Translations under genes and position numbers: made by a program
DNA from: Bdellovibrionales bacterium
GTDB lineage: Bacteria > Bdellovibrionota > Bdellovibrionia > Bdellovibrionales > DASUEL01
Direction of reading: 5' to 3'
DNA length: 64,000 bases
Assembly: GCA_050250255.1 (NCBI GenBank)
Contig: JBFWOZ010000007.1
Location: 9,200-73,199 of the forward strand
Notes under the pieces: generated by a model
Seen by the model: only the letters and a program-made list of their open reading frames with translations
What the model was told of the DNA's origin: nothing
Databases searched by the model: none
Part shown: piece after piece, positions 1 through 64,000 of the stretch
How positions within the stretch are numbered: the stretch's first letter is position 1
How the letters are laid out: every line of letters starts with the position of its first letter

Positions 1-696
1 TTGTTCTTCAGTTCCGTAGTGAATTAAAAGTTCGGCAGGTCCAAGGGAGTTAGGAACCATCACTGTAATCGCGGCAGGAATGCTGCGTGTGCTTAACTTC
101 ATGATCACTTCACTGTGAGCCATTGCTGTGAATCCAAGGCCTCCATATTCTTTCGGAATAATCATTCCGAGAAACTTTTCTTTTCTTAAATAATCCCAAG
201 CTTCTTTTGAGAGCTGACGGTTTTTCCAAACTTCCCAGTCGTCAATCATTTCACAGAGTTTATCCACGGGACCGTTAATAAATTTCTGTTCTTCTTCTGT
301 AAGTGTTGGATAAGGCTCTTGCATCACCTTTTTAAAATTAGGTTTTCCTGAAAACAAATCGCTCTCTACCCAAACCACACCTGCTTCAAGAGCTGTACGT
401 TCTGTTTCCGAAATGTGAGGTAGAAACTTTAATGCTTGAAGTGTTTTCATCACGCCGGAAGAAACAAGCATTGCTCTAAGAGGTTTAATATTAAAAACAA
501 TCGCGATGGCTGCGAATGTTAAAAAGGCCCACATTGGAACTCCGATGCCGACAAAAACTGCCGCTAAGATCGCAGTCCAAATAATGAGCGGAGCTCCCAT
601 AAACCCTACGGTCAAAATGGCGAATACGGATGCCAAGATGTAGTATTGAAAATGTTCTCCGTAGAAGAAGCCCATAAATTGTTCAAAGTTTTCCAT
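1..696 (-). CDS. fadE: acyl-CoA dehydrogenase, FadE-type, N-terminal part (gene runs off the left edge of the window)
   Basis: Own translation of the minus strand from ATG at comp(694..696) gives MENFEQFMGFFYGEHF... Two N-terminal hydrophobic helices are followed by KEYGGLGF and NSLGPAELLIHYGTEEQ blocks, which resemble the E. coli FadE N-terminus from memory. The frame stays open to position 1, so it is absent from the ORF track. Confidence 0.75.
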   Translation of the reverse strand, partial: MENFEQFMGFFYGEHFQYYILASVFAILTVGFMGAPLIIWTAILAAVFVGIGVPMWAFLTFAAIAIVFNIKPLRAMLVSSGVMKTLQALKFLPHISETERTALEAGVVWVESDLFSGKPNFKKVMQEPYPTLTEEEQKFINGPVDKLCEMIDDWEVWKNRQLSKEAWDYLRKEKFLGMIIPKEYGGLGFTAMAHSEVIMKLSTRSIPAAITVMVPNSLGPAELLIHYGTEEQ

Positions 697-970
697 TTTT
701 TTCCCTTCGCTTAAGCGAGCATGTCCACGATAAAATTCGGCAAAATCAGCGATTTAGTTAACTCTATTCTCTTTTAAATTCTCTATTACGGGAAGCTATT
801 GCGATCTAAATCTTAAATTCTTCCCTAGACCTTTGTCTTCTTTTGTACGAGAGAAGCTATAGAAGTTTAGAAACTTTTTTTAGCCGAAAGTCGAGGTTGA
901 TTTTTTTTTTAAATAAAGAGAGGCTGAAGAATAACTTTCTGAATCAATTGAAGAGACCGATTAACTCTGA

Positions 971-2305
971 GTGCATCAAGATATGGTAGATTTTGGCAAA
1001 AACTGGAAAAGTGACAATATGTCCCCTCGTCGTCACAGGAGGCTAGGCCCTTCTTTGAGCCAGTCGAAGTTTTTTCTATGGTCTTTCGTACTTACAGTTT
1101 TTATTGGGAGCGTCGGCTTCTTTTTTTACCACGCAACCTCAGTAAACCTCAATCATCGTAAAATCTCAAAATTGATCGGACCAGCGATCGCCGCTAACAA
1201 CTGGCCAAAGACCGCAGTCTATTCTAAAGGAAACATCAAAACTTCCCTCAGTATTAGCTACACCACGGACGCTGTGAGCCAAGAGGCCATCCAAAAACTT
1301 TTTAATGCTTACAAGCCAGATTACGGCGCCCTCGTGGCAATGGATGCTGAAACTGGCCGCATTCTCTCCATGGTGAGTTACACACGTGACAATGAGCCCG
1401 TAGGTAATTTGTCTCTCAGAGCCACGTTTCCTGCGGCATCTGTTTTTAAATTGATCACCGCGACTGCCGCCGTAGAAAGCGCGCAACTGACCCCAGAGAC
1501 AATGATTGCGTTTAGCGGAGGTAGTCACACTCTTTACCGTCGTAACGTTTACGATAAAAAGATCAACCGTTGGACAAGAAATATTTCGCTGAAGCAAGCT
1601 TTCGCACTTTCCGTAAATACAGTTTTTGCTAAACTCGGTCTTGAGCATATGGCACCAAGCACTCTTGCAGAATACGCTCATCGTTTTAAATTTAACCAAG
1701 ACATCGATTCGGACATTCCGGTACAGCCAAGTGTAGCGAAAATTCCAGATGAAGCGACTTGGGAAATTGCAGAAGTGGCTTCAGGTTTCAACAAAGTGAA
1801 TACCTTAAGTCCTCTTCATGGAGCGATGCTTGCAGCCGCCGTTGTAAACGATGGCGTGATGATGACTCCTTACCTTGTAGATTCCATGCAAAATGAAGAT
1901 GGTGAAACGGTTTACTCGGGAGTGCCCAAAATAGATTCAGTGATTATGGAACCGAAAACTGCGGAGAAAATCAAAATCCTAATGGCAGAGACGGTAAAAT
2001 CTGGAACTTCTCGTAAAATGTTTCGTGATCTTGTTCGTTCTCCGGCTTATGACCGCGTGTCTTTCGGTGGGAAATCAGGTTCGATGACAGGTCTAGATCC
2101 ACAAGGGAAAACAGATTGGTTTGTGGGTTATGCTCAAAGTGGTGATAGAAAAATCGCTGTTTCTGTAATGACCATTCATAAGAAGAATTGGACCGTGCGC
2201 TCGGCTTATCTTGTGCGCAGATACATCCAAAGTTATTTAGAAAATAACGGAGCGATACAGGCAGAAAGCAAGACCTCTCGCCGTTCTAAAAGAGATCGTA
2301 TCTAA
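971..2305 (+). CDS. penicillin-binding protein, transpeptidase domain with single N-terminal membrane anchor
   Basis: 444-aa ORF with TM helix FFLWSFVLTVFIGSVGFFFY. The motifs SVFK (SxxK), SVN (SxN) and KSGS (K[ST]G) occur in the canonical order. The start is GTG 971; ATG 983 or 1019 are alternatives. Confidence 0.75.
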   Translation: MHQDMVDFGKNWKSDNMSPRRHRRLGPSLSQSKFFLWSFVLTVFIGSVGFFFYHATSVNLNHRKISKLIGPAIAANNWPKTAVYSKGNIKTSLSISYTTDAVSQEAIQKLFNAYKPDYGALVAMDAETGRILSMVSYTRDNEPVGNLSLRATFPAASVFKLITATAAVESAQLTPETMIAFSGGSHTLYRRNVYDKKINRWTRNISLKQAFALSVNTVFAKLGLEHMAPSTLAEYAHRFKFNQDIDSDIPVQPSVAKIPDEATWEIAEVASGFNKVNTLSPLHGAMLAAAVVNDGVMMTPYLVDSMQNEDGETVYSGVPKIDSVIMEPKTAEKIKILMAETVKSGTSRKMFRDLVRSPAYDRVSFGGKSGSMTGLDPQGKTDWFVGYAQSGDRKIAVSVMTIHKKNWTVRSAYLVRRYIQSYLENNGAIQAESKTSRRSKRDRI

Positions 2306-3437
2306 CCTCTCGCGGTTCTTGCGTAGCATCTGTAATAACATCAAAATACAGTCGACCTATTTCACGTCCATCAGAAGTTTCCACTCGCACTTGCCAAGCG
2401 CCGGGCTGATAGTTTGATTTAAGAGCGTAGCCACGATATCCGGCATCACGGCCACCGGAAATCGCAAGCGGGATGATATCGGTATTAGCCCAACCATATT
2501 TAGGATCTTTAAAGAGCCAACGAATTTGAACTTTGTCACTGAAATGCGAAGGCGAAAACAAAGAAACGAAGAAGTAAATTTTGTCTTCGGGACGTGCCGA
2601 AAAAGTCTGTGCCCCCTTTTGCCAAAATCTCCACCAATCTCGATAGTAACCCATCTTGAATTTTCCATCACTTTTTTCTGCAGAATAATAAACACCGACG
2701 TCAGTGAGCGAAAGTGGAACTGGTGGAATCATTTGAAATATGTAGAGAAAAAGAAAGATCGCAAGTACCGCAACCGAAGGCATCGCAACTTCTTTGCGAA
2801 TAAAATTCTCATCAAATTTTCTGCGGCGTAGATGCCACACAAAAAGAGAGATGATCGAGATGCTTGCGAGAAGTGACAAAGTAAAAGGAAGAAGCCCGAT
2901 ATGCCTTAAAAGAATTGGCATGAGATAAGAGAAAAAACAAGTGAGGCAAAGAGCATAGAGCGCGAACCGCATCATCAACCCGTACTTTTGAAATCTTGGA
3001 AGTTCATTCAAAATAAGTAATGCGGCAATGAGACCCACAAAAACAAAAGATGTAAAGAGCGATGAGCTTTTAAGAAAAAACAAAGTGTAAGTGCTCAGAA
3101 GGCTTCCGAAAAGAAAGTGTACGGCCATTTCACGATAGCCGAGGAGTTTTTGAACCCAGGGTGGCATTTGTAAACGATTAAACAGTTCATAGGATTCGGC
3201 CACAAGAAGAATTCCGATGATGATTAAATAAACGGTTTGCTGAATCAGTGAAAAAAGCGAATCAATACGATCAAGAGTGATCACATCAAAAATGAATCCG
3301 CCAATAAAGAAAAGGGCGGGCACTTTGTGCTCATGTTTTTGATAGAAGCTCATCGCTTGTTGATGTTTTTCTTTTACAAAGTCCACCATAGAATCCCTCA
3401 GATGAATGAATAAGAAGTGCAGAAAAGATGCCACCAA
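2286..3437 (-). CDS. polytopic membrane protein with C-terminal soluble beta-rich domain (DUF2914-like)
   Basis: 383-aa ORF with about 8 hydrophobic helices. The C-terminal ~120 aa (YFFVSLFSP...WQVRVETSDGREIGRLYFDV) resembles the DUF2914 domain from memory. Its 3' end overlaps the convergent PBP gene by 20 nt. Confidence 0.55.
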   Translation of the reverse strand: MVASFLHFLFIHLRDSMVDFVKEKHQQAMSFYQKHEHKVPALFFIGGFIFDVITLDRIDSLFSLIQQTVYLIIIGILLVAESYELFNRLQMPPWVQKLLGYREMAVHFLFGSLLSTYTLFFLKSSSLFTSFVFVGLIAALLILNELPRFQKYGLMMRFALYALCLTCFFSYLMPILLRHIGLLPFTLSLLASISIISLFVWHLRRRKFDENFIRKEVAMPSVAVLAIFLFLYIFQMIPPVPLSLTDVGVYYSAEKSDGKFKMGYYRDWWRFWQKGAQTFSARPEDKIYFFVSLFSPSHFSDKVQIRWLFKDPKYGWANTDIIPLAISGGRDAGYRGYALKSNYQPGAWQVRVETSDGREIGRLYFDVITDATQEPREVRYDLF

Positions 3438-3600
3438 GCATGGTCCTTTAAGGGGCTATCGAAGGCTGTCTTGGTAAGGAGTGACATTCAAGGGCACACA
3501 CTTTTTTATTCCTAAACACTAGAGCTTACATCAAATTCAATAGATTGAAGTTGGGCTGGAATGCTTATCGCATTGCTTAGCTCTATTGGAAGAGGTGTTT

Positions 3601-4053
3601 ATGAAATGTTTTATGACTTTAATGGCTTTTGTTGTTTCGGGCTCAGCTCTTGCTAGTGAAGATCAAAGTCGATTTGAACAAGCTAAGGTTGGTGGATCTA
3701 AGTTTGTCACACCGCTGTCTTCTCTTATCTGTGAAAGAAAACATGAGAGCGGTGGTGTCCTGATAGAGCTTAAAAAAATAGCAGGTCAAACCTTTCATTA
3801 TAAAAAAATTGTTCGTAGCGGAGTGAGGGTGTACGGGGTCTATTTTCCAAAGGTTACTCTTATAGAAGATGTTGTGGAGTGCGAGCAGAATAAGGAAGAT
3901 AGCGCGAAGGTTGCATGTCGCTCTCCAGATCGGTGGACCTCTGTCAGAACAAATGATCCAGAAACGAATGCACAGCAGATTCATGTCAGTACGGGCGATA
4001 GACAAGAAATACGTATTGTAACATTTGAACGACGAGAGTGCTCTGTAAAGTAA
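3601..4053 (+). CDS. small secreted four-cysteine protein (paralog A)
   Basis: ATG 3601 is preceded by GGAAGAGG. Signal peptide MKCFMTLMAFVVSGSALA. It has four Cys in the same pattern as the next ORF. No family recognised. Confidence 0.6.
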   Translation: MKCFMTLMAFVVSGSALASEDQSRFEQAKVGGSKFVTPLSSLICERKHESGGVLIELKKIAGQTFHYKKIVRSGVRVYGVYFPKVTLIEDVVECEQNKEDSAKVACRSPDRWTSVRTNDPETNAQQIHVSTGDRQEIRIVTFERRECSVK

Positions 4054-4074
4054 AATGGTTACGAAGCGGAATTA

Positions 4075-4539
4075 ATGAAAAGAGAGAAAATGCGTTTTGT
4101 TTATTTGCTTAGTTTATTTTTAGCTTCTGCGATCGGTGTCTCAGCTTCTGAGGCTCAGCAAGATACAAGTGTCTCTGCGGCAGCATTTTCACAGTTTTTG
4201 TGTGAAGAAAAGGAGGGTGAGGCGACGATTCTGAGAATTGAGCTTCGAAAAAAGTCAGAAAACGCCTACGTATTAAACCATCTTTTGCTTGTTGATCGTG
4301 ATGAAAAAGGAAATCTTTTGGAGCAACCCCTGGTGACCGACACCTCTCATCTTGTTTTTTGCCAACAAGATGGTCTAGATCCAATGAAGGTTCTTTGTAG
4401 CGGTACACAAGCTTACTTAAATTCTAATAATACATATACGAACCAAGATATTATTCACTTTGCAATTTCTCCCAAAGACCCTCGCATCTCTTATCGAGTT
4501 CTTCGGGCAGATTGCAAAATTCAAATGGACCTTAAGTAA
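4075..4539 (+). CDS. small secreted four-cysteine protein (paralog B)
   Basis: Signal peptide MRFVYLLSLFLASAIGVSA (alternative start ATG 4090). It aligns with 3601..4053 at LCEEK/LICERK, IELRKK/IELKK, FCQQ/ECEQ, KVLC/KVAC and a C-terminal DC/EC. Confidence 0.6.
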   Translation: MKREKMRFVYLLSLFLASAIGVSASEAQQDTSVSAAAFSQFLCEEKEGEATILRIELRKKSENAYVLNHLLLVDRDEKGNLLEQPLVTDTSHLVFCQQDGLDPMKVLCSGTQAYLNSNNTYTNQDIIHFAISPKDPRISYRVLRADCKIQMDLK

Positions 4540-4553
4540 AGGGAGATGGAGTT

Positions 4554-6185
4554 ATGATTTTTAAATTCACAGTCCCGATGATTGCGGTGATAACCCTAGT
4601 AGGCTGCCAAGCGCAGTTTAAAGCGGCGAATGGCCCCGGACAAACTTCCACGGTTGCTCCAGCGGCACCACCGCCACTTCCGACTCCTTATTCACAAAAT
4701 CAGCAGCAACCTGCGGCAGCGCAAAATTCTGCGACTCCAGCGGCATCCAATAATCATTCACAAGAGCAACAACAAAACCCAATGCCTTCTAGAAACCAAA
4801 ACAATGAAAGACCTGTCCTGCACGAGGACCCCTATGAAATTAGCACAGACATGTCTCACTGCGAGCCCGATTGCGGGCCTTCGCGACCCCTTCCACAACC
4901 AACAAATAATAAGCCTGTTGAAAATAAGAAGCCGCCTGTGGGAACGCCGATGATTATCAGCAAACCAACAAAGCCGCCGGTGGTTTTAATTCCGATGCCC
5001 CCTAAAACTCAACCAACGACACCAGCGCCTACACCGACGCCCGCTCCGGTGCCTACGCCGGCACCCACTCAAACTCAAAAGCCACAACCTAAAGGAACAT
5101 TGATCAACATAGGTCAGCCACGGCAAGTCACCCTAATTCCTATGCCAAAAAAACTTGAGAGCGATGTTGGTTGTAACAAAAAAACAATTCAGCAACCTCA
5201 GCTAAAGTTAAAGAAGCTCGATCTCCTTTTTGTTCTCGATACATCAAACTCACTTTTTAAAGAGCGAGGCGCTGTGGCCGAAGGAATTGATCAATTCATT
5301 TCTAAGCTCCCGGCGGATATTGATTTTCGTATTGGAGTGATGGCGGGTCATGGAAGCAAAAGCACGCTTACAGGCCAACTCTATAAAAAAGCGAGTAGTT
5401 CGGAGCCGTTAGTGCTTAACTCCTCGGAGCTTTCTTCGCAGCAGTTACGACTCACACTCAAAGATAAACTCACGCAAATTCCCGGGGATCGCCTTTCTGA
5501 TGGTGGCGAGATGAGCATGTATTCTCTGAATAAAGCTTTTGATACTATGAATGTTTCAAAAATGAAATCGGCTGGTTTTTTAAGAGAAGACGCGGCGCTT
5601 GCGGTGATTTTTTTTGCAGATGAAAACGATATTTGTGCTCAATATCCTTCGGGAGTGAAACCTAAAATCGATAAACAAGGACAAGAAAATCTGATTAAAA
5701 AATCAGGTGTGTGCACGGGCATCACGGCTCTTGGTATCGTAAAGAAGATTCAGTCTGTAAAAGGAAAACAGCCAGTAGCTCTTAACGGAATTCTCTATAC
5801 GGATGACCGTACAATCAAAAACCATGATCGTAGCGATGCCTGGTCAGAAGAGAACGAAGTGGGTTACGGATACACGGACATGATTCGTTTAAGTAACGGG
5901 ATTGTCGTAGACCTCGCAAAAGGAAACTATGCCGAGGCACTTTCAAAAATTGGCGAAAAGGTAAATATGAAGCTTTCGACTTCGCTTGAGATTCCTTTGG
6001 CCGCGAGATCAAAAGACTACAGCATCCGTGTGGAAAGCGTGACAATGAATGGTCAAGAATTGCCACGGGTCGGTTACGAAAAAGAAAACGGTTACAATCA
6101 CGCGCAAGAATTAGAAAGCGTTCACTTGCTCTCGGGTAGTCCGGGAGCTATGGTTGAAATCGAATATTGCGAGCAAGCAAATTAA
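4554..6185 (+). CDS. lipoprotein with Pro/Gln-rich linker and von Willebrand factor A (vWA) domain
   Basis: Lipobox LVGC at residues 15-18. A ~180-aa low-complexity P/Q/T region follows (TPAPTPTPAPVPTPAPTQTQKPQP). Next comes LDLLFVLDTSNS, a DxSxS MIDAS-type vWA start, with a further ~330 aa. Confidence 0.65.
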   Translation: MIFKFTVPMIAVITLVGCQAQFKAANGPGQTSTVAPAAPPPLPTPYSQNQQQPAAAQNSATPAASNNHSQEQQQNPMPSRNQNNERPVLHEDPYEISTDMSHCEPDCGPSRPLPQPTNNKPVENKKPPVGTPMIISKPTKPPVVLIPMPPKTQPTTPAPTPTPAPVPTPAPTQTQKPQPKGTLINIGQPRQVTLIPMPKKLESDVGCNKKTIQQPQLKLKKLDLLFVLDTSNSLFKERGAVAEGIDQFISKLPADIDFRIGVMAGHGSKSTLTGQLYKKASSSEPLVLNSSELSSQQLRLTLKDKLTQIPGDRLSDGGEMSMYSLNKAFDTMNVSKMKSAGFLREDAALAVIFFADENDICAQYPSGVKPKIDKQGQENLIKKSGVCTGITALGIVKKIQSVKGKQPVALNGILYTDDRTIKNHDRSDAWSEENEVGYGYTDMIRLSNGIVVDLAKGNYAEALSKIGEKVNMKLSTSLEIPLAARSKDYSIRVESVTMNGQELPRVGYEKENGYNHAQELESVHLLSGSPGAMVEIEYCEQAN

Positions 6186-6374
6186 TCACCATTTTGATTT
6201 AAAAAGCTTCGCCTGCTTACGGTAAACGTAGCGGGCGTGCGCGATATAGCTAGCGCACATTAAGAGCGTCAGCGAGGATGCGAAAAGTAAACCCGATTTT
6301 TGTTGAGTCGTAATGGCATAAAGCGCAAACCCTAGTAGCATCCAAGGCTTCATTTCGTACATCGACTTTTCCAA
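6186..6374 (-). CDS. small two-helix membrane protein (hypothetical)
   Basis: 62-aa ORF with two hydrophobic segments. There is no homology evidence and the gene may not be real. Confidence 0.3.
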   Translation of the reverse strand: MEKSMYEMKPWMLLGFALYAITTQQKSGLLFASSLTLLMCASYIAHARYVYRKQAKLFKSKW

Positions 6375-6556
6375 GAATTCCCCCTGTTCATTTTTTTGAT
6401 AACAACTGGTCTCTAGGCACCTGTTCTACGAAAAGGTTGCGTTTGACGACCCCATACCCTTCATAATTCAAAGTGTATTCCAAGGAATGCGTCTCAAAAC
6501 GAGACACGGGGCTCCTTTGGTTGAGAAGCGTCCTGCTTTTCGCTATTTTGATAGAT

Positions 6557-7171
6557 ATGAAAAGTCTTTTTTTAAGTTTTACTCTTTTGTTTTGTTCTTT
6601 CCAGCTTGAAGCCGCAAAGCCGAGTGTTCCCGTAAAGGTTGTTGTACTCGGTGATTCCCTCACGGAAGGATATGGATTAGATAAAGACCAAGCCTTCCCC
6701 GCACTTGTTGAAAAGAAGTTTCTCGACCGTGGGAAAAAAGTGGAAGTGATCAATGCCGGCGTGAGTGGTTCTACTTCAGCTGGTGGGCTTTCTCGCGTCG
6801 CTTGGGTTATGAAATCTAAACCTCAATTTGTTGTAGTGGCACTTGGCTCTAATGATGGCTTGAGAGGTTTAGATGTTAGCGCCTGTAAAAAAAATATTAA
6901 AGAAATTATTCAACGGGTTCGAGCTGACGGTGCCACTCCTCTTCTTATCGGTATGAAAGTGCCGCCCAACTATGGAGTAGAATACACGAAAAAATTTGAG
7001 AATATTTTTTTGGAACTCTCAGCGGAGGAAAAAGTACCATTGCTTCCATTTTTGCTTTTAGGGGTTGCAGGTCAGCCAAAATATAATCTTCCCGATGCCA
7101 TTCATCCCAACAAAGAAGGTCATAAAATTTTAGCCGAAACGGTCTATCAATTTTTAGAGAAAAATATATGA
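6557..7171 (+). CDS. tesA: SGNH/GDSL lipase-thioesterase, TesA-like, secreted
   Basis: It has VVVLGDSLTEGYG (block I), GSNDGL (block III) and DAIHPNKEGH (block V). Signal peptide starts at MKSLFLSFTLLFCSF (ATG 6557; the ORF track starts at 6473). Confidence 0.75.
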   Translation: MKSLFLSFTLLFCSFQLEAAKPSVPVKVVVLGDSLTEGYGLDKDQAFPALVEKKFLDRGKKVEVINAGVSGSTSAGGLSRVAWVMKSKPQFVVVALGSNDGLRGLDVSACKKNIKEIIQRVRADGATPLLIGMKVPPNYGVEYTKKFENIFLELSAEEKVPLLPFLLLGVAGQPKYNLPDAIHPNKEGHKILAETVYQFLEKNI

Positions 7172-7839
7172 ACTCGGATCTTCTCCTTCAAGTTCGCTCT
7201 GTGTCTAAATCCTTTGTTCAAGGTACAAATCGCATTGAAGTTTTAAAAAATTTAGAACTTTCTGTGCGCAAAGGAGAAACCGTTGCCATTCTTGGTGAGT
7301 CAGGAAGCGGAAAGTCCACGCTTTTGTCACTCCTGGCGGGCTTAGACAAACCAGATAAGGGAAATATTCTCATCGACAGTTTTGATATTAGTCAAATGAG
7401 CGAAGCGGAACTAACCAATGTGAGGGGACAGCTTTTAGGTATGGTGTTTCAGCAATACCATCTTATCCCAAGCCTCAATGCTTTAGAAAACATTAGCCTC
7501 CCTCTTGATATTCAAAAACAGGTGGATGCGGAAGTCCGTTCAAAAAATGCCTTGGCGCAGGTGGGTCTTTCTCATCGAGCGTCGCATCTTCCGCATCAGA
7601 TGAGTGGGGGAGAATGTCAAAGAGTGGCGATTGCTCGGGCGATTGTACCACGCCCTCTTCTTTTGTTGGCCGATGAGCCCTCAGGAAATTTAGATGTGAA
7701 CACCGGAACCCATGTTCTTGATATGATGTTTGACATCATTAAAACAAATCACATGACGGCACTTTTTGTCACCCATAGTGAAGAAGTCGCCAGACGATGT
7801 CAGCGCCGCGTACATTTGAAAAATGGCCAATTAGTATGA
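7168..7839 (+). CDS. ABC transporter ATP-binding protein (YbbA/LolD-like)
   Basis: Walker A GESGSGKST, signature MSGGECQRVAIARA, Walker B LLLADEPSGNLD. ATGA overlap with the tesA-like stop. Confidence 0.85.
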   Translation: MNSDLLLQVRSVSKSFVQGTNRIEVLKNLELSVRKGETVAILGESGSGKSTLLSLLAGLDKPDKGNILIDSFDISQMSEAELTNVRGQLLGMVFQQYHLIPSLNALENISLPLDIQKQVDAEVRSKNALAQVGLSHRASHLPHQMSGGECQRVAIARAIVPRPLLLLADEPSGNLDVNTGTHVLDMMFDIIKTNHMTALFVTHSEEVARRCQRRVHLKNGQLV

Positions 7840-10412
7840 AATTGATTTTAAGGTTGGCCTGGAGAGAAATCAGGTCACAACCCAAATTCACTCTTTTTTT
7901 CGTCCTCAACATCGCATTTGGTATGTTGGGATTTTTTTCGCTCCTGTTATTAAAACAATCCATGGAAGAGGCGATTGAAACTCAATCACGGGCGATGTTA
8001 TCTGCAGACATCAGTGTTTCTGGCCGACGTGCTATCACCGAGGAAGAAGAAAAAAAGTTTGTCACGGTGATTGAAAAATTAGATCAAGGGTATGAACCGC
8101 AAAGGCGTACCGATATCGTTGAAATGTTTTCGATGTTAGCCAGTGACTCAGAGAAACAAAAAAAATCTTTACTCGTACAAGTCAAAAGTATTCAAGAGGG
8201 TTTTCCGCTTTTTGGAAGTGTACAATTAGAAAAATTTGGATTGTTGAGTTCGGGAAAAAGACCTGCACATCTTGGAACCTACCCACCCATGTGGGTGTAT
8301 CCAGAGATTTTGCCTCAGCTGGGTTTAAAGTTGAATGAACTTGTGCGTTTGGGAGAGCAAACATTTCAGGTGTCGGATCTGGTGCAGAAGGATATCGGTA
8401 CGGCATTTCGTCTTCTCTCGCTAGCTCCAAAAGTTTATATTCAAAGTCAGGATTTAGAGCGCACTGGTCTTATTCGATTTGGTACCACAAGTACTAGTAC
8501 TCTCTTTTACATTTTAAAATCTGCACCCGCGGAGTTAGTGGAAAACGAATTGCAAAAAGTTTTGCTTGATCCAGGGCTCGATGTGCGAAGTCACAAGACG
8601 GCGAGTGAGCAGATGAATCGTCTCATCAGCTATTTAAGCGATTATTTAGCGCTTGCGGCCGTTGTGGGTCTTTGCCTCTCGTCGCTCGGAACAGGTTTTC
8701 TTTTCCGTAATTATATAAATAAACGCTTCAAGGATATCGGAATTTTTATTTCTTTAGGGCTATCGCGCTCAAAAAGTGCTTTGGTTTTTGTCGCCGTTGC
8801 TTTTTTGTTGAGTTTAGCAGCGCTACTGCTGAGTACGATATTTTCCATCACAGTGAGCCCGTTTTTACTTAATCTTGTAAAGGCCTTTACGCCTTTTGAT
8901 CTTCATTTTAGTTTTGCTTTTGAGAATGTGTTTTTTTTCTTTCTTTTTTGTTTCGTGACTGTGGCTCTCTCCTGCGCTCCGGTTATTCTTAAAATACAGG
9001 ATTTAAAACCTTCGGGTCTTTTTCGTGAGCATGAATATGCAACGATGTCTCACAGCCTTAAGCCATGGTTGGTATTTCCTATTGCTTTGGCCGTTTTATG
9101 GGCCGTGGCCATTTGGCAAACACAATCTCCTCGTGTGGGAAGCATTTTTGTTGCAAGTTTCTTAGGCTCCTTTTTGCTGATTTATTTTTTCGCTCGATGT
9201 TTATTTTATCTTATCGCACGCCTCCCTCAGCCACATAATATTCAATGGAAAATCGCTTTCCGAAATATTGTTCGCATGGGGCCGGGAGTGCTCGAAAGTT
9301 TTTTATGTTTAAGCTTAGGATGTCTTCTCATGAATCTTATTCCGCAACTGCAAACCAGTATCCGCTCTGAAATTACGCAGCCGGAAAGCTTAAGCTTACC
9401 GAGTTTTTTTCTTTTTGATATTCAGCCAGAGCAAGTTGAGCCTCTCCAACAATTAGCAAAAAAGCATCAGTTTCAACTAGAGGCACTCTCACCACTCGTG
9501 AGAGCGAGGCTTGCGGCCATCAACAATCAAACTTTTCAAAAATCAGAAGAGAACGAAACGGGGCAGTCTCGCGAAGAGCAGCGAAACAATAACTTTAGAA
9601 ATCGTGGTTACAATCTCACGTATCGTGAATCCCTCAACTCGAGCGAAGTGATCATTGCGGGGCGTCCGTTCAGTACCCAAAAAGAGAAGGAGGCGGAGAT
9701 CTCTGTGGAGAAAGATTTCGCAAGCAGACTGAATCTTAAGCTTGGGGATAAGTTGAGTTTTGATATTCAGGGTGTTCCTATTGAAGGAAAAATCGTAAAC
9801 CTGAGACGGGTAAAGTGGAACAGTTTTCAACCCAATTTCTTCGTTGTTTTTCAATCTGGTGTGTTGGAAGAAGCGCCGAAGACATTTCTTGCGTCGATTC
9901 CGAGTCTCCCTCGCGTGCAGAGAGGTGTGCTTCAATCAGAACTGGTCTCGCAGTTCTCTAACGTTTCTATCATTGATGTAGAGAGAGCTATTCAACAAAT
10001 TTTGGAACTCACAGAGCAGATGTCGTGGGCGCTCTTTTTTATGGCAGGTCTTTGTATTCTTTCGGGGCTTGTCGTGCTTTATTCGGTGGCCAATTTGCAG
10101 GCTTACAACCGACGCTGGGACTACACGATGTTAAAAATCTTAGGTAGTAAGTTGAGTGATCTTCGCAAGAGCGTGCTGGTGGAGTATGGAGGCATGGCTT
10201 TCCTTGCGGCCCTCATTGGTGCAAGTATTAGTCTGCTTATGAGCTACGTACTGTCGATTTATATTTTTGATGGATCTTTTGAATGGAATACCTGGTCTTT
10301 TGTCCTGTCGATAGCCGCAGTCATTGTACTGAGCCTGTTGGTGGTGTGGATTGCTACCTATGTTTATTTGAAGGAAAAGCCAGGTCGCTATTTATTCAAC
10401 CGAGATCTTTGA
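7836..10412 (+). CDS. ABC transporter permease, FtsX-family double-domain (YbbP-like)
   Basis: About 860 aa with two blocks of 4-5 TM helices separated by a large soluble domain. Start taken at ATG 7836 (MKLILRLAWREIR), which forms an ATGA overlap with the ATPase stop. The ORF track starts at 7797. Confidence 0.75.
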   Translation: MKLILRLAWREIRSQPKFTLFFVLNIAFGMLGFFSLLLLKQSMEEAIETQSRAMLSADISVSGRRAITEEEEKKFVTVIEKLDQGYEPQRRTDIVEMFSMLASDSEKQKKSLLVQVKSIQEGFPLFGSVQLEKFGLLSSGKRPAHLGTYPPMWVYPEILPQLGLKLNELVRLGEQTFQVSDLVQKDIGTAFRLLSLAPKVYIQSQDLERTGLIRFGTTSTSTLFYILKSAPAELVENELQKVLLDPGLDVRSHKTASEQMNRLISYLSDYLALAAVVGLCLSSLGTGFLFRNYINKRFKDIGIFISLGLSRSKSALVFVAVAFLLSLAALLLSTIFSITVSPFLLNLVKAFTPFDLHFSFAFENVFFFFLFCFVTVALSCAPVILKIQDLKPSGLFREHEYATMSHSLKPWLVFPIALAVLWAVAIWQTQSPRVGSIFVASFLGSFLLIYFFARCLFYLIARLPQPHNIQWKIAFRNIVRMGPGVLESFLCLSLGCLLMNLIPQLQTSIRSEITQPESLSLPSFFLFDIQPEQVEPLQQLAKKHQFQLEALSPLVRARLAAINNQTFQKSEENETGQSREEQRNNNFRNRGYNLTYRESLNSSEVIIAGRPFSTQKEKEAEISVEKDFASRLNLKLGDKLSFDIQGVPIEGKIVNLRRVKWNSFQPNFFVVFQSGVLEEAPKTFLASIPSLPRVQRGVLQSELVSQFSNVSIIDVERAIQQILELTEQMSWALFFMAGLCILSGLVVLYSVANLQAYNRRWDYTMLKILGSKLSDLRKSVLVEYGGMAFLAALIGASISLLMSYVLSIYIFDGSFEWNTWSFVLSIAAVIVLSLLVVWIATYVYLKEKPGRYLFNRDL

Positions 10413-10418
10413 GTATGC

Positions 10419-10598
10419 AGGGCGTGTCCATACTTAGATTTTGGCTGCAAAAGTCATCTTCCTTCGCAGAAAATTGCTGCTCGTCTGCGATTTTCTGCGA
10501 CTTGGCTACGGCCAAGCCTCAAAAATCTTGTCTGCGCCTCAATTTTCTACTCGAAATCTGAACTTTTTCGCTTCAAAATCTAAGTATGGACACGCCCT
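10419..10598. repeat. 180-bp palindromic intergenic element with 24-bp perfect terminal inverted repeats
   Basis: agggcgtgtccatacttagatttt (10419-10442) is the exact reverse complement of 10575-10598. There is an internal 11-bp perfect hairpin (10464-10474 / 10490-10500). A central hairpin cttggc-tacg-gccaag (10501-10516) sits exactly at the element midpoint. Confidence 0.85.
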
Positions 10599-10601
10599 AG
10601 G

Positions 10602-11219
10602 ATGGAAATTACCTATTTTGATAACTACGAAGCTTTAAGTGCATCGGCGAATGAATGGTGTCGTGAAAAAATTCAGACCCACAAAGCGAAGAGTCTTTAC
10701 GTTCCCGCTGGCCAAACACCTATTGGCCTTTATCATCTTTGGGAAGAGACAAAACCAAATTTTTTAAAGTCCATTCAGCTCATTCAGATTGATGAAGTGA
10801 TTCAAGGGAACAAAAAAGATCTCTTCAAAAGTTTCTTTGAACAAGAGCTTCCTTCTTTTAAAAAACAAATTGAGTTTATAAAAGACAAACCACATTATGC
10901 GGATCTAGGCGTTCTTGGTTTGGGTACTAATGGACATGTGGCTTTTCATGAGCCGAGTGTGGACCCGGCCTTTTCTTTTGGGTATGTGGACCTCTCTGAA
11001 TCTACCAAAAAACATTTGGGAATTGAGGGCACTGCCGAGGCTGTTTCCTACGGGGTGGGGGCCTTTCTCAGGACTAAGGCACTTCTCCTTCTCATTAGCG
11101 GTAAAAACAAGAAACTTATTTTTGATCGTTTAATAGCAGGGGAAGACAATATCCCGGCTGTTTGGCTGACCTCCCATGAACGCTTGGATGTCTATGTAGA
11201 CCAGAGTTCCATCACTTAA
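10602..11219 (+). CDS. glucosamine-6-phosphate deaminase / 6-phosphogluconolactonase family protein (short form)
   Basis: 205 aa. GLGTNGHVAFHEP matches the NagB/Pgl family signature (G-x-G-x-[DN]-G-H-x-A-[FS]-x-x-P). Confidence 0.7.
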   Translation: MEITYFDNYEALSASANEWCREKIQTHKAKSLYVPAGQTPIGLYHLWEETKPNFLKSIQLIQIDEVIQGNKKDLFKSFFEQELPSFKKQIEFIKDKPHYADLGVLGLGTNGHVAFHEPSVDPAFSFGYVDLSESTKKHLGIEGTAEAVSYGVGAFLRTKALLLLISGKNKKLIFDRLIAGEDNIPAVWLTSHERLDVYVDQSSIT

Positions 11220-11475
11220 ATATTGGAATTCTCAAGCAAAAAGGGCCCTTTCTCCTTCCTTAAAGGATCCCCCATAGAGGAAGTGTGTTTTCATTAGGCT
11301 TTCGTGAAGAAATGGTGCCGATTGAAAAAAAAGTTTCCTGACTTAGGGGGTTATGGTACATCATTTTCAAGTAAACAGTCCGCGCGGGTCCGGTAGATGG
11401 CTACTCAGTTCCTTAAGCGGCTACGTAGGGTCGAGAGTGATGCACTCTATGATCTAGGATATGAGGAGGCTACAC

Positions 11476-11829
11476 ATGGGTAAAAAACTATACATCGGAA
11501 ATCTTCCGTTCTCGGTGAATGATGCAAGCTTACAGGAGCATTTTTCACAGGTTGGACAAGTTGAATCTGCAAAGGTCATCACTGACCGTGATTCTGGTCG
11601 AAGCAAAGGTTTTGGATTTGTAGAAATGGGTTCTGATTCTGAAGCAGCTGATGCTGTTACAAAATTCAACGGAACAGAATTCCAAGGTCGAACAATGACA
11701 GTTGCGGAAGCACGTCCACAAGCTCCACGTGAAGGCGGCGGCGGCGGATTCCGTGGCGGTGGCGGCGGACGCGGCGGTGGCGGCGGACGTGGCGGCGGTG
11801 GCGGCGGCGGTTGGAACAGAGACCGATAG
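11476..11829 (+). CDS. RRM-type RNA-binding protein with Gly/Arg-rich tail
   Basis: ATG 11476 is preceded by GAGGAGG. RNP2 is LYIGNL and RNP1 is KGFGFVEM. The C-terminus is GGGGGFRGGGGGRGGGGGRGGGGGGGW. Confidence 0.85.
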   Translation: MGKKLYIGNLPFSVNDASLQEHFSQVGQVESAKVITDRDSGRSKGFGFVEMGSDSEAADAVTKFNGTEFQGRTMTVAEARPQAPREGGGGGFRGGGGGRGGGGGRGGGGGGGWNRDR

Positions 11830-11863
11830 TCCACAGTTTAAAAATAAAGCTAATAAGAGAAAA

Positions 11864-11888
11864 GGGTATCGCAAGGTGCCCTTTTTTT
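11864..11888. terminator. bidirectional rho-independent terminator
   Basis: gggtatc-gcaa-ggtgccc is a 7-bp stem (two G-U pairs) with a GNRA loop, followed by T7 on the plus strand. On the minus strand it is followed by TTTTCTCTT. It lies between convergent genes. Confidence 0.65.
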
Positions 11889-13239
11889 ATTGATTGAATT
11901 GGGAAATGGCTTGAGTGGCTTTGAAAAGATTCAGTCGACCGTTACTCATGCTCTTGTCTTTTAAGGCCTCAATGGCATCTACGTTTTGTAAAAGAATTTT
12001 TTTAAGAGACAAGCTCGCTTCTTTAGGAGAGCTTTTGTAATAGTCGTTAAAAGTTCGGTTTGCAGCGCTGTGAAGAAGCGCAACGGCACCCGCCACGTAA
12101 GGAGTAGCCATAGAAGTTCCGGTCATCTTCATAATGCTCTGACCGGGCACTGTCGAGAGGACATCCGTTCCTGGAGCGCCAAGATCGATGCTCTTTATTC
12201 CATAACCTGAAGAGGTATTGAGACGATCGAGTTCGTCGGTATTTGTAACCGCGATTAAGCTTTCGCTTTCACATCCTGTTGGAACATCTCCTCTTGCATC
12301 CACATCGATATTGCGATTGATGGTGGCAGCGACAGAGAGAATGCCATAGTTCCCCATCAAATTATAAATATCATTCCATGGTTTATATTCATTGGACTTA
12401 CAATCTGCAAAGTCGACACCGAAGCTCGAGTTTGTGGCGACAACATTGGCGCCTTTCATACCTCTGGATTCTAGCCAGATTTTTTTCTGAACAAGTACGT
12501 AGTTATAGGCCTTTAAAACGGTAGAGGTTTTTCCTGAAGCTCCAACAACCGACATAATTTTTACTTGATGATTCACGCCGCACACTTGAATCTGATTGTT
12601 TCCTCGTGCTCCTACAATTCCTGCAACATGGGTTGCGTGTGCATCACGAGGGAGTTTACCGCTGTCATCAAACGCGTTCCAACCATTTACGTCGTCGATG
12701 TATCCATTACCATCATCGTCTTTACCATTGGCTGCAATTTCTGTTTTGTTCACCCAAATATTTTCTCGAAGGTCTTCATGGAGAATATCAATTCCACCAT
12801 CTACAACGGCAACGACGATATCGCTGCCCGAGACATCCTGACCACCCTTTGAATAGTTCCAAGCCTCTGTCGCTTTGATGTCGGCATTGGGGGTTACAGT
12901 ATTCTTCAATGGCCATTGCAATTTAAAATCTGGATCGTTCGGCATATCTCGGAGCGACACCTCGTAATCGGGCACCGCGTACTCTACGCTTTTAATTTCT
13001 CGAAGTTGTCTGAGTGTTTCACCGATAGAGACATTATTTTTTTTGTAGCCCAAATAAATACCAAGTGCGGGTACAAGCTCTTCCGTGTGAGTCACGGCGT
13101 TGAGAAGATTGGTCTCTTTTATTGCAATAGAATTTTTCAACCGAAAAATCACTTGCTCAGAAGAGAATTCAGCCGCTTTAGAATTTTGAGTGAATAAAAA
13201 AAGACAGAGAGACAGTGGCCAGCAAAGAGTCGTTTTCAC
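11887..13239 (-). CDS. secreted subtilisin-like serine protease (peptidase S8)
   Basis: Signal peptide is present. Catalytic blocks are VAVVDGGID (Asp), HATHVAGIVGA (His) and GTSMATPYVAGAVALL (Ser). Confidence 0.85.
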   Translation of the reverse strand: MKTTLCWPLSLCLFLFTQNSKAAEFSSEQVIFRLKNSIAIKETNLLNAVTHTEELVPALGIYLGYKKNNVSIGETLRQLREIKSVEYAVPDYEVSLRDMPNDPDFKLQWPLKNTVTPNADIKATEAWNYSKGGQDVSGSDIVVAVVDGGIDILHEDLRENIWVNKTEIAANGKDDDGNGYIDDVNGWNAFDDSGKLPRDAHATHVAGIVGARGNNQIQVCGVNHQVKIMSVVGASGKTSTVLKAYNYVLVQKKIWLESRGMKGANVVATNSSFGVDFADCKSNEYKPWNDIYNLMGNYGILSVAATINRNIDVDARGDVPTGCESESLIAVTNTDELDRLNTSSGYGIKSIDLGAPGTDVLSTVPGQSIMKMTGTSMATPYVAGAVALLHSAANRTFNDYYKSSPKEASLSLKKILLQNVDAIEALKDKSMSNGRLNLFKATQAISQFNQ

Positions 13240-13373
13240 AAATTCCCCCTAGGAAAAGACTCTTTCAGTGTAAGTCGAAGGGGAGGGATTTCCCTAAGGT
13301 AGCGAGGGCTGGCTCTTCTGTTTCCAGACAAGAGTCAGGAGACTTTATTGCTCCATCAAGCCCTTTGTACGGC

Positions 13374-14252
13374 CTAGAACATGTCATCCACGGCACATGG
13401 ATTTTCTATCTCTCGAAGGAGGAAGTTCTTTGTGTCGAGAGGTTTCCAACCGCGCCCCAAAAGCTCATTGTACTTAGACTGAGGGACAGATGGGACTTGA
13501 GTCGAATCAAAGAAATCTGTGTTCGTGGTGTAGCCATTAAGAGGATCCATGACATCGGCAGGGTTTGTGGGCCAAGGTCTCCACATCAAAACCATAGAAA
13601 TGTGCATGCGAGGTCCTTGGTAGTATTGTAGCTTCATAGGTAAGCGAGTCGTGCGATCAAAATGTACGGCCTGTGTGGCGACTTGGAAGCGCGTAGGATG
13701 ATCGTTTTCGTTTTCAATCAAAGTTTGAAACGGAACGTTGCTGTCAGGTTGGAGGCTAAGAGTTGCTCCATCATCTGAGAGGATAGCGAATTGATAATCA
13801 CCGATGTGCGTATCGGAAGCATTTAACATCAACGTACTTTCGAGTTGTAAACCAAAGTATTCGTAGAGCGTGTCCCCGGTATTTGTTTTAAGGGTGACGC
13901 CCTCTTGTGTGGTAAACCCTAGGTCAAAGGCGCGCGTCGGAACAAAGAGTCGACTTAAAAATAAGGTGACTCGATCTACAAGAACTCCATGGTTGATGTA
14001 GTCTGATGAACGATTGTAGCGAGGCATATCGTCGGTGAGGTAATAGAATTTTCCCGTTAAACCATTTTGACGGTAGACGAGTTCATCGTTACTAAAGGGA
14101 TCACAAACAACCGGCTCTACAGGCGGATTGATCTCGAGCTTCATCCCTTCGCTACTTTGTCCAGAGCCATTATCTTGGCCGGGCTGGCAGGCCAACTGCG
14201 AGACAGAAATAATAAGACCGTAAAGTATTATGCTTATTCTTTTTATCGCCAT
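13374..14252 (-). CDS. lipoprotein with PA14-like domain
   Basis: Lipobox QLAC. GLTGKFYYL ... GDYQFAILSDDGATLSL resembles the PA14 pattern (GLxGxYY ... Y.F...DDG..L). Confidence 0.55.
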   Translation of the reverse strand: MAIKRISIILYGLIISVSQLACQPGQDNGSGQSSEGMKLEINPPVEPVVCDPFSNDELVYRQNGLTGKFYYLTDDMPRYNRSSDYINHGVLVDRVTLFLSRLFVPTRAFDLGFTTQEGVTLKTNTGDTLYEYFGLQLESTLMLNASDTHIGDYQFAILSDDGATLSLQPDSNVPFQTLIENENDHPTRFQVATQAVHFDRTTRLPMKLQYYQGPRMHISMVLMWRPWPTNPADVMDPLNGYTTNTDFFDSTQVPSVPQSKYNELLGRGWKPLDTKNFLLREIENPCAVDDMF

Positions 14253-14459
14253 ACGTTCCTCATCAAAGTCGAATCTTGTACCTAGATATAAGAATACCGG
14301 GGAACTGGACCTTTGTGTTGTAGCAGCTTGAGACTGACTAAAAGTTTAATAATAAATTATGAAAATTTGATGAAACTTCGTACACACATTTGTGAATGCT
14401 CTTGTTTATCGGGGGCTTACGGAAAAACAAAGGGAAATATAAAATCTCAATTTGAGAGA

Positions 14460-14615
14460 GGTTGGAGGTTTGGGGTTTATCGTTTGAGGTTTGTCGTACC
14501 GTTAGAGGTTTACCGTTTGAGTTTTCGGTTGAGTACCGCCTGAGATTTAGACCTCCAACCTCCAACCTTTAAACGGTACCTCAAACCCTAAACCTCAAAC
14601 GACAAACCTCCAACC
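14460..14615. repeat. mosaic GT-rich / CA-rich imperfect inverted repeat (long hairpin) just 3' of the kynB operon
   Basis: Perfect complementary blocks occur in antiparallel order: 14460-14472 with 14603-14615 (13 bp), 14480-14492 with 14590-14602 (13 bp), and 14496-14503 with 14572-14579 (8 bp). The arms are built from GGTTKGAGG-like units. Confidence 0.75.
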
Positions 14616-14621
14616 GTAAAC

Positions 14622-15251
14622 CTATGTCGTCACCAACACCGCTCTAACAGGAGAAGCATCCGCGCTAGCAATCTTCAACGGCATCGCAATCAACGTATAG
14701 TTACCAGGCTGTACATGAGCAAGAACAAGTCCTTCGAGATTCACAATTTGATTTTTCGAAATCGCTTGATGGCTTTCAAGAATTTTGTCAGCAAAAGGGT
14801 CAATGGAAGGAGTGTCGATTCCTATCAGGAGCACGTTCTTTTCGGACAAAAATTCAATCAGCTCGGGTGAAAGACTATTGAAATCTTCATTGAAATGATT
14901 GGGATCGGGAAAGGAATTTGTTTTGAGGAGTATTCTCTGCGAGGTGATGGATTCTTTTAGATCTTGAACTTGGATTCGCTTTCCTCGAGGGATATTCACT
15001 TCTAGCACCTGACAGTGACCGTAATAAGGTTCGAGCTCCATACGATCAATGCTCGGACCACTTCGTAGGTAGTGAGAGCGGGCGTCGGCATGAGCACCTA
15101 AATGTACGGTTGTATGAATAGAACTGAGTCCAATGTTCGCGCCTTGCTCCATATCTAACGAAATGTTGCGAGTAAAAGGCGTATCGCCTGGCCAAACCGC
15201 AATCTTTTCTGAAATGAGTGGCGAAATATCAATGAATTGGTTCTTCTTCAT
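14622..15251 (-). CDS. kynB: kynurenine formamidase (cyclase family)
   Basis: 209 aa. It has IDISPLISEKIAVWPGDTPF, HLGAHADA (the HxGTHxDxP-type metal motif) and C-terminal ADASPVRAV. It matches Bacillus/Pseudomonas KynB along its whole length, from memory. Confidence 0.8.
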   Translation of the reverse strand: MKKNQFIDISPLISEKIAVWPGDTPFTRNISLDMEQGANIGLSSIHTTVHLGAHADARSHYLRSGPSIDRMELEPYYGHCQVLEVNIPRGKRIQVQDLKESITSQRILLKTNSFPDPNHFNEDFNSLSPELIEFLSEKNVLLIGIDTPSIDPFADKILESHQAISKNQIVNLEGLVLAHVQPGNYTLIAMPLKIASADASPVRAVLVTT

Positions 15252-15258
15252 AATCCTC

Positions 15259-16626
15259 TTATAAGGTCGCGATCACTTTAAATTCCACAGCGATAGGCGT
15301 AGGTAAGGCGATCACCGCCAGCGTTGTACGGGTTGCTTGAATCTTCGAAAAATATTCCGCGTAAACTTTATTGAAGGTCGCAAAGTCACGATCCATATCG
15401 ATGAGATAAACGGTCACATCAAAAACTTTTTCCAGTGAAGAACCGGATTCTTCCAAAATTCGTTTTATGTTCTCGATGACCGCTCGGGTTTGTAATTCTA
15501 CGTCATACTTCTGAATATTTCCTTGAGCATCACGAACGGGGCCTCCAGGAATGGCATTTGTTTCTGGTTGTCTTGGGCCAACTCCGGAAAGAAAAAGAAG
15601 ATTCCCCACTTTACGTGCATGTGGGTAAGCCCCCACAGGCTTTGGTGCTTTCGAAGAGTGAGCGTGGACGGCGGACGAAGTGGATGTGGTTGTCTGAGTG
15701 ACCAAAGGTTGAGCTATCGTCTCAACGGGTTGAGCGGAAAGAACATTCTGATTTCCTTTGAATGTTTCCGTATCCTCTTCATCGAACTCTCTTTCCATCC
15801 CGGCTTTGTCAGAAGGAGTGAGTCCTACGAGTGCGGCACCCGTACCGTAAATAGGCTGATATTCAAACACCTTGCCTTCGTAGTGATTGTTTTGCCCCAT
15901 CGCCGAAGCCAACCACCAGAGAGCTTTCATTTTTTGATCGCCATTGGCCTGAGCACTGAACTCTCTGGCTAATTGGGAGACGTCTTCAAGCCGACCATCA
16001 GCAAGAAGTTCCAAGAGTTTGCGGTTCCACTCATCATCTTTACTCGAATAAATACGATCCTCCTTAGGATTGATCTTTTTCGAGAACATGCGGTGAGAAA
16101 GAGAAGTGACCGCGATCACTACGGTTTTTTTATTTTGTGAGAGAATCGCATCACGAGTGGCTTTTCCTAAGACGAGCGTTTCGGCTCGATCCGCGTACAT
16201 GTTGCACGAGAGTACGCATGCGGGAAATTTATTTTTCGGATTGAGAAGTTTTAGAGCCACGACCGTTCCGGTATCAATCGGAAAACCTTTGTAGGCGACA
16301 GTTCGTGCATGTAAGCCTCTTTTTTGTGCGGCCTTCTCAAGCTCAGAGGCGTAACTTGCATCCATCTTAAATTGGTAAGGAATTTCCCCAAGCGCATGAA
16401 ACTCTTGGTCCACATGAGTCCATTGGGGTTCAGGATCTGCTTGAATTTGATGGCCGATCACGCTTGGCCACTGCGAGCTATACACCATGATAAGATCAGG
16501 TTTGATTTCTTCTATCTCTGCGCAGACTTTTTCAAAAGATTTACGTAATGCGCCCCAACCCTCGTTTTGATCAGCGGCTAAGAGAGGATGAGGTTTTCCG
16601 GGTACGATATATCCTTTAACAATCAT
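15259..16626 (-). CDS. fusion: 2-aminophenol 1,6-dioxygenase alpha-subunit-like (LigB family) + RidA/YjgF-type deaminase (AmnD-like)
   Basis: The N-terminal ~270 aa carry GFPIDTGT and NPKEDRIYSSKDDEWNRK, as in AmnA. A Thr/Ser-rich linker follows. The C-terminal ~125 aa (KPVGAYPHARKVGNLLFLSGVGPR...ATRTTLAVIALPTPIAVEFKVIA) is RidA-like, resembling 2-aminomuconate deaminase AmnD. Confidence 0.7.
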   Translation of the reverse strand: MIVKGYIVPGKPHPLLAADQNEGWGALRKSFEKVCAEIEEIKPDLIMVYSSQWPSVIGHQIQADPEPQWTHVDQEFHALGEIPYQFKMDASYASELEKAAQKRGLHARTVAYKGFPIDTGTVVALKLLNPKNKFPACVLSCNMYADRAETLVLGKATRDAILSQNKKTVVIAVTSLSHRMFSKKINPKEDRIYSSKDDEWNRKLLELLADGRLEDVSQLAREFSAQANGDQKMKALWWLASAMGQNNHYEGKVFEYQPIYGTGAALVGLTPSDKAGMEREFDEEDTETFKGNQNVLSAQPVETIAQPLVTQTTTSTSSAVHAHSSKAPKPVGAYPHARKVGNLLFLSGVGPRQPETNAIPGGPVRDAQGNIQKYDVELQTRAVIENIKRILEESGSSLEKVFDVTVYLIDMDRDFATFNKVYAEYFSKIQATRTTLAVIALPTPIAVEFKVIATL

Positions 16627-17501
16627 GACATACTCCAGCTCACCACGGCATTGCCGGTACCAATCACGCTTCCATAGGCGTGAACCTCAGCTGGGGATTC
16701 AGGGAAGTCCATGCTGCTCAGAAGCCAGCTCAACCCGCCGGTTTTACATTCACTCACAGATTGATCAATGAAGTCGGTCATCACATCAAAGAGTTGTTTC
16801 GACTTTCCTTTTTTCATGAGTTTTAAAACCATCATGTCCCATAGATACTGATTGTGGTTGTAGATATGTTCGTGAGTCATGTCTTCGGGGAGCGCGGGTT
16901 CTTCGGTGAAGTGGCGGTGGCTTAAAGAAGTGCTTGCGAGTAACAAAGCTCTCTTACCTGATTTTTCAACGGCCTTTCGAGTGGCTTCGCCAAGCTTTAA
17001 CATCTCTTGTTGGCCCACATCATTACTATAGTCAAAGTAGGCGGCATTGGCAGAAATGGAAACGATAGGTTTATCGAATGTGGGGTTGATCATGTGTCCA
17101 GAAATAATAGTTCCGTAATCCACTCGGAAAGATGGATTCGTCATCAGTTCACTTTGTAAACCAACACCGACAATTTCTTTGTGTAAGAGTTTTGCAAGGT
17201 CTGTGTCGACTTTCATTTTATAATGATAACGAAACAAGTTAGGGAAGACCGGATCTACGGAGAGGCTCGACATTTCGGGAACACATAAGACGTGATGACC
17301 CGTGTGGGTAAACCAATGCGGCGTGTGTACGATGATCACATCGTAATCACTGGCATTGATAGTTTTTCGACAACGCTCGTAACCCCATCGCAATTCTTCC
17401 CAACCACATTCAGACTTAGGTTCATTTTGCGGAGGATTTTCGGCGTACACCAGATGTGGAGGATGCGGAGCTAAAACTCCCGCAACAATTTTTCCACTCA
17501 T
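16623..17501 (-). CDS. 2-aminophenol 1,6-dioxygenase beta (catalytic) subunit-like, LigB-family extradiol dioxygenase
   Basis: VAGVLAPHPPHLVYAENPPQNEP, FRVDYGTI, LLASTSLSHRHF and VIGTGNAV closely follow Pseudomonas AmnB as I recall it. ATGA overlaps at both ends. Confidence 0.75.
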   Translation of the reverse strand: MSGKIVAGVLAPHPPHLVYAENPPQNEPKSECGWEELRWGYERCRKTINASDYDVIIVHTPHWFTHTGHHVLCVPEMSSLSVDPVFPNLFRYHYKMKVDTDLAKLLHKEIVGVGLQSELMTNPSFRVDYGTIISGHMINPTFDKPIVSISANAAYFDYSNDVGQQEMLKLGEATRKAVEKSGKRALLLASTSLSHRHFTEEPALPEDMTHEHIYNHNQYLWDMMVLKLMKKGKSKQLFDVMTDFIDQSVSECKTGGLSWLLSSMDFPESPAEVHAYGSVIGTGNAVVSWSMS

Positions 17502-18949
17502 AAATGTTCTCCTGTATTGATACAGACAGTTTTTGTCTCGCTGAAAAACTCAAGACTCAGTTTTCCACCCTCACGTCCCACACCGCTGTCTTTCACACCA
17601 CCAAAGGGAACACGCAAATCTCTCATGAGCCACGTGTTCACCCAAACCGTTCCGGCTTGAATGAGGTGAGCCACTCGATGAGCACGGTTTAAATTTTCCG
17701 TCCAAATCGAAGCGCTCAAGCCGTAATTGAGGTGGTTACAGGATTCGATGACCTCGGACTCAGATTCAAATGCATGAATGGTTACCACAGGACCAAAAAT
17801 TTCTTCTTGGGCTGTTCGACACGTGTCGGGAAGATCGGCGATGATTGTAGGGGGATAGAAAAAACCGTTGGCGTTATTTCCAGAGAGTGTGGGTTTCTGT
17901 CCTCCAAGAACAATGCGCCCGCCTTCTTCTTGAGCGAGCGTGACATACTTTTCAATTTTGTCTCGGTGCGCGGAGGAAATCAAAGAACCAAATTGAGTGG
18001 TCATATCGGTTGGATCACCCATTTTCCAAGATTTCACTTCTTCAACCAAGCGTTCGAGAAATTTTTTGTAGATGTTTTTCTCAACGTAAATGCGTGAACC
18101 ACAAAGACAAATTTGTCCCTGATTTAAAAAGCTGGAACGAGCGACGCCCTTAACGGCTTTATCCATATCACATTCAGAAAATACAACTGTCGGATTTTTT
18201 CCGCCCATTTCGAGGCTTGTTTTTTTGAAAGATTCCGAAGTGAGTTGCGACACACGACGACCCGTCACCGTGCCTCCGGTAAAGGAAACCGCTTTGACGA
18301 GAGGGTGTTTTACAAGTGGTTCGCCGATTTTAGGTCCAAGTCCATGAACAACGTTAAAAATTCCCGCAGGTGCTTTGATGTCATGAAAGGCTTGGGCCAA
18401 TCGATTAGCTGTAAGCGGAGTGAGTTCACTAGGTTTAGCTACTACGGTATTTCCCATAGCGAGAGCTGGCGCGAGTTTCCAAGTAAGAAGATAAAGAGGA
18501 AGATTCCATGGAGTGATTAAACTCACCACTCCGAGCGGTTGTCGGATCGAATAACTAAATCCATTGGGAGTATTAAAAAAATCCGTATTGTTTTGTTGAA
18601 TGGCTTGAGAGAAAAAACGAAGGTTACTGATCGCACGCGGAATGTCTAGCTCTCGGCAGAGAGAAAAAGGTTTACCGGTGTCCAGACATTCCAGTTCACA
18701 AAACTCTTGAAAGTTTCTTTCAATTTCAGAGGCCAAGCGTTCGAGAAGATCCGCGCGTTCTTTGAGAGTGGTTTTAGACCAAGTTTCAAATGCATGAGTC
18801 GCGGCTTCAATCGCTTTACTGCCATCGGAAGCTTGGCTCGAAGGAATCTGACAAATCAACTCTCCAGTTGCGGGATTGAGATTGGGCATCGTCTCTCTGG
18901 TCTCAGACCATTTGCCACCGATGTAATTGAGCACATTTGAAATTTTCAT
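17498..18949 (-). CDS. NAD-dependent 2-aminomuconic/2-hydroxymuconic semialdehyde dehydrogenase (AmnC/XylG-like)
   Basis: ALDH blocks are VVAKPSELTP, LEMGGKNP, QGQICLCGSR (catalytic Cys) and EEIFGPV. Start taken at ATG 18949 (MKISNVLNYIGGKW), which gives an ATGA overlap with the upstream gene. The ORF track starts at 19009. Confidence 0.8.
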   Translation of the reverse strand: MKISNVLNYIGGKWSETRETMPNLNPATGELICQIPSSQASDGSKAIEAATHAFETWSKTTLKERADLLERLASEIERNFQEFCELECLDTGKPFSLCRELDIPRAISNLRFFSQAIQQNNTDFFNTPNGFSYSIRQPLGVVSLITPWNLPLYLLTWKLAPALAMGNTVVAKPSELTPLTANRLAQAFHDIKAPAGIFNVVHGLGPKIGEPLVKHPLVKAVSFTGGTVTGRRVSQLTSESFKKTSLEMGGKNPTVVFSECDMDKAVKGVARSSFLNQGQICLCGSRIYVEKNIYKKFLERLVEEVKSWKMGDPTDMTTQFGSLISSAHRDKIEKYVTLAQEEGGRIVLGGQKPTLSGNNANGFFYPPTIIADLPDTCRTAQEEIFGPVVTIHAFESESEVIESCNHLNYGLSASIWTENLNRAHRVAHLIQAGTVWVNTWLMRDLRVPFGGVKDSGVGREGGKLSLEFFSETKTVCINTGEHL

Positions 18950-20034
18950 AGAAGACCTCTTTCGTAATCTTGCCAAGAATAATACCAACGATCTTGGTTG
19001 GGATCCCAATTGTCCCAGGTGGGAACAAGTTCTAATTTTGAAAGGAGAGAAGGCGGAACAATTCCAGGAACAAGAAACGCTTTTTGACGTTTCATAGAAT
19101 AAGGATTGCGTAAATCAAAACCCAAAACGCCTAAAATTCCACGTGCGATATACCAGGTTGCTTGTGGGTTCCAGCCGTGAGCAATTTTAATAACGATACC
19201 TAACCCTTCAGGATAATCGGGATGGACGACCGAGAGTCCGAGTAAGCCATCGGCTCCCTCTTTCGCAAGTACCTTACCACCGCAGGCTTTTAAAATTGTG
19301 GAATCGAGACGATTGAATCCGCCTACGAGATCGGGGTGGCGAATCATCGCTTCCCAAATCCAGTTTTCATCTCGATGTTTTGCGAGACCTGAGAAAATTT
19401 TTGCAAGCTCAGTCACCGTATTGGAAAAAGTCGGTAGGCCACAACCGTCGCGAGCGACACGAAGAGGTTCCCAGGTTTTTCCGAGAAACTTTCTTGTTTC
19501 TTCAAGGTAGCCCATGAAAAAAGGATGCATCGGAAGCATATAGCCCGTGCGACTCCAGCCTTTGAGTTGGCAACCTGCTAAAATTGCGGCGTGTTCACCG
19601 GAACAGCAGTGATACCAGCGTCTGGGTCTGCGAACTTGTCTTCCAAATTGTACGAGAGGCACATCGAGAGGAGTTTGCATCAATCCCCAGTCGGATTCTT
19701 GAAGGATGGATTGAGCGGCGGCCACGTGTTCGGTATCACCGTTATGACTTGCAACCGAAATTGCTTTTTGTTCCCAATTCAAAACGTTCGCTAATTCTTT
19801 TTCAAAAACTTTTATCATGATCGGCTTCATCATGCTTCGTCCGTAACAGAGAACGTTTCCACCAAAGGAATGCACAACCTTATCACCACTGCACCAAGCG
19901 ATGGCTCCGTGAATGGTGGTTTCGCTCACATCATGTCTACGATAATCAACCAATGGTTCCCACTCCACATCTCGGCCGGTGGGGATACCTTTATGATCTT
20001 CACCGATGGGACTTTTTGGGTAAAACTCGCTCAT
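18946..20034 (-). CDS. asparaginase-II family (rhizobial-type) amidohydrolase
   Basis: GRSMMKP, ASHNGDTEHV, CSGEHAAILAG, DGCGLPT, HPDLVGG and KEGADGL align block by block with Rhizobium etli asparaginase II (PF06089-type) from memory. Confidence 0.7.
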   Translation of the reverse strand: MSEFYPKSPIGEDHKGIPTGRDVEWEPLVDYRRHDVSETTIHGAIAWCSGDKVVHSFGGNVLCYGRSMMKPIMIKVFEKELANVLNWEQKAISVASHNGDTEHVAAAQSILQESDWGLMQTPLDVPLVQFGRQVRRPRRWYHCCSGEHAAILAGCQLKGWSRTGYMLPMHPFFMGYLEETRKFLGKTWEPLRVARDGCGLPTFSNTVTELAKIFSGLAKHRDENWIWEAMIRHPDLVGGFNRLDSTILKACGGKVLAKEGADGLLGLSVVHPDYPEGLGIVIKIAHGWNPQATWYIARGILGVLGFDLRNPYSMKRQKAFLVPGIVPPSLLSKLELVPTWDNWDPNQDRWYYSWQDYERGLL

Positions 20035-21266
20035 GGACGAAGCCTTTCTTTTACCAATGGGATCACTTTAGTCTTAAAAGCATTCATGTTTTCAACGATG
20101 CGACCACTGTCATGATTAAAAAAGTCAAACCATAACATGAGCCGATCATCAGGATGAAAACGTTCGACAATTTGGGTTGCAACTTCCTCAGCTGTTCCTA
20201 TGAGAGCGTTATCCGCGGCGTTGGAAATTTTCTTAGGATCCAAAGTTCCTTCAATGGCTTTCCAGTACGCCGAGAGGGCTTCCTGAGCTTCTGCGCGCGC
20301 TTTCTGAGATTTTTGTTCTGTTGAAAGATTTGTTTGTTCGTTGAGAAATACAAAAACGGTTCGTGGCATGTATTCGCGTTTCCACGGCCCACCAGCGTGG
20401 TGATAGGACTTTTGCATTCGTGCGTGGGTTTCATCAATCACTTCAGGCTTAGTGATGGAAAGATTAAACACGCGAGTTGGGAAAAACTGGTTTGCATGTT
20501 CTTGAGCCTGAGGATCGTGAGAACCGATGATGGGTTGGCACAAGTCTCGCTGCCAATCCTGAGGAATAATTTTTATTTTTTCAAACTGCCAACGATTAGT
20601 GACGACGATGTGGTCATTTTTCTTTTGCGAAGCTTCGGCGCTTTTCCAGGCGTTGTCCCAGTCTTCTTTTGTACGGAAATCCGAAGGCTTTAAAGTTGCT
20701 GGTGACACGTCGTTAGAAGCAATGGCTTCACCACGTAAAAGACGCAAAAAGATTTCGGTTGCCTCAAGAAATATTTTTCCTTTTAAGACGGGCCATACTT
20801 GTTCTTCAAAAGAATTACGAGCGAGAACTCCGCTCACACGATTCATAAATTCAAAACGACCGGCCGAAAAACCTAAATGTATTTTTCTTTTCTCTTCTGG
20901 GTTTAAACCATGAAGTGTGCAAAAAGTGGCAAGCTTTTCAGCCGCTGCGATAGGACCACCGTTACAAACGATGTTCATGACGGCAGAGCCTGTTTCGATT
21001 TTTTTTGTCTTATGGAAAACTTGGTGGGAAAGCTGAAAAATATCGGCATTGAGTCCGACTTCCCCTTCCCAATGAGGCACGACCACGTGTTTATGTGTTT
21101 TTTGAGTTTGCGCAGAGAAGTGGGATTCGGCAATCCACGCGGTCTCATAACCGAGTTCATCGGCGGCGATAACTTGTTCAAAAAAGTTTTCGAACATGAC
21201 CTGTTCGGTCGGAAGGTAGCCTTGCACCGGCGTTTGGCTGATGGAGAAAAAAATATCAAACTTCAA
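20031..21266 (-). CDS. luciferase-like (LLM class) flavin-dependent monooxygenase
   Basis: The N-terminus MKFDIFFSISQ...FFEQVIAADELGYETAWIAESHF is typical of LLM/bacterial luciferase-family proteins. 411 aa. Confidence 0.65.
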   Translation of the reverse strand: MKFDIFFSISQTPVQGYLPTEQVMFENFFEQVIAADELGYETAWIAESHFSAQTQKTHKHVVVPHWEGEVGLNADIFQLSHQVFHKTKKIETGSAVMNIVCNGGPIAAAEKLATFCTLHGLNPEEKRKIHLGFSAGRFEFMNRVSGVLARNSFEEQVWPVLKGKIFLEATEIFLRLLRGEAIASNDVSPATLKPSDFRTKEDWDNAWKSAEASQKKNDHIVVTNRWQFEKIKIIPQDWQRDLCQPIIGSHDPQAQEHANQFFPTRVFNLSITKPEVIDETHARMQKSYHHAGGPWKREYMPRTVFVFLNEQTNLSTEQKSQKARAEAQEALSAYWKAIEGTLDPKKISNAADNALIGTAEEVATQIVERFHPDDRLMLWFDFFNHDSGRIVENMNAFKTKVIPLVKERLRP

Positions 21267-21304
21267 ATCGCGTCTCTTGTTACGTTAATTTATTATGTCA
21301 GCTA

Positions 21305-22093
21305 CTAGAGGCTTTTCGTTCTGCCGCCGTCGACCGCTAAACTCACGCCTCTCACATAGGATGCGGCGGGTGAGGCCAAAAAACAAATTGCGTGGGCAAT
21401 TTCAGAAGGATCGGCAAAGCGGCCCTCAGGTACAGTTTGGAGCCATTCTTTCTCTATTTGTTCGACGGAGCAACCCCTTTTTTCGGAGGCCATTTTCATC
21501 AAAGCCTGTAGGCGATGGGTGTTGGTGTAGCCCGGCAAAACGTTATTAATTGTGACCGATTTTGGAAGCTCCATGGCGAGTGTTTTAGACCAAGAGGCCA
21601 TAGCCCCTCGTAAAGTGTTGCTGACGCCAAGGTTCGGGAGAGGTTCACGTACCGAAGTAGAAATAACGTTAATGATTCGCCCATAAAATTCTGCCTGCAT
21701 TGAGGGAAGGCAAACCTGTACGAGAGTTTGGGCAGAAAAAAGATGGCGCTTTAAGGCAAGAAGATACTCCTCAGAAGAGGCTTTAAGAGCGGGACCGGGA
21801 TTTGGGCCCGCAGAGTTATTCACTAAAATATGGATCGGACCTTTTGTTCCGATGACTTGCTCGACTCGCGTTTTTAATTCTGCGGTATTCTCCATATCGA
21901 CTGCGAGAATCTCTCCAACTTGTCCACCTTGCGTGACGATTTCGTTCTTTAATTCGAAAAGCGCGTCTTCGCTTCTCGCTAGAAGGTGAATCTGTGCGCC
22001 AAGTTTTGCGAGCTCGAGAGCGGTCGCCCGTCCAATTCCTTTGCTGGCACCACAAACTAAAGCAGTTTTATGTTTTAAAGAAAATGGATTCAT
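21305..22093 (-). CDS. short-chain dehydrogenase/reductase family protein, atypical active site
   Basis: Rossmann motif is ALVCGASKGIGRATA, and NNSAG is present. A gapless alignment to FabG around IINVxS...SKxLAxE places Ser and Arg where the catalytic Tyr and Lys are expected (VSNTLRG). Confidence 0.7.
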   Translation of the reverse strand: MNPFSLKHKTALVCGASKGIGRATALELAKLGAQIHLLARSEDALFELKNEIVTQGGQVGEILAVDMENTAELKTRVEQVIGTKGPIHILVNNSAGPNPGPALKASSEEYLLALKRHLFSAQTLVQVCLPSMQAEFYGRIINVISTSVREPLPNLGVSNTLRGAMASWSKTLAMELPKSVTINNVLPGYTNTHRLQALMKMASEKRGCSVEQIEKEWLQTVPEGRFADPSEIAHAICFLASPAASYVRGVSLAVDGGRTKSL

Positions 22094-22108
22094 AAAGACT
22101 CCTTATTT

Positions 22109-23671
22109 TTAGCCTCGTGTCGTTTTAAAATAGCGTGAAACAAATTCGATCCCCCAGCGTACGCCAAAGCCGGTGGTTAATGTATTCACTAGTCCCAGGC
22201 CTCCTTTGTTTTCGCAGGCAGCTAGGTCTACGTGAACCCAGTTTGTTTCTTCACCAATAAAATTTTGCAAAAAAGTAGCGGCGTAAATGTGATCTCCGGG
22301 ACTTTCCATGCGGCACTGAAGAAGATCGGCCACCGTGGATTTGATTCCGTCTTTGTAGTCTTCACCGATAGGGAAAGACCAAGTTCGTTCCCCACTTCGT
22401 TCACCTGCGGCTACTGCTTGTTCTAGGAGAGCAGGAGGTCCGCCAAAAATAGCAGAACGTTTTGTATCGAGAGCGTACACGGCAACGCCCGTGAGAGTCG
22501 CAAAATCAATTACAAGATCAGGATTTATTTTACGTGCGAGCGCCAATGTGTCGGCGAGAGCCATGCGCCCTTCGGCATCGGTATTTTGTACTTCGATGGT
22601 GGTCCCATCCATGGCCGTCACCACCTCATTGGGTTTGTAGGCGGTAGGAGAAATTAAATTTTCCGTGAGCGCGAGGTAGGCGTGTACTTCGTGGGGGAAA
22701 TCTATTTTCAAAAGGGTTTCGAAAATGGCGAGCGCCACTGCGGAACCAGTCATGTCGTTCTTCATGCCGTACATGTGTTTTACTTTGACGTCGTAACCAC
22801 CGGTATCAAAACAAAGACCTTTGCCAACAAGTGCGAGTTTTTTAGAATTCTTTTTACCGGGCTTCCAAATGTGAACGATGCCTGTAGACTCTGGAGCGGC
22901 TCGTGCTACTGCAAGAAAAGCTCCGGCTCCCATTTTTTCTAATTTTTTGTGATCATAGAATTCGAATTTATATTTTTGTTCTTTAGCTCGAGCTTCCACC
23001 AACTCCGAATAGGTTTGCGGGTTGAGCATATTGGGTGGAATTTCCGCTAATGTGCGAACAAAGTTATTCGCTTTTCCAAGCATAAAACTTTGTTCCGCAA
23101 TCTGTGAGATTTCCTTCGGACTTAAAGAACTTTGCACCTGAAGTTCGAAGTGTCTTGTTTTGACCTTCTTGGGTTTTTTGCTTGTTTTTGGGCTCTCCCA
23201 ATGTACGAGTGCCAATAGACAAGAAAAAGCTTCGAGAGCTATTGGTTGCAGATTTTTAGGGAGGTCGCTGAGGACTAATTCGATGGGACCTTCCCAATCC
23301 AACTTAAGTGGGACTGCAAAGAGTTCGCGAAACCAAGAGTGGAGTTCGAAAACAGTGACATTGGGCTTTAGAAAAAGAAACTGACAAGCTCCGCCTTCGT
23401 CAAAATGAACGGTTGCAGCGCTCTTCACCTTCTCGTCGTTTTCCCAATCTTTCATTTTTTTGGTCAGTTGCTTTTTAGCGCCTTCAGACCACTGATTTTT
23501 TTTAGGGAAACTATCGGTCACTTTTTTGGATTGGCTTAACGGTGCGATCACGCAAGTGAGATTTTGGAAGCGAGAAGTAGGCTTACCTGAGCTCTTTAAA
23601 ACCTTCAGTGAGAGAGTTTGTTCAGAGGCTTTAACCTTGTCTTTGGGGAGGAATTTTGTGAGTGAATTCAT
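22109..23671 (-). CDS. pepA: leucyl aminopeptidase (peptidase M17)
   Basis: NTDAEGRMALAD matches the M17 signature NTDAEGRL. GKGLCFDTGGYDVK is the metal and substrate block. Confidence 0.8.
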   Translation of the reverse strand: MNSLTKFLPKDKVKASEQTLSLKVLKSSGKPTSRFQNLTCVIAPLSQSKKVTDSFPKKNQWSEGAKKQLTKKMKDWENDEKVKSAATVHFDEGGACQFLFLKPNVTVFELHSWFRELFAVPLKLDWEGPIELVLSDLPKNLQPIALEAFSCLLALVHWESPKTSKKPKKVKTRHFELQVQSSLSPKEISQIAEQSFMLGKANNFVRTLAEIPPNMLNPQTYSELVEARAKEQKYKFEFYDHKKLEKMGAGAFLAVARAAPESTGIVHIWKPGKKNSKKLALVGKGLCFDTGGYDVKVKHMYGMKNDMTGSAVALAIFETLLKIDFPHEVHAYLALTENLISPTAYKPNEVVTAMDGTTIEVQNTDAEGRMALADTLALARKINPDLVIDFATLTGVAVYALDTKRSAIFGGPPALLEQAVAAGERSGERTWSFPIGEDYKDGIKSTVADLLQCRMESPGDHIYAATFLQNFIGEETNWVHVDLAACENKGGLGLVNTLTTGFGVRWGIEFVSRYFKTTRG

Positions 23672-23733
23672 AGGTTTCGTTTAACTCTCAAACTCATTGA
23701 AGTCGAGAGAAATCCTGCCTATGATAGAGGTCC

Positions 23734-24831
23734 ATGGTGATCGCTCATGTATTTGCAAGTACCAGCTGGGGAGGGGCGGAAATCTACTCCCTTGAGCTCG
23801 CAGAAGCTCAAAAAAAAGCGGGTCTCAACATTCTTTTTTGGGCTACGCCAGGCTCCCGTCTGTGGGAAGAAGCAAGGGCAAGGGGTCTAGAGGTTATCGA
23901 TCAACCTTTACCACCGCGCATTGATTTCTTCTCGCTTCGTAAAATCAAAAAAATCCTCGAAATTCATTCCATTTCGCATGTCCATCTGCACTGGTCGGGA
24001 GGGCTTTGGACCTTCGCACTCATTAAAAAATGGTTTTCGTTTCGTCTGATTTACCACGTTCATCTTTGGATGAAGCATAAAAAACGAGATCCTCTCCATT
24101 GGCAGCTCTATAAATCGATTGATCACATTGTTGTCGCTGGTCAACGAGCAAGAGAGGCCGTCTTAAGATGTTTGCCGGTGAAGGGGAATCAAATTTTTGT
24201 ATGTCCTTATGCGCGCCATTTTTCTCACAAGCAAGATCCTACAATTACGCGTTCTGCTTTACAGATTCCTGAGGAGAAATTGGTTTTTGGTATTTTTGCG
24301 CGGCTCGATCGACAAAAAGGAATTTTAGAATTTTTAGAAGCTCTTAAGACAATACAATCTCACAACAACAATAAACTTTTTTTCGCACTCGTTGTGGGAG
24401 ACCCTACGGCGGGAGAGCAAGATGCTGAGAAATATCAAATGGAACTTCAGGGTTTTGCGAGGGCCTATCTACAAGGGCAGATCAAATTTCTTCCACATCA
24501 AAAAGATTATTTAAGCTTTATGAATCTCTGTGATGTGTTGGTGGCACCGAGCTATCATGAATCCTATTCCCTCGTTTTTCTGGATGCTTTTTATCTCGGA
24601 AAACCGGTCATCTCTACAAATGCGGGCGGTACGCCTGATCTCGTCACTCAAAAGCGTGGCTGGCTTGTTCCTCCGCAAAACACGGAGTTTTTAGTTCAGA
24701 CATTACAAGTCGTTGTGGAGCAACCAGAAATCATTCAGCAAAAGGGTCAAGCGGCTCAAGAGTATGTTGTGGCCGAACACTCTTTCGAAAAAGTGTTGGA
24801 ACAACTTAATTTCCTCTACGCAAAAGAGTGA
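23734..24831 (+). CDS. glycosyltransferase family 4 (GT-B, group 1)
   Basis: 365 aa. The C-terminal half has PSYHESYSLVFLDAFYLGKPVISTNAGGTPDLV, an EX7E-type GT4 motif region. Confidence 0.7.
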   Translation: MVIAHVFASTSWGGAEIYSLELAEAQKKAGLNILFWATPGSRLWEEARARGLEVIDQPLPPRIDFFSLRKIKKILEIHSISHVHLHWSGGLWTFALIKKWFSFRLIYHVHLWMKHKKRDPLHWQLYKSIDHIVVAGQRAREAVLRCLPVKGNQIFVCPYARHFSHKQDPTITRSALQIPEEKLVFGIFARLDRQKGILEFLEALKTIQSHNNNKLFFALVVGDPTAGEQDAEKYQMELQGFARAYLQGQIKFLPHQKDYLSFMNLCDVLVAPSYHESYSLVFLDAFYLGKPVISTNAGGTPDLVTQKRGWLVPPQNTEFLVQTLQVVVEQPEIIQQKGQAAQEYVVAEHSFEKVLEQLNFLYAKE

Positions 24832-25589
24832 TGGAGCCAGCCTTTTTCTTGAGCAATGCCCTTGAGTCTTGCTTCGGTCGCGACGTTGACTTCGCCAGGA
24901 AGCGCAGACGCTACGGCGAGAGGTGCGGTGCTTGCGGTTTCGACGAGATGAGCATCATGAGTGGTATTTCCAGAAGCTAAAATGGGTCGCACCCCTTTTG
25001 TTCTTTCAAGGAGCACGGTCGCTTTTCCAGCATCGACAGAGAGTGGGTAGACACCCTGATCGGTAAGCACGCCGCCTTCTTCTGTGACCTCAATACCCAG
25101 GACATGACCCGCATCAATCCCCATACTTTTCGCAAAAGGTTCAACCGCCCACTTGATCGATGCAGTCACAACAAAGACTTCTACTTTTTTGTCCTGCAAA
25201 TAAGCAATCAACTCTCTTTGGCTTTCGTGTACGGGAAAATGAGTCGTAGTTTCAAAACATTTCTGAGCTTTTTGTCGAACCTCAGTGAGTTTTAAGCCCT
25301 TATTGATTTGTGCCAGGAGGAGACAGCTTGCAGGCACATCTACTTTTTTTACCGCACAGTAATGGTCCCATGGATCGCCGGTCATTTCTGGTGGTCGATA
25401 GGGAATGCCTTCCTTAATTTGGTATCGAAAAAAAGTTTCTCCGGCATCGAGAGGCCAAAGTGTGCCGTCAGCATCAAAAGCCGCATAATGGGGACCTGGC
25501 TGGCGCAGAGCTTGATCGACTCGCGATTTGATGTTGGACCAGAGTTCTTTGGAGAAGCTTTTGTAGGCATAGGTTTTCTGTGGAATCAT
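24816..25589 (-). CDS. HAD-superfamily hydrolase (subfamily IB-like)
   Basis: AAFDADGTLW is the DxDxT motif I. VVTAS is motif II-like. Start taken at ATG 25589 (MIPQKTYAY); the ORF track starts at 25640. Confidence 0.6.
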   Translation of the reverse strand: MIPQKTYAYKSFSKELWSNIKSRVDQALRQPGPHYAAFDADGTLWPLDAGETFFRYQIKEGIPYRPPEMTGDPWDHYCAVKKVDVPASCLLLAQINKGLKLTEVRQKAQKCFETTTHFPVHESQRELIAYLQDKKVEVFVVTASIKWAVEPFAKSMGIDAGHVLGIEVTEEGGVLTDQGVYPLSVDAGKATVLLERTKGVRPILASGNTTHDAHLVETASTAPLAVASALPGEVNVATEARLKGIAQEKGWLHHSFA

Positions 25590-25624
25590 ATGGACAATTA
25601 TGTATGATGACCAAAAGGAATTCA

Positions 25625-26080
25625 ATGACGTTTGATGCACGGGTCGTCGACATTTCGGAAACAGATGAAATCTTTGAGTTCGAGCAAAAAAGACTCGAAA
25701 CCAGCGTTGAAGACGAACAACTCAGAATGATTTTATCGTGGCAGGCACCTTGGCGAAAGGAGTCTCTAGAATTTTATTTGCCAAAGGGATGGTGCTTTGC
25801 AGTTCGGCAAAACGAACAATTGGTGGGTTATTTTTTAGCTCAGCCCGTTTTATTTTTCCGCCAGATGACACAAACTTTATGGCTGGAACATGTGACTTTT
25901 GATTCTAAAGAGGCGGGGGATTATCTTCTTGAGCTTGCGTTTAAAACGGCTCGTGAAAAACACATACAGTCCGTACTCGTTTCTCCACAAGAGGAATTGA
26001 TTCCCCTTCTTCAGGCGCGTGGAGCAAAACCCGTTAGTGATTTGTACTACGAATTTCAATCCACAAAAATTGCAAAGTAG
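25625..26080 (+). CDS. hypothetical protein, possibly GNAT-fold
   Basis: About 150 aa. The beta-alpha pattern around QLVGYFLAQ...LLELAFKTAREKHIQSVLV is GNAT-like, but I cannot see a clear acetyl-CoA motif. Confidence 0.35.
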   Translation: MTFDARVVDISETDEIFEFEQKRLETSVEDEQLRMILSWQAPWRKESLEFYLPKGWCFAVRQNEQLVGYFLAQPVLFFRQMTQTLWLEHVTFDSKEAGDYLLELAFKTAREKHIQSVLVSPQEELIPLLQARGAKPVSDLYYEFQSTKIAK

Positions 26081-26089
26081 GAATACGGC

Positions 26090-27733
26090 ATGAAAGAATT
26101 TTCGAGCCAAACTCGTAGTGAAAACCTCCAGAAACTTTCTGAAGAAAATTTTGATTTGTTGATTATTGGCGGTGGGATCACGGGTACGGGTGCCGCACGA
26201 GATGCTGCGAGCCGAGGCTTAAAGGTTGCGCTCATCGACGGCCAAGATTTTGCCTCGGGCGCGAGCTCACGATCGAGCAAACTCATTCATGGTGGTATTC
26301 GTTATCTCGAAAACTATGAATTTCATTTAGTTTTTGAAGCACTTAATGAGCGACAACGTTTATTTCACATCGCCCCTCATCTCGTTCATCCTCTGAAGTT
26401 TGTTCTCCCGCTCTATGAGGGGGACCGCGTCACTCCATTTCTCATGGGAATTGGAATGTGGCTTTATGATGCGCTCGCACTGTTTGATGTGCCAATGCTC
26501 CATTACTTTATGGGCCCTCGAAGTACGAAACGTGAGATTCCAAGTCTGCAAACAGATGGTTTAAAGGGTTCTTATGTCTATTCTGATGCGTACATGGATG
26601 ACGATCGACTCGTGATCGAAACCTTGCGCTCGGCTCATCAGTGGGGAGCCACAGCGGTGAACTACACCAAAGCGATCGGTGTAGAAATGCAAAATGGAAA
26701 AGTGGTGGCCGTTGATTGTCGCGATGAAAAAACAAAAAACACTTTTAAGATCAGAGCCAAACATTTTATTTCGACTGTAGGTCCGTGGACCGATATTTTA
26801 GGTCAGGATTTACTCAAAGATTGGAAAAAGCTTCTTCGACCAACAAAGGGAATTCATCTCACGTTTGAACAACATCGCTTTCCTTTGAAAGATGCCGTGG
26901 TTATGTCCACTCGAAATGATAAGCGCATTGTTTTTGGAATTCCTCGCCACGATATGGTGATTGTTGGAACGACAGACACCGCCTACCAAGAGCATCCAGA
27001 AAAAGTTTCGGCGACACGAGAAGATGTCGAATACCTTCTTAAAATTGTGAATAGTTATTTCCCTGGTGCAAAGCTCACCACAAAAGACATCGTAGCAAGT
27101 TACGCAGGCGTTCGTCCGCTCATTGATGACGGCGCCGAGACCGAGAGTAAAACCAGTCGCGAACATCTCATCAAAAGTGATCCACGCAACATCACATTTG
27201 TGGCGGGCGGGAAATACACAACCTACCGCTACATGTCGCAGCAGACGATCGATGCAGCACTTGAAAACTTTGATCACGAAACTCGAAGTCGTTTGCAAAA
27301 GAGTCAAACCGAGTTGCCGCTCAATCCTGCCGCGAGCACGGACAATATCTGGAGAAGTTTGCGAGAAGTGGACGGGCTTGCTCAAGAATATGGACTCAAA
27401 CCTTCGAGCGTAGAATGGCTCATTCGTCGACACGGTTATGAAGCACAAAATCTTTTAGCAATAAAAACCGAGCAAGACCCTGATCTCGCCATTTGGCAAA
27501 TGGAGGTGATTCAAGCGGTACGATATACAATGTGTCTGCACCTATTGGATTTTTATGTTCGAAGAACTCCACTGATGTTGTCGCGAAGAGATCACGGCAT
27601 GGGACTCATCGATGCAATCGCTCAATATTTCAGCCAAGAGCTCGGCTGGTCTGAAAATCAAAAAAGAGCTGAAGTTGAATCGGTAAAACAGTTCATTCTC
27701 ACCGAATACCGCTGGCGCACCACGAAGTTCTAA
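26090..27733 (+). CDS. glpD: FAD-dependent glycerol-3-phosphate dehydrogenase
   Basis: DLLIIGGGITGTGAARDAASRGLKVALIDGQDFASGASSRSSKLIHGGIRYLE is the characteristic GlpD N-terminus. 547 aa. Confidence 0.85.
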   Translation: MKEFSSQTRSENLQKLSEENFDLLIIGGGITGTGAARDAASRGLKVALIDGQDFASGASSRSSKLIHGGIRYLENYEFHLVFEALNERQRLFHIAPHLVHPLKFVLPLYEGDRVTPFLMGIGMWLYDALALFDVPMLHYFMGPRSTKREIPSLQTDGLKGSYVYSDAYMDDDRLVIETLRSAHQWGATAVNYTKAIGVEMQNGKVVAVDCRDEKTKNTFKIRAKHFISTVGPWTDILGQDLLKDWKKLLRPTKGIHLTFEQHRFPLKDAVVMSTRNDKRIVFGIPRHDMVIVGTTDTAYQEHPEKVSATREDVEYLLKIVNSYFPGAKLTTKDIVASYAGVRPLIDDGAETESKTSREHLIKSDPRNITFVAGGKYTTYRYMSQQTIDAALENFDHETRSRLQKSQTELPLNPAASTDNIWRSLREVDGLAQEYGLKPSSVEWLIRRHGYEAQNLLAIKTEQDPDLAIWQMEVIQAVRYTMCLHLLDFYVRRTPLMLSRRDHGMGLIDAIAQYFSQELGWSENQKRAEVESVKQFILTEYRWRTTKF

Positions 27734-27789
27734 AAGGTACGGACACACTTTTGGGACTTGGTGCGTCCCAAAAGTGTGTCCGTACCTTT
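27733..27789. terminator. perfect 25-bp stem / 7-nt loop hairpin exactly filling the gap between convergent genes
   Basis: aaaggtacggacacacttttgggac (27733-27757) is the exact reverse complement of 27765-27789. Each arm overlaps the adjacent stop codon by 1-2 nt. Confidence 0.7.
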
Positions 27790-28057
27790 ATAGAAATTTG
27801 ATGACTGTCGCGGCAGCTGCGATCGCTATGGTGACAATTGTTCCAAGTTTAATAACGATTCGGTATTCTGATTGAAGCATTTTGTGTTCCAGTCGTTCTA
27901 CAGACACGTCTAATTTGACTTCGAGATTTTTGACATCTTGTTTGGTAGCCAAATCACCCTCCGTGATTTCAGTTATCACTTGCACGTGGGCTTCAGCTTG
28001 TTCTCTCGCAATCCCACTTGCTTCAAGAAGTTTAACATATTTCAAAGTATTGTTCAT
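27788..28057 (-). CDS. DUF1640-like coiled-coil protein with C-terminal membrane anchor
   Basis: Start at ATG 28057 is preceded by GGAGGT. MNNTLKYVKLLEASGIAREQAEAHV...LATKQDV resembles the DUF1640/CCDC90 family. The C-terminal TM is IVTIAIAAAATVIKFL. Confidence 0.55.
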   Translation of the reverse strand: MNNTLKYVKLLEASGIAREQAEAHVQVITEITEGDLATKQDVKNLEVKLDVSVERLEHKMLQSEYRIVIKLGTIVTIAIAAAATVIKFL

Positions 28058-28188
28058 AGTGACCTCCAATGATAGGTACTGCTGCAATCTCTGTTGCGGT
28101 ATGGAGGTTGTGCTGCGTATGACTTGAAACAATTTTCAGGTCGATAGTCGTACATTGGAAGGAGCCTGTCTTAGACAGGCTCGAGAAG

Positions 28189-28647
28189 TTATGTACTCTT
28201 CAGGTTTTTGACGATCGAGGCGATCTTTGAAAGGCTTGAAACTCCGTGCATTGCGAGGAATTTCATGAAAGTGGCGCCGCCTTCTTTCACGATGCCGAGA
28301 TAGCCATTCATGGTGATGGACAGGACGCTGCCGGGAACTTTGATTCTGACTCCGCCCGCCATATATTCTTTCAGTACGGCAATACCGAATTCGCCGACAT
28401 CTTCACCGGGGTGTTGGCAGAGAATTTCTACCGTTTCGGGCTTCAGGTAGAAAATCACATCAGGTTTTTGCGCCGGTCGTTCTTCCAAAACGGGCTGTCC
28501 GTCACGGTGAAAATAGGCACATTCGATCTGATTGCCAATCACAACGCCCACTTCGACGTTTTTCTTCAGATGTTTCACGGATTTCTGGCTTGCAGGCTTG
28601 GATTCCAAAAAGGCTTTAAGTTTTTCGAAGGTAGTTGGAGCTGGCAT
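28189..28647 (-). CDS. hypothetical protein (possible SCP2-like fold)
   Basis: 152-aa ORF. The weak pattern DVIFYLKPETVEIL...GGVRIKVPGS is reminiscent of SCP2 domains. The function call is speculative. Confidence 0.4.
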   Translation of the reverse strand: MPAPTTFEKLKAFLESKPASQKSVKHLKKNVEVGVVIGNQIECAYFHRDGQPVLEERPAQKPDVIFYLKPETVEILCQHPGEDVGEFGIAVLKEYMAGGVRIKVPGSVLSITMNGYLGIVKEGGATFMKFLAMHGVSSLSKIASIVKNLKST

Positions 28648-28779
28648 AGAATCGACCTCGTTTCAGCGGTTTCTTAACAGGTGTTAGTGGGTACACCCAA
28701 ACCCCCTAGAGATCAACGGATCGCCACGACAATTTGCGCATAGCAATAGGACCCCCTCAAGAGATGGTAACTAATCGTA

Positions 28780-28809
28780 TTGACTCTTTTTTTGGCACCG
28801 CCGTAAGAT
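28780..28809 (+). promoter_or_regulatory. candidate sigma70-type promoter of mreB
   Basis: TTGACT (28780-28785), 18-nt spacer, TAAGAT (28804-28809), about 45 nt upstream of the mreB GTG. Confidence 0.35.
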
Positions 28810-28814
28810 TGTAG

Positions 28815-29897
<1,083 letters not shown>

Positions 29898-29900
29898 AAA

Positions 29901-30365
29901 ATGATCAACGAAACACAGATGAAATCTGTGGCACTCTTCTTTTTCTATGCATTTATGGAAGAGTCTGTGGCAACGGCGGCGATTAGCAAATCTTTACGAA
30001 AAATCGAAAGATCCCTGAGAAAAGGCGACGGCTTTTCCTCTTTTTCTTCCGCTTCCGTTTACTGGACAGAAAAAGTGTGGAGTCGTTATAACAAGAAAAA
30101 ACAATTTGTAAACCTTGGACTCGAGCGCATGTTTTCTCTGCCCAAAGATGTCGAACTAGAACCATGGAAACAACTACAAAAAGATGTGCTCCCTGAAGAG
30201 TATTTGGCGGCTATCTGGACTGGTCTGCTTCAATATCCTCCGCAAGATATCGCAGAAGGTTTGGGTGTTAGTGTCGGCACGGTTCAACATCGTTCAGGTA
30301 TAGCTCTTAAAAAATTAGGTCTCTTACTCCAATCAGGAAAGCTTCATGCCAAAAAGAGAACTTAG
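29901..30365 (+). CDS. truncated ECF-like sigma factor (clear region 4, degenerate region 2)
   Basis: 154 aa. LPEEYLAAIWTGLLQYPPQDIAEGLGVSVGTVQHRSGIALKKLG is a sigma70 region 4.2 HTH. The N-terminal half lacks a recognisable region 2. It starts 3 nt after the mreB stop. Confidence 0.55.
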   Translation: MINETQMKSVALFFFYAFMEESVATAAISKSLRKIERSLRKGDGFSSFSSASVYWTEKVWSRYNKKKQFVNLGLERMFSLPKDVELEPWKQLQKDVLPEEYLAAIWTGLLQYPPQDIAEGLGVSVGTVQHRSGIALKKLGLLLQSGKLHAKKRT

Positions 30366-31428
30366 TTGCTTTCTATGCCGCGAACTCCTCTATGAATTCG
30401 TGACGGGGACAATCGATAGTCGCCGCCGTCAAGCGGTGCAAGAGCATTTAGAAACCTGTCCTGAATGCAAAAAAGAACAAGACACTTTCAATCAGGGTCT
30501 CACTTATTTGAAAGAACTGGGTCAGGCTAAAATTCATCCGAATTATCTTAAAGAAATTTCTGAACCAGAACCATTTCCAAAACGAATTCTCAAAAAGATC
30601 GGGTGGCATAAGTGGCCAGATCCGGTGAGATGGACTGTAGAAAGTGTTGTTGTCGGTTCTGTGCTAGCAGTATTGATCGGAGTGGTATCTCAAAAATTTC
30701 TTTTCAACTCCGAGAACAATGAGGCGGCTCTTTACACAGATACTGAAAATCCAGTAGAAGTCGCACAGCAGGTTCCAGAAACACCTTCCGATCAATTACA
30801 GGGTAATGAAAACGGTGAAAATCCCTATACAGGAAGTGATGAAGAATACTCTCCTGAGGTGGAGACGACTCCTGCTGCAAAAGTGGAAACTTCACTGCCC
30901 CCAGCGTCGACACCATCAGCTCCCGTTGCTAAGAGTGAAGCAGTGGCTAAAGCTCCGACGGTGACAGAGCCAAAATCCGACGGCTTTCTCTACCGTGGCA
31001 GCATGTATATTCAAGAGGTGGGTGCGGCAACTCCTTCTGTCGTGAAAAAAATTATTTCTCTTGGCGGAAAAAGAGCAGGGGAAGTGGAGCTGGGTTGGAA
31101 ACAACCTGGAGGAAGCTACTTCCACTTTTCTATGCCGGAAAAAGAGTTGAATGCTCTCTTGGAACATTTAAAACAGTATGGAAAATTAAACCTCGTAAAA
31201 GAAAAAAATCGTCGGGTCATGCCGTCAGGAACAATTCGTATCATTTTAAATTTGAATGGTCCTCGAGGAGACGCTACAGTTCCGATGACAAATCCTGAAC
31301 CTTCTAATCCTTCAGAGCCTTCTGAAAGTGCGGTTCCTGTGCCAACGCCGGCGTCGGATGTGCCCGTACCTCCAGCGGTTCCAGTGGAAGAGGCAACTCC
31401 TGAAGCAAATGTAGAGGAGGCCCAGTGA
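30346..31428 (+). CDS. anti-sigma factor, zf-HC2 type, single-pass membrane protein with Pro-rich periplasmic part
   Basis: The N-terminus CFLCRELLYEFVTG...HLETCPECKKE is the H-x3-C-x2-C putative zinc finger. TM is VVVGSVLAVLIGVV. It overlaps the sigma-like gene by 20 nt. Confidence 0.6.
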   Translation: MPKRELSCFLCRELLYEFVTGTIDSRRRQAVQEHLETCPECKKEQDTFNQGLTYLKELGQAKIHPNYLKEISEPEPFPKRILKKIGWHKWPDPVRWTVESVVVGSVLAVLIGVVSQKFLFNSENNEAALYTDTENPVEVAQQVPETPSDQLQGNENGENPYTGSDEEYSPEVETTPAAKVETSLPPASTPSAPVAKSEAVAKAPTVTEPKSDGFLYRGSMYIQEVGAATPSVVKKIISLGGKRAGEVELGWKQPGGSYFHFSMPEKELNALLEHLKQYGKLNLVKEKNRRVMPSGTIRIILNLNGPRGDATVPMTNPEPSNPSEPSESAVPVPTPASDVPVPPAVPVEEATPEANVEEAQ

Positions 31429-33356
31429 GATCCGCAAGAAAATCAAAACGTTCTCTCCGAAGCGCATTGATGTTTTCTTATTTGCTCTTTTCAATCGCAC
31501 CGCTCGCATTTATTACCGCTTACTCGCTCGCAATCTATCAGGGAGCTATTAACGATGAATTGAAAAAGCGTCTGGATGGCAATGCTCGTGAGATCAGTGT
31601 GATTATTACGGAATGGGAACAGCACTTACTTTCCTATGGAAGGATTCACGCGTCAGAACCAAGTTTAATCTACGATCTCTCTACTAGTTCGACATCACGA
31701 TCAAAAACTTTGCTAGAAGGTTGGCTGCGCACTTATATTGCGAATCGAATTTCAGTGTTTGATGACGAAGGGGCCCTTGTTATTTCTAGTACCAGAGTCG
31801 GTCCAGGAAAAGTACAGACAGTGGCCAGCTCTTCTGATCAAGAAGTCTTGTTAAACACGAACATTCTGAGCACACTCAAAAATAAGGACCAAATGAGTGT
31901 GCGTGACCCACGTCCTAGCGAAAATCTAGAATTAGTTGTTTATACGAAGATCATGAACAAAAAGGGTGGAGTTGCTGGTTATCTTGAAGAGCTCATCGTG
32001 ATCGATCAAAATTTTCTTTCCAATTTAAAAAATCGACTGAAGCTTGAGGTGATTTTGCTTAATGAACAGGGACAAGTCTCCGTTTCTAGCCAAAAAGACT
32101 TTTCACTCTACTCCCAATCGTTTTTCCAAGAGCGTATGGATCAGGAGAAAATTGGTTTTTTTGATCACACGATTCGTGATGAGCCTTATGGATTTATCAT
32201 TCGTCCTTTGCAAAGTTCTGGCGGAAAAATTCTTATCGCACTTGGTGCCTCTAAAAAAGACTCTCAGCAAGTCTTGAGGCGTATTGCGGTAGCCATGTTT
32301 TCTGTCTCGGGCGTTCTTATTTTACTTCTGTTCCCTACGCTTTTTTGGATTTCCCGCATGATCTTAAAACCATTAGATCAACTTGTTTCGGCAGCGCAAA
32401 AAATTGAAAGCGGCGAGGCGGTTCAAAAAATCCCAATTGAAAGTACGAGCGAAATATCGGTTTTAACTGATGCCTTCAACAATATGTCGCATAAGGTGAG
32501 CCAAGCTCGTAAAGAGCTCACGAATAAAATTGCAGAGTTAGAATTAACCAATAAAGAACTTCAAGAAACGCAAGCGCAGCTTGTTCATTCCAGCAAGATG
32601 GTGAGCCTTGGTCAGTTGGTAGCGGGTATTGCCCACGAACTTAACAATCCGATTGGTTTTATTTATTCGAATATGGCTCACTTGAAAGAGTATTCAGATA
32701 AACTCGTAAGCCTCATCGAAACGGCAGAAAAACACCCAGAAAATCTTCTTTCGGAAAAAAAGAAAGCCGAGTTTGATTACATTATCGAAGATTTACCACG
32801 TCTTATAAAAAGCTGTGAAGATGGGGCGCGCCGAACCCGCGACATCGTTATTGGATTACGTAATTTTTCTCGTCTGGATGAAGCACAAATTAAAGAAATG
32901 GATATCACGGAGAGTATCAAAAACACTTTGGATCTACTTACCGGTGAATTGAAAAATCGAATTGATGTAAAAACAGATTTCCAAAAACTCCCTCTCGTAA
33001 AATGTTACGTCAGTCAAATTAATCAAGTTTTTATGAACATCCTTACTAATGCCGCTCAGGCCGTTGAAGGCAAAGGAACGATTTGGATTAAAACATCACA
33101 AGAGGCTGACCAAATTCAAGTGAGTGTTCGTGATAGCGGTCAGGGAATCAGTGAAAAAAATCTCGAGAAGATATTTGACCCGTTTTTTACGACAAAACCT
33201 GTTGGTCAGGGAACCGGGCTTGGTCTAAGCATTTCTTTCGGCATTGTCAAAAAGCACGGCGGAGATATTACGGTTGAATCTGCTCCTGGAAAAGGAACAG
33301 AATTTGTAATCTGTCTCCCCATCAATCCTCATCTCGAGGAAATCGCGGCTGTTTAA
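31425..33356 (+). CDS. sensor histidine kinase (two TM helices, periplasmic sensor, HAMP, HisKA, HATPase_c)
   Basis: H-box is GIAHELNNPIGFI, N-box is NILTNAAQA, G-boxes are DSGQGI and GTGLGLSIS. GTGA overlap with the anti-sigma stop. There is no response regulator in the window. Confidence 0.8.
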   Translation: MRSARKSKRSLRSALMFSYLLFSIAPLAFITAYSLAIYQGAINDELKKRLDGNAREISVIITEWEQHLLSYGRIHASEPSLIYDLSTSSTSRSKTLLEGWLRTYIANRISVFDDEGALVISSTRVGPGKVQTVASSSDQEVLLNTNILSTLKNKDQMSVRDPRPSENLELVVYTKIMNKKGGVAGYLEELIVIDQNFLSNLKNRLKLEVILLNEQGQVSVSSQKDFSLYSQSFFQERMDQEKIGFFDHTIRDEPYGFIIRPLQSSGGKILIALGASKKDSQQVLRRIAVAMFSVSGVLILLLFPTLFWISRMILKPLDQLVSAAQKIESGEAVQKIPIESTSEISVLTDAFNNMSHKVSQARKELTNKIAELELTNKELQETQAQLVHSSKMVSLGQLVAGIAHELNNPIGFIYSNMAHLKEYSDKLVSLIETAEKHPENLLSEKKKAEFDYIIEDLPRLIKSCEDGARRTRDIVIGLRNFSRLDEAQIKEMDITESIKNTLDLLTGELKNRIDVKTDFQKLPLVKCYVSQINQVFMNILTNAAQAVEGKGTIWIKTSQEADQIQVSVRDSGQGISEKNLEKIFDPFFTTKPVGQGTGLGLSISFGIVKKHGGDITVESAPGKGTEFVICLPINPHLEEIAAV

Positions 33357-33775
33357 ATGATGTGGCCTCGATCTTTAAAGCTGTAATAAGTTTCTGTTGT
33401 TAGGACGAGATGATCTACGATAGGAATCTGCAAAAGTTGAGCCGCCTGAATGAGATTATCTGTGATTCGGACATCTTCGGAAGAAGGCTTACAATCGCCG
33501 GAAGGGTGGTTGTGCGCCACTAGTAAAGATGAAGCATTCTGCTGTATAGCAAAACGAAAAATATCTCGAGGATGAATAACGCAGCGATCGACGGTGCCTC
33601 GAAATATCATGCGACTTGCAAGCAAACATTTCTTGGAGCTAAGAGCTAAAACCCAAAACTCCTCCACATCTGAACTGATCTGGTTTTTAAGATATTGATA
33701 GGCGATTTGACTGGAAATAACGCTAATGGAACTCATACTATGTCTCCCACATGCAAAGTGGGAGATTCTCAGCAA
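33353..33775 (-). CDS. RadC-like JAB/MPN domain protein (short form)
   Basis: LVAHNHPSGDCKPSSEDVRITDNLIQAAQLLQIPIVDHLV contains the JAMM-like HxHPSG...S.xD motif of RadC C-terminal domains. It lacks the N-terminal HhH part. An alternative start is 33736. Confidence 0.65.
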   Translation of the reverse strand: MLRISHFACGRHSMSSISVISSQIAYQYLKNQISSDVEEFWVLALSSKKCLLASRMIFRGTVDRCVIHPRDIFRFAIQQNASSLLVAHNHPSGDCKPSSEDVRITDNLIQAAQLLQIPIVDHLVLTTETYYSFKDRGHII

Positions 33776-33804
33776 AAGCTTAAGCTAAAAAGTGAGCTTG
33801 AAAT

Positions 33805-34173
33805 TTATCGAGATTCGGATGGTTGATTCTGCTCTTCGTAAATTTGTTCTTGAATCAAAGCATCAGAATTTTTTGGTTTATAAGACTTTCGGAGCGAAGT
33901 GTCTTGAATGCCCGGCTCGGTTTGCATATTTACCCCGAAGCTGGAGTAGTCCGCTTGGTTTGTAAAGCTCGCCGACTGATCGATGTTCGGAGCAGAAAGA
34001 GAGTTGTCGACTTCGACTTTGTCTTTTTCGAGTTGCATTTTTTTGTGAGTGTAGGTCATGTGCTCATTCACAGACTTAAGAGATTTTTTAGGCGCCTGAT
34101 TCCGTGCCTCTACAAAAGAAGTCCGAGAAAACAGCAGTATCGTTATGAGACAAAATAGATTTTTGTAAGACAT
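33805..34173 (-). CDS. secreted hypothetical protein
   Basis: 122 aa with an N-terminal signal-like helix ITILLFSRTSFVEA. It is polar and low complexity with no recognised family. Confidence 0.4.
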   Translation of the reverse strand: MSYKNLFCLITILLFSRTSFVEARNQAPKKSLKSVNEHMTYTHKKMQLEKDKVEVDNSLSAPNIDQSASFTNQADYSSFGVNMQTEPGIQDTSLRKSYKPKNSDALIQEQIYEEQNQPSESR

Positions 34174-34412
34174 ACCCTTTTATTATAGCAAAAACGTTGC
34201 CTTTTCGAAAGCTAACCAGCCCTTTGGCAGCTGTTATGGCCTGTACATCTGGGCATATGTCGCACACCTCAAATCTTCGTCCCAAAATGTCTCAAGCCAT
34301 TTTATGTTGTGAGACATAATTGCAGCATTTTTAGGGTAGGGCGAGTTATAGGCGCCTTGAGAGCGGACCCCTTTTTGCTTCGTTAAAAGGCACAACTAGG
34401 AAGGAGACATCT

Positions 34413-34739
34413 ATGAAGTACTTTCTGTATACAGTTTTAAGTATCTTTTTTGTTTTTGGAGCTCATGCGCAGTCGGTCGTAGCACCTAATTTTGAGATTC
34501 TGTCTTATGCTTTTCAGTCAGAGAGTGTGAAGTCGGCGTTAAGGAATCATTCTCTTCAGAGCGTGGTCATTACCCAATCTGTGGAATTTACAACTTGGAC
34601 TTTTGCTATTCAGATTCAGTCTATTCCCGGCGCGGAAATAGAGACTCAATCATGCCAAACTCTTATTGTTGTGAAAGCGATCAGTGGTATTGCGGGCATG
34701 ATCATCGATCCGCCAAAAGTTTTAGACTCTTGTGAATAA
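34413..34739 (+). CDS. secreted hypothetical protein
   Basis: GGAAGGAG RBS 6 nt upstream. Signal peptide MKYFLYTVLSIFFVFGAHA. 108 aa. Confidence 0.5.
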   Translation: MKYFLYTVLSIFFVFGAHAQSVVAPNFEILSYAFQSESVKSALRNHSLQSVVITQSVEFTTWTFAIQIQSIPGAEIETQSCQTLIVVKAISGIAGMIIDPPKVLDSCE

Positions 34740-34750
34740 TTGGAATGTTC

Positions 34751-35803
34751 CTACTGTTTTTGCCCGCTTCGCAGCTTAAGGCTTGCGGAGGCGGCTAAAA
34801 TAGAACGAACGGCCCCATCATCATCTTCATCATAAATATCCCCGATAATTTCTTCGAGAATGTCCTCAAGCGTGATGATGCCGATTAAAATATCGGTGTT
34901 TGAGAGTACAAGGCACATATGTTTACGGCTCACTTGCATGAGGCGAAGAGCTTTAAGAAGCGAGTCCCCTTCTTTAATTTTTAAGATGGGTCGAATGATG
35001 GATTTCCAATCCACAGCACCAGCATGTCGAAAGGCCATAAACTCTTTGGTATGCAAGATTCCGAGAACGCTGGAGTCATCACAAACGGGGAGGCGCGTGT
35101 GGCCCGACGCTAAAACAATCTCGGCTACGCGTTCGGCGGTTTGGGTCACGTGAACCGTGTTTACTTTTTCCCATGGAAACATCACATCGCGAATTCGCTT
35201 CTTCTCTAAATCGACAAGATTGATCACGTACTGTTGATGTTGCGCGGAGAGCTTATCGATATTGAGATTGTCGGTGCCTTGGCTTTTCGGCTCATTACGA
35301 AAGCGAAAAAATCGAGCGATGGTACGAGTGGAGATCTCTAAAACAAAAACAATCGGAGAAAAAATATTATCGAGTATGACTAAAAGAGGAGCTCCAAATT
35401 TCGCAACGGTGAGGGGGTGTCGTAGAGCTATAGTTTTTGGAACAAGCTCGCCAACCACCACCGTTAGGTAGGTGAGGGGTAATACAACAATCATCACTGC
35501 AATGGCACCGGCGACACTGTCGCTTAAGCCAAACTCGGTGGTTAAAATAGGACTTAAAACTTCTTCCGCACCGGCTCCGCCAACGGCTGCTGAAATAGCA
35601 CCTACTAATGTGATCCCTACCTGTAGGATCGAGAGTGTTCGCTCAGGGTTTTCGCGGTAAGTGAGAAGGCGTCCCGCAAGGGTGTCTCCATCTTTTTTTA
35701 ATTGCTTAAGAAGCGGGAGGCTTAAGGAGATAAAGGCCATTTCCACTGCGGAAAGAAGGGCATTGATCGCAAGACATGTAAGAACGACAGCTATTTTTAG
35801 CAT
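34751..35803 (-). CDS. CNNM/DUF21 membrane domain + CBS pair protein (TlyC/CorB-like)
   Basis: The N-terminus LINALLSAVEMAFISLS is typical of DUF21. The C-terminal half has a CBS-pair pattern (GHTRLPV ... IGIITLEDILEEIIG). There is no CorC_HlyC tail. Confidence 0.75.
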   Translation of the reverse strand: MLKIAVVLTCLAINALLSAVEMAFISLSLPLLKQLKKDGDTLAGRLLTYRENPERTLSILQVGITLVGAISAAVGGAGAEEVLSPILTTEFGLSDSVAGAIAVMIVVLPLTYLTVVVGELVPKTIALRHPLTVAKFGAPLLVILDNIFSPIVFVLEISTRTIARFFRFRNEPKSQGTDNLNIDKLSAQHQQYVINLVDLEKKRIRDVMFPWEKVNTVHVTQTAERVAEIVLASGHTRLPVCDDSSVLGILHTKEFMAFRHAGAVDWKSIIRPILKIKEGDSLLKALRLMQVSRKHMCLVLSNTDILIGIITLEDILEEIIGDIYDEDDDGAVRSILAASASLKLRSGQKQ

Positions 35804-35931
35804 CCGCGCACCATAGAAGTACTAAGGCACCATTAACTGGCCGCGTTGTCAAACGAGGCGGGGCCGCATTAAATCTTTCGTCGTTTCTAGGTTTGTATAT
35901 ACTTATCCTTTAATCTCTTTAAGGAGTGTCC

Positions 35932-36528
35932 ATGAAAAACAGTTTATTTGTTTTACTGTGCGTTGCTTTGTTCGCTGTCGGCTGTGGTCCTAAGGCCTTT
36001 GTAAAAGGTGATTACGATAAGGACGTTGAAAGAGACAATCTCTTAAATGACCAGTGGTCTGAAACAGATATGCAAAAAGCGGTGAAAGATCTCGTCGAGA
36101 GCATGGCCAATCACCACAGCATTGCTGCGGCTAAAAAACCGCCAACCGTAATGGTGACGAAGCTTCAAAACAAAACCAGCGAACATATCGACACTCAAAG
36201 CATTATGGATATGGTTCGTGTGGAAATCATGAACAAAAAGAACGTTGCATTTGTGGATCGTGAAGCGCGTGAAGATATGGACGAAGAGTATAACTACCAA
36301 AACTCCGGTCGTGTAGGCAAAGACAGCAAAAAAGGCCCGGGCAAACAGATTGGTGCCGACTTTATTTTGAATGGTCGATTAGATTCAATCGTTCAAGAAG
36401 TGGGTAAAGACAAAACGGTTTATTACAAGCTCACTTTAAATCTCACCAATCTTGAAAGTGGTGTGATTGCTTGGTCAAACTATAAACAAATCCGTAAGAT
36501 CTATAAAAAGAAATCAATCGGCCTTTAA
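35932..36528 (+). CDS. lpoB: penicillin-binding protein activator LpoB-like lipoprotein
   Basis: AAGGAG RBS. Lipobox AVGC. VMVTKLQNKTSEHIDTQSIMDMVRVEI...GADFILNGRL...YYKLTLNLTNLESGVIAW matches the LpoB fold pattern from memory. Confidence 0.6.
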   Translation: MKNSLFVLLCVALFAVGCGPKAFVKGDYDKDVERDNLLNDQWSETDMQKAVKDLVESMANHHSIAAAKKPPTVMVTKLQNKTSEHIDTQSIMDMVRVEIMNKKNVAFVDREAREDMDEEYNYQNSGRVGKDSKKGPGKQIGADFILNGRLDSIVQEVGKDKTVYYKLTLNLTNLESGVIAWSNYKQIRKIYKKKSIGL

Positions 36529-36549
36529 TTCACTTAGGAAAAAGGAAGA

Positions 36550-37779
36550 ATGAAAAAGCTTTTTCTATCGCTCTCCATTCTTCTTTTCGTTATCGGTTGT
36601 TCGACCTATCAAAAAAAATCAGGCGAAGCTCGAGGGCTTCTCGAGCGCGGCCGCCCAGATGAGGCCATCAAAATTTTAGAACCATTAGCGAAAGAAGAAG
36701 GCGATGACCAGCTCGTTTATCTTCTCGACTATGCCGTCGCTCTCCAATCAGCTGGTCGCTACGAGGACAGTACAAAAGCCTTTTTACAAGCGGCGAAGCT
36801 TGCGGAAGTGAAGGACTACCATAGTCTTTCGCGTGTCGTGGGATCCTTCGCTCTTAATGAGGGGATGATTCAATATAAGGGCGAAGATTACGAAAAGCTG
36901 TTGATCAATGTATTTCTCGCCCAAAACTTTCTCATGCAAAACGATCTCGATGGAGCTTTGGTTGAAACTCGAAGGCTCGATCAAATGCTCAATAAATATC
37001 GTATTGAAGCCAAAAGAGATTACGAGCAAAACGCGTTTGCCGTTTATCTCTCGGCCATGATCTGGGAGGCCGACCGCAAGTGGGACGATGCTTACATTGC
37101 TTACAGCCGTGCTCACAAGCTTCGACCCGATATCAAGATGTTAGGTGCCGATTTACTTCGTAGTTCACAGATGGCACAGCGACCTGAAGAATTCGACAAG
37201 TGGAAAAAACTCTACCCTAAAGTGAAAATGGATAAAAAGTGGTGGAAGGACCCAAATATGGGAGAGCTTGTTCTTGTCTACCAACAAGGGAGGGCGGCAG
37301 TGAAAAGACCGCATCCTGATATGCATAGAATTCCAAAACTTTTTCATGTTCCGTCGAACACGGCCGCGGCCCGACTCGAAGTGATAGGCGGTCCCACTCA
37401 AGATACCGAGATTGTTTACAATGTTTCTCAAATTGCTATCAAAACCCTCGATGATGCCTACACCGCGCTTATCGCCAAAAGAGTAGCGGGATTAGCGGCC
37501 AAAGCCGTGATCGCTGATCAGGTGAGACAAAAAGATGAGCTTCTGGGCTTCATCACATGGATTGGATTAAATATCGCGGATCAGGCGGATCTCAGGCAGT
37601 GGTCGACGCTCCCTGAAACCTTCCAAGTGGCCCGAATCCCTCTCGCAGCCGGTACTTACAAGATGAAGATTCATGGCTTGCTTGCTTCAGGAACTCCTTC
37701 GGGAGAGGCGGCCGGTGAGCAAGAAATTAAAATCGAACCTCGTAAGAAAAAGTTTTTGCTCTGGCGTTCGTTCCAGTAA
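36550..37779 (+). CDS. TPR-containing lipoprotein (uncharacterised, frequently paired with lpoB-like genes)
   Basis: Lipobox VIGC. TPR-like helices are in the N-terminal half. 409 aa. Confidence 0.5.
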   Translation: MKKLFLSLSILLFVIGCSTYQKKSGEARGLLERGRPDEAIKILEPLAKEEGDDQLVYLLDYAVALQSAGRYEDSTKAFLQAAKLAEVKDYHSLSRVVGSFALNEGMIQYKGEDYEKLLINVFLAQNFLMQNDLDGALVETRRLDQMLNKYRIEAKRDYEQNAFAVYLSAMIWEADRKWDDAYIAYSRAHKLRPDIKMLGADLLRSSQMAQRPEEFDKWKKLYPKVKMDKKWWKDPNMGELVLVYQQGRAAVKRPHPDMHRIPKLFHVPSNTAAARLEVIGGPTQDTEIVYNVSQIAIKTLDDAYTALIAKRVAGLAAKAVIADQVRQKDELLGFITWIGLNIADQADLRQWSTLPETFQVARIPLAAGTYKMKIHGLLASGTPSGEAAGEQEIKIEPRKKKFLLWRSFQ

Positions 37780-37796
37780 ATCCCCCCCCTGAGATT

Positions 37797-37967
37797 GTGG
37801 ACATTATCATTACGCATAATCTGAGTGACATGAAAACCGTTACTTTGTGCGCGGGAAAAATTAGTATAAAAGTACTAGCTCTCGAAGATCTGATTAAAAT
37901 GAAATTGCAGAGCGGTCGCCCTCAAGATCTTGAAGACGTCAAAGCCCTAAGGGAGCTTAAAAAATGA
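37797..37967 (+). pseudogene. C-terminal remnant of a nucleotidyltransferase-type TA/Abi component
   Basis: Own translation gives VDIIITHNLSDMKTVTLCAGKISIKVLALEDLIKMKLQSGRPQDLEDVKALRELKK. The LEDLIxMKLxxGRxxDxxD tail is typical of small nucleotidyltransferase-family proteins of roughly 150-300 aa, but only ~56 aa remain. It abuts the upstream gene and a C8 tract. Confidence 0.5.
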
Positions 37968-38212
37968 AGGCTCTACAAAAGTTTTCCAGTGAATATTTGG
38001 AGCAGTGTAAACACCTAAAGCCCGAGGAAACCCTAAAGTTCCTTGATGATTTTCGTCGCCTTCATGGAGAAAAATCGAAACTGAAATCGAAGCTTATTAG
38101 TATGAAAGTTTCCGAACCTCTTCTCGAAGCCTTTAAGAAAAAATCTGAGCTCCCGGGTATTCCCTACCAAACACAAATCAAAAAGCTCATGCTTGAATGG
38201 CTTAAAAGTTAA
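37964..38212 (+). CDS. BrnA/CopG-like antitoxin
   Basis: 82 aa. KLISMKVSEPLLEAFKKKSELPGIPYQTQIKKLMLEWL matches the BrnA-type pattern (IS.RL....L..lK..A...GIPYQTLI). ATGA overlap with the remnant upstream. Confidence 0.6.
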   Translation: MKALQKFSSEYLEQCKHLKPEETLKFLDDFRRLHGEKSKLKSKLISMKVSEPLLEAFKKKSELPGIPYQTQIKKLMLEWLKS

Positions 38213-38374
38213 TTTCGTATTGAGACATCTCAACGCGAGACGATTTTCTGAGACGTCAATCTTTTGCGAAGTAACAGCCTTCGTTTAACAAACAACGTCC
38301 TCAAGTCCATAGAAACTCATTAAAACCTGGTACCTACTTTGCTCTTATTCCTTGTATTACAAGGAGTCACAACC

Positions 38375-39028
38375 ATGACTGTTTCATTTTTAAAATATCT
38401 ACTTTCTGTCTGCATTTTAGTTGTCTCAATTTCATCCAATGTATTTGCCACCGATGAGGTTCCTCAATCTATCAAAGAGTTGGCAATGAAAATTGAAAGA
38501 AACCAACCTTTCGAAATGCCAAAAACAGAAACTGAATTAAGACAACTCCGTCGCGTTTTGAGTTCTAAGGCAACACAACATATGAAGTATGCAGTAGAGA
38601 TGGTGAGTCGCATGAACTATCGAACGGAACTCGCTATTGTAGAAGTGTTGAAGCTTCATGTAGGTCGTATTACTCGCACCCTTTCAAAGATGTCCAAAGC
38701 TGCGGCTCAAGCCGCTGCACGTACAACTATGGCAGCGGACTCGGTTGTACCTTATTTTACACGTGACTTGTATGAGCGCCGACTTACTCCAAAAACTCTT
38801 TCCATGCTTGTTGCTGTTGAAGAGAAGTGTGACCTTGCAATGTACGACTCACTTCTGTTTGGTATTGAAAAAATAAATGCAAACGAGATCTCAGATATTT
38901 TTTGTAAAACGGCTGTTCAAAACTATCTCATATATAAATCGGGTATTGCAGAAAATCACATATTGAATGAGCAGCCCCTATCCTCTCCAGTGCCAGTGGT
39001 GGCAGAAAAGACAGAAGTGAATCGGTAG
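38375..39028 (+). CDS. secreted all-alpha hypothetical protein 1
   Basis: AAGGAG RBS. Signal peptide MTVSFLKYLLSVCILVVSISSNVFA. No recognised domain. Confidence 0.55.
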   Translation: MTVSFLKYLLSVCILVVSISSNVFATDEVPQSIKELAMKIERNQPFEMPKTETELRQLRRVLSSKATQHMKYAVEMVSRMNYRTELAIVEVLKLHVGRITRTLSKMSKAAAQAAARTTMAADSVVPYFTRDLYERRLTPKTLSMLVAVEEKCDLAMYDSLLFGIEKINANEISDIFCKTAVQNYLIYKSGIAENHILNEQPLSSPVPVVAEKTEVNR

Positions 39029-39059
39029 GAATAGGAAGAAAAGGATTGTGGAGTTCCGA

Positions 39060-39725
39060 ATGCGGATGATTATACTAACCATTTTATTATTTACTTCTAG
39101 TTTAGCGAAGGCAGATAACCTTGCGCTTAAATTATTTGAACAACAAGTTTCCGAACTCACTAGAGAAATTGCTGTTGGTTTTAAGCCAGTGGAAGTTTTG
39201 GCGCAAGACTTGCTAAAGCTCTATGCCATTTATCCAGATGAGTACATTAAATTAGCTTCAGCATTGAACTCTCGCATTGAAGGATCTCTTGTGAGACATG
39301 CCTATGAACATTATAACTTCGAAGAGGCACAGCAATTCCGATCACGACTAAAAGATATATTGAAAATCACTCGTGAGGCCGCTGTCGCTCGTGATTTTTC
39401 AGCTCAACCATCCATAGCCGCACATTTAGATCTTCTCATCATTAAAAAAGCAAACTTAAAGGGGTCACACTTACCCTCTACGATAAGTCGCCTTGAGCAT
39501 TTACAAGCTCAAATTTTGAGATGGGCGGAACTTGAATATAAGGGTGCAAAAATCTTGGGACAAGGAAACGATTCCTACATGGGATTTTCTCAAAGAGCGC
39601 GAGATCTAAAAATGGCTGCACGGCTTATCTCACAAAAGATGAATGCAATTAAGGTGGACACCGCTAAGGATTTCCATGGTGTAGCAGCGGGCTTTTGTGG
39701 GAATTACTTAAATATAAATCACTAA
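39060..39725 (+). CDS. secreted all-alpha hypothetical protein 2
   Basis: Signal peptide MRMIILTILLFTSSLAKA. No recognised domain. The ORF track starts at 39048. Confidence 0.55.
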   Translation: MRMIILTILLFTSSLAKADNLALKLFEQQVSELTREIAVGFKPVEVLAQDLLKLYAIYPDEYIKLASALNSRIEGSLVRHAYEHYNFEEAQQFRSRLKDILKITREAAVARDFSAQPSIAAHLDLLIIKKANLKGSHLPSTISRLEHLQAQILRWAELEYKGAKILGQGNDSYMGFSQRARDLKMAARLISQKMNAIKVDTAKDFHGVAAGFCGNYLNINH

Positions 39726-39739
39726 ATAAAGGATATAGC

Positions 39740-40303
39740 ATGAAAAAACTTTTCACTCTTTTTGTTGTTTTGTTCTCTGCAATGACCTCATATGCGCAAC
39801 GCCTTTCTGATGAGGAGCTCAATAGGCGTGTTCCAAAGTCTATTGCTAATTTCTCTATTCTGGATTCCGCCATTCGCGAGTTTAGCCAAGGCAAAGAAAA
39901 CGTGGGTCGATACCTCACTCTCGTCTCTGGAGCGATGGGAAGTGAAAAGACCGGACAAACGATCTTTACCGAAAAAAACATTGTGGACACTTACAATAAA
40001 GTGAAAGACGATTCACGTACACTTCAAAATCTCTATTTGATTCTTATAAATTACACAGAACTTTTAAAGACGGGTAAGCTTGCAGGACGAGTCACGCTAA
40101 GAGATGCCACGGTAGAGGTAATAGCTTTTCAGCATTATAAAAATATGGGTGATTTGGGTGTGGTGGAGCCAGGTGTAGACGCACGAATTAAAAATGAGGC
40201 CCGCGTTGAGGCTGCTCCAATTGCGAATCAACTTTTACAAGATCTCTTTGTCGCAGAAACAACCGCCCCACAAAAGCCTACCATGCAAAAAGGTGGAAGA
40301 TAG
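39740..40303 (+). CDS. secreted all-alpha hypothetical protein 3
   Basis: Signal peptide MKKLFTLFVVLFSAMTSYA (ATG 39740; the ORF track starts at 39695). No recognised domain. Confidence 0.55.
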   Translation: MKKLFTLFVVLFSAMTSYAQRLSDEELNRRVPKSIANFSILDSAIREFSQGKENVGRYLTLVSGAMGSEKTGQTIFTEKNIVDTYNKVKDDSRTLQNLYLILINYTELLKTGKLAGRVTLRDATVEVIAFQHYKNMGDLGVVEPGVDARIKNEARVEAAPIANQLLQDLFVAETTAPQKPTMQKGGR

Positions 40304-40322
40304 GCCGTGAGATTTTATTCGC

Positions 40323-40874
40323 TTAATCTTTATTATCAAACACGTACATCACTCTTAGAAGTACGGTGACAAAACTTTGAATACCTTTGAGTCGCTGTCC
40401 TGAAGGGTCGGTGACTTCTGTATCAAAAGCCCAGTGATATTTTCCTTGAAGACCGGCGTTGAAGCGTTTGCCGAGTTCAAAATCCACACCTAATCCCGTG
40501 TAAAGTCCAAAGCCTGAGCTTGTTGCTCTTTCGGTAGGAAGATCGTGACCAATAAAGTCCACCCCAGCAAGAGCAGAAAAGTAAGCGGCATCGTAACTAT
40601 TGAAGTAAAAATTTAAACCGGTGCTGATTTCTTGATGGCGAAGTCCGTTGTGGCTGCTACTCAAGTAACCAATCTCAAATTGCATTTCAGAGCTTGTCGT
40701 ATAGTTTCCAAATACTCCAAACCCAAGAGCATTGCCGTAGCGGCTTCCAACGTCTTGTTGTAATCCGACATGACCTGCTTGAACACCAAGGCGCACCTCG
40801 TGCTCATCGATGGCAAAAGCGGGGGAGAGAAAAAAGAAACTTACTGCAGCTGCAGAGACAAATCGGGAAATCAT
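40323..40874 (-). CDS. small outer-membrane beta-barrel protein (OmpA-beta/OmpW-like porin family)
   Basis: AAGGAG RBS before ATG 40874. Signal peptide ends FAIDE. It has alternating amphipathic beta strands with aromatic girdles, ending LLRVMYVF before a short tail. Confidence 0.6.
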   Translation of the reverse strand: MISRFVSAAAVSFFFLSPAFAIDEHEVRLGVQAGHVGLQQDVGSRYGNALGFGVFGNYTTSSEMQFEIGYLSSSHNGLRHQEISTGLNFYFNSYDAAYFSALAGVDFIGHDLPTERATSSGFGLYTGLGVDFELGKRFNAGLQGKYHWAFDTEVTDPSGQRLKGIQSFVTVLLRVMYVFDNKD

Positions 40875-40952
40875 ACACACTCCTTCTAAAATATGAGGTT
40901 ATTTGAAACCTCGAAAAAATTTAGTGTAGTTGAGAGTCTCTAAAAACACAAA

Positions 40953-40985
40953 AGCCCTACTCGTTGCGGCGAATAGGGCTTTTTA
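40953..40985. terminator. bidirectional rho-independent terminator downstream of phaR-like gene
   Basis: gccctactcg / cgaatagggc forms a 10-bp stem (1 mismatch), flanked by an A-run upstream and a T-run downstream. Confidence 0.55.
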
Positions 40986-41008
40986 TGGTCTTCATCTTAA
41001 AAGATGAA

Positions 41009-41608
41009 TTATTGGTTCAAAGACTTGTTAGCTCCTGGAAGCTCTGGAGTGTCATCGATATCCACTGAAGTATCAGATGAAGACTCACCGCGAGCATTCG
41101 CTAAGCGTTGATCAAGAGCGCTTTTCACATCGTCATAAGAACGAGGTGTTTCAACATACTCAGTCACGCGTGGCTCAGAAGGTCTAACCGCATTGGCTGG
41201 GAAGGCACCAAGCTTTGCAAGAAAGCTAGAGATGCTGCCGTTGCCATGCTGGATGATTTCGCGAAGAGTTGAAAGAGGAGCATATTCAGAAGCCTTCTTC
41301 TCAGCTTCAAAAATGATCTGAGTTAAAGTTGCAGCTGTGATGTCTCTTTTAGTCTTATTATCAATAACCATCACTTCTTCGTTCGCACGGATCATCTTGG
41401 CGATGTCCTCAAGCGTAACGTAGCAGCTTTGTTGCGTGTCATAGAGTTTGCGATTCTGATATCGCTTAATGATCTTCACGCTCGTGCTCGTATTTGGTCT
41501 TGCCATCACTGATGGTGTTGTTTGAGATTGTGTATTCAAGTTTGCCTCCCCTTCTTTCAAAGAGCCCTGATTAACGTTAGTACTTTCTTTTTTTGTCCAT
41601 TCGTCCAT
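41009..41608 (-). CDS. PhaR-like regulator (PHB/PHA accumulation regulator DNA-binding domain)
   Basis: IIKRYQNRKLYDTQQSCYVTLEDIAKMIRANEEVMVIDNKTKRDITAATLTQIIFEAEKK is the PhaR N-terminal domain signature. The start is uncertain (41749, 41608 or 41506). Confidence 0.7.
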   Translation of the reverse strand: MDEWTKKESTNVNQGSLKEGEANLNTQSQTTPSVMARPNTSTSVKIIKRYQNRKLYDTQQSCYVTLEDIAKMIRANEEVMVIDNKTKRDITAATLTQIIFEAEKKASEYAPLSTLREIIQHGNGSISSFLAKLGAFPANAVRPSEPRVTEYVETPRSYDDVKSALDQRLANARGESSSDTSVDIDDTPELPGANKSLNQ

Positions 41609-41861
41609 TATTTTGTCCCACCGATTGCCTGTTAAACTACTTATTTCACTGGCAAATTTTAAGTCGTGGTTGTCCCGTTTGATGCCCGTCCCAGATGTGT
41701 GGGCACAATAGGTCTGGCCGCCACATGTTGTCAAGCGATCTAATAGCACCTTTCTTGATTTTTAACGCACCACGTACGGTCCCTTTGTTAGGAAGCTTTC
41801 CGAGAGAAAACTGGTTAGTGCTCTCAAGTTTTTCCTAAAACTGGCCGAAGGTACAGGGAGC

Positions 41862-42338
41862 ATGAGAAGTTGGAATAAAAAATCAGAATTTATTGAAAAA
41901 ATTAAGCAAAATCAAGCATTTGCAACGTCTGATTTGCTTCTTGTTTTGGGCTCAATTTGTCTCGTTTTGATCATTGTGATCCCTATATTACTTAAGGGGG
42001 CAGAAGGAAGCCGAGTGGAAAAGGCTCAGCGAGAAATGAGAAAATTCACTCAAGAATCAACATTTTTGCAGCTCGCCATGTATCACCCAAAAAAATCTTC
42101 GAGAAGTTTAGCCTCTGTTTCTCCAATCGTAGAAACCTCCAAGCATGATCCATGGGGACATCCTTACAAAATGGATACGATTGTCGACCATTACGGGCAG
42201 CCTAGTTTTTTCGTGATCTGGTCGCCCGGTCCTAATGGGATTATAGAGACTCCTCAAGCACAACCTATTCTTCGCAGTGGTCGTGTACAGCTTCAGTTTT
42301 TGGGGGACGATCTCGGCTATGCAATTGCGCTCAAGTGA
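41862..42338 (+). CDS. GspG-like pseudopilin (type II secretion / type IV pilin-like), atypical prepilin motif
   Basis: Hydrophobic helix is LLLVLGSICLVLIIVIPILL. The C-terminal DPWGHPYKMD...FFVIWSPGPNGIIETP matches the T2SS G-protein pattern DPWGxPYxY...SxGxDG. The cleavage motif reads AFATSD instead of GFTLxE. Confidence 0.55.
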   Translation: MRSWNKKSEFIEKIKQNQAFATSDLLLVLGSICLVLIIVIPILLKGAEGSRVEKAQREMRKFTQESTFLQLAMYHPKKSSRSLASVSPIVETSKHDPWGHPYKMDTIVDHYGQPSFFVIWSPGPNGIIETPQAQPILRSGRVQLQFLGDDLGYAIALK

Positions 42339-42444
42339 GCGACGTCTGTTCATCGCTCGTCGCCCTCAAATAACCAGACTTTCACCCTCTTAAGTCTCAG
42401 AACAGAACACCGAAGAGTCATTGAAGCCTCATAAAGGAATAAAA

Positions 42445-44277
42445 ATGGCTCAATTGGCTCGCAACTTCAGAATTCTTTTCGTCGTTTTGATCGCGGTAGG
42501 GTTGAGCGCGTGTTCTAGCGTTTCGACAAAGAAAAGTCCTAGCGAAGTCTCTTCCAATCCTTATTATGATGGCAATCAAGCACCAGAAGCGATGCGACCG
42601 CCCCAGGATTTTAGCACCGATAAAGTTCTGTTGGACCCCCTCTATTTAAACACTCAAGCAGACTATCACTACACTCTTGGCGAATCTTATAGCTTGGAAG
42701 GTTCTGCCGATCGCGCCATTGAAGAATTCAAACTCACACTTGTGTATGATCCTAATTCTGCAAAGGTGCGTCTTCGTCTCGCGAGCGAATACGTTCGCAA
42801 GGGGATGATTTCAGAGGCGCTCGAGCAAGCAAAAACGGCAGTACAAAACGAGCCCAACTATTACGAGGCACGCGTGCTTTATGCGGGGATTCTGGCTTCT
42901 TTGAAAGTTTATGATGAAGCAGAGGCCGAGTACAAAACGACGATCGCAAGGTTTCCAGACAAAAAAGATGCGGTTCTTCACTACGGTGCTTTGCTTGCAG
43001 AAGAGAAAAAGTATGACGAGTCGATTGCTCAATTCATGAGCCTAACTAAAGACAAAAACTACGAAACGCCACACATCCCTTACTACTATGCGGGACGTGT
43101 GTATTCAGAAGTAAAGAACTACTCCAGTGCGGAAGAATGTTACGTAAAATCTCTTTTGAGTAAGCCAGATTTTGAAGAGTCTGTTTTGGCTCTCGGTCGA
43201 CTTTTTGAAGATACAAAAAAGCGCGAGCGTACACTTCAACTTTTTGAAACCTTTCAAGATAAACAAGGTCCCAGTGAGCGTGTTGCGGAACTTCTTGCTC
43301 GTCTCTATTTAGAAGACGAAGAGTATGAAAAAGCGTATCGCCAATACGAAATCATTGAAGCTGCCGACGGTGCGAATTTAAATGTGAAAGTAAAAATGGC
43401 TTTGATCCTCATCGAAAAGAAAAACTTCGATCAAGCGATTGCAAAGTTAAAGCAAGTGTTAGCGCAGGCTCCTGACTCTGACAAAATTCGTTTTTACCTC
43501 GCTGCGGTTCACGAAGAAACAAAAGAATACGACACGGCGATTGAGCACTTTTCTAAAATTCCCACGAGTAGCAGTTTCTACGTCGAGTCCATCGTGCACA
43601 TGTCGTATCTACAAAAGGTCAAAGGAGATTTGCCTCAAGCGATCCAAACAGTAGAAGCCGCGCTCAAGATGAATCCCGATGCAGAACAGTTGTACACAAT
43701 TTACGGATCACTCCTGCATGAAAACAAACAGTACAATCAAGCCGTTGCGGCCATGTTAAAAGCGACAGAGAAATTTCCTAAAAATGATCAGATCTGGTTT
43801 TTCCTTGGTTCTCTTTACGATAAGTTAGAGAAAAAAGAAGAAACCATCACCACAATGAAAACCGTTTTAGATTTAAACGAGACGCATTATCAGGCGATGA
43901 ACTACTTAGCCTATACATATGCTGATATTGGCCAAAATTTACCTGAAGCGGAGTCCTTGGCAAAAAAGGCACTCGCATTAAAGTCCGACGATGGATACAT
44001 CCAAGACACATTGGGCTGGATTTTATTTAAGCAGGGACGATTCGACGAGTCGGTGAGAGTTCTCGAGCTTGCATATCAGCTAAAATCTGATGAAGCTATA
44101 ATTGCAGAGCATTTGGGAGATGCCTATCACCGAATGTCTTTGCCAAGTAAAGCAAAGAAAATGTACCAGAGGGCCATCCAACTTGAAACCGATACACAAG
44201 TTATTCACAAGCTTAATTCTAAAATCTCCGCGATCGATGCGGTCATGCCTTCTCGTATCCCCGCTTCTGCTGATTAG
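42445..44277 (+). CDS. TPR-repeat lipoprotein
   Basis: Start at ATG 42445 (MAQLARNF). Lipobox LSAC. More than 10 TPR-like repeats run along the sequence. Confidence 0.7.
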   Translation: MAQLARNFRILFVVLIAVGLSACSSVSTKKSPSEVSSNPYYDGNQAPEAMRPPQDFSTDKVLLDPLYLNTQADYHYTLGESYSLEGSADRAIEEFKLTLVYDPNSAKVRLRLASEYVRKGMISEALEQAKTAVQNEPNYYEARVLYAGILASLKVYDEAEAEYKTTIARFPDKKDAVLHYGALLAEEKKYDESIAQFMSLTKDKNYETPHIPYYYAGRVYSEVKNYSSAEECYVKSLLSKPDFEESVLALGRLFEDTKKRERTLQLFETFQDKQGPSERVAELLARLYLEDEEYEKAYRQYEIIEAADGANLNVKVKMALILIEKKNFDQAIAKLKQVLAQAPDSDKIRFYLAAVHEETKEYDTAIEHFSKIPTSSSFYVESIVHMSYLQKVKGDLPQAIQTVEAALKMNPDAEQLYTIYGSLLHENKQYNQAVAAMLKATEKFPKNDQIWFFLGSLYDKLEKKEETITTMKTVLDLNETHYQAMNYLAYTYADIGQNLPEAESLAKKALALKSDDGYIQDTLGWILFKQGRFDESVRVLELAYQLKSDEAIIAEHLGDAYHRMSLPSKAKKMYQRAIQLETDTQVIHKLNSKISAIDAVMPSRIPASAD

Positions 44278-44851
44278 CACTTTATTCTCTGGTTGTTCCA
44301 ATGTTCCCGTGCGATGGGATCAACAAACTCAAGGTCAGTGGAAGGGACGCGCGCTTGTTCGTGATCTTGTTGCAAAAAAAACCAATGTTGTTCGCATTGA
44401 TTTGATTGCTCAACGGCCTCAAAAGCTTCGAGCGGATTTTTCAGCATCACTCGGTATTTATCTTGGCACCTTGACAATGAATGAGAGGGAGTTATCGTTT
44501 CTCATTAAAAATCAAAAAACTCTGTATCGCGGAAGTCCACAATCTGAAAAGCTTTCGCAACTCACTCCATTTCCTTTGAGTCCTCGACAGCTGATGAGGT
44601 TGCTTTTTGACCAAGAGCCTGACGACTGGAAATGTGTAAGGGATGAGAAATCTTTTTTAAAAGAATGCATGACGGATTCTCATCTCAAAATCAGCTGGAC
44701 GAAACGCCAGGATTCCAGGCGCACTGTGACGATTTTAGGTCGACAGTTTGAGATACAACTAGACCTAAGTGGGTCTGACTCTCCGATTCCGACGAATGAC
44801 TCAATGTTTCTGCTCACCGTGCCTGCAGGATTCGCAATCAAGAAAATTTAA
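44237..44851 (+). CDS. LolB/DUF4292-like outer-membrane lipoprotein
   Basis: Start taken at ATG 44237 (MRSCLLVSPLLLISTLFSGC, lipobox FSGC). It overlaps the TPR gene end by 41 nt. The pattern WKGRALVRD...RIDLIAQRPQKLRADF...LSFLIKNQKTLYRG is LolB-like. The ORF track starts at 44102. Confidence 0.5.
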   Translation: MRSCLLVSPLLLISTLFSGCSNVPVRWDQQTQGQWKGRALVRDLVAKKTNVVRIDLIAQRPQKLRADFSASLGIYLGTLTMNERELSFLIKNQKTLYRGSPQSEKLSQLTPFPLSPRQLMRLLFDQEPDDWKCVRDEKSFLKECMTDSHLKISWTKRQDSRRTVTILGRQFEIQLDLSGSDSPIPTNDSMFLLTVPAGFAIKKI

Positions 44852-44971
44852 TATTTTGCATTAATTCAACTTCACGTTTGCGGCCCGCAAATTTTATCAA
44901 GAAGCTTGGTGTTCCTGCTTTTTATCAGGCATAATTATAAGAAGATCCTATCCCAAATTTGGAGGGGAATA

Positions 44972-47056
44972 ATGACCAATGATGCGTCAAAGATCGACTT
45001 CTCGGGTATTATTAAAAATCTACAATCTGCGCAAAACTACAAAGACTTAGCGTGGAAAGGCTCATTCAACGACTACCTCACGTTGGTGAAAGAAAATCCT
45101 AAGATCACTCGCAACGCTTTTCAGAGGTTGTATGACCTCATTATGGAAGCGGGTACAGGCGAGTACGTCGAATTTAAAAAGAACATTGTTCAATACAAGT
45201 TCTTTTCGGATGAGAAACATAACGGACAAGACGCCGTATTTGGTCTCGACGTACAACTTATGAAGTTGGTGAATGTTTTTAAATCCGCTGCACAAGGATA
45301 TGGAACAGAAAAGCGCGTGATTTTACTTCACGGTCCCGTGGGAAGCGCGAAATCAACCATTGCACGTCTTCTCAAAAAAGGTGTGGAGGAATACTCCAAA
45401 ACTGAGCAAGGTGCCATGTACACTTTTGAGTGGACCGATGAGGGTGCAAACCCACACGGTCTTCTTGGTAAAGATATCAAATCATTCCCATGTCCTATGC
45501 ACGAAGAGCCTTTGCATCTAATTCCGATCGAAATGCGTCCACGAGTCATGGAAGAAATGAATCGCGGCAATAAGGGCGAATATCGTGCTCACGTACAGGG
45601 GGAGCTTTGCCCTGCCTGCCGATTTATTTTCAAAGGTTTGCAAGATAAGTACGAAGGCGATGTTTTAAAAGTTTTCAATCACATCCGAATAAAGAGATTA
45701 ATTCTTAGTGAATCCGATCGTATCGGGATTGGAACTTTCCAACCGAAAGATGAAAAAAACCAAGATAGTACGGAGCTCACGGGGGATATTAACTACCGTC
45801 AGATTGCGATTTATGGTTCCGACTCAGATCCTCGTGCCTTTAACTTTGATGGAGAATTCAACATTGCCAACCGTGGGATGATTGAGTTTGTCGAAGTATT
45901 AAAATTAGATGTGGCGTTCTTGTACGACCTTCTCGGTGCTTCGCAAGAGCATCGTATTAAGCCCAAGAAATTTGCACAAACTCACATTGATGAAGTGATT
46001 ATTGGTCACACGAACGAGCCCGAGTATCGTCGTCTTCAAAATAATGAATTTATGGAAGCTTTAAGAGATCGTACGGTGAAAATCGATATTCCATATATCA
46101 CTAAGCTTCACAACGAAATCAGTATTTACGAAAAAGATTTTAACGATCGTAAGATTAAAGGCATTCACATTGCTCCGCATACCATCGAAATGGCAGCAAT
46201 GTGGGCTGTGATGACTCGCCTTGAAGCTCCAAAGAAGGCGAATCTCACACGCATTCAGAAGTTAAAACTTTATGATGGAAAATCTCTACCAGGTTTTACT
46301 GAGGACAACGTGAAGGAGCTTCGTAAGGAAGCCATTCGCGAAGGTTTAGATGGAATTTCTCCTCGTTACGTACAAGATAAACTTTCTAACGCTCTCGTGA
46401 ATACTAAACACGGAGATGTGGGGTGTGTGAATCCGTTTATGGTTCTCAATGAACTAGAGAGCGGATTAAAACATCACTCGCTTCTTTCGAACGAAGAAAA
46501 GAAGGCATCTTATAAAGAGATGCTCGCGAGCGTAAAAAAAGAATATGAAGACATGGTGAAGTCAGAGGTTCAGCGTGCGATCAGCGCGGATGAAAATGCT
46601 CTTTCTCGTCTGTGCGGAAACTACATCGATAACGTTAAAGCCTACACGCAGCGTGAAAAAGTGAAAAACCCGTTTACGGGTCAAGATGATGAACCAGATG
46701 AAAGACTCATGCGCTCGATCGAAGAGAAGATCGAGATTCCCGAGTCGCGTAAGGATGATTTCCGTCGTGAAATCATGAACTACATCGGAGCTCTTTCTCT
46801 TGATGGAAAGAAATTCAACTACAAAACAAATGAGCGTCTCCATAAAGCGTTGGAGCTGAAGCTGTTTGAGGATCAAAAAGACAGCATTAAGATCGCAACT
46901 CTTGTTTCGAGCGTAGTGGACAAAGCCACTCAAGAAAAAATCGACATCGTTAAGACTCGTTTAATTAAAGATTACGGTTACTGCGAAATCTGTTCGACAG
47001 ACGTATTAAATTACGTAGCCAGTATCTTTGCTCGCGGGGACGTAAAAAAGACTTAA
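44972..47056 (+). CDS. prkA: PrkA family serine protein kinase (YeaG-like, AAA-type N-domain)
   Basis: GGAGGGG RBS before ATG 44972. Walker A-like is [12 protein letters not shown]. The length and the blocks [10 protein letters not shown] and [16 protein letters not shown] are typical of PrkA/YeaG. Confidence 0.85.
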
Positions 47057-47086
47057 GGTGAAGTTATAATTTTGAATTGAGTTGAA

Positions 47087-48181
47087 ATGGGAATTAGACA
47101 AGACCACTCTCGATTTCGAGATATTATTAAAGGTCGCATAAAAGAAAATTTTAAGCGCTATATCACTCATGGAGAAATGATTGGTAAGCGCGAAAATGAT
47201 TTTGTGAAGATTCCCATTCCTCATATTGAAATCCCTCGCTTTAAATATGGACCCAAACAATCGGGCGGAATCGGCCAGGGCGAAGGAAACCCGAACGACC
47301 CTTTAGAGGAGGGAAAGCCGGGACAAGGTGCTGCCGGCGATGTGCCAGGTGAGCACATTTTAGAGGCCGATGTTTCTCTCGAGGAGCTGGCAGAAATTCT
47401 TGGTGAGCAACTGGCTCTTCCTAAGATTGAGCCTAAGGGCAACAAAACCATTGATACGACTCACATTAAGTATTCTGGTCTCGCTCCTGTGGGTCCCGAA
47501 GGACTAAGGCATTTTAAATCGTCTTATAAACAAGCACTCAAAAGATCCATCTCGATGGGAATGTATGATCCAGATAATCCTGTGATTATTCCTATCAAAA
47601 AAGACATGCGCTACAAATCCTACAAGACCGTGGTGAAACCTCAGGCGAATGCCGTCGTTATCTACATGATGGACGTTTCGGGCTCGATGGGTGAAGAGCA
47701 AAAAGAGATTGTTCGTCTCGAGAGCTTTTGGATTAACACGTGGCTCAAACATCATTACAAGGGCCTTCACACGCGTTTCATTATTCACGATGCGGGAGCG
47801 AAAGAAGTCGATGAAGCCACTTTTTTTAGTACGAGCGAATCGGGTGGAACATTGATCAGTAGCGCATATAATCTCTGCAAAAAAATCATCGACGAAGAAT
47901 ACCCCATTAACGAATGGAACATTTATCCTTTTCATTTTAGTGACGGGGATAACTGGAGCAGTGAAGATACTCAGTATTGTATTAAACTCCTCAAAGAAGA
48001 CCTCACGCAAAAAGTGAACATGTTCTGTTACGGGCAAGTTGAGAGTAAGTACGGAAGTGGGCAGTTCCTCAAGGATCTCGAGGCGGCCTTTCCTGAAAGC
48101 GAAAGCATCATCATGAGTAAAATTGAAAATCGCTCAAAAATCCCCGAATCCATCAAAGATTTTTTAGGAAAGGGTAAGTGA
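47087..48181 (+). CDS. yeaH: YeaH/DUF444 family protein (vWA-like)
   Basis: 364 aa. [12 protein letters not shown] is a vWA-like metal site. It holds the conserved position after prkA. Confidence 0.8.
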
Positions 48182-48182
48182 G

Positions 48183-49703
48183 ATGTCGAATCTGACTCCT
48201 GAGCTTGAAAAAGCCAGACTCGAAATCAAAAAAATTGCGGAGAGCTATGGTCTCGACTTTTTCGAAACGATTTTCGAAGTCATCACTTACGATCAAATGA
48301 ATCAGTTCGCCGCTTACGGAGGCTTCCCTGTTCGCTATCCTCACTGGCGCTTTGGAATGGAATATGAATCTCTCTCAAAGGGTTACGAATACGGACTTTC
48401 TAAAATTTACGAAATGGTGATCAACACGAACCCTTGTTATGCCTACCTCATGGAAGGCAATATGCTTGTAGATCAAAAGCTCGTGATGGCTCACGTTTAT
48501 GGTCACTGCGACTTCTTTAAAAATAATCAGTGGTTTGGAAAAACGAATCGCAAGATGATGGACGTAATGGCAAACCATGCCACTCGTATTAGTCGATATA
48601 TGGATCGTTATGGGGTTGAAGACGTCGAAAATTTTATCGATCAGTGTTTAAGCATCGAAAATTTGATCGATCGTTACAGTCCTTATATTGAGCCGAGCAA
48701 AGAAAAGAAAGAGTCAGAGGAAACGCCGAAGCCACAAAATCCCTTCTTGTTTCAGACTGAACGCAGTTACATGGATAAGTTTATCAATCCCCCTGATTTA
48801 GTTGAAAAACAGCGAGATGAGCATCAAAAGTCGGAAGAGATTAAACAAGTTTTTGGTCGCCCTGAGCGTGATGTCCTGAATTATTTGATTCAGCACGCGC
48901 CTCTTAAAACTTGGCAGCAGGACATTCTCGCGATCATTCGCGAAGAAGCTTATTATTTTGCTCCCCAGGGTATGACCAAAATCATGAACGAGGGCTGGGC
49001 CTCTTACTGGCATAGCACGATGATGACCCAAAATATTTTATCGGATTCAGAAGTCATTGATTATGCCGATCATCACAGTGGAACGGTTTCAATGACACCG
49101 TCCAGATTTAATCCCTACAAAGTGGGCATTGAATTATTCCGTGATATCGAAGAGCGCTGGAACAAAGGCCAATTTGGTAAAGAGTGGAACGAGTGTGACA
49201 ACTATGGTGAGCGAAGAAATTGGAATAAAAAATTAGGACTTGGTCGTCAAAAAATTTATGAAGTTCGACGAGATTACAATGACGTCACTTTTATCGATAC
49301 GTTTATGACCGAAGAGTTTTGCGTTCAAAATAAATTATTCGTTTACAAATTTAATAAAAAAACTCAGCGCTACGAAATCGACACGAAAGATTTCAAACAG
49401 ATCAAAAGACAACTTCTGTTTCAATTAACCAATTGGGGCCAGCCGATCATTGAAGTGATTGATGGAAATTTTGAAAACCGTGGTGAGTTGTTATTAAGGC
49501 ATCTCTATGAGGGTGTCGATATGCAACCCGATTACATGGAGGCGACGCTCAAAAATATTCAAGCGATTTGGGGGCGTCCCGTGAATCTTGCCACTTACAT
49601 GGATCAAGAGCCAAAAGTTTATCATTTCAATGGCAAAGAATTTAAAGATCTCACGAACAGTAACAGCCAGCCGCTCGCAAAGGGTGAAGCCAATAAAGGT
49701 TAG
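48183..49703 (+). CDS. spoVR: SpoVR/YcgB family protein
   Basis: 506 aa. [26 protein letters not shown] and [11 protein letters not shown] are characteristic SpoVR blocks. It starts 1 nt after the yeaH stop. Confidence 0.85.
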
Positions 49704-50113
49704 TTGAGAGCGAAATAGAAAAGTTGGCCGGCAAGCCCTAATATCATGAGCCAACCAGTTGCAAACCAACGTACGCGTTTCATGATGCGATTTTTTCCAA
49801 GATGTTCAAAGGAGTGTCCTAAGCGACTCGCAACAAAAAGCCATGCGAGAATCAAAGTGATTTGATCCACATTCTTCATTGCAAAGTGGGCAACACAAAG
49901 AATAAGAAACACGGTCGGCAATTCAAACTGGTGATCGTAATGTCGACCAACGACGACAACACGTTCGGAAGCATCACCCTGGTAGGATTTAAAAAACTGC
50001 ATAGGCATTTTTTTTGATTTGATCGCGCCAAGACGCGTACGAAAATTCAACAGAGCTAAACACCAGATGTAGAACACATAGAAAATCATGGGGAAGAGAA
50101 TTTGTTTTTCCAT
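49700..50113 (-). CDS. MAPEG-family-like small membrane protein
   Basis: 137 aa with 3-4 TM helices. GRHYDHQFELPTVF resembles the MAPEG R..H.N..E motif. Confidence 0.45.
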   Translation of the reverse strand: MEKQILFPMIFYVFYIWCLALLNFRTRLGAIKSKKMPMQFFKSYQGDASERVVVVGRHYDHQFELPTVFLILCVAHFAMKNVDQITLILAWLFVASRLGHSFEHLGKNRIMKRVRWFATGWLMILGLAGQLFYFALN

Positions 50114-50173
50114 GCAGTTACTCGATCATCCCCAATTCTTTTCTGTCAAACCGCGTATTGGCCGCCTATATGG

Positions 50174-51046
50174 CTAAGGTACTGGCTCTAAAATCTGCAT
50201 TGCAGAGTAGCCAACGAGACGAATCATGTTGGCGAGATACTTGTAGTTAATCGTATCCCAGGTGTCACAGGCTTGATGGTAGCAGGGCGTGCTGTCTCCA
50301 GTGAAAAACTTTTCTTGAGCGTTCACAGCGGGTAGACCGGCTCTCCAAAAGCTGCCTTGATCTGAGCGACGATTACATTGAATGACTGGCTTCAGAAAAA
50401 GGTTTTGCGTTTGGATTGTATTGATCATGAGTTTTGCGAGAGCATGACTTGCTTCCCCACTCTCAGCACAAACTTGAACTTCCATGCCACCATCATCATT
50501 AGAATCATAACCAATCATATCCATAGTGAAAGCGCCGGCAAAAGGTGGCTTCAAAACTTCTCTTACGAAAATAGAAGAACCGACCAACCCGCTTTCTTCA
50601 TGATCAAAAAAAACGACTTGAATCGTGTTTTTAAAGTTCGTCTTTGCCAATGAGGTCGCAATGATCAGGGCACCAATGCTTCCTGATGTGTTGTCGTCGG
50701 CACCAGAATAGTAACGGTCATAATGAGCGCCGATAAGAACTGTTTTAGGGGTTGGGGAGGACCCCTTCTTTTCAAAAACTAAATTGAGACCTGAAGCGTA
50801 TCCAAGCTTGAAAGCGTGAGGGGTGTAGCTGTAGCCTAAAGCTTTAAGTGCCTCGATATAATATTGCTGGCGCTGTGCTTGTTCCATCGTTGTGAGAAGC
50901 TTCATCTTTGTAATGAGGTCAGCTTCACTCACTTCAACCTGAGGAAGTGCTAAGGCAGCAGTCGAAAAAAACAAAGTGACAAAAATAGATAAGATGAATT
51001 TCAAGCAGTCTCCTTTAAACAAAAAATGTCTAAAGGATATATTCAT
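50174..51046 (-). CDS. secreted M28-family aminopeptidase
   Basis: Signal peptide is present. GAHYDRYYSGADDNTSGSIGAL and FFDHEESGLVGS are the M28 zinc-ligand blocks. Confidence 0.75.
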   Translation of the reverse strand: MNISFRHFLFKGDCLKFILSIFVTLFFSTAALALPQVEVSEADLITKMKLLTTMEQAQRQQYYIEALKALGYSYTPHAFKLGYASGLNLVFEKKGSSPTPKTVLIGAHYDRYYSGADDNTSGSIGALIIATSLAKTNFKNTIQVVFFDHEESGLVGSSIFVREVLKPPFAGAFTMDMIGYDSNDDGGMEVQVCAESGEASHALAKLMINTIQTQNLFLKPVIQCNRRSDQGSFWRAGLPAVNAQEKFFTGDSTPCYHQACDTWDTINYKYLANMIRLVGYSAMQILEPVP

Positions 51047-51102
51047 AGTTTAAACAAATATGCAAGTGGGCGAAACTGAAGAGGACGTATTAAAATACGA
51101 AA

Positions 51103-51573
51103 CTAATCGTCGTCTTCGTCCGCGTAATCTTCATCATCCTCGTCGAGATCAAGATCGTCGTCGTCATCGTCGTCTTCATCCTCTTCGTCGTCTGTACGAG
51201 CCGCTTTTTTGTTAGCGGTTTCGAGGAAGTCCGCGAGTTCTTGTGGGCTTTCGGCTTCAACACGAATGAGCCAGCCATCACCCATAGGATCTTCAGAGAT
51301 GAGTTCGGGATTTTCAATGACGGAAGCATTCACTTCGATCACGTTGCCTCTGACGGGAACGTAGAGATGAAGAGGTCCGTCGCGGGTATCAAGCTCACCA
51401 CAAACCTCATCGGCATCAACAACCGTGTTTTCTGTTGGTAATTCTGCAGAAGTGATTTCGCTCAGTTCGTCTAAGCCTTCTTCTGTGATTCCAATAGTTA
51501 AGACACTGTCATTCACAGTAATCCACTCATATTCAGCGTATGGAATAAAATCTTCTTCAAAATCTTTTGCCAT
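51103..51573 (-). CDS. GcvH-like protein lacking the lipoyl-lysine, with poly-acidic C-terminal tail
   Basis: Start at ATG 51573 (MAKDFEEDF). EYEWITV...IGITEEG...VPVRGNVIEVN...PELISEDPMGDGWLIRVE follows GcvH. The ESVK lysine position reads ELDTRDG. The tail is TDDEEDEDDDDDDDLDLDEDDEDYADEDDD. Confidence 0.65.
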   Translation of the reverse strand: MAKDFEEDFIPYAEYEWITVNDSVLTIGITEEGLDELSEITSAELPTENTVVDADEVCGELDTRDGPLHLYVPVRGNVIEVNASVIENPELISEDPMGDGWLIRVEAESPQELADFLETANKKAARTDDEEDEDDDDDDDLDLDEDDEDYADEDDD

Positions 51574-51741
51574 TTTTTCTCTCCGAAGTGTGAGGAAGCT
51601 ATCAAATGCTAACAAAGACCGCCATCTTTTTTCTGTTACTGCATTGCTTCCCAATAAATTATTTTATGAGTCCTCGTGTTGCGCGACCCCCTTATTTTTG
51701 ATACAAGCATCGACCGTCTAAAAAATTCTGGGGGGAATGAA

Positions 51742-52371
51742 ATGGATGTAAATACGAATTCTACGGAGTCGGCTGTCCTTTCGAGCACTTTATTCGTCTA
51801 TGGTTCATTTTATGAGGGGATGGTTCACTTTGAGCGTATTGCTCCATTTATTAGCAAAAAAGAAGATGCCGTTTTAAAAGCCACAGCTTATCGTTTGGAT
51901 GCAGGTTATCCTGTTCTTCTATTAGAGGGTGAAGATACGATTCGCGGCCAACTCGTTTCTATTGAAGCTCCTGAAACTCTTTGGAAACTTCTTGATGAAT
52001 TTCATGGTTATTCTTTAAAAACTCCTGAAAAAAGTCTTTTCTTTAGAGCCTCTGTAGAAGTGGAAGTGAATGGAGAAAAAATCCATAGCTGTTCGTATGT
52101 GATGAATCCTATTAAACTTCCACGATCCGCACAAAAAATTGAAAATGGAGACTGGCAAGGTTCCATCACCGCTCGTGAACCGATGGTAAAAACTTTGACT
52201 GTGAATCAGCGAACTTATGTTCAAAAGCTAGGTCGCTCCACAGGTCGCGATATTGTCCCTATTAACCTCGACCTTTATCGAGAGTTAATGAACAAGGGGC
52301 TTATCGTAGACAAAGGTCGAAGACTCGCGCTCACTTCTCTCGGACAAGAAGTGTTTCGATATCTGGAATGA
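51742..52371 (+). CDS. gamma-glutamylcyclotransferase (AIG2/GGACT)-like domain fused to an uncharacterised C-terminal domain
   Basis: Start at ATG 51742. LFVYGSFYEGMVHFERI is an AIG2-like opening (YGSL/T...G..N). The C-terminal ~70 aa (LTVNQRTYVQKLGRSTGRD...LIVDKGRRLALTSLGQEVFRYLE) looks winged-helix-like. Confidence 0.45.
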   Translation: MDVNTNSTESAVLSSTLFVYGSFYEGMVHFERIAPFISKKEDAVLKATAYRLDAGYPVLLLEGEDTIRGQLVSIEAPETLWKLLDEFHGYSLKTPEKSLFFRASVEVEVNGEKIHSCSYVMNPIKLPRSAQKIENGDWQGSITAREPMVKTLTVNQRTYVQKLGRSTGRDIVPINLDLYRELMNKGLIVDKGRRLALTSLGQEVFRYLE

Positions 52372-52838
52372 GTTCTTCCAAGTTTCATGTTGTTCTTGTT
52401 GAACCAGAAATTCCTAATAATACCGGGAATATTGGTCGCACCTGCGTTGCTGCGACTTGCGATCTTCATTTGATAGGGAAACTCGGCTTTGAGATCACCG
52501 ATACCAATTTAAAGCGCGCAGGCCTCGATTATTGGCAACATTTGAGCTGGTATCACCATGCAAGTTGGGAAGAGTGGCTCAAACAGGTTCCAGATTCGAG
52601 CCGCATTTTTCTTTTTACGGCTAAGGCCAAGAAAAGCCTCTTCCAAGCTCAGTTCCAGGAAGGTGATTGGCTCGTATTTGGTAAGGAAACTGAAGGATTA
52701 TCGGCTGATATTGTTGCGCAGCATAATGAGCGTGCGCTCACAATTCCTCAATATGGCCCCGTAAGAAGTTTGAATCTCGCAAATGCGGTCACCGTAGCCG
52801 TGTATGAGGCCATTCGTCAGATCCATTTCCCCTCTTAA
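52368..52838 (+). CDS. trmL: tRNA (cytidine/uridine-2'-O)-methyltransferase TrmL (SpoU/TrmH family)
   Basis: FHVVLVEPEIPNNTGNIGRTC and the C-terminal SLNLANAVTVAVYEAIRQ are TrmL hallmarks. 156 aa. Confidence 0.85.
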   Translation: MSSSKFHVVLVEPEIPNNTGNIGRTCVAATCDLHLIGKLGFEITDTNLKRAGLDYWQHLSWYHHASWEEWLKQVPDSSRIFLFTAKAKKSLFQAQFQEGDWLVFGKETEGLSADIVAQHNERALTIPQYGPVRSLNLANAVTVAVYEAIRQIHFPS

Positions 52839-52889
52839 GCACGACTGCGAAATAGACACTCGATGTAGGAAGCGATAAGCTACATTTCT

Positions 52890-55586
52890 ATGTTTAAAAG
52901 TCTCATGGCTGCTGTAGTAGGCACCAAGCACGATCGGGATATGAAACGTCTGCAACCCACTGTGGTTCAGATCAACTCCTTTGAGTCCAAGCTCAAAAAT
53001 TTTACGGATGCGGAATTACAGTCGCAGACGGCAAAGTTTCGCGAGCGTTTGTCGCGCGGAGAAGCGCTCGACTCCATTTTACCTGAAGCGTTTGCAACGG
53101 TTCGCGAAGGTTCTCGCCGCGTTTTAGGAATGAGACATTACGATGTGCAGTTGATTGGTGGACTTGTACTTCATCAAGGTAAAATTGCAGAGATGAAAAC
53201 AGGAGAAGGAAAAACTCTCGTCGCCACTTTGCCAGTGTACACAAATGCCCTTGAGGGAAAAGGTGTTCACGTTGTAACGGTGAACGATTATCTTGCAAAA
53301 CGTGACTCCGAGTGGATGGGTCGCCTTTATAGTTTTCTTGGAATGAAGACAGGCATTATTGTTCACGAACTCAATGATCGCCAAAGAAAAGAATCATACG
53401 GAAGCGACATCACTTACGGAACAAATAACGAATTTGGTTTCGATTACCTTCGCGACAACATGAAGTTTGAGCTTTCGTCTTACGTGCAAAGAGGCTTCAA
53501 CTACGCCATCGTGGATGAGTGTGACTCTATTTTAGTGGATGAAGCACGTACGCCTCTTATTATTTCAGGTCCTTCGGAAGACTCCACTGACAAATATTAT
53601 ACCGTGAACAAAGTGATCCCGAGCCTTCTTCGTGGAAAACACTTTGAGATGGAAGAAAAATCCAAAACCGCTTCGCTTACCGAAGAGGGTGCAACGAAAG
53701 TCGAAGAATTACTTTCTATCGACAATCTTTACGAACCTGCGCACATCGAAATTCTTCATCATATCTATCAAGGCTTAAAAGCTCATCATCTCTATCGTCG
53801 TGACGTGGAGTACATGGTGAAAGATGGCGAAGTGGTTATCGTCGATGATTTTACAGGCCGACTTATGCCAGGTCGTCGTTGGAGCGATGGGCTTCACCAA
53901 GCGATCGAAGCAAAAGAGGGTGTAGAAGTTCGTAGCGAAAACCAAACGCTCGCGACAATCACATTCCAAAATTATTTCCGTATGTACAAAAAACTGTCGG
54001 GCATGACGGGAACAGCCGACACCGAAGCAGTGGAATTTAAGAAGATTTATAATCTTGATGTCATCGTGATTCCAACCAACAGGGCGGTTTCGCGTAAAGA
54101 CATGAACGATGTTGTTTACAAGACGGAAGAAGGAAAGTTTAAGGCCCTCGCGACAGATATCAAAGAACGACACCAGGCGGGTCAGCCAGTTCTTGTTGGT
54201 ACCGTGAGTATCGAAAAGTCGGAAAAACTCAGCACCTATCTTAAAAAGCAAAATGTGACTCACAATGTACTCAATGCCAAACATCACGAGCGTGAAGCCG
54301 AGATCATTGCGCAGGCGGGACGAAAAGGGGCAGTCACGATCGCTACCAACATGGCAGGTCGTGGAACCGATATTCTTTTGGGCGGTAACCCAGAAGGGCT
54401 CGCGAAGAAACTTCACAAAGATGAAGAGTCTGAAGATTTCAAAAAAGAAGTCGCTAAGTGGAAAGAAACCACGGAGCAAGAAAAACGTGAAGTGATTGAG
54501 GCCGGCGGCCTCTACATTATGGGAACCGAACGTCACGAATCTCGTCGTATTGATAATCAGCTTCGAGGTCGAGCGGGTCGTCAGGGAGATCCGGGAGCTT
54601 CTAAGTTTTACCTTTCTCTTGAAGACAATCTCATGCGCATTTTTAGCGGTGAGCGTATTCAAAAACTAATGACCATGCTGAATATGCCAGACGATGAACC
54701 TATCGAAGCACCGATGGTGAACCGTGCTATTGAAGGCGCACAAAGAAAAGTAGAGGGTCACAACTTCGATATTCGTAAACATCTTCTTGAATATGACGAT
54801 GTGATGAATAAGCAGCGAAACGCGATCTACACTTTACGCCGTGAAGTTCTAGAGGGCGAAAAGCTTGAAGAAATCGTTTCCGAGATGATGGGTGATGTGG
54901 CTTCTCACATCATGGATACTTTTGCTCCGGAGGGTGTGAAGGCTCATTCCTGGGATTTAGAAGGGTTAAATACCGCACTCCAAAGACAATTCGGAGCTTC
55001 GCTAAAATTTGAAGGAGATCTTGCTCCAACAAATCTCAATTCTGACAAGCTGACACAAGCTGTGAGTCAGCTCGTAAAAAGAGAATATGAGCGGCAAAAA
55101 ACAACTTTGGCCCATCTAGTAACAGAAGTTCAAAAGCGTATTCTTTTGCAGACGATCGATACGTTATGGAAAGAACATCTGTTGAGAATGGACCATTTGA
55201 AAGAGGGAATTAATCTTCGTGCTTATGCACAAAAAGATCCTCTCATCGAATACAAAAAAGAAGCATTTAATGCTTTTGCGGAAGTGGATCATTTAATCAA
55301 AGCTCAGGCCGTAGAGATGTTTTTGAAAATTCAAATCGTCACGCAGCCCTTGACAGATAGCGCGGTTGAAGAGCCTGAAGAGGCGCTTAAGAGTTTGGCT
55401 CCAAAGCCCGCGAGACAAAAATTGACGTTCACACATGAATCCGAATCGACATTCAATGAGTCGAAGAAATCTTCAGAGCCTGCACGTCGCGCAGAGCGGG
55501 TCGGCCGTAATGATCCGTGTCCTTGTGGCAGCGGGAAGAAGTATAAAAAATGTCACGGAGCCGATGCTGATCAACTGAATGATTAG
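52890..55586 (+). CDS. secA: preprotein translocase ATPase SecA
   Basis: 898 aa. It has [14 protein letters not shown] (Walker A), [19 protein letters not shown]-like [29 protein letters not shown], and the C-terminal zinc motif [14 protein letters not shown]. Confidence 0.95.
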
Positions 55587-55604
55587 TACTTAAGGGAGAG
55601 GCGT

Positions 55605-56315
55605 TTGGCAAACTGTCTCAAATGTAGTGCGCAACTGGATGGTGATTTTGGTATGGAAACCTGTCCCAGTTGCGGTGAAATTAATTTTCTCGATGCAGAC
55701 GCTCCGGCGGATGCTCCTGCAGATGTAAGCTCTGCTCCCAAGCCTAAAAAAAATGAGTTCAGTGTTCTTGTCAGTGGTAATCCTTCTCACGAAGAGGCCC
55801 GATCGTCGGGAGAAGATCGTGAGCGAGCGGGTGGCATGAACGAATGGCTTGCTGACGAACCAGGGATAGAACCTCTCACGCCAGCTATTGAGCCTCTCGA
55901 ATCACCTGTGTCAGCTCCATTCGAGGAGGAGACAAAAACTGGTTCTCACGCTCAAGTCAGGCCTGCGACAACGGCCACGGCAATGGACGCGCCGGCAGAA
56001 CCCAACATTGAGGAGATCGCGGATTTTGGTAATGACATCAGTTCCAACGCCGCCGATGGATTTCTCTATTACGATTTAAAAGTTGCCGGTATTGATTCCA
56101 AAGAAGTGCGGCAGTCTGTGCTCAATGCACTTCTTGATAAAAAATTGGGTTGGAGCCAAGCGACCCTTGAGAAAAAAATCGAAAATGGAACTCTCTCGTT
56201 TTCTGGTTTGAATCCTATGAAAGCAAGTCAGATCGTTAAAAAATTAAGATTTCTAGATGTGCAAATCACGTGGACTCAAAAGCCACTTCCCTCTTCAACG
56301 CCGGAGCAAACATGA
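55605..56315 (+). CDS. zinc-ribbon protein with acidic disordered linker and C-terminal globular domain (hypothetical)
   Basis: TTG start after GGGAGAG. CLKC...CPSCGE is a CxxC...CxxC ribbon. No family recognised. Confidence 0.5.
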   Translation: MANCLKCSAQLDGDFGMETCPSCGEINFLDADAPADAPADVSSAPKPKKNEFSVLVSGNPSHEEARSSGEDRERAGGMNEWLADEPGIEPLTPAIEPLESPVSAPFEEETKTGSHAQVRPATTATAMDAPAEPNIEEIADFGNDISSNAADGFLYYDLKVAGIDSKEVRQSVLNALLDKKLGWSQATLEKKIENGTLSFSGLNPMKASQIVKKLRFLDVQITWTQKPLPSSTPEQT

Positions 56316-56848
56316 CAAAAATTTGTGTTTTTATTTTTTGCTTCTTCCTTATTCAGGGCGTTTTTGCTCGCGAGTGGGACGCTCATGAGGTGAGTTTAAA
56401 AGCGAGTGTCGACAAGATTCGAGAGAAAGAAAAGAAGATCGCAGAATTAATCAGTCATAAAAATCTTATGCACGAAGGTGCTCCAGAGCTCAAAGCCGCA
56501 TTAGAGGAAATCACGAGGGAACATAAGGAGCTCATTGCTCTTTACAAAGAATTTGATGATGAAAAAGAGCACGTTCGCTTTAACCATCCCGATCAAGGAC
56601 AAAAAATTGAAAGAAAGTATTCACGTTTTAAAGTGAAAACTCTCGATGCTTTTGAGGGCGAAGGCGGGATTGACGGAAAACTATCTCGCGTAAAATCTAA
56701 AGCGCTGAAAAAATTTGGAGAAAAAGCTCCAGTTATAGAGCCAGAGGAGCCGACAGAAGAAGAGCAAGAAAAGCTCAAAGAGGCTGAGCGAATCGCAAAC
56801 GACGCTAAGAATGATAAAAATAGTAAACGTATCCGAATGAAGAAGTGA
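56312..56848 (+). CDS. secreted coiled-coil protein (hypothetical)
   Basis: ATG 56312 forms an ATGA overlap with the upstream stop. Signal peptide MTKICVFIFCFFLIQGVFA. It is a highly charged helical sequence. Confidence 0.5.
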   Translation: MTKICVFIFCFFLIQGVFAREWDAHEVSLKASVDKIREKEKKIAELISHKNLMHEGAPELKAALEEITREHKELIALYKEFDDEKEHVRFNHPDQGQKIERKYSRFKVKTLDAFEGEGGIDGKLSRVKSKALKKFGEKAPVIEPEEPTEEEQEKLKEAERIANDAKNDKNSKRIRMKK

Positions 56849-56855
56849 GCCGAGA

Positions 56856-57350
56856 ATGAAATATCTCTTATTTATTTTTCTTTTTTTAAACCTAGCTTGT
56901 TCAACAACTCCGTTTAAGAGATTTGAAAAAGTAAAAGTGGGAATGTACAAAGATGATGTTTTAGATATCGCAGGCTCACCTCAAGAATCCAATTTTAAAA
57001 ATGATGAGTATGTTTGGTATTACCGATTTATCACTGATGCGGGCACCTTGGTGCGTGAAGTAAGGTTGAAACAGGATTTCGTCAGCTATGTGGGTGATCC
57101 TTTGGGTACAAGCGGTGAGAAGTTTTCGAAAGTAAGAGTAGGCATGACCAAGGCACAAATCTTAGATTTAGTGGGTTTTCCAGGTCGAGCTGAAACCGTG
57201 AATGGCTTAGATATTTGGACCTACACTGTGAATACACCAAAAGAAAAGAAAACGATGTCGATAGAATTCGCACAAGATAAAGCGACTTACGCAGGTCCAC
57301 CCAAAGAAAAGTCAGAGGCACCAACTGGCGACTTTGTTCCAGTCGAATAA
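56856..57350 (+). CDS. lipoprotein with two tandem BamE/SmpA_OmlA-like domains
   Basis: Lipobox LACS. FEKVKVGMYKDDVLDIAGSP and FSKVRVGMTKAQILDLVGFP are two copies of the BamE opening motif (l..i..GMtk.qV...lG.P). Confidence 0.6.
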   Translation: MKYLLFIFLFLNLACSTTPFKRFEKVKVGMYKDDVLDIAGSPQESNFKNDEYVWYYRFITDAGTLVREVRLKQDFVSYVGDPLGTSGEKFSKVRVGMTKAQILDLVGFPGRAETVNGLDIWTYTVNTPKEKKTMSIEFAQDKATYAGPPKEKSEAPTGDFVPVE

Positions 57351-57419
57351 AAATTAAGAAATTGGCGAGTCATGATGATGTTCAAGAACCTATTTTAAGA
57401 CAGGTTCGCAGAACTCTAA

Positions 57420-58190
57420 TTACAAAATATGAGCGCCGCTATCCACAAACATCGTTGTGCCGGTGATGTGTCGTCCACCTGGTCCGCAGAGGAAGGCACC
57501 TAAGTGACCAACGTCATCGGCAGAGATATTTTCTTTAAGCGGAGTTTTTTCTGCAGCCGACGAGAGCATTTCACGGAAATTACGAACGCCAGCAGCAGCC
57601 AATGTTTTCACGGGTCCTGCGGAAATCGCGTTCACACAAATCTTCTGTGGTCCAAGATCGTAAGCTAGATATCTCACGCTGGCTTCAAGTGCTGCTTTCG
57701 CAACTCCCATGACGTTGTAATTTGGGACAACCTTTTGGGCTCCCAAATAGGTCATTGTTAAAATAGTTCCACCATTTGGCATAAGAGGTTCGGCATGTTT
57801 CGCAAAAGGAATGAGAGAAAATGCACTCACATCAAGTGCGAGCCGAAAGCCTTCACGACTTGTGTTTACAAAGCGGCCATCGAGTTCTTCTCGGTTGGCA
57901 AAAGCCACCGAGTGAATGACCGCGTCCAGTGTGCCCCATTTTTTCTTTGTGGTTTCAAAAAGTTTTGCGATGTCTTCGTCTTTTGCGACATCGCAAGGTT
58001 CGATTAAAGTGGAACCTAAGCTTTCTGCAAGAGGGCGGACGCGTTTTTCAAGGCGCTCATCTAAATATGTAAACCCTAATTCACAGCCAGCCGCATGAAG
58101 TTGTTGGGCGACCGCCCAGGCGAGACTACGTTCATTCGCAACACCGACGATCAAGGCTTTTTTGCCCTTCATTGTTTCTGACATGTTCAA
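57420..58190 (-). CDS. fabI: enoyl-[acyl-carrier-protein] reductase (NADH) FabI
   Basis: ALIVGVANERSLAWAVA, NYNVMGVAKAALEASVRYLA (Tyr-x6-Lys) and ISAGPVKTLAA are FabI signatures. 256 aa. Confidence 0.9.
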   Translation of the reverse strand: MNMSETMKGKKALIVGVANERSLAWAVAQQLHAAGCELGFTYLDERLEKRVRPLAESLGSTLIEPCDVAKDEDIAKLFETTKKKWGTLDAVIHSVAFANREELDGRFVNTSREGFRLALDVSAFSLIPFAKHAEPLMPNGGTILTMTYLGAQKVVPNYNVMGVAKAALEASVRYLAYDLGPQKICVNAISAGPVKTLAAAGVRNFREMLSSAAEKTPLKENISADDVGHLGAFLCGPGGRHITGTTMFVDSGAHIL

Positions 58191-59305
58191 ATTCCTTTCA
58201 CGATTTCCACAACTTTTTCCACACCTTCAAGCCCTGACCAGAGTGGCAGTCGTACCACGCGTTCACTAAGATCATCCGTAACTGGAAGTGCGCCATTGGT
58301 ACGACCAAAGCGTTCTCCTGCAGGTGACGAGTGAAGTGGGATGTAGTGGAAAGCGGCTGTGATTTCTTTTTTCTTAAGTTGCTCAATAATGGATTCACGA
58401 ATTTTATGTGTGGGTGCGATCATGTAAAAAATGTGAGCGTTGTGTTCGCACTCTTGGGGAATCGTTGGGAGTTTGAAATCTCCCTTTTCTTCGAGAGGTT
58501 TGAGAGCTTTGTAGTATTCATCCCACACTAACATGCGCCCTTTTTGAATCTCTTGAGATCTTTCAAATTGCGCAAGTAGCAAGGCTGCTAACAAATCGCT
58601 ACAGATGTAAGAAGAGCCTACGTCCATCCAAGTGTAGAAAGCGGTCTCTCTTCGAAGAAAGCTTGTACGGTTCGTTCCTTTTTCGCGAATGATCTCGGAA
58701 CGTAGCAGGTAACTCTCGTCATTTACGACAAGAGCGCCACCTTCTCCAGAGACGAGATTTTTTGTTTCATGAAAACTGAAAGTACCAAAATCGCCAAGAG
58801 TACCAAGAGCTTTCCCTTTGTAGCGAGAGAGCACGGCCTGCGCGGCATCTTCCACTACGTAAAGATGATGTTTTTTGGCGATCGCAAGAATTTTATCCAT
58901 CTCGCAAGCAACGCCTGCGTAATGAACAATAAAAATCGCTTTTGTTTTGGGAGTGATATGCGCTTCGATGAGATTCTCGTCGATATTCAAGATATCGGGC
59001 CTGATGTCGACAAATACCGGTGTTGCCCCACGAAGGACTACGGCGTTAGCCGTCGAAACGAAAGTGAAGGAAGGCATGATCACCTCATCGCCCGGTTCTA
59101 ATTCACAAAGTAGAGCCGACATTTCAAGAGCTGCGGTACAGGAGTGAACAAGAAGAGCTTTTTTTGCTTTCGTTTGCGACTCGATCCACTGTTCACATTT
59201 ACGCGTAAAGGACCCATTTCCTTTAATCTGGCCAGATTCGAGGCAGGTCTTAATATATTCCATCTCTTTGGAAGAAAGGGAGGGTTTCGTGAACTCTATT
59301 GCCAT
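58187..59305 (-). CDS. DegT/DnrJ/EryC1-family PLP aminotransferase, WecE/RffA-like (dTDP-4-amino-4,6-dideoxy-sugar transaminase)
   Basis: The N-terminus ...EMEYIKTCLESGQIKGNGSFTRKCEQWIE parallels E. coli WecE (...GSGKLCGDGGFTRRCQQWLE). FHETKNLVSGEGGAL carries the PLP lysine. ATGA overlap with fabI. Confidence 0.75.
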   Translation of the reverse strand: MAIEFTKPSLSSKEMEYIKTCLESGQIKGNGSFTRKCEQWIESQTKAKKALLVHSCTAALEMSALLCELEPGDEVIMPSFTFVSTANAVVLRGATPVFVDIRPDILNIDENLIEAHITPKTKAIFIVHYAGVACEMDKILAIAKKHHLYVVEDAAQAVLSRYKGKALGTLGDFGTFSFHETKNLVSGEGGALVVNDESYLLRSEIIREKGTNRTSFLRRETAFYTWMDVGSSYICSDLLAALLLAQFERSQEIQKGRMLVWDEYYKALKPLEEKGDFKLPTIPQECEHNAHIFYMIAPTHKIRESIIEQLKKKEITAAFHYIPLHSSPAGERFGRTNGALPVTDDLSERVVRLPLWSGLEGVEKVVEIVKGI

Positions 59306-59313
59306 AGGGGGTG

Positions 59314-59342
59314 AATATAGAACTCATCTCACGAATAGGCAA
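59314..59342 (-). promoter_or_regulatory. candidate sigma70-type promoter of the wecE-like/fabI unit (leaderless or near-leaderless)
   Basis: On the minus strand it reads TTGCCT (comp 59337-59342), a 17-nt spacer, then TATATT (comp 59314-59319). The -10 box ends 8 nt before ATG 59305. There is no SD. Confidence 0.5.
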
Positions 59343-59583
59343 GGCCCGACGATTTCTAATGGTTTCAATATCGAGGCGCGAGGAGGAGGCATAGCGGTCC
59401 TATGCCGACGACGAGTAATGAAGAGATTGAAACCATTAGAAATCGCCCAAAGGGTTCTTCGCTCTTTCCTAGAACTTTTCGTTACTTCTCCTCAAAATAG
59501 CACCACTATTTTTCGTCGTCGCGCCTCAATTTCTAGAAAAGAGCGAAGAATCGGGTCTTGCCTATTCGTGAGATGAGTTCTAT
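59317..59583. repeat. 267-bp mirror-symmetric nested-palindrome element
   Basis: The 27-bp perfect termini are 59317-59343 and 59557-59583. Inner pair 1 is 59350-59369 / 59426-59445 (20/20). Inner pair 2 is 59455-59474 / 59531-59550 (19/20). Both 56-nt loops are mutually reverse-complementary at 40/56 positions. The centre cccaaaggg (59446-59454) lies at the exact midpoint. Confidence 0.9.
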
Positions 59584-59586
59584 TAA
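59558..59586 (+). promoter_or_regulatory. candidate sigma70-type promoter of the GT2 gene (leaderless or near-leaderless)
   Basis: TTGCCT (59558-59563), 17-nt spacer, TATTAA (59581-59586). The -10 box ends 9 nt before ATG 59596. There is no SD. Confidence 0.5.
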
Positions 59587-59595
59587 GTGTGTCTC

Positions 59596-60417
59596 ATGCA
59601 AAAGCTTTCTGTCGTGGTCTTAAGCTATAACCATCCATTACACACTGCGCGAGCGGTGAGGTCGGCTTTGCAATGGAATCTCCCAGTTTTGCTCGTACAC
59701 AATGGCAGTCTTTCCAAGCATGTGGAGCTTTTAAAAAAAGAGTTTCAGGAAACTTCACAATTCACACATTTGGTTCTTCCTGAAAATAAAGGTTATTCCG
59801 GCGGAGTGAATGAGGGTCTTTATGCGGCCACTTCTGAGTGGGTGATTTTTCTGACAAATGATTGTGAGCTACTGAGTGTACCGAAACTTCCTTTAAAGCC
59901 AATGGCGGTGATCCCCCAAGTTTTTCGTAGATCTCTCAATCAAATTGATTCTATAGGTGGTCTCTTTGAACCAACGAGCGGAAAGCTCGTGCACTGTAAA
60001 ACCAAAGAAGATTTTGAAAATCCTGACGCAAAATGGTCGCCCTACATTCCGGGTTCAAGCTTTCTCGTGCATCGCGAGGTGTTTGAAAAAACAAAAGGGA
60101 TGGATGAGAGTTTGGGAACCTACTGGGACGACGTCGATTGGTCCCTCAGAATTCAAAAAATGAATTTCCCTATCCAGCTTCAAGAGCAATGGCATGTGCT
60201 TCACTACGTAGGAAAAACTTGCCAAAAAAATCCGCTCTATTCCATTTACTATTTCCAGAGAAATCGAAAAAAGATTTCCTGGAAATACACAAAACCTTCT
60301 GAGAAACCAAAACTATGTTTCGCCTTAGCTAAAGATTGGACCCGCTTAAGTCTCAATCTCATTTCTAAAAAACGCTACTCCGACTTGCGCTTGATCAAGC
60401 GCGCTCTTTTTGAATAG
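59596..60417 (+). CDS. glycosyltransferase family 2
   Basis: MQKLSVVVLSYNHPLHTARAVRSAL is the typical GT2 opening. TNDCELL and YWDDVDW resemble DxD-type motifs. ATG 59596 is preferred over GTG 59587 because 59581-59586 looks like a -10 box. Confidence 0.7.
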   Translation: MQKLSVVVLSYNHPLHTARAVRSALQWNLPVLLVHNGSLSKHVELLKKEFQETSQFTHLVLPENKGYSGGVNEGLYAATSEWVIFLTNDCELLSVPKLPLKPMAVIPQVFRRSLNQIDSIGGLFEPTSGKLVHCKTKEDFENPDAKWSPYIPGSSFLVHREVFEKTKGMDESLGTYWDDVDWSLRIQKMNFPIQLQEQWHVLHYVGKTCQKNPLYSIYYFQRNRKKISWKYTKPSEKPKLCFALAKDWTRLSLNLISKKRYSDLRLIKRALFE

Positions 60418-60436
60418 AATATCTGGTTAAACGGTA

Positions 60437-60464
60437 TTGACATCGATCAATAATATGTTAAACT
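60437..60464 (+). promoter_or_regulatory. candidate promoter of vapBC (leaderless)
   Basis: TTGACA (60437-60442), 16-nt spacer, TAAACT (60459-60464), 7 nt before the vapB ATG. Confidence 0.35.
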
Positions 60465-60471
60465 ATGAATT

Positions 60472-60693
60472 ATGAGCGTGAAAGTTTCCCCTAAATACCA
60501 AGTCGTGATCCCTGAGCAGGTTAGGCAAACCCTTAATATTCGTCCTGGCATGGAAGTAGATGTGATCGCAAAGGGTGGTATTGCCTATATCGTTCCTGTC
60601 CCAACGGTGACGTCGCTTCGTGATAAAGTGAAAGATTATCTTTCTGCTTCTGACAAAAAGACGTTACGTGAAAAGAAAGACCGGAAGTTTTGA
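60472..60693 (+). CDS. vapB: AbrB/MazE/SpoVT-family antitoxin (VapB-like)
   Basis: SPKYQVVIPEQVRQTLNIRPGMEVDV is the SpoVT-AbrB swapped-hairpin motif. 73 aa. Confidence 0.75.
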   Translation: MSVKVSPKYQVVIPEQVRQTLNIRPGMEVDVIAKGGIAYIVPVPTVTSLRDKVKDYLSASDKKTLREKKDRKF

Positions 60694-60694
60694 T

Positions 60695-61057
60695 ATGGTT
60701 GTCGACAGTTCCGTTTGGCTCGAGATTTTCTTAGAAGGGGAAAAGTATAAAGAGTGCGAAAAACTTATAAAAAAAGAAACTCTCTATGTTCCGAGTCTCA
60801 TCCTTTTTGAACTTTATAAAAAAATTAAAACAAAAGTATCAGAAGATATCGCACTTGAGTGCGTCTCGCATTTAAGCCAGCACACCGTAGTGGATCTAAC
60901 GCGAGACGTGGCTTTACTTGCCGGCGACTTATCACTCGAATATAAACTCGCAATGGCCGATAGCGTAGTGCTCGCTCATTCGCGGCTTCTTTCATGTCCT
61001 CTTGTCACCTTAGACAATGATTTTTCTTCTGTACCTGGAGTTCTCGTCGTCAGATAG
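60695..61057 (+). CDS. vapC: PIN-domain toxin (VapC-like)
   Basis: Start at ATG 60695, 1 nt after the vapB stop. MVVDSSVWLEIF carries the first acidic residue. LAMADSVVLA and TLDNDF carry the later acidic residues. Confidence 0.75.
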   Translation: MVVDSSVWLEIFLEGEKYKECEKLIKKETLYVPSLILFELYKKIKTKVSEDIALECVSHLSQHTVVDLTRDVALLAGDLSLEYKLAMADSVVLAHSRLLSCPLVTLDNDFSSVPGVLVVR

Positions 61058-61237
61058 AGGGTCTTGCTCTGACCTACATCAAACGTTATGATGACAATCA
61101 CCAATTTGGACTCAGTTTCAAAAGATAATGAAGCTTGTCCAAAGGGTGACCAGGTCGTCACGATCTTAGAACGCCCTTAGTTCTGTTATGTAGATTTAAG
61201 TAGCGGAAGACATTTCTTCCGCTATGAGTTTAGACAA

Positions 61238-62560
61238 TTACTTCGCGCTATCAATAATCGCTTCGAGATCTTTTACTTCCTTTGGACAAGTCGAGGTCAT
61301 GTTCTCATGGCCGGTATCGGTGACAAGAATGTTGTCTTCGATACGAACGCCGAGACCGCGTAAGTGGGCTGGCGCCGTCATGTCATCGACGGGTACGTAA
61401 AGTCCGGGCTCCACCGTGAAGACCATTCCGCTTTCAAGAGGTCGTGAAGGCCCGTCTTTTTTGTAAAGACCGGCATCGTGCACATCCATGCCGAGCCAAT
61501 GAGAGACACCGTGTGGATAATATTTTTTGTAATTGAGTTGCTCAATATTTTGCTGAACGGTTCCTTTAAGAAGGCCAAGTTCAAGCATGTGTTCCGTGAG
61601 CATTTCGATCGTTGTGTCCTGTAGAGTTTTGAAAACGACACCTGGACGAATCATTGATACCAAATGTTTTTGTACAGTGAGCACTCGGTCATAAAAATCT
61701 TTTTGCACGGGCGTGAATTTTCCATTCACCGGATAAGTACGAGTGATGTCGCCGGTGTAGTAGTTGTACTCGGCACCCATATCGACAAGGAGAAGATCTC
61801 CAGACTTACATTCTTGATCGTTGAACACATAGTGAAGGGTGGTGGCAGACGCACCGGAAGCCACGATGGATCCATAACCGTTACGTGGAGAACCGAGCAT
61901 GCGGAATTCATGTTCAATCACCGCTTGTACTTGGCGCTCGTTGACTCCGGGTTTGCAGTATTTCATTCCGGCAATGTGTCCTTCGGCAGAAATACGACAG
62001 GCTTTTCTCATCCACTCTGCTTCGACAGCAGTTTTCTTTAAACGCATTTCGCCAAGAAGCTCGGTGACATCCCAAATCGGTAAAATTCCAGAGCCGCTGC
62101 GGCCTTGGCTCGCGCGAGTTGTTTCGATGGCACTACGAAATTTTTTATCAAAGTCATTGTTAAGAAAGAGGCGGTAATAAACTCGATCTACATCGGCTAG
62201 TAGTTTAGGAAGTTCTGTTTCGATTTCATCGTAGGTGTAGGATTTATCAGCACCAAAACTTTTCATGGCGCCTTCAGGGCCGTAACGAAATCCATCCCAT
62301 GTTTCACGAAGAGGATCTTTGTTTCTTACGAAGAGAACATACTCTGGATCTTTCTTCGGGCGAAAAACGAGAACAGATTCTGGTTCTTCAAACCCAGTCA
62401 GATAAAGAAAATGACTATCCTGTCGATAAGGGTGATGAACGTCGTGATTACGAATCATGTCGGGGTGAGCGGCCATAATGATGGCAGCACCCTCGGCTTT
62501 AGAGGCGAGAGAGTGGCGACGATCTTTAAAGATTTTCATATCAAAACTTGGCTGTCTCAT
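61238..62560 (-). CDS. pepP: Xaa-Pro aminopeptidase (M24B)
   Basis: LLVDMGAEYNYYTGDITRT, HGVSHWLGMDVHD, VFTVEPGLY and GVRIEDN are the M24B metal-ligand blocks. 440 aa. Confidence 0.85.
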   Translation of the reverse strand: MRQPSFDMKIFKDRRHSLASKAEGAAIIMAAHPDMIRNHDVHHPYRQDSHFLYLTGFEEPESVLVFRPKKDPEYVLFVRNKDPLRETWDGFRYGPEGAMKSFGADKSYTYDEIETELPKLLADVDRVYYRLFLNNDFDKKFRSAIETTRASQGRSGSGILPIWDVTELLGEMRLKKTAVEAEWMRKACRISAEGHIAGMKYCKPGVNERQVQAVIEHEFRMLGSPRNGYGSIVASGASATTLHYVFNDQECKSGDLLLVDMGAEYNYYTGDITRTYPVNGKFTPVQKDFYDRVLTVQKHLVSMIRPGVVFKTLQDTTIEMLTEHMLELGLLKGTVQQNIEQLNYKKYYPHGVSHWLGMDVHDAGLYKKDGPSRPLESGMVFTVEPGLYVPVDDMTAPAHLRGLGVRIEDNILVTDTGHENMTSTCPKEVKDLEAIIDSAK

Positions 62561-63486
62561 AGTCTAAACTCCGTGGCCATTTTCTTTGCCGCAGCGGCGC
62601 CGAACTCTTGGCCAAATATCACAAAGGATTCTTTTGCATCGTAATCAAGAATATCAAAGTTGCGTGTGTGAACGCCGATCACCCAGTTTACTCCGCGAGG
62701 TGGGGAGTTTAGTTGACGAACTCCTTCCCACCAGAGTGTTTGTACTTGGTCTTCGTTCTTTACGCGTTCTTCTTTTAAAACTGTGCCACGTGCGAGTACG
62801 TTCACAAAAATCACAACTTCTGCGCCCTGATCTCTTAACCACTGAGCGGCTTCTTCCACATGAAATGCGGCTGCCATCCAACCTTGAGTGGATGTGAAGT
62901 AAGGCGGGAAGGACATGCACTTTTCAAGAGCTGATTTGTAAGTCCCATTGGTCCATATGCGTGTCTTACCGTTTTTTAACAGCATGCTAGGACAACCGAA
63001 TTTAATCGTCGCGTTTTGAATTTGTGAACTCGCAAAGGCCTGATCAAAAAACGGAGTGATTTGTCGAATCGAAGTCGGTGCTAAGTCGCCACCTAAAAAA
63101 CCCTTTGCCGGTAAGTTATTTTTCTTAAGTTTTGTAAGTTGCCATTCAAGATCGTTGGCTTTTCCTTTTTGCGAATAAGCGGCGGCGATTAAAGATCCCC
63201 ACTCCAAACCGACGATGGCATGTACCGGAATATTTTGTTTTTCAAATTCTCTTAAGACGCCCACGTGTGCGAAGGACTTCATTCCGCCCGGGCCTAAAAT
63301 AAAGCCAATTTTAGGGACTTGGCCTGGCTGAAAAACAGGAGCGGTAGGACTTTCTTCTTCGGGAACATTTGAGGGGTAAGAGGGGCCGGTTGTTCCGTTT
63401 CTTTTTTGAGCTTTACTGCAGGCGAAGGATGTAAAAATCAATAAAAGTAGAAGGAGAGAAGTCAGTTTTTTCATAGCGCCCATCAT
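62557..63486 (-). CDS. patatin-like phospholipase-fold lipoprotein, nucleophile motif altered
   Basis: Lipobox SFAC. GFILGPGGMKSFAHVGVLREFEK is the oxyanion-type block. AIVGLEWGSLIAAAYS sits where patatins have G-x-S-x-G, with Glu in place of Ser. ATGA overlap with pepP. Confidence 0.6.
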   Translation of the reverse strand: MMGAMKKLTSLLLLLLIFTSFACSKAQKRNGTTGPSYPSNVPEEESPTAPVFQPGQVPKIGFILGPGGMKSFAHVGVLREFEKQNIPVHAIVGLEWGSLIAAAYSQKGKANDLEWQLTKLKKNNLPAKGFLGGDLAPTSIRQITPFFDQAFASSQIQNATIKFGCPSMLLKNGKTRIWTNGTYKSALEKCMSFPPYFTSTQGWMAAAFHVEEAAQWLRDQGAEVVIFVNVLARGTVLKEERVKNEDQVQTLWWEGVRQLNSPPRGVNWVIGVHTRNFDILDYDAKESFVIFGQEFGAAAAKKMATEFRL

Positions 63487-63534
63487 AATCCTATTGGACT
63501 CGACTTAAAAGCACTTTTGTTTTACATTTAGTCT

Positions 63535-64000
63535 ATGGCAGTGAGAAATATATTGCGCATGGGTCATCCCGTTCTAAGGCAAAAAGCTCGAGAACTCAAA
63601 AAAAAGGAGATTCTCTCTCCCGCCATTCAAACTCTCATCAAAGATATGATAGAAACGATGCACGACGCTGATGGCGTTGGTATTGCTGCGCCTCAAGTGG
63701 GCGAGTCTCTTCAGCTTTCGGTGATTGAATTTGGCGACGATAACCCTCGTTACCAGGATTTTGGAGCGCAGGGACTTACGGTTTTTATCAATCCCGTACT
63801 CACGGTTGTGGATAAAAAAGAGCAATCATTTTGGGAGGGTTGTCTCTCGGTTCCAGATTTGCGTGGGCTTGTTCATCGACCAAGAAAAGTGAAAGTCACT
63901 TATCTTGATGAGAAAGGCGAAAAGCAAGAGCTCGAAGCCGAAGGTTTTTTAGCGACGGTTCTTCAACATGAGTTTGATCATCTTGATGGAGTTCTGTACA
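63535..64000 (+). CDS. def: peptide deformylase, N-terminal ~155 aa (gene runs off the right edge)
   Basis: Own translation from ATG 63535 gives MAVRNILRMGHPVLRQKA...GVGIAAPQVG (motif 1), EGCLSVP (motif 2) and QHEFDHLDG (motif 3). The frame is open to position 64000. Confidence 0.9.
   Translation, partial: MAVRNILRMGHPVLRQKARELKKKEILSPAIQTLIKDMIETMHDADGVGIAAPQVGESLQLSVIEFGDDNPRYQDFGAQGLTVFINPVLTVVDKKEQSFWEGCLSVPDLRGLVHRPRKVKVTYLDEKGEKQELEAEGFLATVLQHEFDHLDGVLY

Follow-up and report, generated by a model that had tools for sequence, protein, structure and literature searches.

At the junction between a ybbP-like permease gene and a nagB-like gene, the Bdellovibrionales DNA analysed here (a stretch of 64,000 nucleotides, hereafter the window) carries a 180-bp palindromic element with perfect inverted ends and a degenerate interior. 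The element is missing from the same junction in three syntenic relatives and has no detectable relative in the data searched. Given the short spacers and the conserved stop and start of the flanking genes in those relatives, it is a lineage-specific insertion. With slightly better than even confidence, the element is interpreted as a MITE-like non-autonomous transposable element, and modelling of its RNA suggests that it could alter the expression of the gene that follows.

Anatomy of the element

The two arms of the element are complementary at 25 of 25 nucleotides, and the inverted termini that a first-pass annotation of this DNA had given as 24 bp are thus real and one base longer. The boundary of the repeat is sharp, with the next outward bases, C10418 and A10599, left unpaired. 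The element also occupies the intergenic gap as that annotation had described, beginning at the seventh nucleotide after the TGA and ending three nucleotides (AGG) before the ATG (Table 1). When up to three mismatches are allowed, the 25-mer occurs in the window at the two arm sites and nowhere else (0.00 expected from 100 dinucleotide shuffles), and perfect 20-mer inverted repeats within 400 nt are found at 21 window positions as against none in 20 shuffles. The arms themselves are not self-complementary.

Both internal hairpins reported earlier are present. The stem formed by 10464-10474 and 10490-10500 is perfect over 11 bp and reaches 14 bp if one mismatch is allowed, and the CTTGGC-TACG-GCCAAG hairpin at 10501-10516 is centred at 10508.5, the midpoint of the whole element. 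The two halves had been called loosely complementary; the interior is indeed degenerate, yet its 130 nt are self-complementary beyond chance (z = 5.9; 0/1000 shuffles), at roughly 62-72%. Aligned with its own reverse complement, the complete element shows 72% identity over 186 columns. At this overall mismatch rate of ~28%, the chance of 25 straight matches is about 0.72^25 = 3e-4, and the ends must therefore be under a different constraint, or be of a different age or history, than the interior. Two reading frames stay open for ~52-54 codons. Queries with either frame, which could also have picked up spurious ORFs lying over other copies, returned no homologue from collections of 1.8-5.8 billion proteins.

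The Logan assembly of SRR27751816 (contig L001, equivalent to window 5542-14489) is identical to the window, with 0 mismatches, and the sequence is therefore independent of any one assembler.

Table 1. Coordinates of the element, its parts and the flanking genes in the window.
Feature	Position	Strand	Remarks
YbbP-like FtsX-type ABC permease, 871 aa	7797..10412	+	TGA at 10410-10412; stop position conserved in relatives
Original spacer, left remnant GTATGC	10413..10418	+	
Palindromic element, 180 bp	10419..10598	.	Inserted; absent from three syntenic relatives
Left terminal inverted repeat, AGGGCGTGTCCATACTTAGATTTTG	10419..10443	+	With preceding C10418 reads CAGGGCG, an ISAs1-like terminus
Internal hairpin	10464..10500	+	14-bp stem (11 bp perfect), 9-nt loop
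Central hairpin CTTGGC-UACG-GCCAAG, on symmetry axis	10501..10516	+	UNCG-type tetraloop on + strand only
Degenerate right interior half	10517..10573	+	Imperfect mirror of 10444-10500; repeated AAAATCT, ATTTTCT and TCTGCG motifs
Right terminal inverted repeat, perfect complement of left arm	10574..10598	-	Outward with A10599 reads TAGGGCG
Original spacer, right remnant AGG	10599..10601	+	Possible 3-bp direct repeat of 10419-10421
nagB/pgl-family protein (PF01182), 205 aa	10602..11219	+	Start MEITYF conserved in relatives

Genomic neighbourhood

The genes around the element are arranged in the order GDSL/TesA-like esterase, YbbA-like ABC ATPase, YbbP-like permease, nagB/pgl-like protein, RRM-type RNA-binding protein and S8 peptidase, the last of these on the strand opposite to the rest of the cluster. 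The gene for the RNA-binding protein (122 aa, a single RRM, window 11461-11829) lies 240 nt beyond the nagB-like gene, and the protein matches NF058537, 'RNA-binding regulator', at 106.6 bits, above the cutoff; its position is conserved in the relatives, where it is a 117-aa ORF. Further upstream, between a DUF2914 gene and the esterase gene, window 3586-6185 holds three ORFs (155, 154 and 543 aa) with no Pfam match. Since a related contig of 200 kb has just a 75-aa ORF at this place, the interval is a lineage-specific block of ~2.6 kb, and an inverted repeat (3040-3079 / 3336-3375; 40 nt, 73%) lies near it.

Empty sites in syntenic relatives

Evidence on the history of the element comes from the orthologous ybbP/nagB junction, where the first-pass annotation had proposed to look for empty sites. 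The esterase-ybbA-ybbP-nagB-like order is kept in three relatives, as far as each contig reaches. In all three, the permease ends in ...YLFNRDL* and the next gene starts with MEITYF, the N-terminus MEITYF.NY of the nagB-like protein being kept in the relatives. All three sites are empty, and the refuting outcome named by that annotation, an element conserved at this locus in every relative, is thereby contradicted. The spacer at this junction measures 189 nt in the window, against 14 nt in L002 (72% aa identity; TGA-GTAAACTCAATCAG-ATG), 36 nt between the called genes in GCA_041443025.1 (JGI 3300059473, a 200-kb contig; 66% aa) and 39 nt in L087 (64% aa). No inverted repeat is present at the junction in any of them.

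Excision of 10419-10598 in silico leaves the 9-nt spacer GTATGCAGG, and this reconstructed empty site shares with L002 a GTA at its start and a CAG at its end, and has one G more. The simplest history suggested by these comparisons would be one insertion of ~180 bp in the lineage of the window. The event is undated, because the relatives are distant (64-72% aa), and in the more remote nagB-like homologues (<=52% identity) the synteny is lost.

Search for further copies and a parent element

The search for further copies covered several collections. No second copy was found in the 64-kb window, either by blastn or by a mismatch search (<=3 mismatches), and an exact 20-mer gave 0 matches in 185,579 GTDB species-representative genomes, a collection in which the nearest nagB-like protein is 50-52% identical. 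An 18-mer returned one chance match from JGI metagenomes, located in a coding region of a high-GC organism and lacking the partner arm, while a 17-mer and a gapped palindromic pattern returned three loci from viral contigs, at chance level and with no extended similarity. Plasmids and phages held nothing similar to the element by blastn, and no copy was detected by blastn and nhmmer in 1.29 Mb of Bdellovibrionota loci fetched via the nagB-like protein.

The assembly of the sample itself speaks to copy number as well. A near-identical second copy in a sample would normally break a k=31 graph contig, and the k=31 Logan contig L001 crosses the element unbroken; judging from assembler behaviour, this speaks against such a copy in SRR27751816. 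The Logan contigs extend beyond the window by only 46 nt.

A permissive Rfam scan (cmscan of 9800-11300, E up to 10) placed nothing in the element, and a 6S-like rod RNA, considered as a candidate, was ruled out by this negative scan. No terminator-like site, and on neither strand a promoter-like site, was seen inside the element in a consensus scan, nor does it contain an IHF consensus site.

Terminal sequences and the search for a target-site duplication

With the adjacent base included, the ends of the element read CAGGGCGTGTCC on the left and TAGGGCGTGTCC on the right. ISAs1-family insertion sequences end in CAGGG. All seven members examined start with CAGGG, mostly CAGGGC, and have TIRs of 14-26 bp: E. 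coli H-rpt / ISEc1 (left CAGGGAAAGAT, right CAGGGCAAGAT), ISKpn31 (left end only, CAGGGCAAGATCG), ISAs12 (left CAGGGCGAGATCG, right CAGGGTGAGAGCG), ISAzs5 (both ends CAGGGCTCCGAA), ISPa60 (left CAGGGCAATCGC, right CAAGGCAATCGC), ISAeme2 (left CAGGGCGGGATCG, right CAGGGCGGGAGC) and a Methylocystis element (left CAGGGCGATCGG, right CAGGGGAATCGG). The element resembles this family in its tips, CAGGGCG on the left and TAGGGCG on the right, and in a TIR length that falls within the family range. However, the similarity ends after 6-7 nt of the tip. Moreover, perfect 10-bp duplications flank four of five ISAs1-family reference elements, whereas the element has no 10-bp duplication and its flanks, TTTGAGTATG and GGATGGAAAT, agree at 2/10 positions. 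Neither the window, with the element itself, nor the related loci yielded an ISAs1 transposase. Taken together, the termini suggest an ISAs1-type transposase as a candidate mobiliser, to be treated as a lead.

Two target-duplication candidates can be drawn from the flanks, namely AGG (10419-21 / 10599-601), which overlaps the repeat, and GTATG/GGATG (4/5). Neither is convincing; the first-pass annotation had seen no target-site duplication. Such duplications are reported to decay with age (PMC10969869).

A proposed MITE-like element in an operon spacer

Prokaryotic MITEs are described as elements shorter than 500 bp, with TIRs of 4-30 bp, a transcript that forms a stable stem-loop and direct repeats that fade with age, and copy numbers down to one per genome have been reported (PMC10969869). 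The element matches this description as a non-coding sequence of 180 bp with 25-bp TIRs, a stable predicted stem-loop in its transcript and presence or absence at orthologous sites. It departs from it in base composition, with a GC content of 45% against 44% for the window, and is hence not AT-rich relative to its host. The first-pass annotation had compared the element with MITEs of the ERIC/Correia type. The anatomy (perfect ends, a degenerate interior, no ORF, a stable hairpin) and the empty sites bear out the MITE part of that comparison; the data searched yielded no second copy or parent, and the element shows neither a sequence relation to ERIC or Correia elements nor a TA duplication.

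In the favoured interpretation, a TIR-bounded palindrome of 180 bp entered a tesA-like / ybbA / ybbP / nagB-like operon at a spacer of 9-40 nt, presumably moved by a transposase that recognises its ends. Perfect ends around a degenerate interior are the pattern that selection for transposase recognition would be expected to produce, since only the ends must stay intact for a copy to move.

Predicted RNA structure and access to the start codon

The spacers of 14-39 nt in the relatives make co-transcription of ybbP and the nagB-like gene likely, and the element would then be transcribed together with the operon. The resulting RNA is predicted to form a rod or a branched hairpin. The sense RNA of 10410-10610 has a minimum free energy of -85.2 kcal/mol, compared with -45.6 ± 3.8 for shuffles (z = -10.5), and in the predicted fold an unbroken helix of 26 bp (25 Watson-Crick pairs and one G-U) closes three inner hairpins. 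The base of this helix would lie 6 nt past the ybbP stop and 1-3 nt ahead of the nagB-like AUG, which pairs with 10414-10416 at the helix base in the minimum-energy structure. The antisense strand folds better, into one rod at -95.0 kcal/mol (z = -12.1), with four G-U pairs that correspond to A-C mismatches on the sense strand, pairs that are too few to interpret.

It had been suggested that the start region of the nagB-like gene would be buried in a stem upon transcription, and the model agrees, as the predicted helix occludes -28 to -4 and the AUG pairs at its base. Opening the region -20..+12 around the AUG is predicted to cost 29.3 kcal/mol with the element and 13.6 kcal/mol when the element is deleted in silico; the native junctions of L002 and L087 require 9.7 and 8.3 kcal/mol. 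The predicted cost of opening the start site is thus raised by about 16-20 kcal/mol.

The same annotation held that the element leaves the nagB-like gene no room for a Shine-Dalgarno (SD) sequence of its own. The absence is real, as no SD-like motif lies at a usable distance from the start in the window. The attribution to the element is weak, because no such motif is found in the spacers of L002 (GTAAACTCAATCAG) or L087 (39 nt) either, and the element therefore did not remove an SD. In the modelled structure, what it adds is the occlusion of the -28 to -4 region and not the loss of an SD; it appears to have buried an SD-less start, which probably relied on coupling to ybbP. With the ribosome docking region buried, translation of the nagB-like gene might be lowered, or might become reliant on ybbP ribosomes unzipping the left arm.

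Another outcome, which is improbable, is that folding of the hairpin takes the inserted sequence out of the path between the two genes in the mRNA and so restores the stop-start spacing of ~9 nt seen in the reconstructed empty site, preserving translational coupling. A terminating ribosome could then re-initiate across the base of the 180-nt hairpin in a shunt-like bypass; it could also melt the left arm and so unmask the nagB-like start. If this were true, the spacers of coupled genes would be just the places where palindromic elements are tolerated, and selection at the locus would keep the stem perfect even without other copies.

The predicted RNA helix of 25-26 bp would be long enough for RNase III and is a candidate substrate, whose cleavage would split the upstream and downstream cistrons. 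RNase III cleaves the TIR helices of Correia elements in Neisseria (PMC10969869, PMC2649163). With Correia TIRs as the precedent, processing of the element is a prediction from structure.

Weighing the rival explanations

The features just described could also be accounted for by a single-copy structured RNA or DNA element that selection keeps at this locus, whatever its origin, a reading that is to be regarded as unlikely. An intercistronic hairpin of this kind might stabilise the upstream ybbAP message, serve as an RNase III processing site and set the ybbP : nagB-like expression ratio, and its function, in place of recent transposition, would keep the stem perfect. Such a role would fit ends that are perfect though no near-identical copy seems present in the sample (L001 being unbroken), a helix base located precisely at the stop/start junction, a C(UACG)G tetraloop placed exactly on the axis of the sense strand and a large predicted effect on start-site accessibility. 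However, the element is missing from 3/3 syntenic relatives and so cannot be called a conserved regulatory feature; folding favours the antisense over the sense strand (-95.0 vs -85.2 kcal/mol), no Rfam family matches and no homologues were found for a covariation test. Moreover, a 180-nt palindrome without a local source sequence is hard to explain unless it was inserted.

Insertion itself could have come about by another route. REPIN-type elements insert without target duplication, and a REPIN-like doublet, that is, two inverted REP-type sequences mobilised by a RAYT (a Y1 HUH transposase), would share with the element its two inverted 25-mers around a partly palindromic spacer, its extragenic location and the lack of a clear target duplication; a Y1_Tnp (PF01797) gene is even present in the related MAG GCA_041443025.1. 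Yet an internal REP-type hairpin is missing from the 25-mer arms, REPINs normally number tens to hundreds of copies while the 64 kb and the other collections searched yielded no further one, and no Y1_Tnp-flanking repeat with the sequence of the element exists in the window, all of which renders this origin distinctly improbable. It is highly unlikely that the 25-bp repeats are the crossover sites of a recombinase around an invertible 130-bp segment that controls the downstream gene: promoter-like sites are absent from the segment on both strands, no recombinase is found among the genes scanned (971-10412 and 10602-15251, plus a few elsewhere in the window), a single orientation is seen in both assemblies, and inversion would change little because the interior is itself palindromic. 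This is so despite the perfect inverted repeats on either side of a short intergenic stretch just ahead of a gene, and despite the ease with which recombination that homogenises the repeats would explain their perfection. As MDA or assembler errors can generate palindromes, and only one sample carries the sequence, a chimeric fold-back produced by assembly or amplification has also to be weighed, and is scarcely credible. The NCBI MAG and Logan assemblies are identical; fold-backs are perfect inverted copies of their neighbours, whereas the element is imperfect inside and matches nothing nearby; and the flanking ORFs are intact, ending and starting exactly as in the relatives.

Comparison with known systems

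The MITE-like interpretation places the element beside several described families, each of which it resembles in part. Correia elements (CREE/NEMIS) of Neisseria occur in hundreds of copies, and here one copy was found. They are intergenic MITEs of ~100-160 bp with TIRs of roughly 26 bp, are co-transcribed and are cleaved by RNase III (PMC2649163, PMC10969869). The element lies at a gene start as they do and is close to them in size and in the length of its TIRs, but it lacks a TA duplication, an IHF consensus site and, at its ends, promoter-like hexamers. No sequence similarity links it to Correia or ERIC elements, as judged by the Rfam scan and the plasmid and phage searches.

ERIC elements are multi-copy, with 30-700 per genome. 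The ERIC/IRU sequences of Enterobacteriaceae and Vibrionaceae are imperfect palindromes of ~127 bp or more that lie in transcribed operon spacers, form rod-like RNA and affect mRNA stability (PMC10969869). The imperfect palindrome, the operon spacer and the rod-like predicted fold are shared with the element; the host phylum differs, and the ends of ERIC are not perfect 25-mers. With REPINs, the element has in common two inverted units of ~25 nt around a spacer, a long imperfect hairpin, an extragenic position and the lack of a clear target duplication, but its arms carry neither a REP hairpin nor a conserved 5' tetranucleotide, and neither abundance nor, in the window, a RAYT was seen. In QMITE2 of Coxiella burnetii, TIRs of 23-29 bp surround a core of 113-145 bp, and the transcript forms one very stable stem-loop (PMC10969869). 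The element matches it in TIR length, core length and the very stable stem-loop of its transcript, and differs from it in that QMITE2 has direct repeats of 7-9 bp and many copies; the two have no sequence relation.

Other palindromes and repeats in the window and its relatives

A second long palindrome (59317-59583; 267 bp) fills the divergent gap between a DegT-aminotransferase and a GT2-glycosyltransferase gene. Its 33-nt ends match at 32/33 positions and enclose two nested 23-nt hairpins, and its termini, A-TA-GAACTC...GAGTTC-TA-T, would be consistent with duplication of a TA target. The relative L099 lacks this palindrome: its gap is 134 nt without an inverted repeat, and beyond the homologous left flank GTGAATAT come 66 nt of spacer that is unrelated and not palindromic. 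With this palindrome, too, missing from a relative, there is support for a genome that takes up elements of this sort. Both palindromes contain a gapped 18-nt motif, GTC-GCGCCTCAA-TTTCTA, at the same distance from the right end. Homology between the two was considered and set aside, as one shared motif (1/300 shuffles before correction for 8 tests) is insufficient.

Palindromic sequence occurs elsewhere in the window. One of ~175 bp, rich in GGTTT/AAACC, is situated upstream of a cyclase gene (14454-14628); the Logan contig L001 stops within this palindrome, at 14489, a hint that it is difficult to assemble or present more than once in the sample. At 27733-27789 lies a perfect hairpin of 25 bp with a loop of 7 nt, whose first base is also the final base of the stop codon of a 547-aa ORF (26090-27733); no T-run comes after it. 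Within its arm is GTGTGTCCGTACCTTT, a sequence similar to the TIR core GCGTGTCCATACTTAG but pointing the other way with respect to the ends. A relation to the element through the common GTGTCCRTACYTT was rejected, being at chance level (local alignment p about 0.17) and with the motif in opposite orientation.

Between the GT2 and M24 peptidase genes, at 60440-61057, the window carries a MazE/PIN toxin-antitoxin pair, and the same place in GCA_041443025.1 is taken by a gene for a 182-aa Y1_Tnp protein (PF01797; IS200-like or RAYT), such that this interval looks like a hotspot for small mobile modules. Finally, among partial relatives the nagB-like gene has its closest match (77% aa) on L088, an 800-bp contig (ENA ERZ505514). 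At positions 1-300 of L088, the 5' third of that gene is replaced by CAGTAGTCAGTAGT-type repeat arrays in both orientations; the coverage of this contig is 1.3x, and it may be a chimera or another repeat insertion.

Implications

Comparing spacer lengths across syntenic relatives serves as a quick test for insertion, even without the genome itself. Long palindromes with perfect ends in the intergenic spacers of MAGs are usually mobile-element insertions, and in this respect the broader point made by the element is a modest one. Nothing relevant on MITE or REP sequences in Bdellovibrio came up in the literature searched. If it is a MITE, the element would represent an undescribed family in Bdellovibrionota, of a kind that is ordinary and well known, and it could be the first hint of non-autonomous derivatives of the ISAs1 type. 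For the organism that carries it, the predicted structure indicates that the element has probably rewired the expression of the last gene in a conserved four-gene cluster.

What the first reader, a model, noticed from the sequence alone, without database searches (positions are those of the whole stretch)
59314..59586. Sequence-identical mirrored promoters driving divergent, apparently leaderless envelope-sugar genes
The 27-mer atagaactcatctcacgaataggcaag (59317-59343) is the exact reverse complement of 59557-59583. Read outward, each copy contains TTGCCT, a 17-nt spacer, then a -10 box that straddles the repeat edge:
- TATATT toward the wecE-like/fabI unit (comp 59314-59319)
- TATTAA toward the GT2 gene (59581-59586)

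The -10 boxes end 8 and 9 nt before the respective ATGs (59305, 59596). Predicted transcription starts therefore fall at or within a few nt of the start codons. Neither gene has a Shine-Dalgarno, whereas many genes in this window do (GAGGAGG at 11464, GGAGGGG before 44972, AAGGAG before 35932).

Only 11-12 nt outside the repeat are left on each side. So both promoters must lie in the palindrome, because the genes diverge. Perfect identity over 27 bp implies concerted evolution or strong selection for equal promoter behaviour on both sides.
Basis: partly seen in the sequence, partly recalled or inferred. Interest (0 to 1): 0.7.

Follow-up and report, generated by a model that had tools for sequence, protein, structure and literature searches.

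The report
Palindromic mobile element between divergent genes
The two "mirrored promoters" are the inverted ends of a 267-bp non-coding palindromic repeat element, found in only this lineage among those compared, between two envelope-sugar genes; it belongs to a repeat family seen in several bacterial phyla that I could not find described, and its ends probably now serve as both genes' promoters, as some known bacterial mini-transposons do.

Summary
The 27-mer at 59317-59343 is the exact reverse complement of 59557-59583, and the hexamers and distances are as stated.

It is only the outer rim of a larger object. The arms extend to 33 bp (32/33). The 201 bp between them form two 96-nt hairpins, so 267 of the 290 intergenic bases are one nested palindrome.

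Relatives with the same divergent gene pair have spacers of only 55-92 bp, with no sign of the element where DNA could be read.

Each hairpin carries a ~50-nt apical "head". The same head sits at the tip of TA/CTAG-flanked palindromic repeats of 163-272 bp. These are multi-copy in Gemmatimonadota, Binatia, Bacteroidota, Woeseiaceae and Burkholderiales genomes and plasmids, and occur on two IMG/VR contigs. The family is not in Rfam 15 and is unannotated in RefSeq plasmids.

So the arms are terminal inverted repeats of a MITE-like element. Their identity is a property of the element, not evidence of selection for equal promoter strength.

The promoter reading remains the best available. Only 11-12 non-element bases precede each ATG. 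The only sigma-70-like sites are the two outward ones (9/12 and 8/12). Each -10 box is the flanking TA plus four flank bases. There are no transcription data.

The parts
59317..59349 (+). Left outer arm (terminal inverted repeat). Base 59317 and the TA at 59318-59319 read as target-site bases, so the element proper starts at GAACTC (59320).
   Evidence: 32/33 complementary to 59551-59583; exact over 27 nt.
59551..59583 (-). Right outer arm (terminal inverted repeat). The TA at 59581-59582 reads as the second copy of the target duplication.
   Evidence: TA/CTAG/YTAA flanks recur at family copies elsewhere.
59350..59445 (+). Hairpin H1: 23-bp stem (59350-59372 / 59423-59445) carrying a head core (59373-59422) whose purine-rich sense is on the + strand.
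   Evidence: Stem 96% complementary. Model R1, built without window sequences: 61.6 bits, E 1e-16. Model R2, built from Burkholderiales and IMG/VR heads only: 34.0 bits, E 3e-5.
59446..59454 (.). Central junction CCCAAAGGG between the two hairpins; the dyad centre of the element.
59455..59550 (-). Hairpin H2: 23-bp stem (59455-59477 / 59528-59550) carrying a head core (59478-59527) whose purine-rich sense is on the - strand, so it is inverted relative to H1.
   Evidence: Stem 91% complementary. The interior matches the H1 interior in inverse orientation (I1: 56 nt, 71% complementary; aligned). R1 66.6 bits, E 2.7e-18. R2 33.5 bits, E 4e-5.
59314..59342 (-). Putative hybrid promoter for the wecE-like/fabI unit: -35 TTGCCT (59342-59337, inside the arm), 17-nt spacer, -10 TATATT (59319-59314 = TA plus 4 flank bases), then 8 nt to the ATG.
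   Evidence: 9/12 match, the only hit of the standard scan. Function is inferred, not shown.
59558..59586 (+). Putative hybrid promoter for the GT2 gene: -35 TTGCCT (59558-59563), 17-nt spacer, -10 TATTAA (59581-59586 = TA plus 4 flank bases), then 9 nt to the ATG.
   Evidence: 8/12 match, found only with relaxed criteria; lacks the conserved final T. Function is inferred.
58187..59305 (-). wecE-like DegT/DnrJ/EryC1 aminotransferase gene, followed by the fabI-like enoyl-ACP reductase gene at 57420-58190.
   Evidence: Pfam PF01041, E 1.9e-94; PF13561, E 1.6e-85. 100% identical to a protein of a Bdellovibrionales bacterium MAG.
59596..60417 (+). GT2 glycosyltransferase gene.
   Evidence: Pfam PF00535; N-terminus conserved in homologues.

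Best explanation
The mirrored 27-mers are the terminal inverted repeats of a 261-267 bp non-coding, TA-flanked palindromic repeat element (MITE-like). Among the lineages I could compare, only this Bdellovibrionales lineage has it between the wecE-like and GT2 genes.

The element has an outer 33-bp stem and two 96-nt hairpins. Each hairpin is tipped by a ~50-nt conserved head, and the two heads point in opposite directions. The same head defines a family of interspersed palindromic repeats present in several bacterial phyla.

The element leaves only 11-12 bp in front of each start codon. Each gene is therefore most probably transcribed from a hybrid promoter: a -35 box (TTGCCT) inside the repeat arm, a 17-bp spacer, and a -10 box made of the flanking TA plus four flank bases. 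Transcription would start at or next to the ATG, giving leaderless mRNAs.

Shown: the structure, the family membership and the lineage-specific presence. Inferred: mobility by a TA/CTAG-targeting transposase, promoter activity and leaderless translation. My confidence is about 0.9 for 'terminal repeats of a repeat-family element' and about 0.5 for 'these ends are the working promoters'.
For: Structure:
- Nested palindrome with three near-perfect helices.
- RNA-parameter fold -138 kcal/mol on either strand, z -12.9 and -12.3. DNA-parameter fold -82 kcal/mol on either strand.
- The left half aligns with the inverted right half. The arms are 32/33 identical, the head interiors match well (I1: 71% complementary over 56 nt), and the stems are unrelated in sequence.

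Lineage-specific presence:
- Orthologous divergent pairs have spacers of 88 bp (L001), 92 bp (P0002/P0123 contig), 81 bp (L004), about 77 bp (L005) and 55 bp (L006/L007). The window has 290 bp.
- Flank sequence is conserved with L004 right up to GTGAATATA, at the element boundary.

Family:
- A pattern taken from the part shared by H1 and H2 gave 15 hits in representative genomes. By my estimate about 0.07 are expected by chance. Several genomes have multiple copies.
- In those copies the motif sits at the apex of one long hairpin flanked by C|TA|G.
- BLAST from one such copy found Comamonas, Cupriavidus, Ralstonia and Mitsuaria plasmid copies, all intergenic and unannotated; one Comamonas plasmid has six places.
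- Model R1, built without window sequences, finds H2 and H1 as its only significant window hits: 66.6 and 61.6 bits.
- Model R2, built only from Burkholderiales and IMG/VR heads that do not match my pattern, again ranks H1 and H2 first: 34 and 33.5 bits, E about 3-4e-5.
- The distance from the TA to the head core is 53 nt here, against 55-56 nt in single-headed copies.
- Multi-hairpin versions exist elsewhere. A 272-bp Comamonas copy has ends that also begin TAGAAC and carries one head plus a second hairpin that neither model recognises. L017 has two opposite heads.

Promoter:
- The arm sites are two of only three sigma-70-like sites found in 59250-59650; the third is a weak internal one.
- Precedent exists for promoters on MITE ends (PMC10969869).
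Against: - There are no transcription data of any kind.
- The GT2-side -10 (TATTAA) lacks the conserved final T and scores 8/12. The single hit of the standard scan is no more than shuffles give.
- Copy number in the source genome is unknown. The window holds only this locus, and an exact 20-mer of the arm is absent from representative genomes and JGI metagenome contigs apart from one chance hit.
- No transposase partner was identified.
- No empty site was found at nucleotide resolution.
- A 2-bp TA 'duplication' has a 1 in 16 chance of arising by accident.
- Removing the element leaves a 27-bp spacer. A further loss of roughly 50-65 bp of ancestral spacer must therefore be assumed.
- The family was first retrieved with a pattern derived from this window, so conservation of the 5' half of the head is partly built in.
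Confidence: 0.6

Rival explanations
1. The element is a repeat-family insertion, but its ends are not the working promoters. Transcription would start inside the element, giving long structured leaders that may be cut by RNase III as in Correia-containing transcripts. Alternatively, the insertion has largely silenced one or both genes.
For: - The GT2-side -10 is poor, and the scan count is not above chance.
- A weak internal minus-strand site exists (TAGAAA-16-AAAAAT, 8/12).
- RNase III processing of MITE hairpins in transcripts is documented (PMC10969869).
- SD-less starts are common in this window, so 'no SD' does not by itself argue for leaderless mRNAs.
Against: - Both ORFs are intact and full length with conserved N-termini.
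- No better promoter-like site exists anywhere in the 290 bp.
- A transcript spanning both arms would fold into a 33-bp perfect duplex next to the start codon.
Confidence: 0.25
2. One reading: a native, locus-specific mirrored promoter pair, whose identical arms are kept identical by selection or gene conversion for balanced divergent expression.
For: - Exact 27-bp identity, with correctly spaced boxes on both sides.
- The L004 relative has a similar TTGCAA-16-TATATT-7-ATG arrangement on the wecE side.
Against: - Relatives with the same gene pair lack the repeat.
- Similarity between the L004 spacer and the element is not above chance: 302 of 1000 shuffles score as well.
- The inner hairpin stems carry no promoter boxes and are almost as perfect as the arms.
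- The hairpin heads are members of a multi-copy family spread over several phyla.
Confidence: 0.05
3. The heads act as RNA, for example as an sRNA, a protein-titrating decoy rich in GGA/GAGG, or a cis-regulatory structure. The locus would then be primarily a structured RNA gene pair, one head per strand.
For: - Invariant bases lie in apparently unpaired positions on the purine-rich strand: AGGCGC opposite GCAACG.
- They sit in a helix of tandem G.A/A.G pairs separated by single C-G pairs. Those C-G pairs flip to G-C in H1 and in Phaeodactylibacter, and the region becomes A-T pairs in Burkholderiales (my reading of the alignments).
- With two opposite heads, each strand carries one purine-sense head.
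Against: - No Rfam family matches.
- In four annotated plasmid copies the head strand shows no consistent relation to the flanking genes: one sense, two antisense, one between divergent genes.
- If the arm promoters fire outward, the heads are not transcribed from them.
- Covariation in a DNA palindrome cannot separate RNA-level from DNA-level selection.
Confidence: 0.08
4. An assembly artefact: a chimeric palindrome created by the assembler.
For: MAG contigs can contain fold-back chimeras, and long perfect inverted repeats are a known artefact signature.
Against: - A second assembly (Logan contig of SRR27751816) is identical over 400 bp across both junctions.
- The two halves are not simple mirror copies; their stems differ.
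- The flanking genes are intact and syntenic with relatives.
Confidence: 0.02

Closest known systems
Correia repeat-enclosed elements (CREE/NEMIS) of Neisseria
   Same: - A small (about 100-200 bp) non-coding palindromic element with terminal inverted repeats.
- Sits immediately upstream of genes, and sigma-70-type promoters on the element drive neighbouring genes (PMC10969869).
- From my own knowledge, not tested here: insertion at TA.
   Different: - I saw no resemblance to the Correia TIR as I recall it; no sequence comparison was run.
- Correia is confined to Neisseria, whereas this family's head occurs in several phyla.
- This element has a conserved apical head and, in this copy, a three-way two-headed fold. 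I am not aware of either in Correia.
- Promoter activity is demonstrated for Correia and only inferred here.
Other promoter-bearing bacterial MITEs (MITEAba12, BrickBuilt, QMITE1, SonMITE_1)
   Same: Non-autonomous TIR elements reported to carry sigma-70-like promoter sequences that can affect adjacent genes (PMC10969869).
   Different: - Those families are genus- or family-restricted, as far as I know.
- No sequence relation was tested.
- Here both flanking genes of a divergent pair would depend on one element.
IS630/Tc1-mariner-type and IS5-type MITEs (e.g. MITEPsy1, which targets CTAG or YTAA)
   Same: - Family copies are flanked by C|TA|G or YTAA-like sequences, and this copy by TA.
- MITEPsy1 inserts at CTAG or YTAA, duplicating it (PMC3189936).
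- IS630 duplicates the TA of CTAG (my own knowledge).
   Different: - No cognate transposase was identified.
- In this family the centre is conserved while the arms vary between genomes. As I understand it, a transposase-defined MITE usually shows the opposite.
REP / REPIN elements mobilised by RAYT (Y1) transposases
   Same: - Interspersed intergenic palindromes.
- Strand-specific imperfect hairpins with conserved unpaired bases.
- Pairs in inverted orientation.
- A Y1_Tnp gene lies beside the orthologous GT2 gene in a related genome.
   Different: - REPs are 20-40 nt with a 5' GTAG (my own knowledge). Here the hairpin units are 96-212 nt, begin TAG/CTAG and are TA-flanked.
- No RAYT gene was sought or found in the window.

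Membership tests
MITE (miniature inverted-repeat transposable element), generic | Terminal inverted repeats | tested here: met
   33-bp arms, 32/33 complementary, exact over 27 nt.
MITE, generic | Small and non-coding | tested here: met
   267 bp. The only overlapping ORF is a TTG-start 102-aa frame running through the palindrome. H2 read in its head sense contains a stop (my reading).
MITE, generic | Flanking target-site duplication | tested here: inconclusive
   TA at 59318-59319 and 59581-59582. It is only 2 bp and palindromic, so it cannot be told apart from an extension of the repeat. Family copies elsewhere are flanked by CTAG/TA/YTAA. No empty site was recovered.
MITE, generic | Multiple dispersed copies in a genome | tested here: inconclusive
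   The family is multi-copy elsewhere: 4 contigs in a Longimicrobiales MAG, 3 in a Phaeodactylibacter MAG, 6 places in one Comamonas plasmid. In the source organism only this locus is visible in 64 kb, and the rest of that genome was not available.
MITE, generic | Cognate autonomous element or transposase with matching ends | not tested
   No transposase with matching termini was sought systematically.
Palindromic repeat family with the conserved apical head (defined here) | Head motif AGGCGC...ATAG-loop-CTAT...GCAACG at the apex of a long hairpin | tested here: met
   - R1 scores 66.6 and 61.6 bits; R2 scores 34.0 and 33.5 bits.
- The window heads deviate in the 3' box: GTAACG in H2 and GTAATG in H1, where all 11 family sequences aligned have GCAACG. 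H1 also has CCTAT where they have GCTAT.
- The window element has two heads, whereas most copies have one.
Correia / CREE | Correia terminal repeat sequence; Neisseria host | not tested
   The window arm begins TATAGAACTCATC. I see no resemblance to the Correia TIR as I recall it, but no alignment was run. The host is a Bdellovibrionales MAG.
REP / REPIN | 20-40 nt REP unit with 5' GTAG, and an associated RAYT gene | tested here: not met
   Units are 96 nt hairpins here and 163-272 nt elements elsewhere; the ends are TAG/CTAG. RAYT presence in the source genome was not tested.
Sigma-70 promoter | -35 and -10 hexamers with 16-18 bp spacing | tested here: inconclusive
   wecE side 9/12, passing the scan. 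GT2 side 8/12, lacking the final T of the -10. The count is not above shuffles.
Sigma-70 promoter | A transcription start about 7 nt downstream of the -10 | not testable with these tools
   Needs 5'-end mapping.
Leaderless mRNA | 5' end at the A of an AUG start codon; no SD | tested here: inconclusive
   Both genes start with ATG, lack an SD, and have 8 or 9 nt between the -10 and the ATG. The 5' ends themselves were not measured.
Rfam RNA families | A match at or near a family's gathering score | tested here: not met
   The only hit is a spurious long-hairpin match to MIR8562: 32.7 bits against a gathering score of 211. Nothing was found over family copies elsewhere.

The most novel reading that the evidence does not exclude
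The ~50-nt head would be an undescribed functional nucleic-acid module, carried between phyla by TA/CTAG-targeting palindromic elements.

It is a strand-specific hairpin. It has an invariant AGGCGC/GCAACG internal loop and a helix of tandem G.A pairs interrupted by covarying C-G pairs. It would be read in single-stranded form, either as DNA (by the mobilising enzyme) or as RNA.

In this window the two-headed copy sits exactly between two divergent promoters whose -35 boxes lie in its outer stem. Negative supercoiling generated by divergent transcription could extrude the palindrome as a cruciform. That would sequester both -35 boxes and couple the two envelope-sugar genes in a supercoil-sensitive feedback loop.
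Probability: 0.15. Interest if true: 0.7.

Novelty: new variant of a known kind. Interest (0 to 1): 0.45.

Why it matters
At the locus level this is a familiar story: a mini-transposon lands upstream of genes and its ends become their promoters. Two features are unusual.
- One element would serve both genes of a divergent envelope-polysaccharide pair.
- Both transcripts would be leaderless.

The wider value is the family that the locus exposed. It consists of interspersed palindromic elements whose centre is conserved across Bdellovibrionota, Gemmatimonadota, Binatia, Bacteroidota and Beta- and Gammaproteobacteria, while the ends vary. As I understand it, transposase-defined MITEs usually show the opposite pattern. 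The family is not in Rfam 15, is unannotated in RefSeq plasmids of culturable Cupriavidus, Ralstonia and Comamonas, and did not turn up in my literature searches.

If the head is functional, it can be tested directly in those culturable hosts.

Tried and rejected
1. Left arm as ancestral wecE promoter. L004 has TTGCAA-16-TATATT-7-ATG, and by eye I saw further matches. A local-alignment test of the L004 spacer against the element was not significant: 302 of 1000 shuffles scored as well, and other relatives' spacers scored similarly. I dropped the idea.

2. Exact 20-mer of the arm in public collections. There were 0 hits in representative genomes. One hit in JGI metagenome contigs lay inside a phage-like coding region and is a chance match.

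3. Rfam. There was no real match in the window region or over family copies.

4. BLAST of the window spacer against plasmids gave no match. The family was reached only through the head pattern.

5. Empty-site search for the Cupriavidus and Ralstonia copies. Only filled sites or coding-only matches were found.

6. Membership of the second TIR element in the window (10419-10598). It shares GCGCCTCAATTT with H2 but scores only 11.5 bits, E 0.5. Not accepted as a member.

7. Nested TA-flanked insertion of H1 or H2 into a simpler palindrome. Neither hairpin is TA-flanked, so there is no support.

8. Four literature searches for a described family in Cupriavidus, Ralstonia, Burkholderia or with CTAG targets. 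They found only general MITE papers.

Full report
**1. The observation.**
The 27-mer ATAGAACTCATCTCACGAATAGGCAAG occurs at 59317-59343 (+) and 59557-59583 (-) and nowhere else in the window, even with 3 mismatches. No shuffle gave a match. Both start codons are supported by homologue N-termini. The source is a Bdellovibrionales bacterium MAG. A second assembly of the region (Logan contig L002) is identical; whether it rests on independent reads was not checked.

**2.
The repeat extends to 33 nt (32/33). The 201 nt between the arms are not a spacer. They are two 96-nt hairpins:
- H1, 59350-59445, with a 23-bp stem 96% complementary.
- H2, 59455-59550, with a 23-bp stem 91% complementary.
- A 9-nt junction, CCCAAAGGG, joins them.

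The 290-bp intergenic region folds as a three-way junction at -138 kcal/mol on either strand, z about -12.9 and -12.3. With DNA parameters the value is -82 kcal/mol. Aligning the left half with the inverted right half shows three zones. The arms are 32/33 identical. The interiors match well (71% complementary over 56 nt). The 23-bp stems are unrelated in sequence, yet each still pairs. The element is therefore a dyad of two [arm + hairpin] units with the heads in opposite orientation.

**3. Relatives lack it.**
The divergent pair of a wecE-like gene and a GT2 gene is conserved in related Bdellovibrionota contigs. Their spacers are:

| Relative | Spacer |
|---|---|
| L001 | 88 bp |
| P0002/P0123 contig (78% WecE identity; start confirmed by the P0123 N-terminus; no DNA available) | 92 bp |
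| L004 (wecE reduced to about 12 codons) | 81 bp |
| L005 | about 77 bp |
| L006/L007 | 55 bp |

The window has 290 bp. Flank sequence is conserved with L004 up to GTGAATATA, exactly at the element boundary. Removing the element leaves only 27 bp. An additional loss of roughly 50-65 bp of ancestral spacer therefore has to be assumed, and I cannot explain that step.

**4. The family.**
I took the positions shared by H1(+) and H2(-) as a pattern: GAGGCGCGASGASGANNNATAGNNNNNCTAT. By my estimate it should give about 0.07 chance hits in 596 Gb. It gave 15 hits:
- 4 contigs of one Longimicrobiales MAG.
- 3 contigs of a Phaeodactylibacter MAG.
- 2 contigs of a Binatia MAG.
- 2 contigs of a Gemmatimonadales MAG.
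- 2 other Gemmatimonadota MAGs.
- 2 Woeseiaceae MAGs.

In all of them the motif sits at the apex of one long hairpin. Complete copies measure 163-212 bp, and their ends read C|TA|GTG...CAC|TA|G.

The 3' half of the head (GAGGAG..GCAACGA) was not in the pattern and is conserved all the same. BLAST from one such copy reached plasmids of Comamonas, Cupriavidus, Ralstonia and Mitsuaria. All those copies are intergenic and unannotated, and one Comamonas plasmid has six places. A looser pattern found two more copies on IMG/VR contigs.

Across 11 sequences the invariant bases are AGGCGC, ATAG, GCTAT and GCAACG, and 18 of 29 stem pairs show compensatory changes.

Two covariance models test membership:
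- R1 was built without any window sequence. Its only significant window hits are H2 (66.6 bits, E 2.7e-18) and H1 (61.6 bits, E 1e-16).
- R2 was built only from the Burkholderiales and IMG/VR heads, which do not match my pattern. It again ranks H1 and H2 first, at 34.0 and 33.5 bits, E about 3-4e-5.

The family is not in Rfam 15. Four literature searches found no description of it.

**5. Reading the head.**
This is read directly from the alignments. On the purine-rich strand the region between the invariant boxes can be written as a continuous helix. Tandem G.A/A.G pairs are separated by single C-G pairs.
- Those C-G pairs flip to G-C in H1 and in the Phaeodactylibacter copies.
- The whole stretch is replaced by A-T and G-C pairs in Burkholderiales.
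- The invariant AGGCGC/GCAACG boxes form a 2x2 internal loop closed by G-C pairs.

The complementary strand would carry C.T/T.C mismatches instead. This points to recognition of a single-stranded fold, but a DNA palindrome cannot tell DNA-level from RNA-level selection. In four annotated plasmid copies the head strand has no consistent relation to neighbouring genes. That argues against a host-gene cis-regulatory RNA.

**6. How the window copy fits.**
The distance from the TA to the head core is 53 nt here and 55-56 nt in single-headed copies. The 33-bp arm plus the 23-bp stem thus correspond to one ordinary element arm.

The ends begin TA|GAACTC. The 272-bp Y-shaped Comamonas copy begins TTTA|GAACGTG. 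It has one head plus a second hairpin that neither model recognises. L017 shows two adjacent heads in opposite orientation. Multi-hairpin versions therefore recur in the family.

TA/CTAG/YTAA flanks fit IS630-type targets (my own knowledge) or IS5-type targets (MITEPsy1, PMC3189936). No transposase was identified, and no empty site was recovered. Mobility is therefore inferred from dispersed multi-copy distribution, not demonstrated.

**7. Do the arms act as promoters?**
Only 11 and 12 bp of non-element DNA precede the two ATGs, and the genes diverge. Transcription must therefore begin in the element.

| Scan | Result |
|---|---|
| Standard | Only TTGCCT-17-TATATT on the wecE side, 9/12. One hit, against a shuffle mean of 1.2. 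|
| Relaxed | Adds TTGCCT-17-TATTAA on the GT2 side, 8/12 with no final T, and one weak internal site. |

Each -10 box is the flanking TA plus four flank bases. Each -35 box lies wholly in the arm. This is the classic hybrid-promoter geometry known from Correia and other MITEs (PMC10969869). Spacings of 8 and 9 nt to the ATGs make leaderless transcripts plausible. However, SD-like motifs are found at only about 24 of 59 crude ORF starts here, so their absence is weak evidence. I rate this step at about 0.5.

**8. Verdict.**
The inference of selection or concerted evolution for equal promoters is not supported, because the identity is a property of the terminal repeats of a repeat-family element that relatives lack.

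At the locus level this is a new member of a known kind, a MITE-like element donating promoters. The element family is best called a new variant of a known kind. Its features are a conserved apical head, variable arms, a distribution over several phyla and a two-headed copy. Interest is 0.45.

Noticed in passing
window 10419-10598: A second TIR-bounded structured element: 180 bp with perfect 25-bp ends (AGGGCGTGTCCATACTTAGATTTTG). It fills the whole gap between an ORF ending at 10412 and an ATG at 10602. RNA fold -85 kcal/mol, z -9.8. It resembles the head motif only weakly (R1 11.5 bits, E 0.5).
   Followed up: partly
window 27733-27789: A perfect 25-bp stem with a 7-nt loop, starting at the last base of an ORF (26090-27733). 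It could be a terminator or another palindromic repeat.
   Followed up: no
window 14454-14628: A cluster of GGTTTGAGG-type units forming 39-44 nt imperfect inverted repeats. By my crude ORF calls it sits between two minus-strand ORFs and slightly overlaps the downstream one.
   Followed up: no
window 57420-60417 compared with L001, L005, L006: The three-gene block fabI / wecE-like / GT2 is inverted relative to the flanking BamE and M24-peptidase/patatin genes in the window and in the P0124 genome. L001, L005 and L006 have the opposite order. L004 shares the window's internal fabI(-)/GT2(+) order, but its flanks are not on the contig.
   Followed up: partly
window 60472-61057, and the orthologous slot in relatives: The slot between GT2 and the M24 peptidase gene is variable. 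It holds a MazE-PIN toxin-antitoxin pair here, a Y1_Tnp (PF01797) gene in GCA_041443025.1, and a 173-aa ORF in L001.
   Followed up: no
L004 560-601: In this relative the wecE-like gene is deleted except for its first ~12 codons (MAIDFTKASISS), which lie just upstream of the fabI start. GCA_041443025.1 also has no wecE-like gene called between fabI and GT2.
   Followed up: partly
window 33805-34173 (-): Another candidate leaderless gene: TATAAT lies 8 nt before the ATG, with no SD.
   Followed up: no
L013 398, L014 1917, L015 6786, L016 2955 (ORF ends from my own crude calls in high-GC MAG DNA): In several family copies the TAG of the flanking CTAG coincides with the stop codon of an upstream ORF. 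In the annotated copy L027 the SDR gene's own TAG stop lies 3 nt before the element's CTAG. This hints at a preference for insertion at or just after stop codons.
   Followed up: no

Follow-up and report, generated by a model that had tools for sequence, protein, structure and literature searches.

A palindromic repeat with a G.A-rich module found across phyla, probably a copy of a dispersed non-autonomous element, in the DegT/GT2 spacer of a Bdellovibrionales bacterium

What is the long palindromic sequence that fills the spacer between two divergent genes of a Bdellovibrionales bacterium, and is its structure tied to these genes? The sequence lies in a 64-kb stretch (hereafter the window, meaning the whole DNA that was analysed), between a DegT-family aminotransferase gene and a family 2 glycosyltransferase (GT2) gene, the GT2 product having a 100% match in an NCBI protein of a Bdellovibrionales MAG (protein P0001 begins at ATG 59596). 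An original prediction had described nested palindromes between mirrored promoters here, and a check of the sequence recovered all of its components (palindromes, stems, loops, inner hairpins, swapped blocks, and centre). The element measures 267 nt in total, has an outer repeat of 33 nt, and carries a type I module on the left and a type II module on the right, both of which match R1, the covariance model of our family search:

58187-59305, minus strand: DegT/DnrJ/EryC1-family aminotransferase gene, left neighbour (Pfam PF01041, E = 2e-94)
59317-59349, unstranded: left arm of the outer inverted repeat (the 'A' arm of the original prediction), 33 nt, 32/33 complementary to the right arm
59318-59319, unstranded: TA at the left junction, with a matching TA at 59581-59582, read from the sequence
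59350-59445, sense on the plus strand: module 1, type I (R1 match at 59355-59441, plus strand, 81.3 bits, E = 2e-19)
59350-59372 and 59423-59445: P1 of module 1; 59371-59387 and 59407-59425: 5' and 3' strands of its G.A helix; 59388-59406: its P2
59445-59456, plus strand: centre GCCCAAAGGGTT, holding the mini-hairpin CCC-AAA-GGG seen in the folds
59455-59550, sense on the minus strand: module 2, type II (R1 match at 59459-59545, minus strand, 80.5 bits, E = 3e-19)
59455-59477 and 59528-59550: P1 of module 2; 59529-59513 and 59493-59475: 5' and 3' strands of its G.A helix; 59512-59494: its P2
59551-59583, unstranded: right arm of the outer inverted repeat, 32/33 complementary to the left arm
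59596-60417, plus strand: GT2 gene, right neighbour (Pfam PF00535)

The stem of module 1 (S1, 59350-59369 with 59426-59445) pairs at 20/20 positions, or 96% when extended to 23 nt, and that of module 2 (S2, 59455-59474 with 59531-59550) at 19/20, or 91% when likewise extended to 23 nt. The enclosed loops (59370-59425 and 59475-59530) are 71% (40/56) complementary to each other and contain the inner hairpins GGCATA-N7-TATGCC (59388-59406) and AAAATA-N7-TATTTT (59494-59512), while the GAGGAGGA and GACGACGA blocks are swapped between the two modules; the innermost centre, 59446-59454, is CCCAAAGGG. On their antisense strands, modules 1 and 2 score 11.4 and 8.1 bits under R1, respectively. The arm sequences have no second occurrence within the 64-kb window, where shuffles indicate that none is expected by chance, and the sole ORF across the element (59268-59576, 102 aa) is a mechanical prediction that runs through the palindrome.

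Folding of 59306-59597 yielded a T-shaped structure composed of an outer stem and two arms, with a DNA folding energy of -82.2 kcal/mol compared with -33.3 +/- 3.4 for shuffled sequences (z = -14.2) and a similar result for RNA (z = -13.9), and with 0/200 shuffles folding as well in either case. Since S1 is unrelated to S2, and both the P2 hairpins and the module types differ, the two halves do not make up one long perfect palindrome, and the element has to adopt the T fold. Each module comprises a variable stem P1, a conserved G.A helix, and a variable hairpin P2. The conserved helix can be written as UCGAGGCGCGA-S-GA-S-GA ... GA-S-GA-S-GAGYAACGAAGAG, an alternation of single Watson-Crick pairs and tandem G.A mismatches, and the exchange of G and C between the swapped blocks represents a covariation of G-C and C-G pairs located between tandem G.A, a point beyond the account given in the original prediction.

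That prediction had proposed selection on a folded structure or on a dyad-symmetric protein site, as opposed to a decaying duplication. In a model-based alignment of 50 distinct modules, 85.2% of the cells were paired compared with 57.4% after shuffling (0/500 shuffles reached the observed value), and sliding the partners in the same 50 modules left 27-46% paired. A MAFFT alignment gave 80% against 56%, again with 0/500 shuffles reaching the observed value. The S-S pairs tally GC:28/CG:20 and GC:26/CG:21; S28-S64 and S31-S61 are paired in both window modules, and both S-S pairs are retained in the mixed-type modules L035:7542-7628 and L072:2653-2740 (both on the minus strand). Moreover, G.U wobbles outnumber A.C by 67 to 29 over the modules, and therefore one strand is the folded one. 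An intrastrand fold is thus selected on one strand per module, the GA-rich strand, so that selection on the fold, as opposed to a decaying duplication, was borne out, whereas a dyad-symmetric protein site does not account for stems of arbitrary sequence that retain their pairing.

The family was searched with a 17-mer scan followed by R1, and modules were counted at E < 1e-4. This identified 51 modules in 31 loci from at least seven bacterial phyla, with hosts in Bdellovibrionota, Acidobacteriota, Myxococcota, Lysobacterales, Planctomycetota, Patescibacteria, and Vulcanimicrobiota. Many of these copies reproduce the compensatory pattern, so that the outcome named in the original prediction as refuting it (no further copies, and no recurrence of the pattern) clearly did not arise. 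Both window modules show the characters of the family, namely P1, the core with P2, and complementary S positions. Equivalent dimers of 257-282 nt were found in 14 other loci, in the order outer inverted repeat, type I in sense, GCCC-NNN-GGGTT, type II in antisense, and outer repeat, to which the window element conforms. The central GCCC-NNN-GGGTT motif is kept in these 14 dimers in a fixed orientation relative to types I and II, and outer repeats of 24-34 nt are present in 11 other dimers, with which the window arm agrees in position and length. Every scan match carries the identical 5' 17-mer by construction, so that some of the conservation seen is due to ascertainment bias. Conserved features that lie outside the query are the core's 3' strand, both P1 and P2, the central motif, the inter-module spacing of 17-21 nt, the total length, and the outer repeats.

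Identity in the 56-nt core exceeds 80% over a range that extends from the Patescibacteria, a candidate-phyla-radiation group, to Acidobacteriota and Bdellovibrionota, while termini and stems are variable. Acidobacteriota contain at least seven near-identical dimers including their outer repeats (five loci of one MAG, and L017). The Bdellovibrionota monomers (three in one Pseudobdellovibrionaceae MAG, and others) possess near-perfect stems of 53-62 bp that are unrelated in sequence and share the terminal motif (C)TAGGGYGTGT as well as motifs at the inner end. The copies reside in intergenic spacers between housekeeping genes in either orientation, for instance between uppS-cdsA, rseP and tsaB, between accB/accC, between macA-like/macB-like genes, and upstream of rsmH, with no orientation bias relative to the flanking genes apparent among the few clear cases. 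The core of module 1 agrees with a Polyangiaceae module at 46/56 positions and with its own partner core at 40/56. The 'loops' are accordingly ancient paralogues, which contradicts an invertible promoter switch, a candidate that was also dropped because the 50-56 nt between the 20-bp repeats are too short for looping.

Several collections were searched for a known counterpart. The window had no match in Rfam 15, where a permissive search of 59300-59600 (E <= 10) retrieved generic miRNA hairpins far below threshold, and in 14 homologous loci the elements were likewise unmatched, the only Rfam 15 result there being an unrelated Acido-Lenti-1 pair. Full-text literature searches for core 15-mers found no papers, and keyword matches were general REP and MITE papers. 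No match to the module or the whole element was obtained by blastn among PLSDB plasmids; IMG/VR viral contigs gave 24 matches to the 17-mer and 0 modules; and the outer-repeat 21-mer had one chance match in JGI metagenomes, in a phage-like coding region. The family thus seems to be absent from Rfam 15 and unmatched in the literature found.

We were curious to know how the element came to lie between the DegT and GT2 genes. In relatives with a divergent DegT-GT2 pair or a DegT remnant, the spacer spans 55-92 nt and contains no R1 match, so that sequence comparison marks the window copy as a probable insertion relative to related genomes. The exact junction is unreadable in the empty spacers, as the GT2 protein of the relatives is only 52-67% identical. 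The TA at both ends is a possible candidate target-site duplication, in which case the element proper would be 59320-59580 (261 bp), and excising it together with one TA would leave a spacer of 27 nt, shorter than in the relatives. Ends of the form cTA|G...C|TAg likewise occur in elements of Acidobacteriota, L114, L035, and L031; a TA/CTAG duplication is not proven, since CTAG is itself palindromic and two Acidobacteriota copies lack the pattern.

The mirrored promoters of the original prediction correspond to the terminal inverted repeats, and the left one alone passes a sigma-70 scan. On the minus strand, the left arm presents TTGCCT (59342-59337), a 17-nt spacer, and TATATT (59319-59314), with 8 nt between its end and the DegT ATG; this is the sole match of the scan, whose background is one promoter-like match per 700 nt in shuffles. 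The right arm presents TTGCCT (59558-59563) and, after a 17-nt spacer, TATTAA (59581-59586), located 9 nt ahead of the GT2 ATG; it fails the scan because the conserved final T is missing. No internal or inward promoter was found inside the element by the same scan. The DegT gene has no Shine-Dalgarno sequence and is probably leaderless. L150, which has no element, retains beside its DegT remnant the -10 box together with the CAC(C/T)CCC(T)ATGG context that comes after it, and in the window the -35 of the DegT promoter seems to come from the left terminal repeat. Element-borne promoters were rejected as a family trait, as no promoter-like site was found in the five other Bdellovibrionota elements scanned.

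We consider it reasonably probable that 59317-59583 is one copy of a dispersed, non-autonomous, non-coding MITE/REPIN-like palindromic repeat. Terminal inverted repeats (33 nt, 32/33), small size (267 nt), and lack of coding capacity are all in keeping with a MITE, and multiple copies with shared termini are seen in the Acidobacteriota subfamily, while the window subfamily has one copy in 64 kb and no further one in JGI metagenomes. Such an element would consist of lineage-specific terminal repeats of ~33 bp and a conserved body of ~200 nt, in which inverted type I and type II modules enclose the small GCCC-NNN-GGGTT hairpin. The modules may serve as cis-acting structures that are read single-stranded by a trans-acting mobilising enzyme, and each end of the element would show the same hairpin read inward, as in REP doublets with RAYT or in IS200/IS605 hairpin ends. 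Its insertion would have filled the divergent DegT/GT2 spacer, bringing the -35 of the left repeat to a 17-nt spacing from the pre-existing -10 of the probably leaderless DegT gene, and the interior hairpins, being upstream of both promoters, would probably not be part of either transcript.

No cognate autonomous element with a transposase and matching ends was found among the module-bearing loci. The module pairs of L044 and L072, 1.3-1.6 kb apart, are dimers with an unrelated insertion sequence in between, IS3-like in one case and IS5/IS1182-like in the other, and L031 was rejected as an autonomous element, the gene between its two inverted modules being rseP and no transposase being present. 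A phmmer search with YafM and IS200 TnpA over the ORFs of the window and 150 loci detected no Y1/RAYT-like ORF in the window or the module-bearing loci. Its only match was in L028, a locus without a module; the 17-mer there encodes LRREED within the RAYT-like gene and, with no similarity beyond, is regarded as a coincidence, so that this association was discarded. In a relative (GCA_041443025.1), a PF01797 gene beside GT2 is the sole hint of a mobilising gene.

REPs are imperfect palindromes of 20-40 nt with a terminal GTAG (or CGTC) tag (PMC3733652), and their doublets include the enterobacterial BIMEs and the Pseudomonas REPINs, mobilised by RAYT (Y1/HUH) proteins, with 'TIR' repeats adjoining RAYT-like TIRYT genes (PMC3733652, PMC3116915). 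Like REPs, BIMEs, and REPINs, the present elements are intergenic, non-coding, imperfect palindromes that occur in multiple copies as single units or inverted dimers. The heterodimer of two unit types with a conserved spacer recalls the Y and Z REPs and the L/S motifs of BIMEs; as in REP doublets, one dimer orientation predominates and the sequence can fold as two hairpins or one long hairpin; and, as with REPs, other insertion sequences tend to insert into the copies. In contrast, the modules are ~95 nt long rather than 20-40 nt, have no consistent GTAG or CGTC tag by the stem, and conserve an internal G.A-rich helix where REPs conserve stem and tag. Moreover, the dimer is enclosed by an additional 24-34-bp terminal inverted repeat, the core is kept across phyla whereas REPs are species- or genus-specific, and no flanking RAYT gene was seen here.

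The Correia elements (CREE) of Neisseria and the ERIC/IRU sequences of enterobacteria are also alike in their length of 100-300 bp, terminal inverted repeats, lack of coding capacity, and location in intergenic or operon spacers. Correia elements have TA-flanked ends, a specific 26-bp terminal repeat with an IHF site, and outward promoters created at the TA junction; the likeness here would lie in the TATAG... terminus, the TA flank, and the TTGCCT-17-TA|TATT arrangement. As a further parallel, ERIC sequences are unusually well conserved between genera. By description, both differ from the present family in an apparent lack of sequence similarity, in conserving their termini, whereas here the internal structured core is kept and the termini vary, and in lacking its range across phyla and its T-shaped heterodimer of fixed polarity. 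In shape only, the element resembles T-shaped or forked hairpins on which HUH or recombinase enzymes act in single-stranded form, namely the AAV ITR (A-B-B'-C-C'-A'), whose outer stem around two unrelated small palindromes forces a T fold, and, again in shape only, the LE/RE hairpins of IS200/IS605, PATE derivatives, and the forked CTX-phi attP, with purine-rich repeats by hairpins and one active strand. In contrast to these systems, it is chromosomal, lies between housekeeping genes, and has no recognised Rep, TnpA, or Xer site motifs. The Rfam family Acido-Lenti-1 (RF01687) is a small hairpin that occurs as an inverted pair around a central hairpin at L035:3769-3946, in the same Lysobacterales locus as a module; its sequence and model are unrelated, and neither the window element nor its homologues match it.

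Several observations run against the mobile reading: no mobilising gene was found in the window or the module-bearing loci, the target-site duplication is ambiguous, nothing else in the 64-kb window has the outer repeat, and the 27-nt spacer left by excision would be too short compared with the relatives. Moreover, an internal core conserved across phyla together with variable termini is the opposite of typical MITEs, and copy-and-decay alone does not explain the unrelated 53-62-bp stems of Bdellovibrionota. We also entertain, as a tentative possibility that we hold to be on the unlikely side, that the G.A-rich module is an unrecognised cross-phylum structured element, a single-strand (ssDNA or RNA) recognition structure for a widespread machine such as an HUH-type transposase, a retroelement, or an RNA-processing factor. 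The module would have spread inside lineage-specific inverted-repeat shells, its functional unit would be the fixed-polarity heterodimer (type I, GCCC-NNN-GGGTT, type II), and the copy-specific Bdellovibrionota stems might reflect hairpin-templated propagation or repair.

It is rather unlikely, in our estimate, that the module acts as RNA, either as a cis mRNA element (a processing site, decay barrier, or Rho-dependent attenuator) or as a small structured RNA, with the dimer giving transcripts that, in either direction, have a GA-rich sense module first and a C/U-rich antisense module after it. These cis mRNA roles are those proposed for REP/BIME and ERIC. The strand-specific covariation and the excess of G.U would suit an RNA, and tandem G.A motifs are classic RNA building blocks; however, G.T wobble and sheared G.A pairs are stable in ssDNA too, and no Rfam family emerged even at E <= 10. 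Many copies lie in probable operons between co-directional genes (cdsA and rseP, accB and accC, macA and macB), and the dimer is alike on both strands, as would fit an orientation-independent function, yet the monomers occur in both orientations relative to their neighbour genes. Furthermore, because the neighbouring genes are directed away from the element and no promoter is predicted to lie inside it or to face inward, the sense modules of the window are probably untranscribed, and both are nonetheless intact at 81 and 80 bits.

We think it very doubtful that the copy-specific stems, and possibly the A arms, arise anew at each insertion, whether because adjoining host DNA is duplicated in inverted form around the core (by fold-back or hairpin-primed synthesis) or because the core enters palindromes already present in the host. 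The unrelated, near-perfect stems around a conserved core invite this explanation, S (23 nt) and A (33 nt) add up to 56 nt, in agreement with that stem length of 53-62 bp, and the left A arm sits where the native DegT promoter lies in L150. Nevertheless, the outer repeat is identical between Acidobacteriota copies and is therefore part of the repeat unit, outer repeats of 24-34 nt stand at the same position family-wide, and the Bdellovibrionota stems share their terminal and inner-end motifs.

Locus-specific regulation, in which the nested palindromes would serve the mirrored promoters as dyad-symmetric operators, as activator sites, or as a cruciform that senses supercoiling, is highly improbable and largely refuted by the distribution of the element. 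In its favour, the element lies exactly between divergent genes with promoter-like arms 8-9 nt from the start codons, and a related Bdellovibrionota monomer, L063, likewise occupies a divergent spacer (upstream of rsmH). On the other side, the element turns up in unrelated contexts and phyla and in multiple copies in Acidobacteriota MAGs, orthologous spacers have none, the other five Bdellovibrionota copies have no promoter-like site, and the stems vary freely with pairing kept, which a sequence-specific protein site would not allow. Arms of 20-23 bp that are 50-56 nt apart are, moreover, poor candidates for cruciform extrusion in duplex DNA. The roles suggested in the original prediction, as activator or repressor site of both promoters or as supercoiling sensor of the locus, thus find no support in this distribution.

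As a rule, interspersed palindromic repeats such as REPs, BIMEs, ERIC, and MITEs do not range beyond one species or genus, and they are conserved at their termini. The present family reverses this pattern, with termini and stems free, an internal 56-nt core conserved that contains an unusual helix, and a fixed dimer polarity, which points to a very widespread partner that reads the structure, or to an RNA or ssDNA function riding on mobile shells. In either case it would be worthwhile to set up a covariance-model family and to look for the partner gene. At this locus, the window copy would be an example of a repeat element that replaces the divergent promoter region of cell-envelope sugar-modification genes.

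The element fills the 290-nt spacer between the divergent DegT and GT2 genes and is built as follows:

59317-59349 / 59551-59583, outer inverted repeat of 33 nt, 32/33 complementary (repeat analysis)
59350-59372 / 59423-59445, stem S1, unrelated to S2, enclosing the 56-nt segment 59370-59425
59455-59477 / 59528-59550, stem S2, unrelated to S1, enclosing the 56-nt segment 59475-59530
58187-59305, minus strand, DegT-family aminotransferase gene (DegT), left neighbour of the palindrome
59596-60417, plus strand, family 2 glycosyltransferase gene (GT2), right neighbour of the palindrome

Direct reading and repeat analysis thus confirmed the nested palindromes with two unrelated stems and 56-nt loops described in the original prediction, and the reported likeness of the loops after reverse-complementing corresponds to a mutual complementarity of 71% (40/56). 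The centre of the palindrome is CCCAAAGGG, and its arm sequences have no second occurrence in the window, where none is expected by chance. Whether treated as DNA or RNA, 59306-59597 folds into an outer stem with two arms (z-scores -14.2 and -13.9, respectively; 0/200 shuffles were as good). The identical palindrome sequence is present in a metagenome-derived Logan contig, and the GT2 protein is 100% identical to a protein from an NCBI Bdellovibrionales MAG. The sole sigma-70-like site of the region (minus strand; TTGCCT, 59342-59337; 17-nt spacer; TATATT, 59319-59314) ends 8 nt ahead of the DegT ATG, but the match alone is weak evidence, because shuffled versions of the region yield 1.0 +/- 1.0 such sites. 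A mirrored right promoter had also been proposed; the right arm ends in TATTAA, missing the conserved final T, and only the left arm site was found. Neither DegT nor GT2 is preceded by a Shine-Dalgarno sequence, and both are therefore probably leaderless. Immediately 3' of GT2, a MazE-like antitoxin gene and a PIN-domain gene occupy 60472-61057; in GCA_041443025.1, a Y1_Tnp (PF01797) gene is located there instead.

The element belongs to a dispersed family. The longest stretch common to both loops, expressed as the pattern TYGAGGCGCGASGASGA, was scanned over one genome per species (596 Gb), a space in which several hundred chance matches were estimated. Most of the 120 loci returned are chance matches in GC-rich genomes, while about a quarter contain the whole 56-nt unit, together with two features absent from the query, the 3' half GA-S-GA-S-GAGYAACGAAGAG (S, G or C) and complementary stems on either side. 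By record titles, the core is hosted by Bdellovibrionota (L031, L039, L063, L118), Acidobacteriota (many loci), Myxococcota (L011, L054, L120), Lysobacterales (L035, L112), Planctomycetota (L097, L103) and Patescibacteria (L049, L052), and by separate taxonomy look-up also by Vulcanimicrobiota (L020). The 5' 17-mer is identical in every scan match by construction; R1, a covariance model of the module, later recovered partner modules diverged in this stretch, e.g. GGTCGCGAAGAGAGGAGGAGG, and found 51 modules at E < 1e-4. Window core I shares 46/56 positions with a Polyangiaceae core but only 40/56 with its own partner, so the two window copies are old paralogues and no recent local duplication. 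One scan match falls in a Dokdonella MAG, within a gene for a RAYT-like Y1 transposase (L028, 7362-7991), where the search 17-mer encodes LRREED; the gene is followed by a masked N run, and the match is coincidental because no module is present there.

In the RNAalifold consensus of A2, a MAFFT alignment of 22 modules, the module forms one continuous hairpin, consisting from the outside in of an outer stem (P1), U-A and C-G pairs, a mixed Watson-Crick/G.A run and an inner hairpin (P2). Within the mixed run, tandem G.A/A.G mismatches separate single Watson-Crick pairs of the core helix (G21-C71, G24-Y68, C25-G67, S28-S64 and S31-S61). The runs GAGGAGGA and GACGACGA, noted earlier to swap sides between the copies, turned out to be G-C to C-G covariation at S28-S64 and S31-S61 (GC in 11 and CG in 11 modules at each pair). 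Two modules that combine the S types, (C,G|C,G) and (G,C|G,C), nevertheless retain both pairs; the pairing is therefore real and not just a choice between two alternative 'box' sequences. Paired cells amount to 80.0% in A2, compared with 56.3% after shuffling (0/500 reach the observed value) and 28-44% with slid partners; in an R1-based alignment the figures are 85.2% and 57.4% (shuffled), with double changes at 23/25 pairs, and this covariation bears out the predicted selection on a folded structure. Moreover, G.U pairs outnumber A.C pairs across modules (67 vs 29), and with R1 the window modules score about 81 bits in sense and 8-11 bits in antisense. Together with the G.A pairs, which become C.T on the opposite strand, these data show that the fold is under strand-specific selection, one strand of each module being the selected fold, whether as ssDNA or RNA. 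An RNA-level function of the modules would agree with the G.U excess and with copies in operon spacers, but we consider it unlikely, given that both window sense modules appear untranscribed yet intact.

In Acidobacteriota, the module sits in a repeat of about 272-276 nt with the window's layout and many near-identical copies, so that the element is multi-copy in other genomes. R1 detected '+ then -' module pairs, 17-21 nt apart, at 14 further loci; their outer inverted repeats measure 24-34 nt (33 nt in the window) and the whole units 257-282 nt (267 nt in the window). Every dimer joins one type I module (GG|CC) to one type II module (CC|GG), and, in the orientation that puts type I on the left, the central sequence is without exception GCCC-NNN-GGGTT (window, GCCCAAAGGGTT). 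The outer repeats vary by lineage, several beginning with (C)TAG and finishing with CTA(G); the window element ends aTA|GAAC...GTTC|TAt, and a putative TA (or CTAG) target duplication fits such ends but is not proven. For GC-rich dimers, predicted energies are similar whether the strand adopts an extended hairpin or a T shape; only the T shape is possible for the window dimer, as S1 and S2 are unrelated. If the stems were made at insertion by inverted duplication, the copy-specific perfect stems of 53-62 bp in Bdellovibrionota monomers would be accounted for; however, Acidobacteriota copies have outer repeats in common, making this origin very improbable. Insertion sequences may preferentially enter the dimer centre: the two modules are split by an IS3-family element (orfA/orfB with an rve domain) in the L044 dimer (6443-7909) and by an IS5/IS1182-like element (425-aa transposase) in the L072 dimer (960-2740).

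Comparison with related genomes showed the window element to be an insertion relative to them. Relatives found via the GT2 protein (52-67% identity) keep the neighbourhood with a short spacer, in which R1 found no match:

L147, 55 nt
L146, about 76 nt
L149, at most 62 nt
P0003 contig, 92 nt
L150, 81 nt, beside a DegT remnant
P0004 contig, 62 nt, DegT absent

Among relatives with DNA available, L150 is the closest (GT2 67% identical). DegT is lost there, except for about 17 codons of its 5' end (MAIDFTKASISSREKELL) and its -10 box, which remain at 549-602, beside a FabI-like gene. Since TATATT and its downstream context match in L150 (followed by CACTCCCATGG) and the window (followed by CACCCCCTATGG), the DegT -10 box and start are native, the element now supplying whatever is upstream of them; its left terminal repeat would give DegT its -35 box. 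Elsewhere, modules of either orientation are found between uppS-cdsA, rseP and tsaB, separate accB from accC and an HlyD-like gene from an ABC transporter gene, or lie upstream of rsmH. The suggested role as a locus-specific operator or cruciform sensor is contradicted by the element's distribution and is hardly tenable.

Other hairpins were seen in the window. A 180-bp element (10419-10598) with a perfect 25-bp inverted repeat, AGGGCGTGTCCATACTTAGATTTTG, fills the spacer between two ORFs of the same direction, 7797-10412 and 10602-11219. The element has the termini (CAGGGCGTGT...ACACGCCCTAG) of the core-bearing L063 element, and its interior includes, on the minus strand, ATTGAGGCGCAGACAAGA ... 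GACGAGCAGCAAT, a diverged core version (R1 score only 10.8 bits; fold z-score -10). The hairpin 27733-27789 (perfect 25-bp stem, 7-nt loop, flanking A and T runs, between convergent ORFs) probably terminates transcription in both directions; there is a likeness between its arm, CAAAAGTGTGTCCGTACC, and a portion of the L063 element stem, CAAAAGTGTGTCTGTAGG, and R1 gives a stem-only match of 12.5 bits. Another weak stem-only match, to a 45-nt hairpin within the GT2 coding region (60247-60291; 13.5 bits, E = 0.34), is probably chance. At 14454-14628, an inverted and direct repeat cluster of GGTTTGAGGTT / AACCTCAAACC-like units (arms 39-44 nt, 79-88% complementary) is unrelated to the two-hairpin element.

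We surmise that the element is, fairly probably, an interspersed palindromic repeat that is non-autonomous and akin to MITEs and REPINs. Its hairpin modules would be cis-acting structures read single-stranded by a mobilising enzyme, the same module being presented at each element end when read inward, and without the differences between its arms the element would form one long perfect palindrome. No partner gene was found, there being no Y1/RAYT-like ORF in the window or adjoining any module; the only hint is the PF01797 gene that neighbours GT2 in the relative GCA_041443025.1. In function and form, the element comes closest to REP doublets (BIME/REPIN), likewise heterodimers of two unit types with a conserved linker, and to promoter-carrying MITEs such as Correia; T-shaped hairpins read by HUH enzymes are similar in shape only. 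The element differs from REPs in their defining size, GTAG/CGTC tag and flanking RAYT gene, matches no family in Rfam 15, and a full-text literature search with the core sequence returned no paper. In a Lysobacterales MAG (L035, 3769-3946), two inverted Rfam Acido-Lenti-1 (RF01687) hairpins surround a central hairpin, so that this motif, known as an 'sRNA', likewise has the appearance of a palindromic doublet of REPIN type. A lead is offered by the RAYT-like 'TIRYT' genes described by Di Nocera et al. (PMC3733652), whose long flanking inverted repeats, some of them double palindromes, form repeat families in Acidobacteria and Stenotrophomonas. Otherwise an interspersed palindromic repeat, the element is new in its internally conserved cross-phylum core, formed around a G.A-rich helix, and in its fixed-polarity heterodimer.
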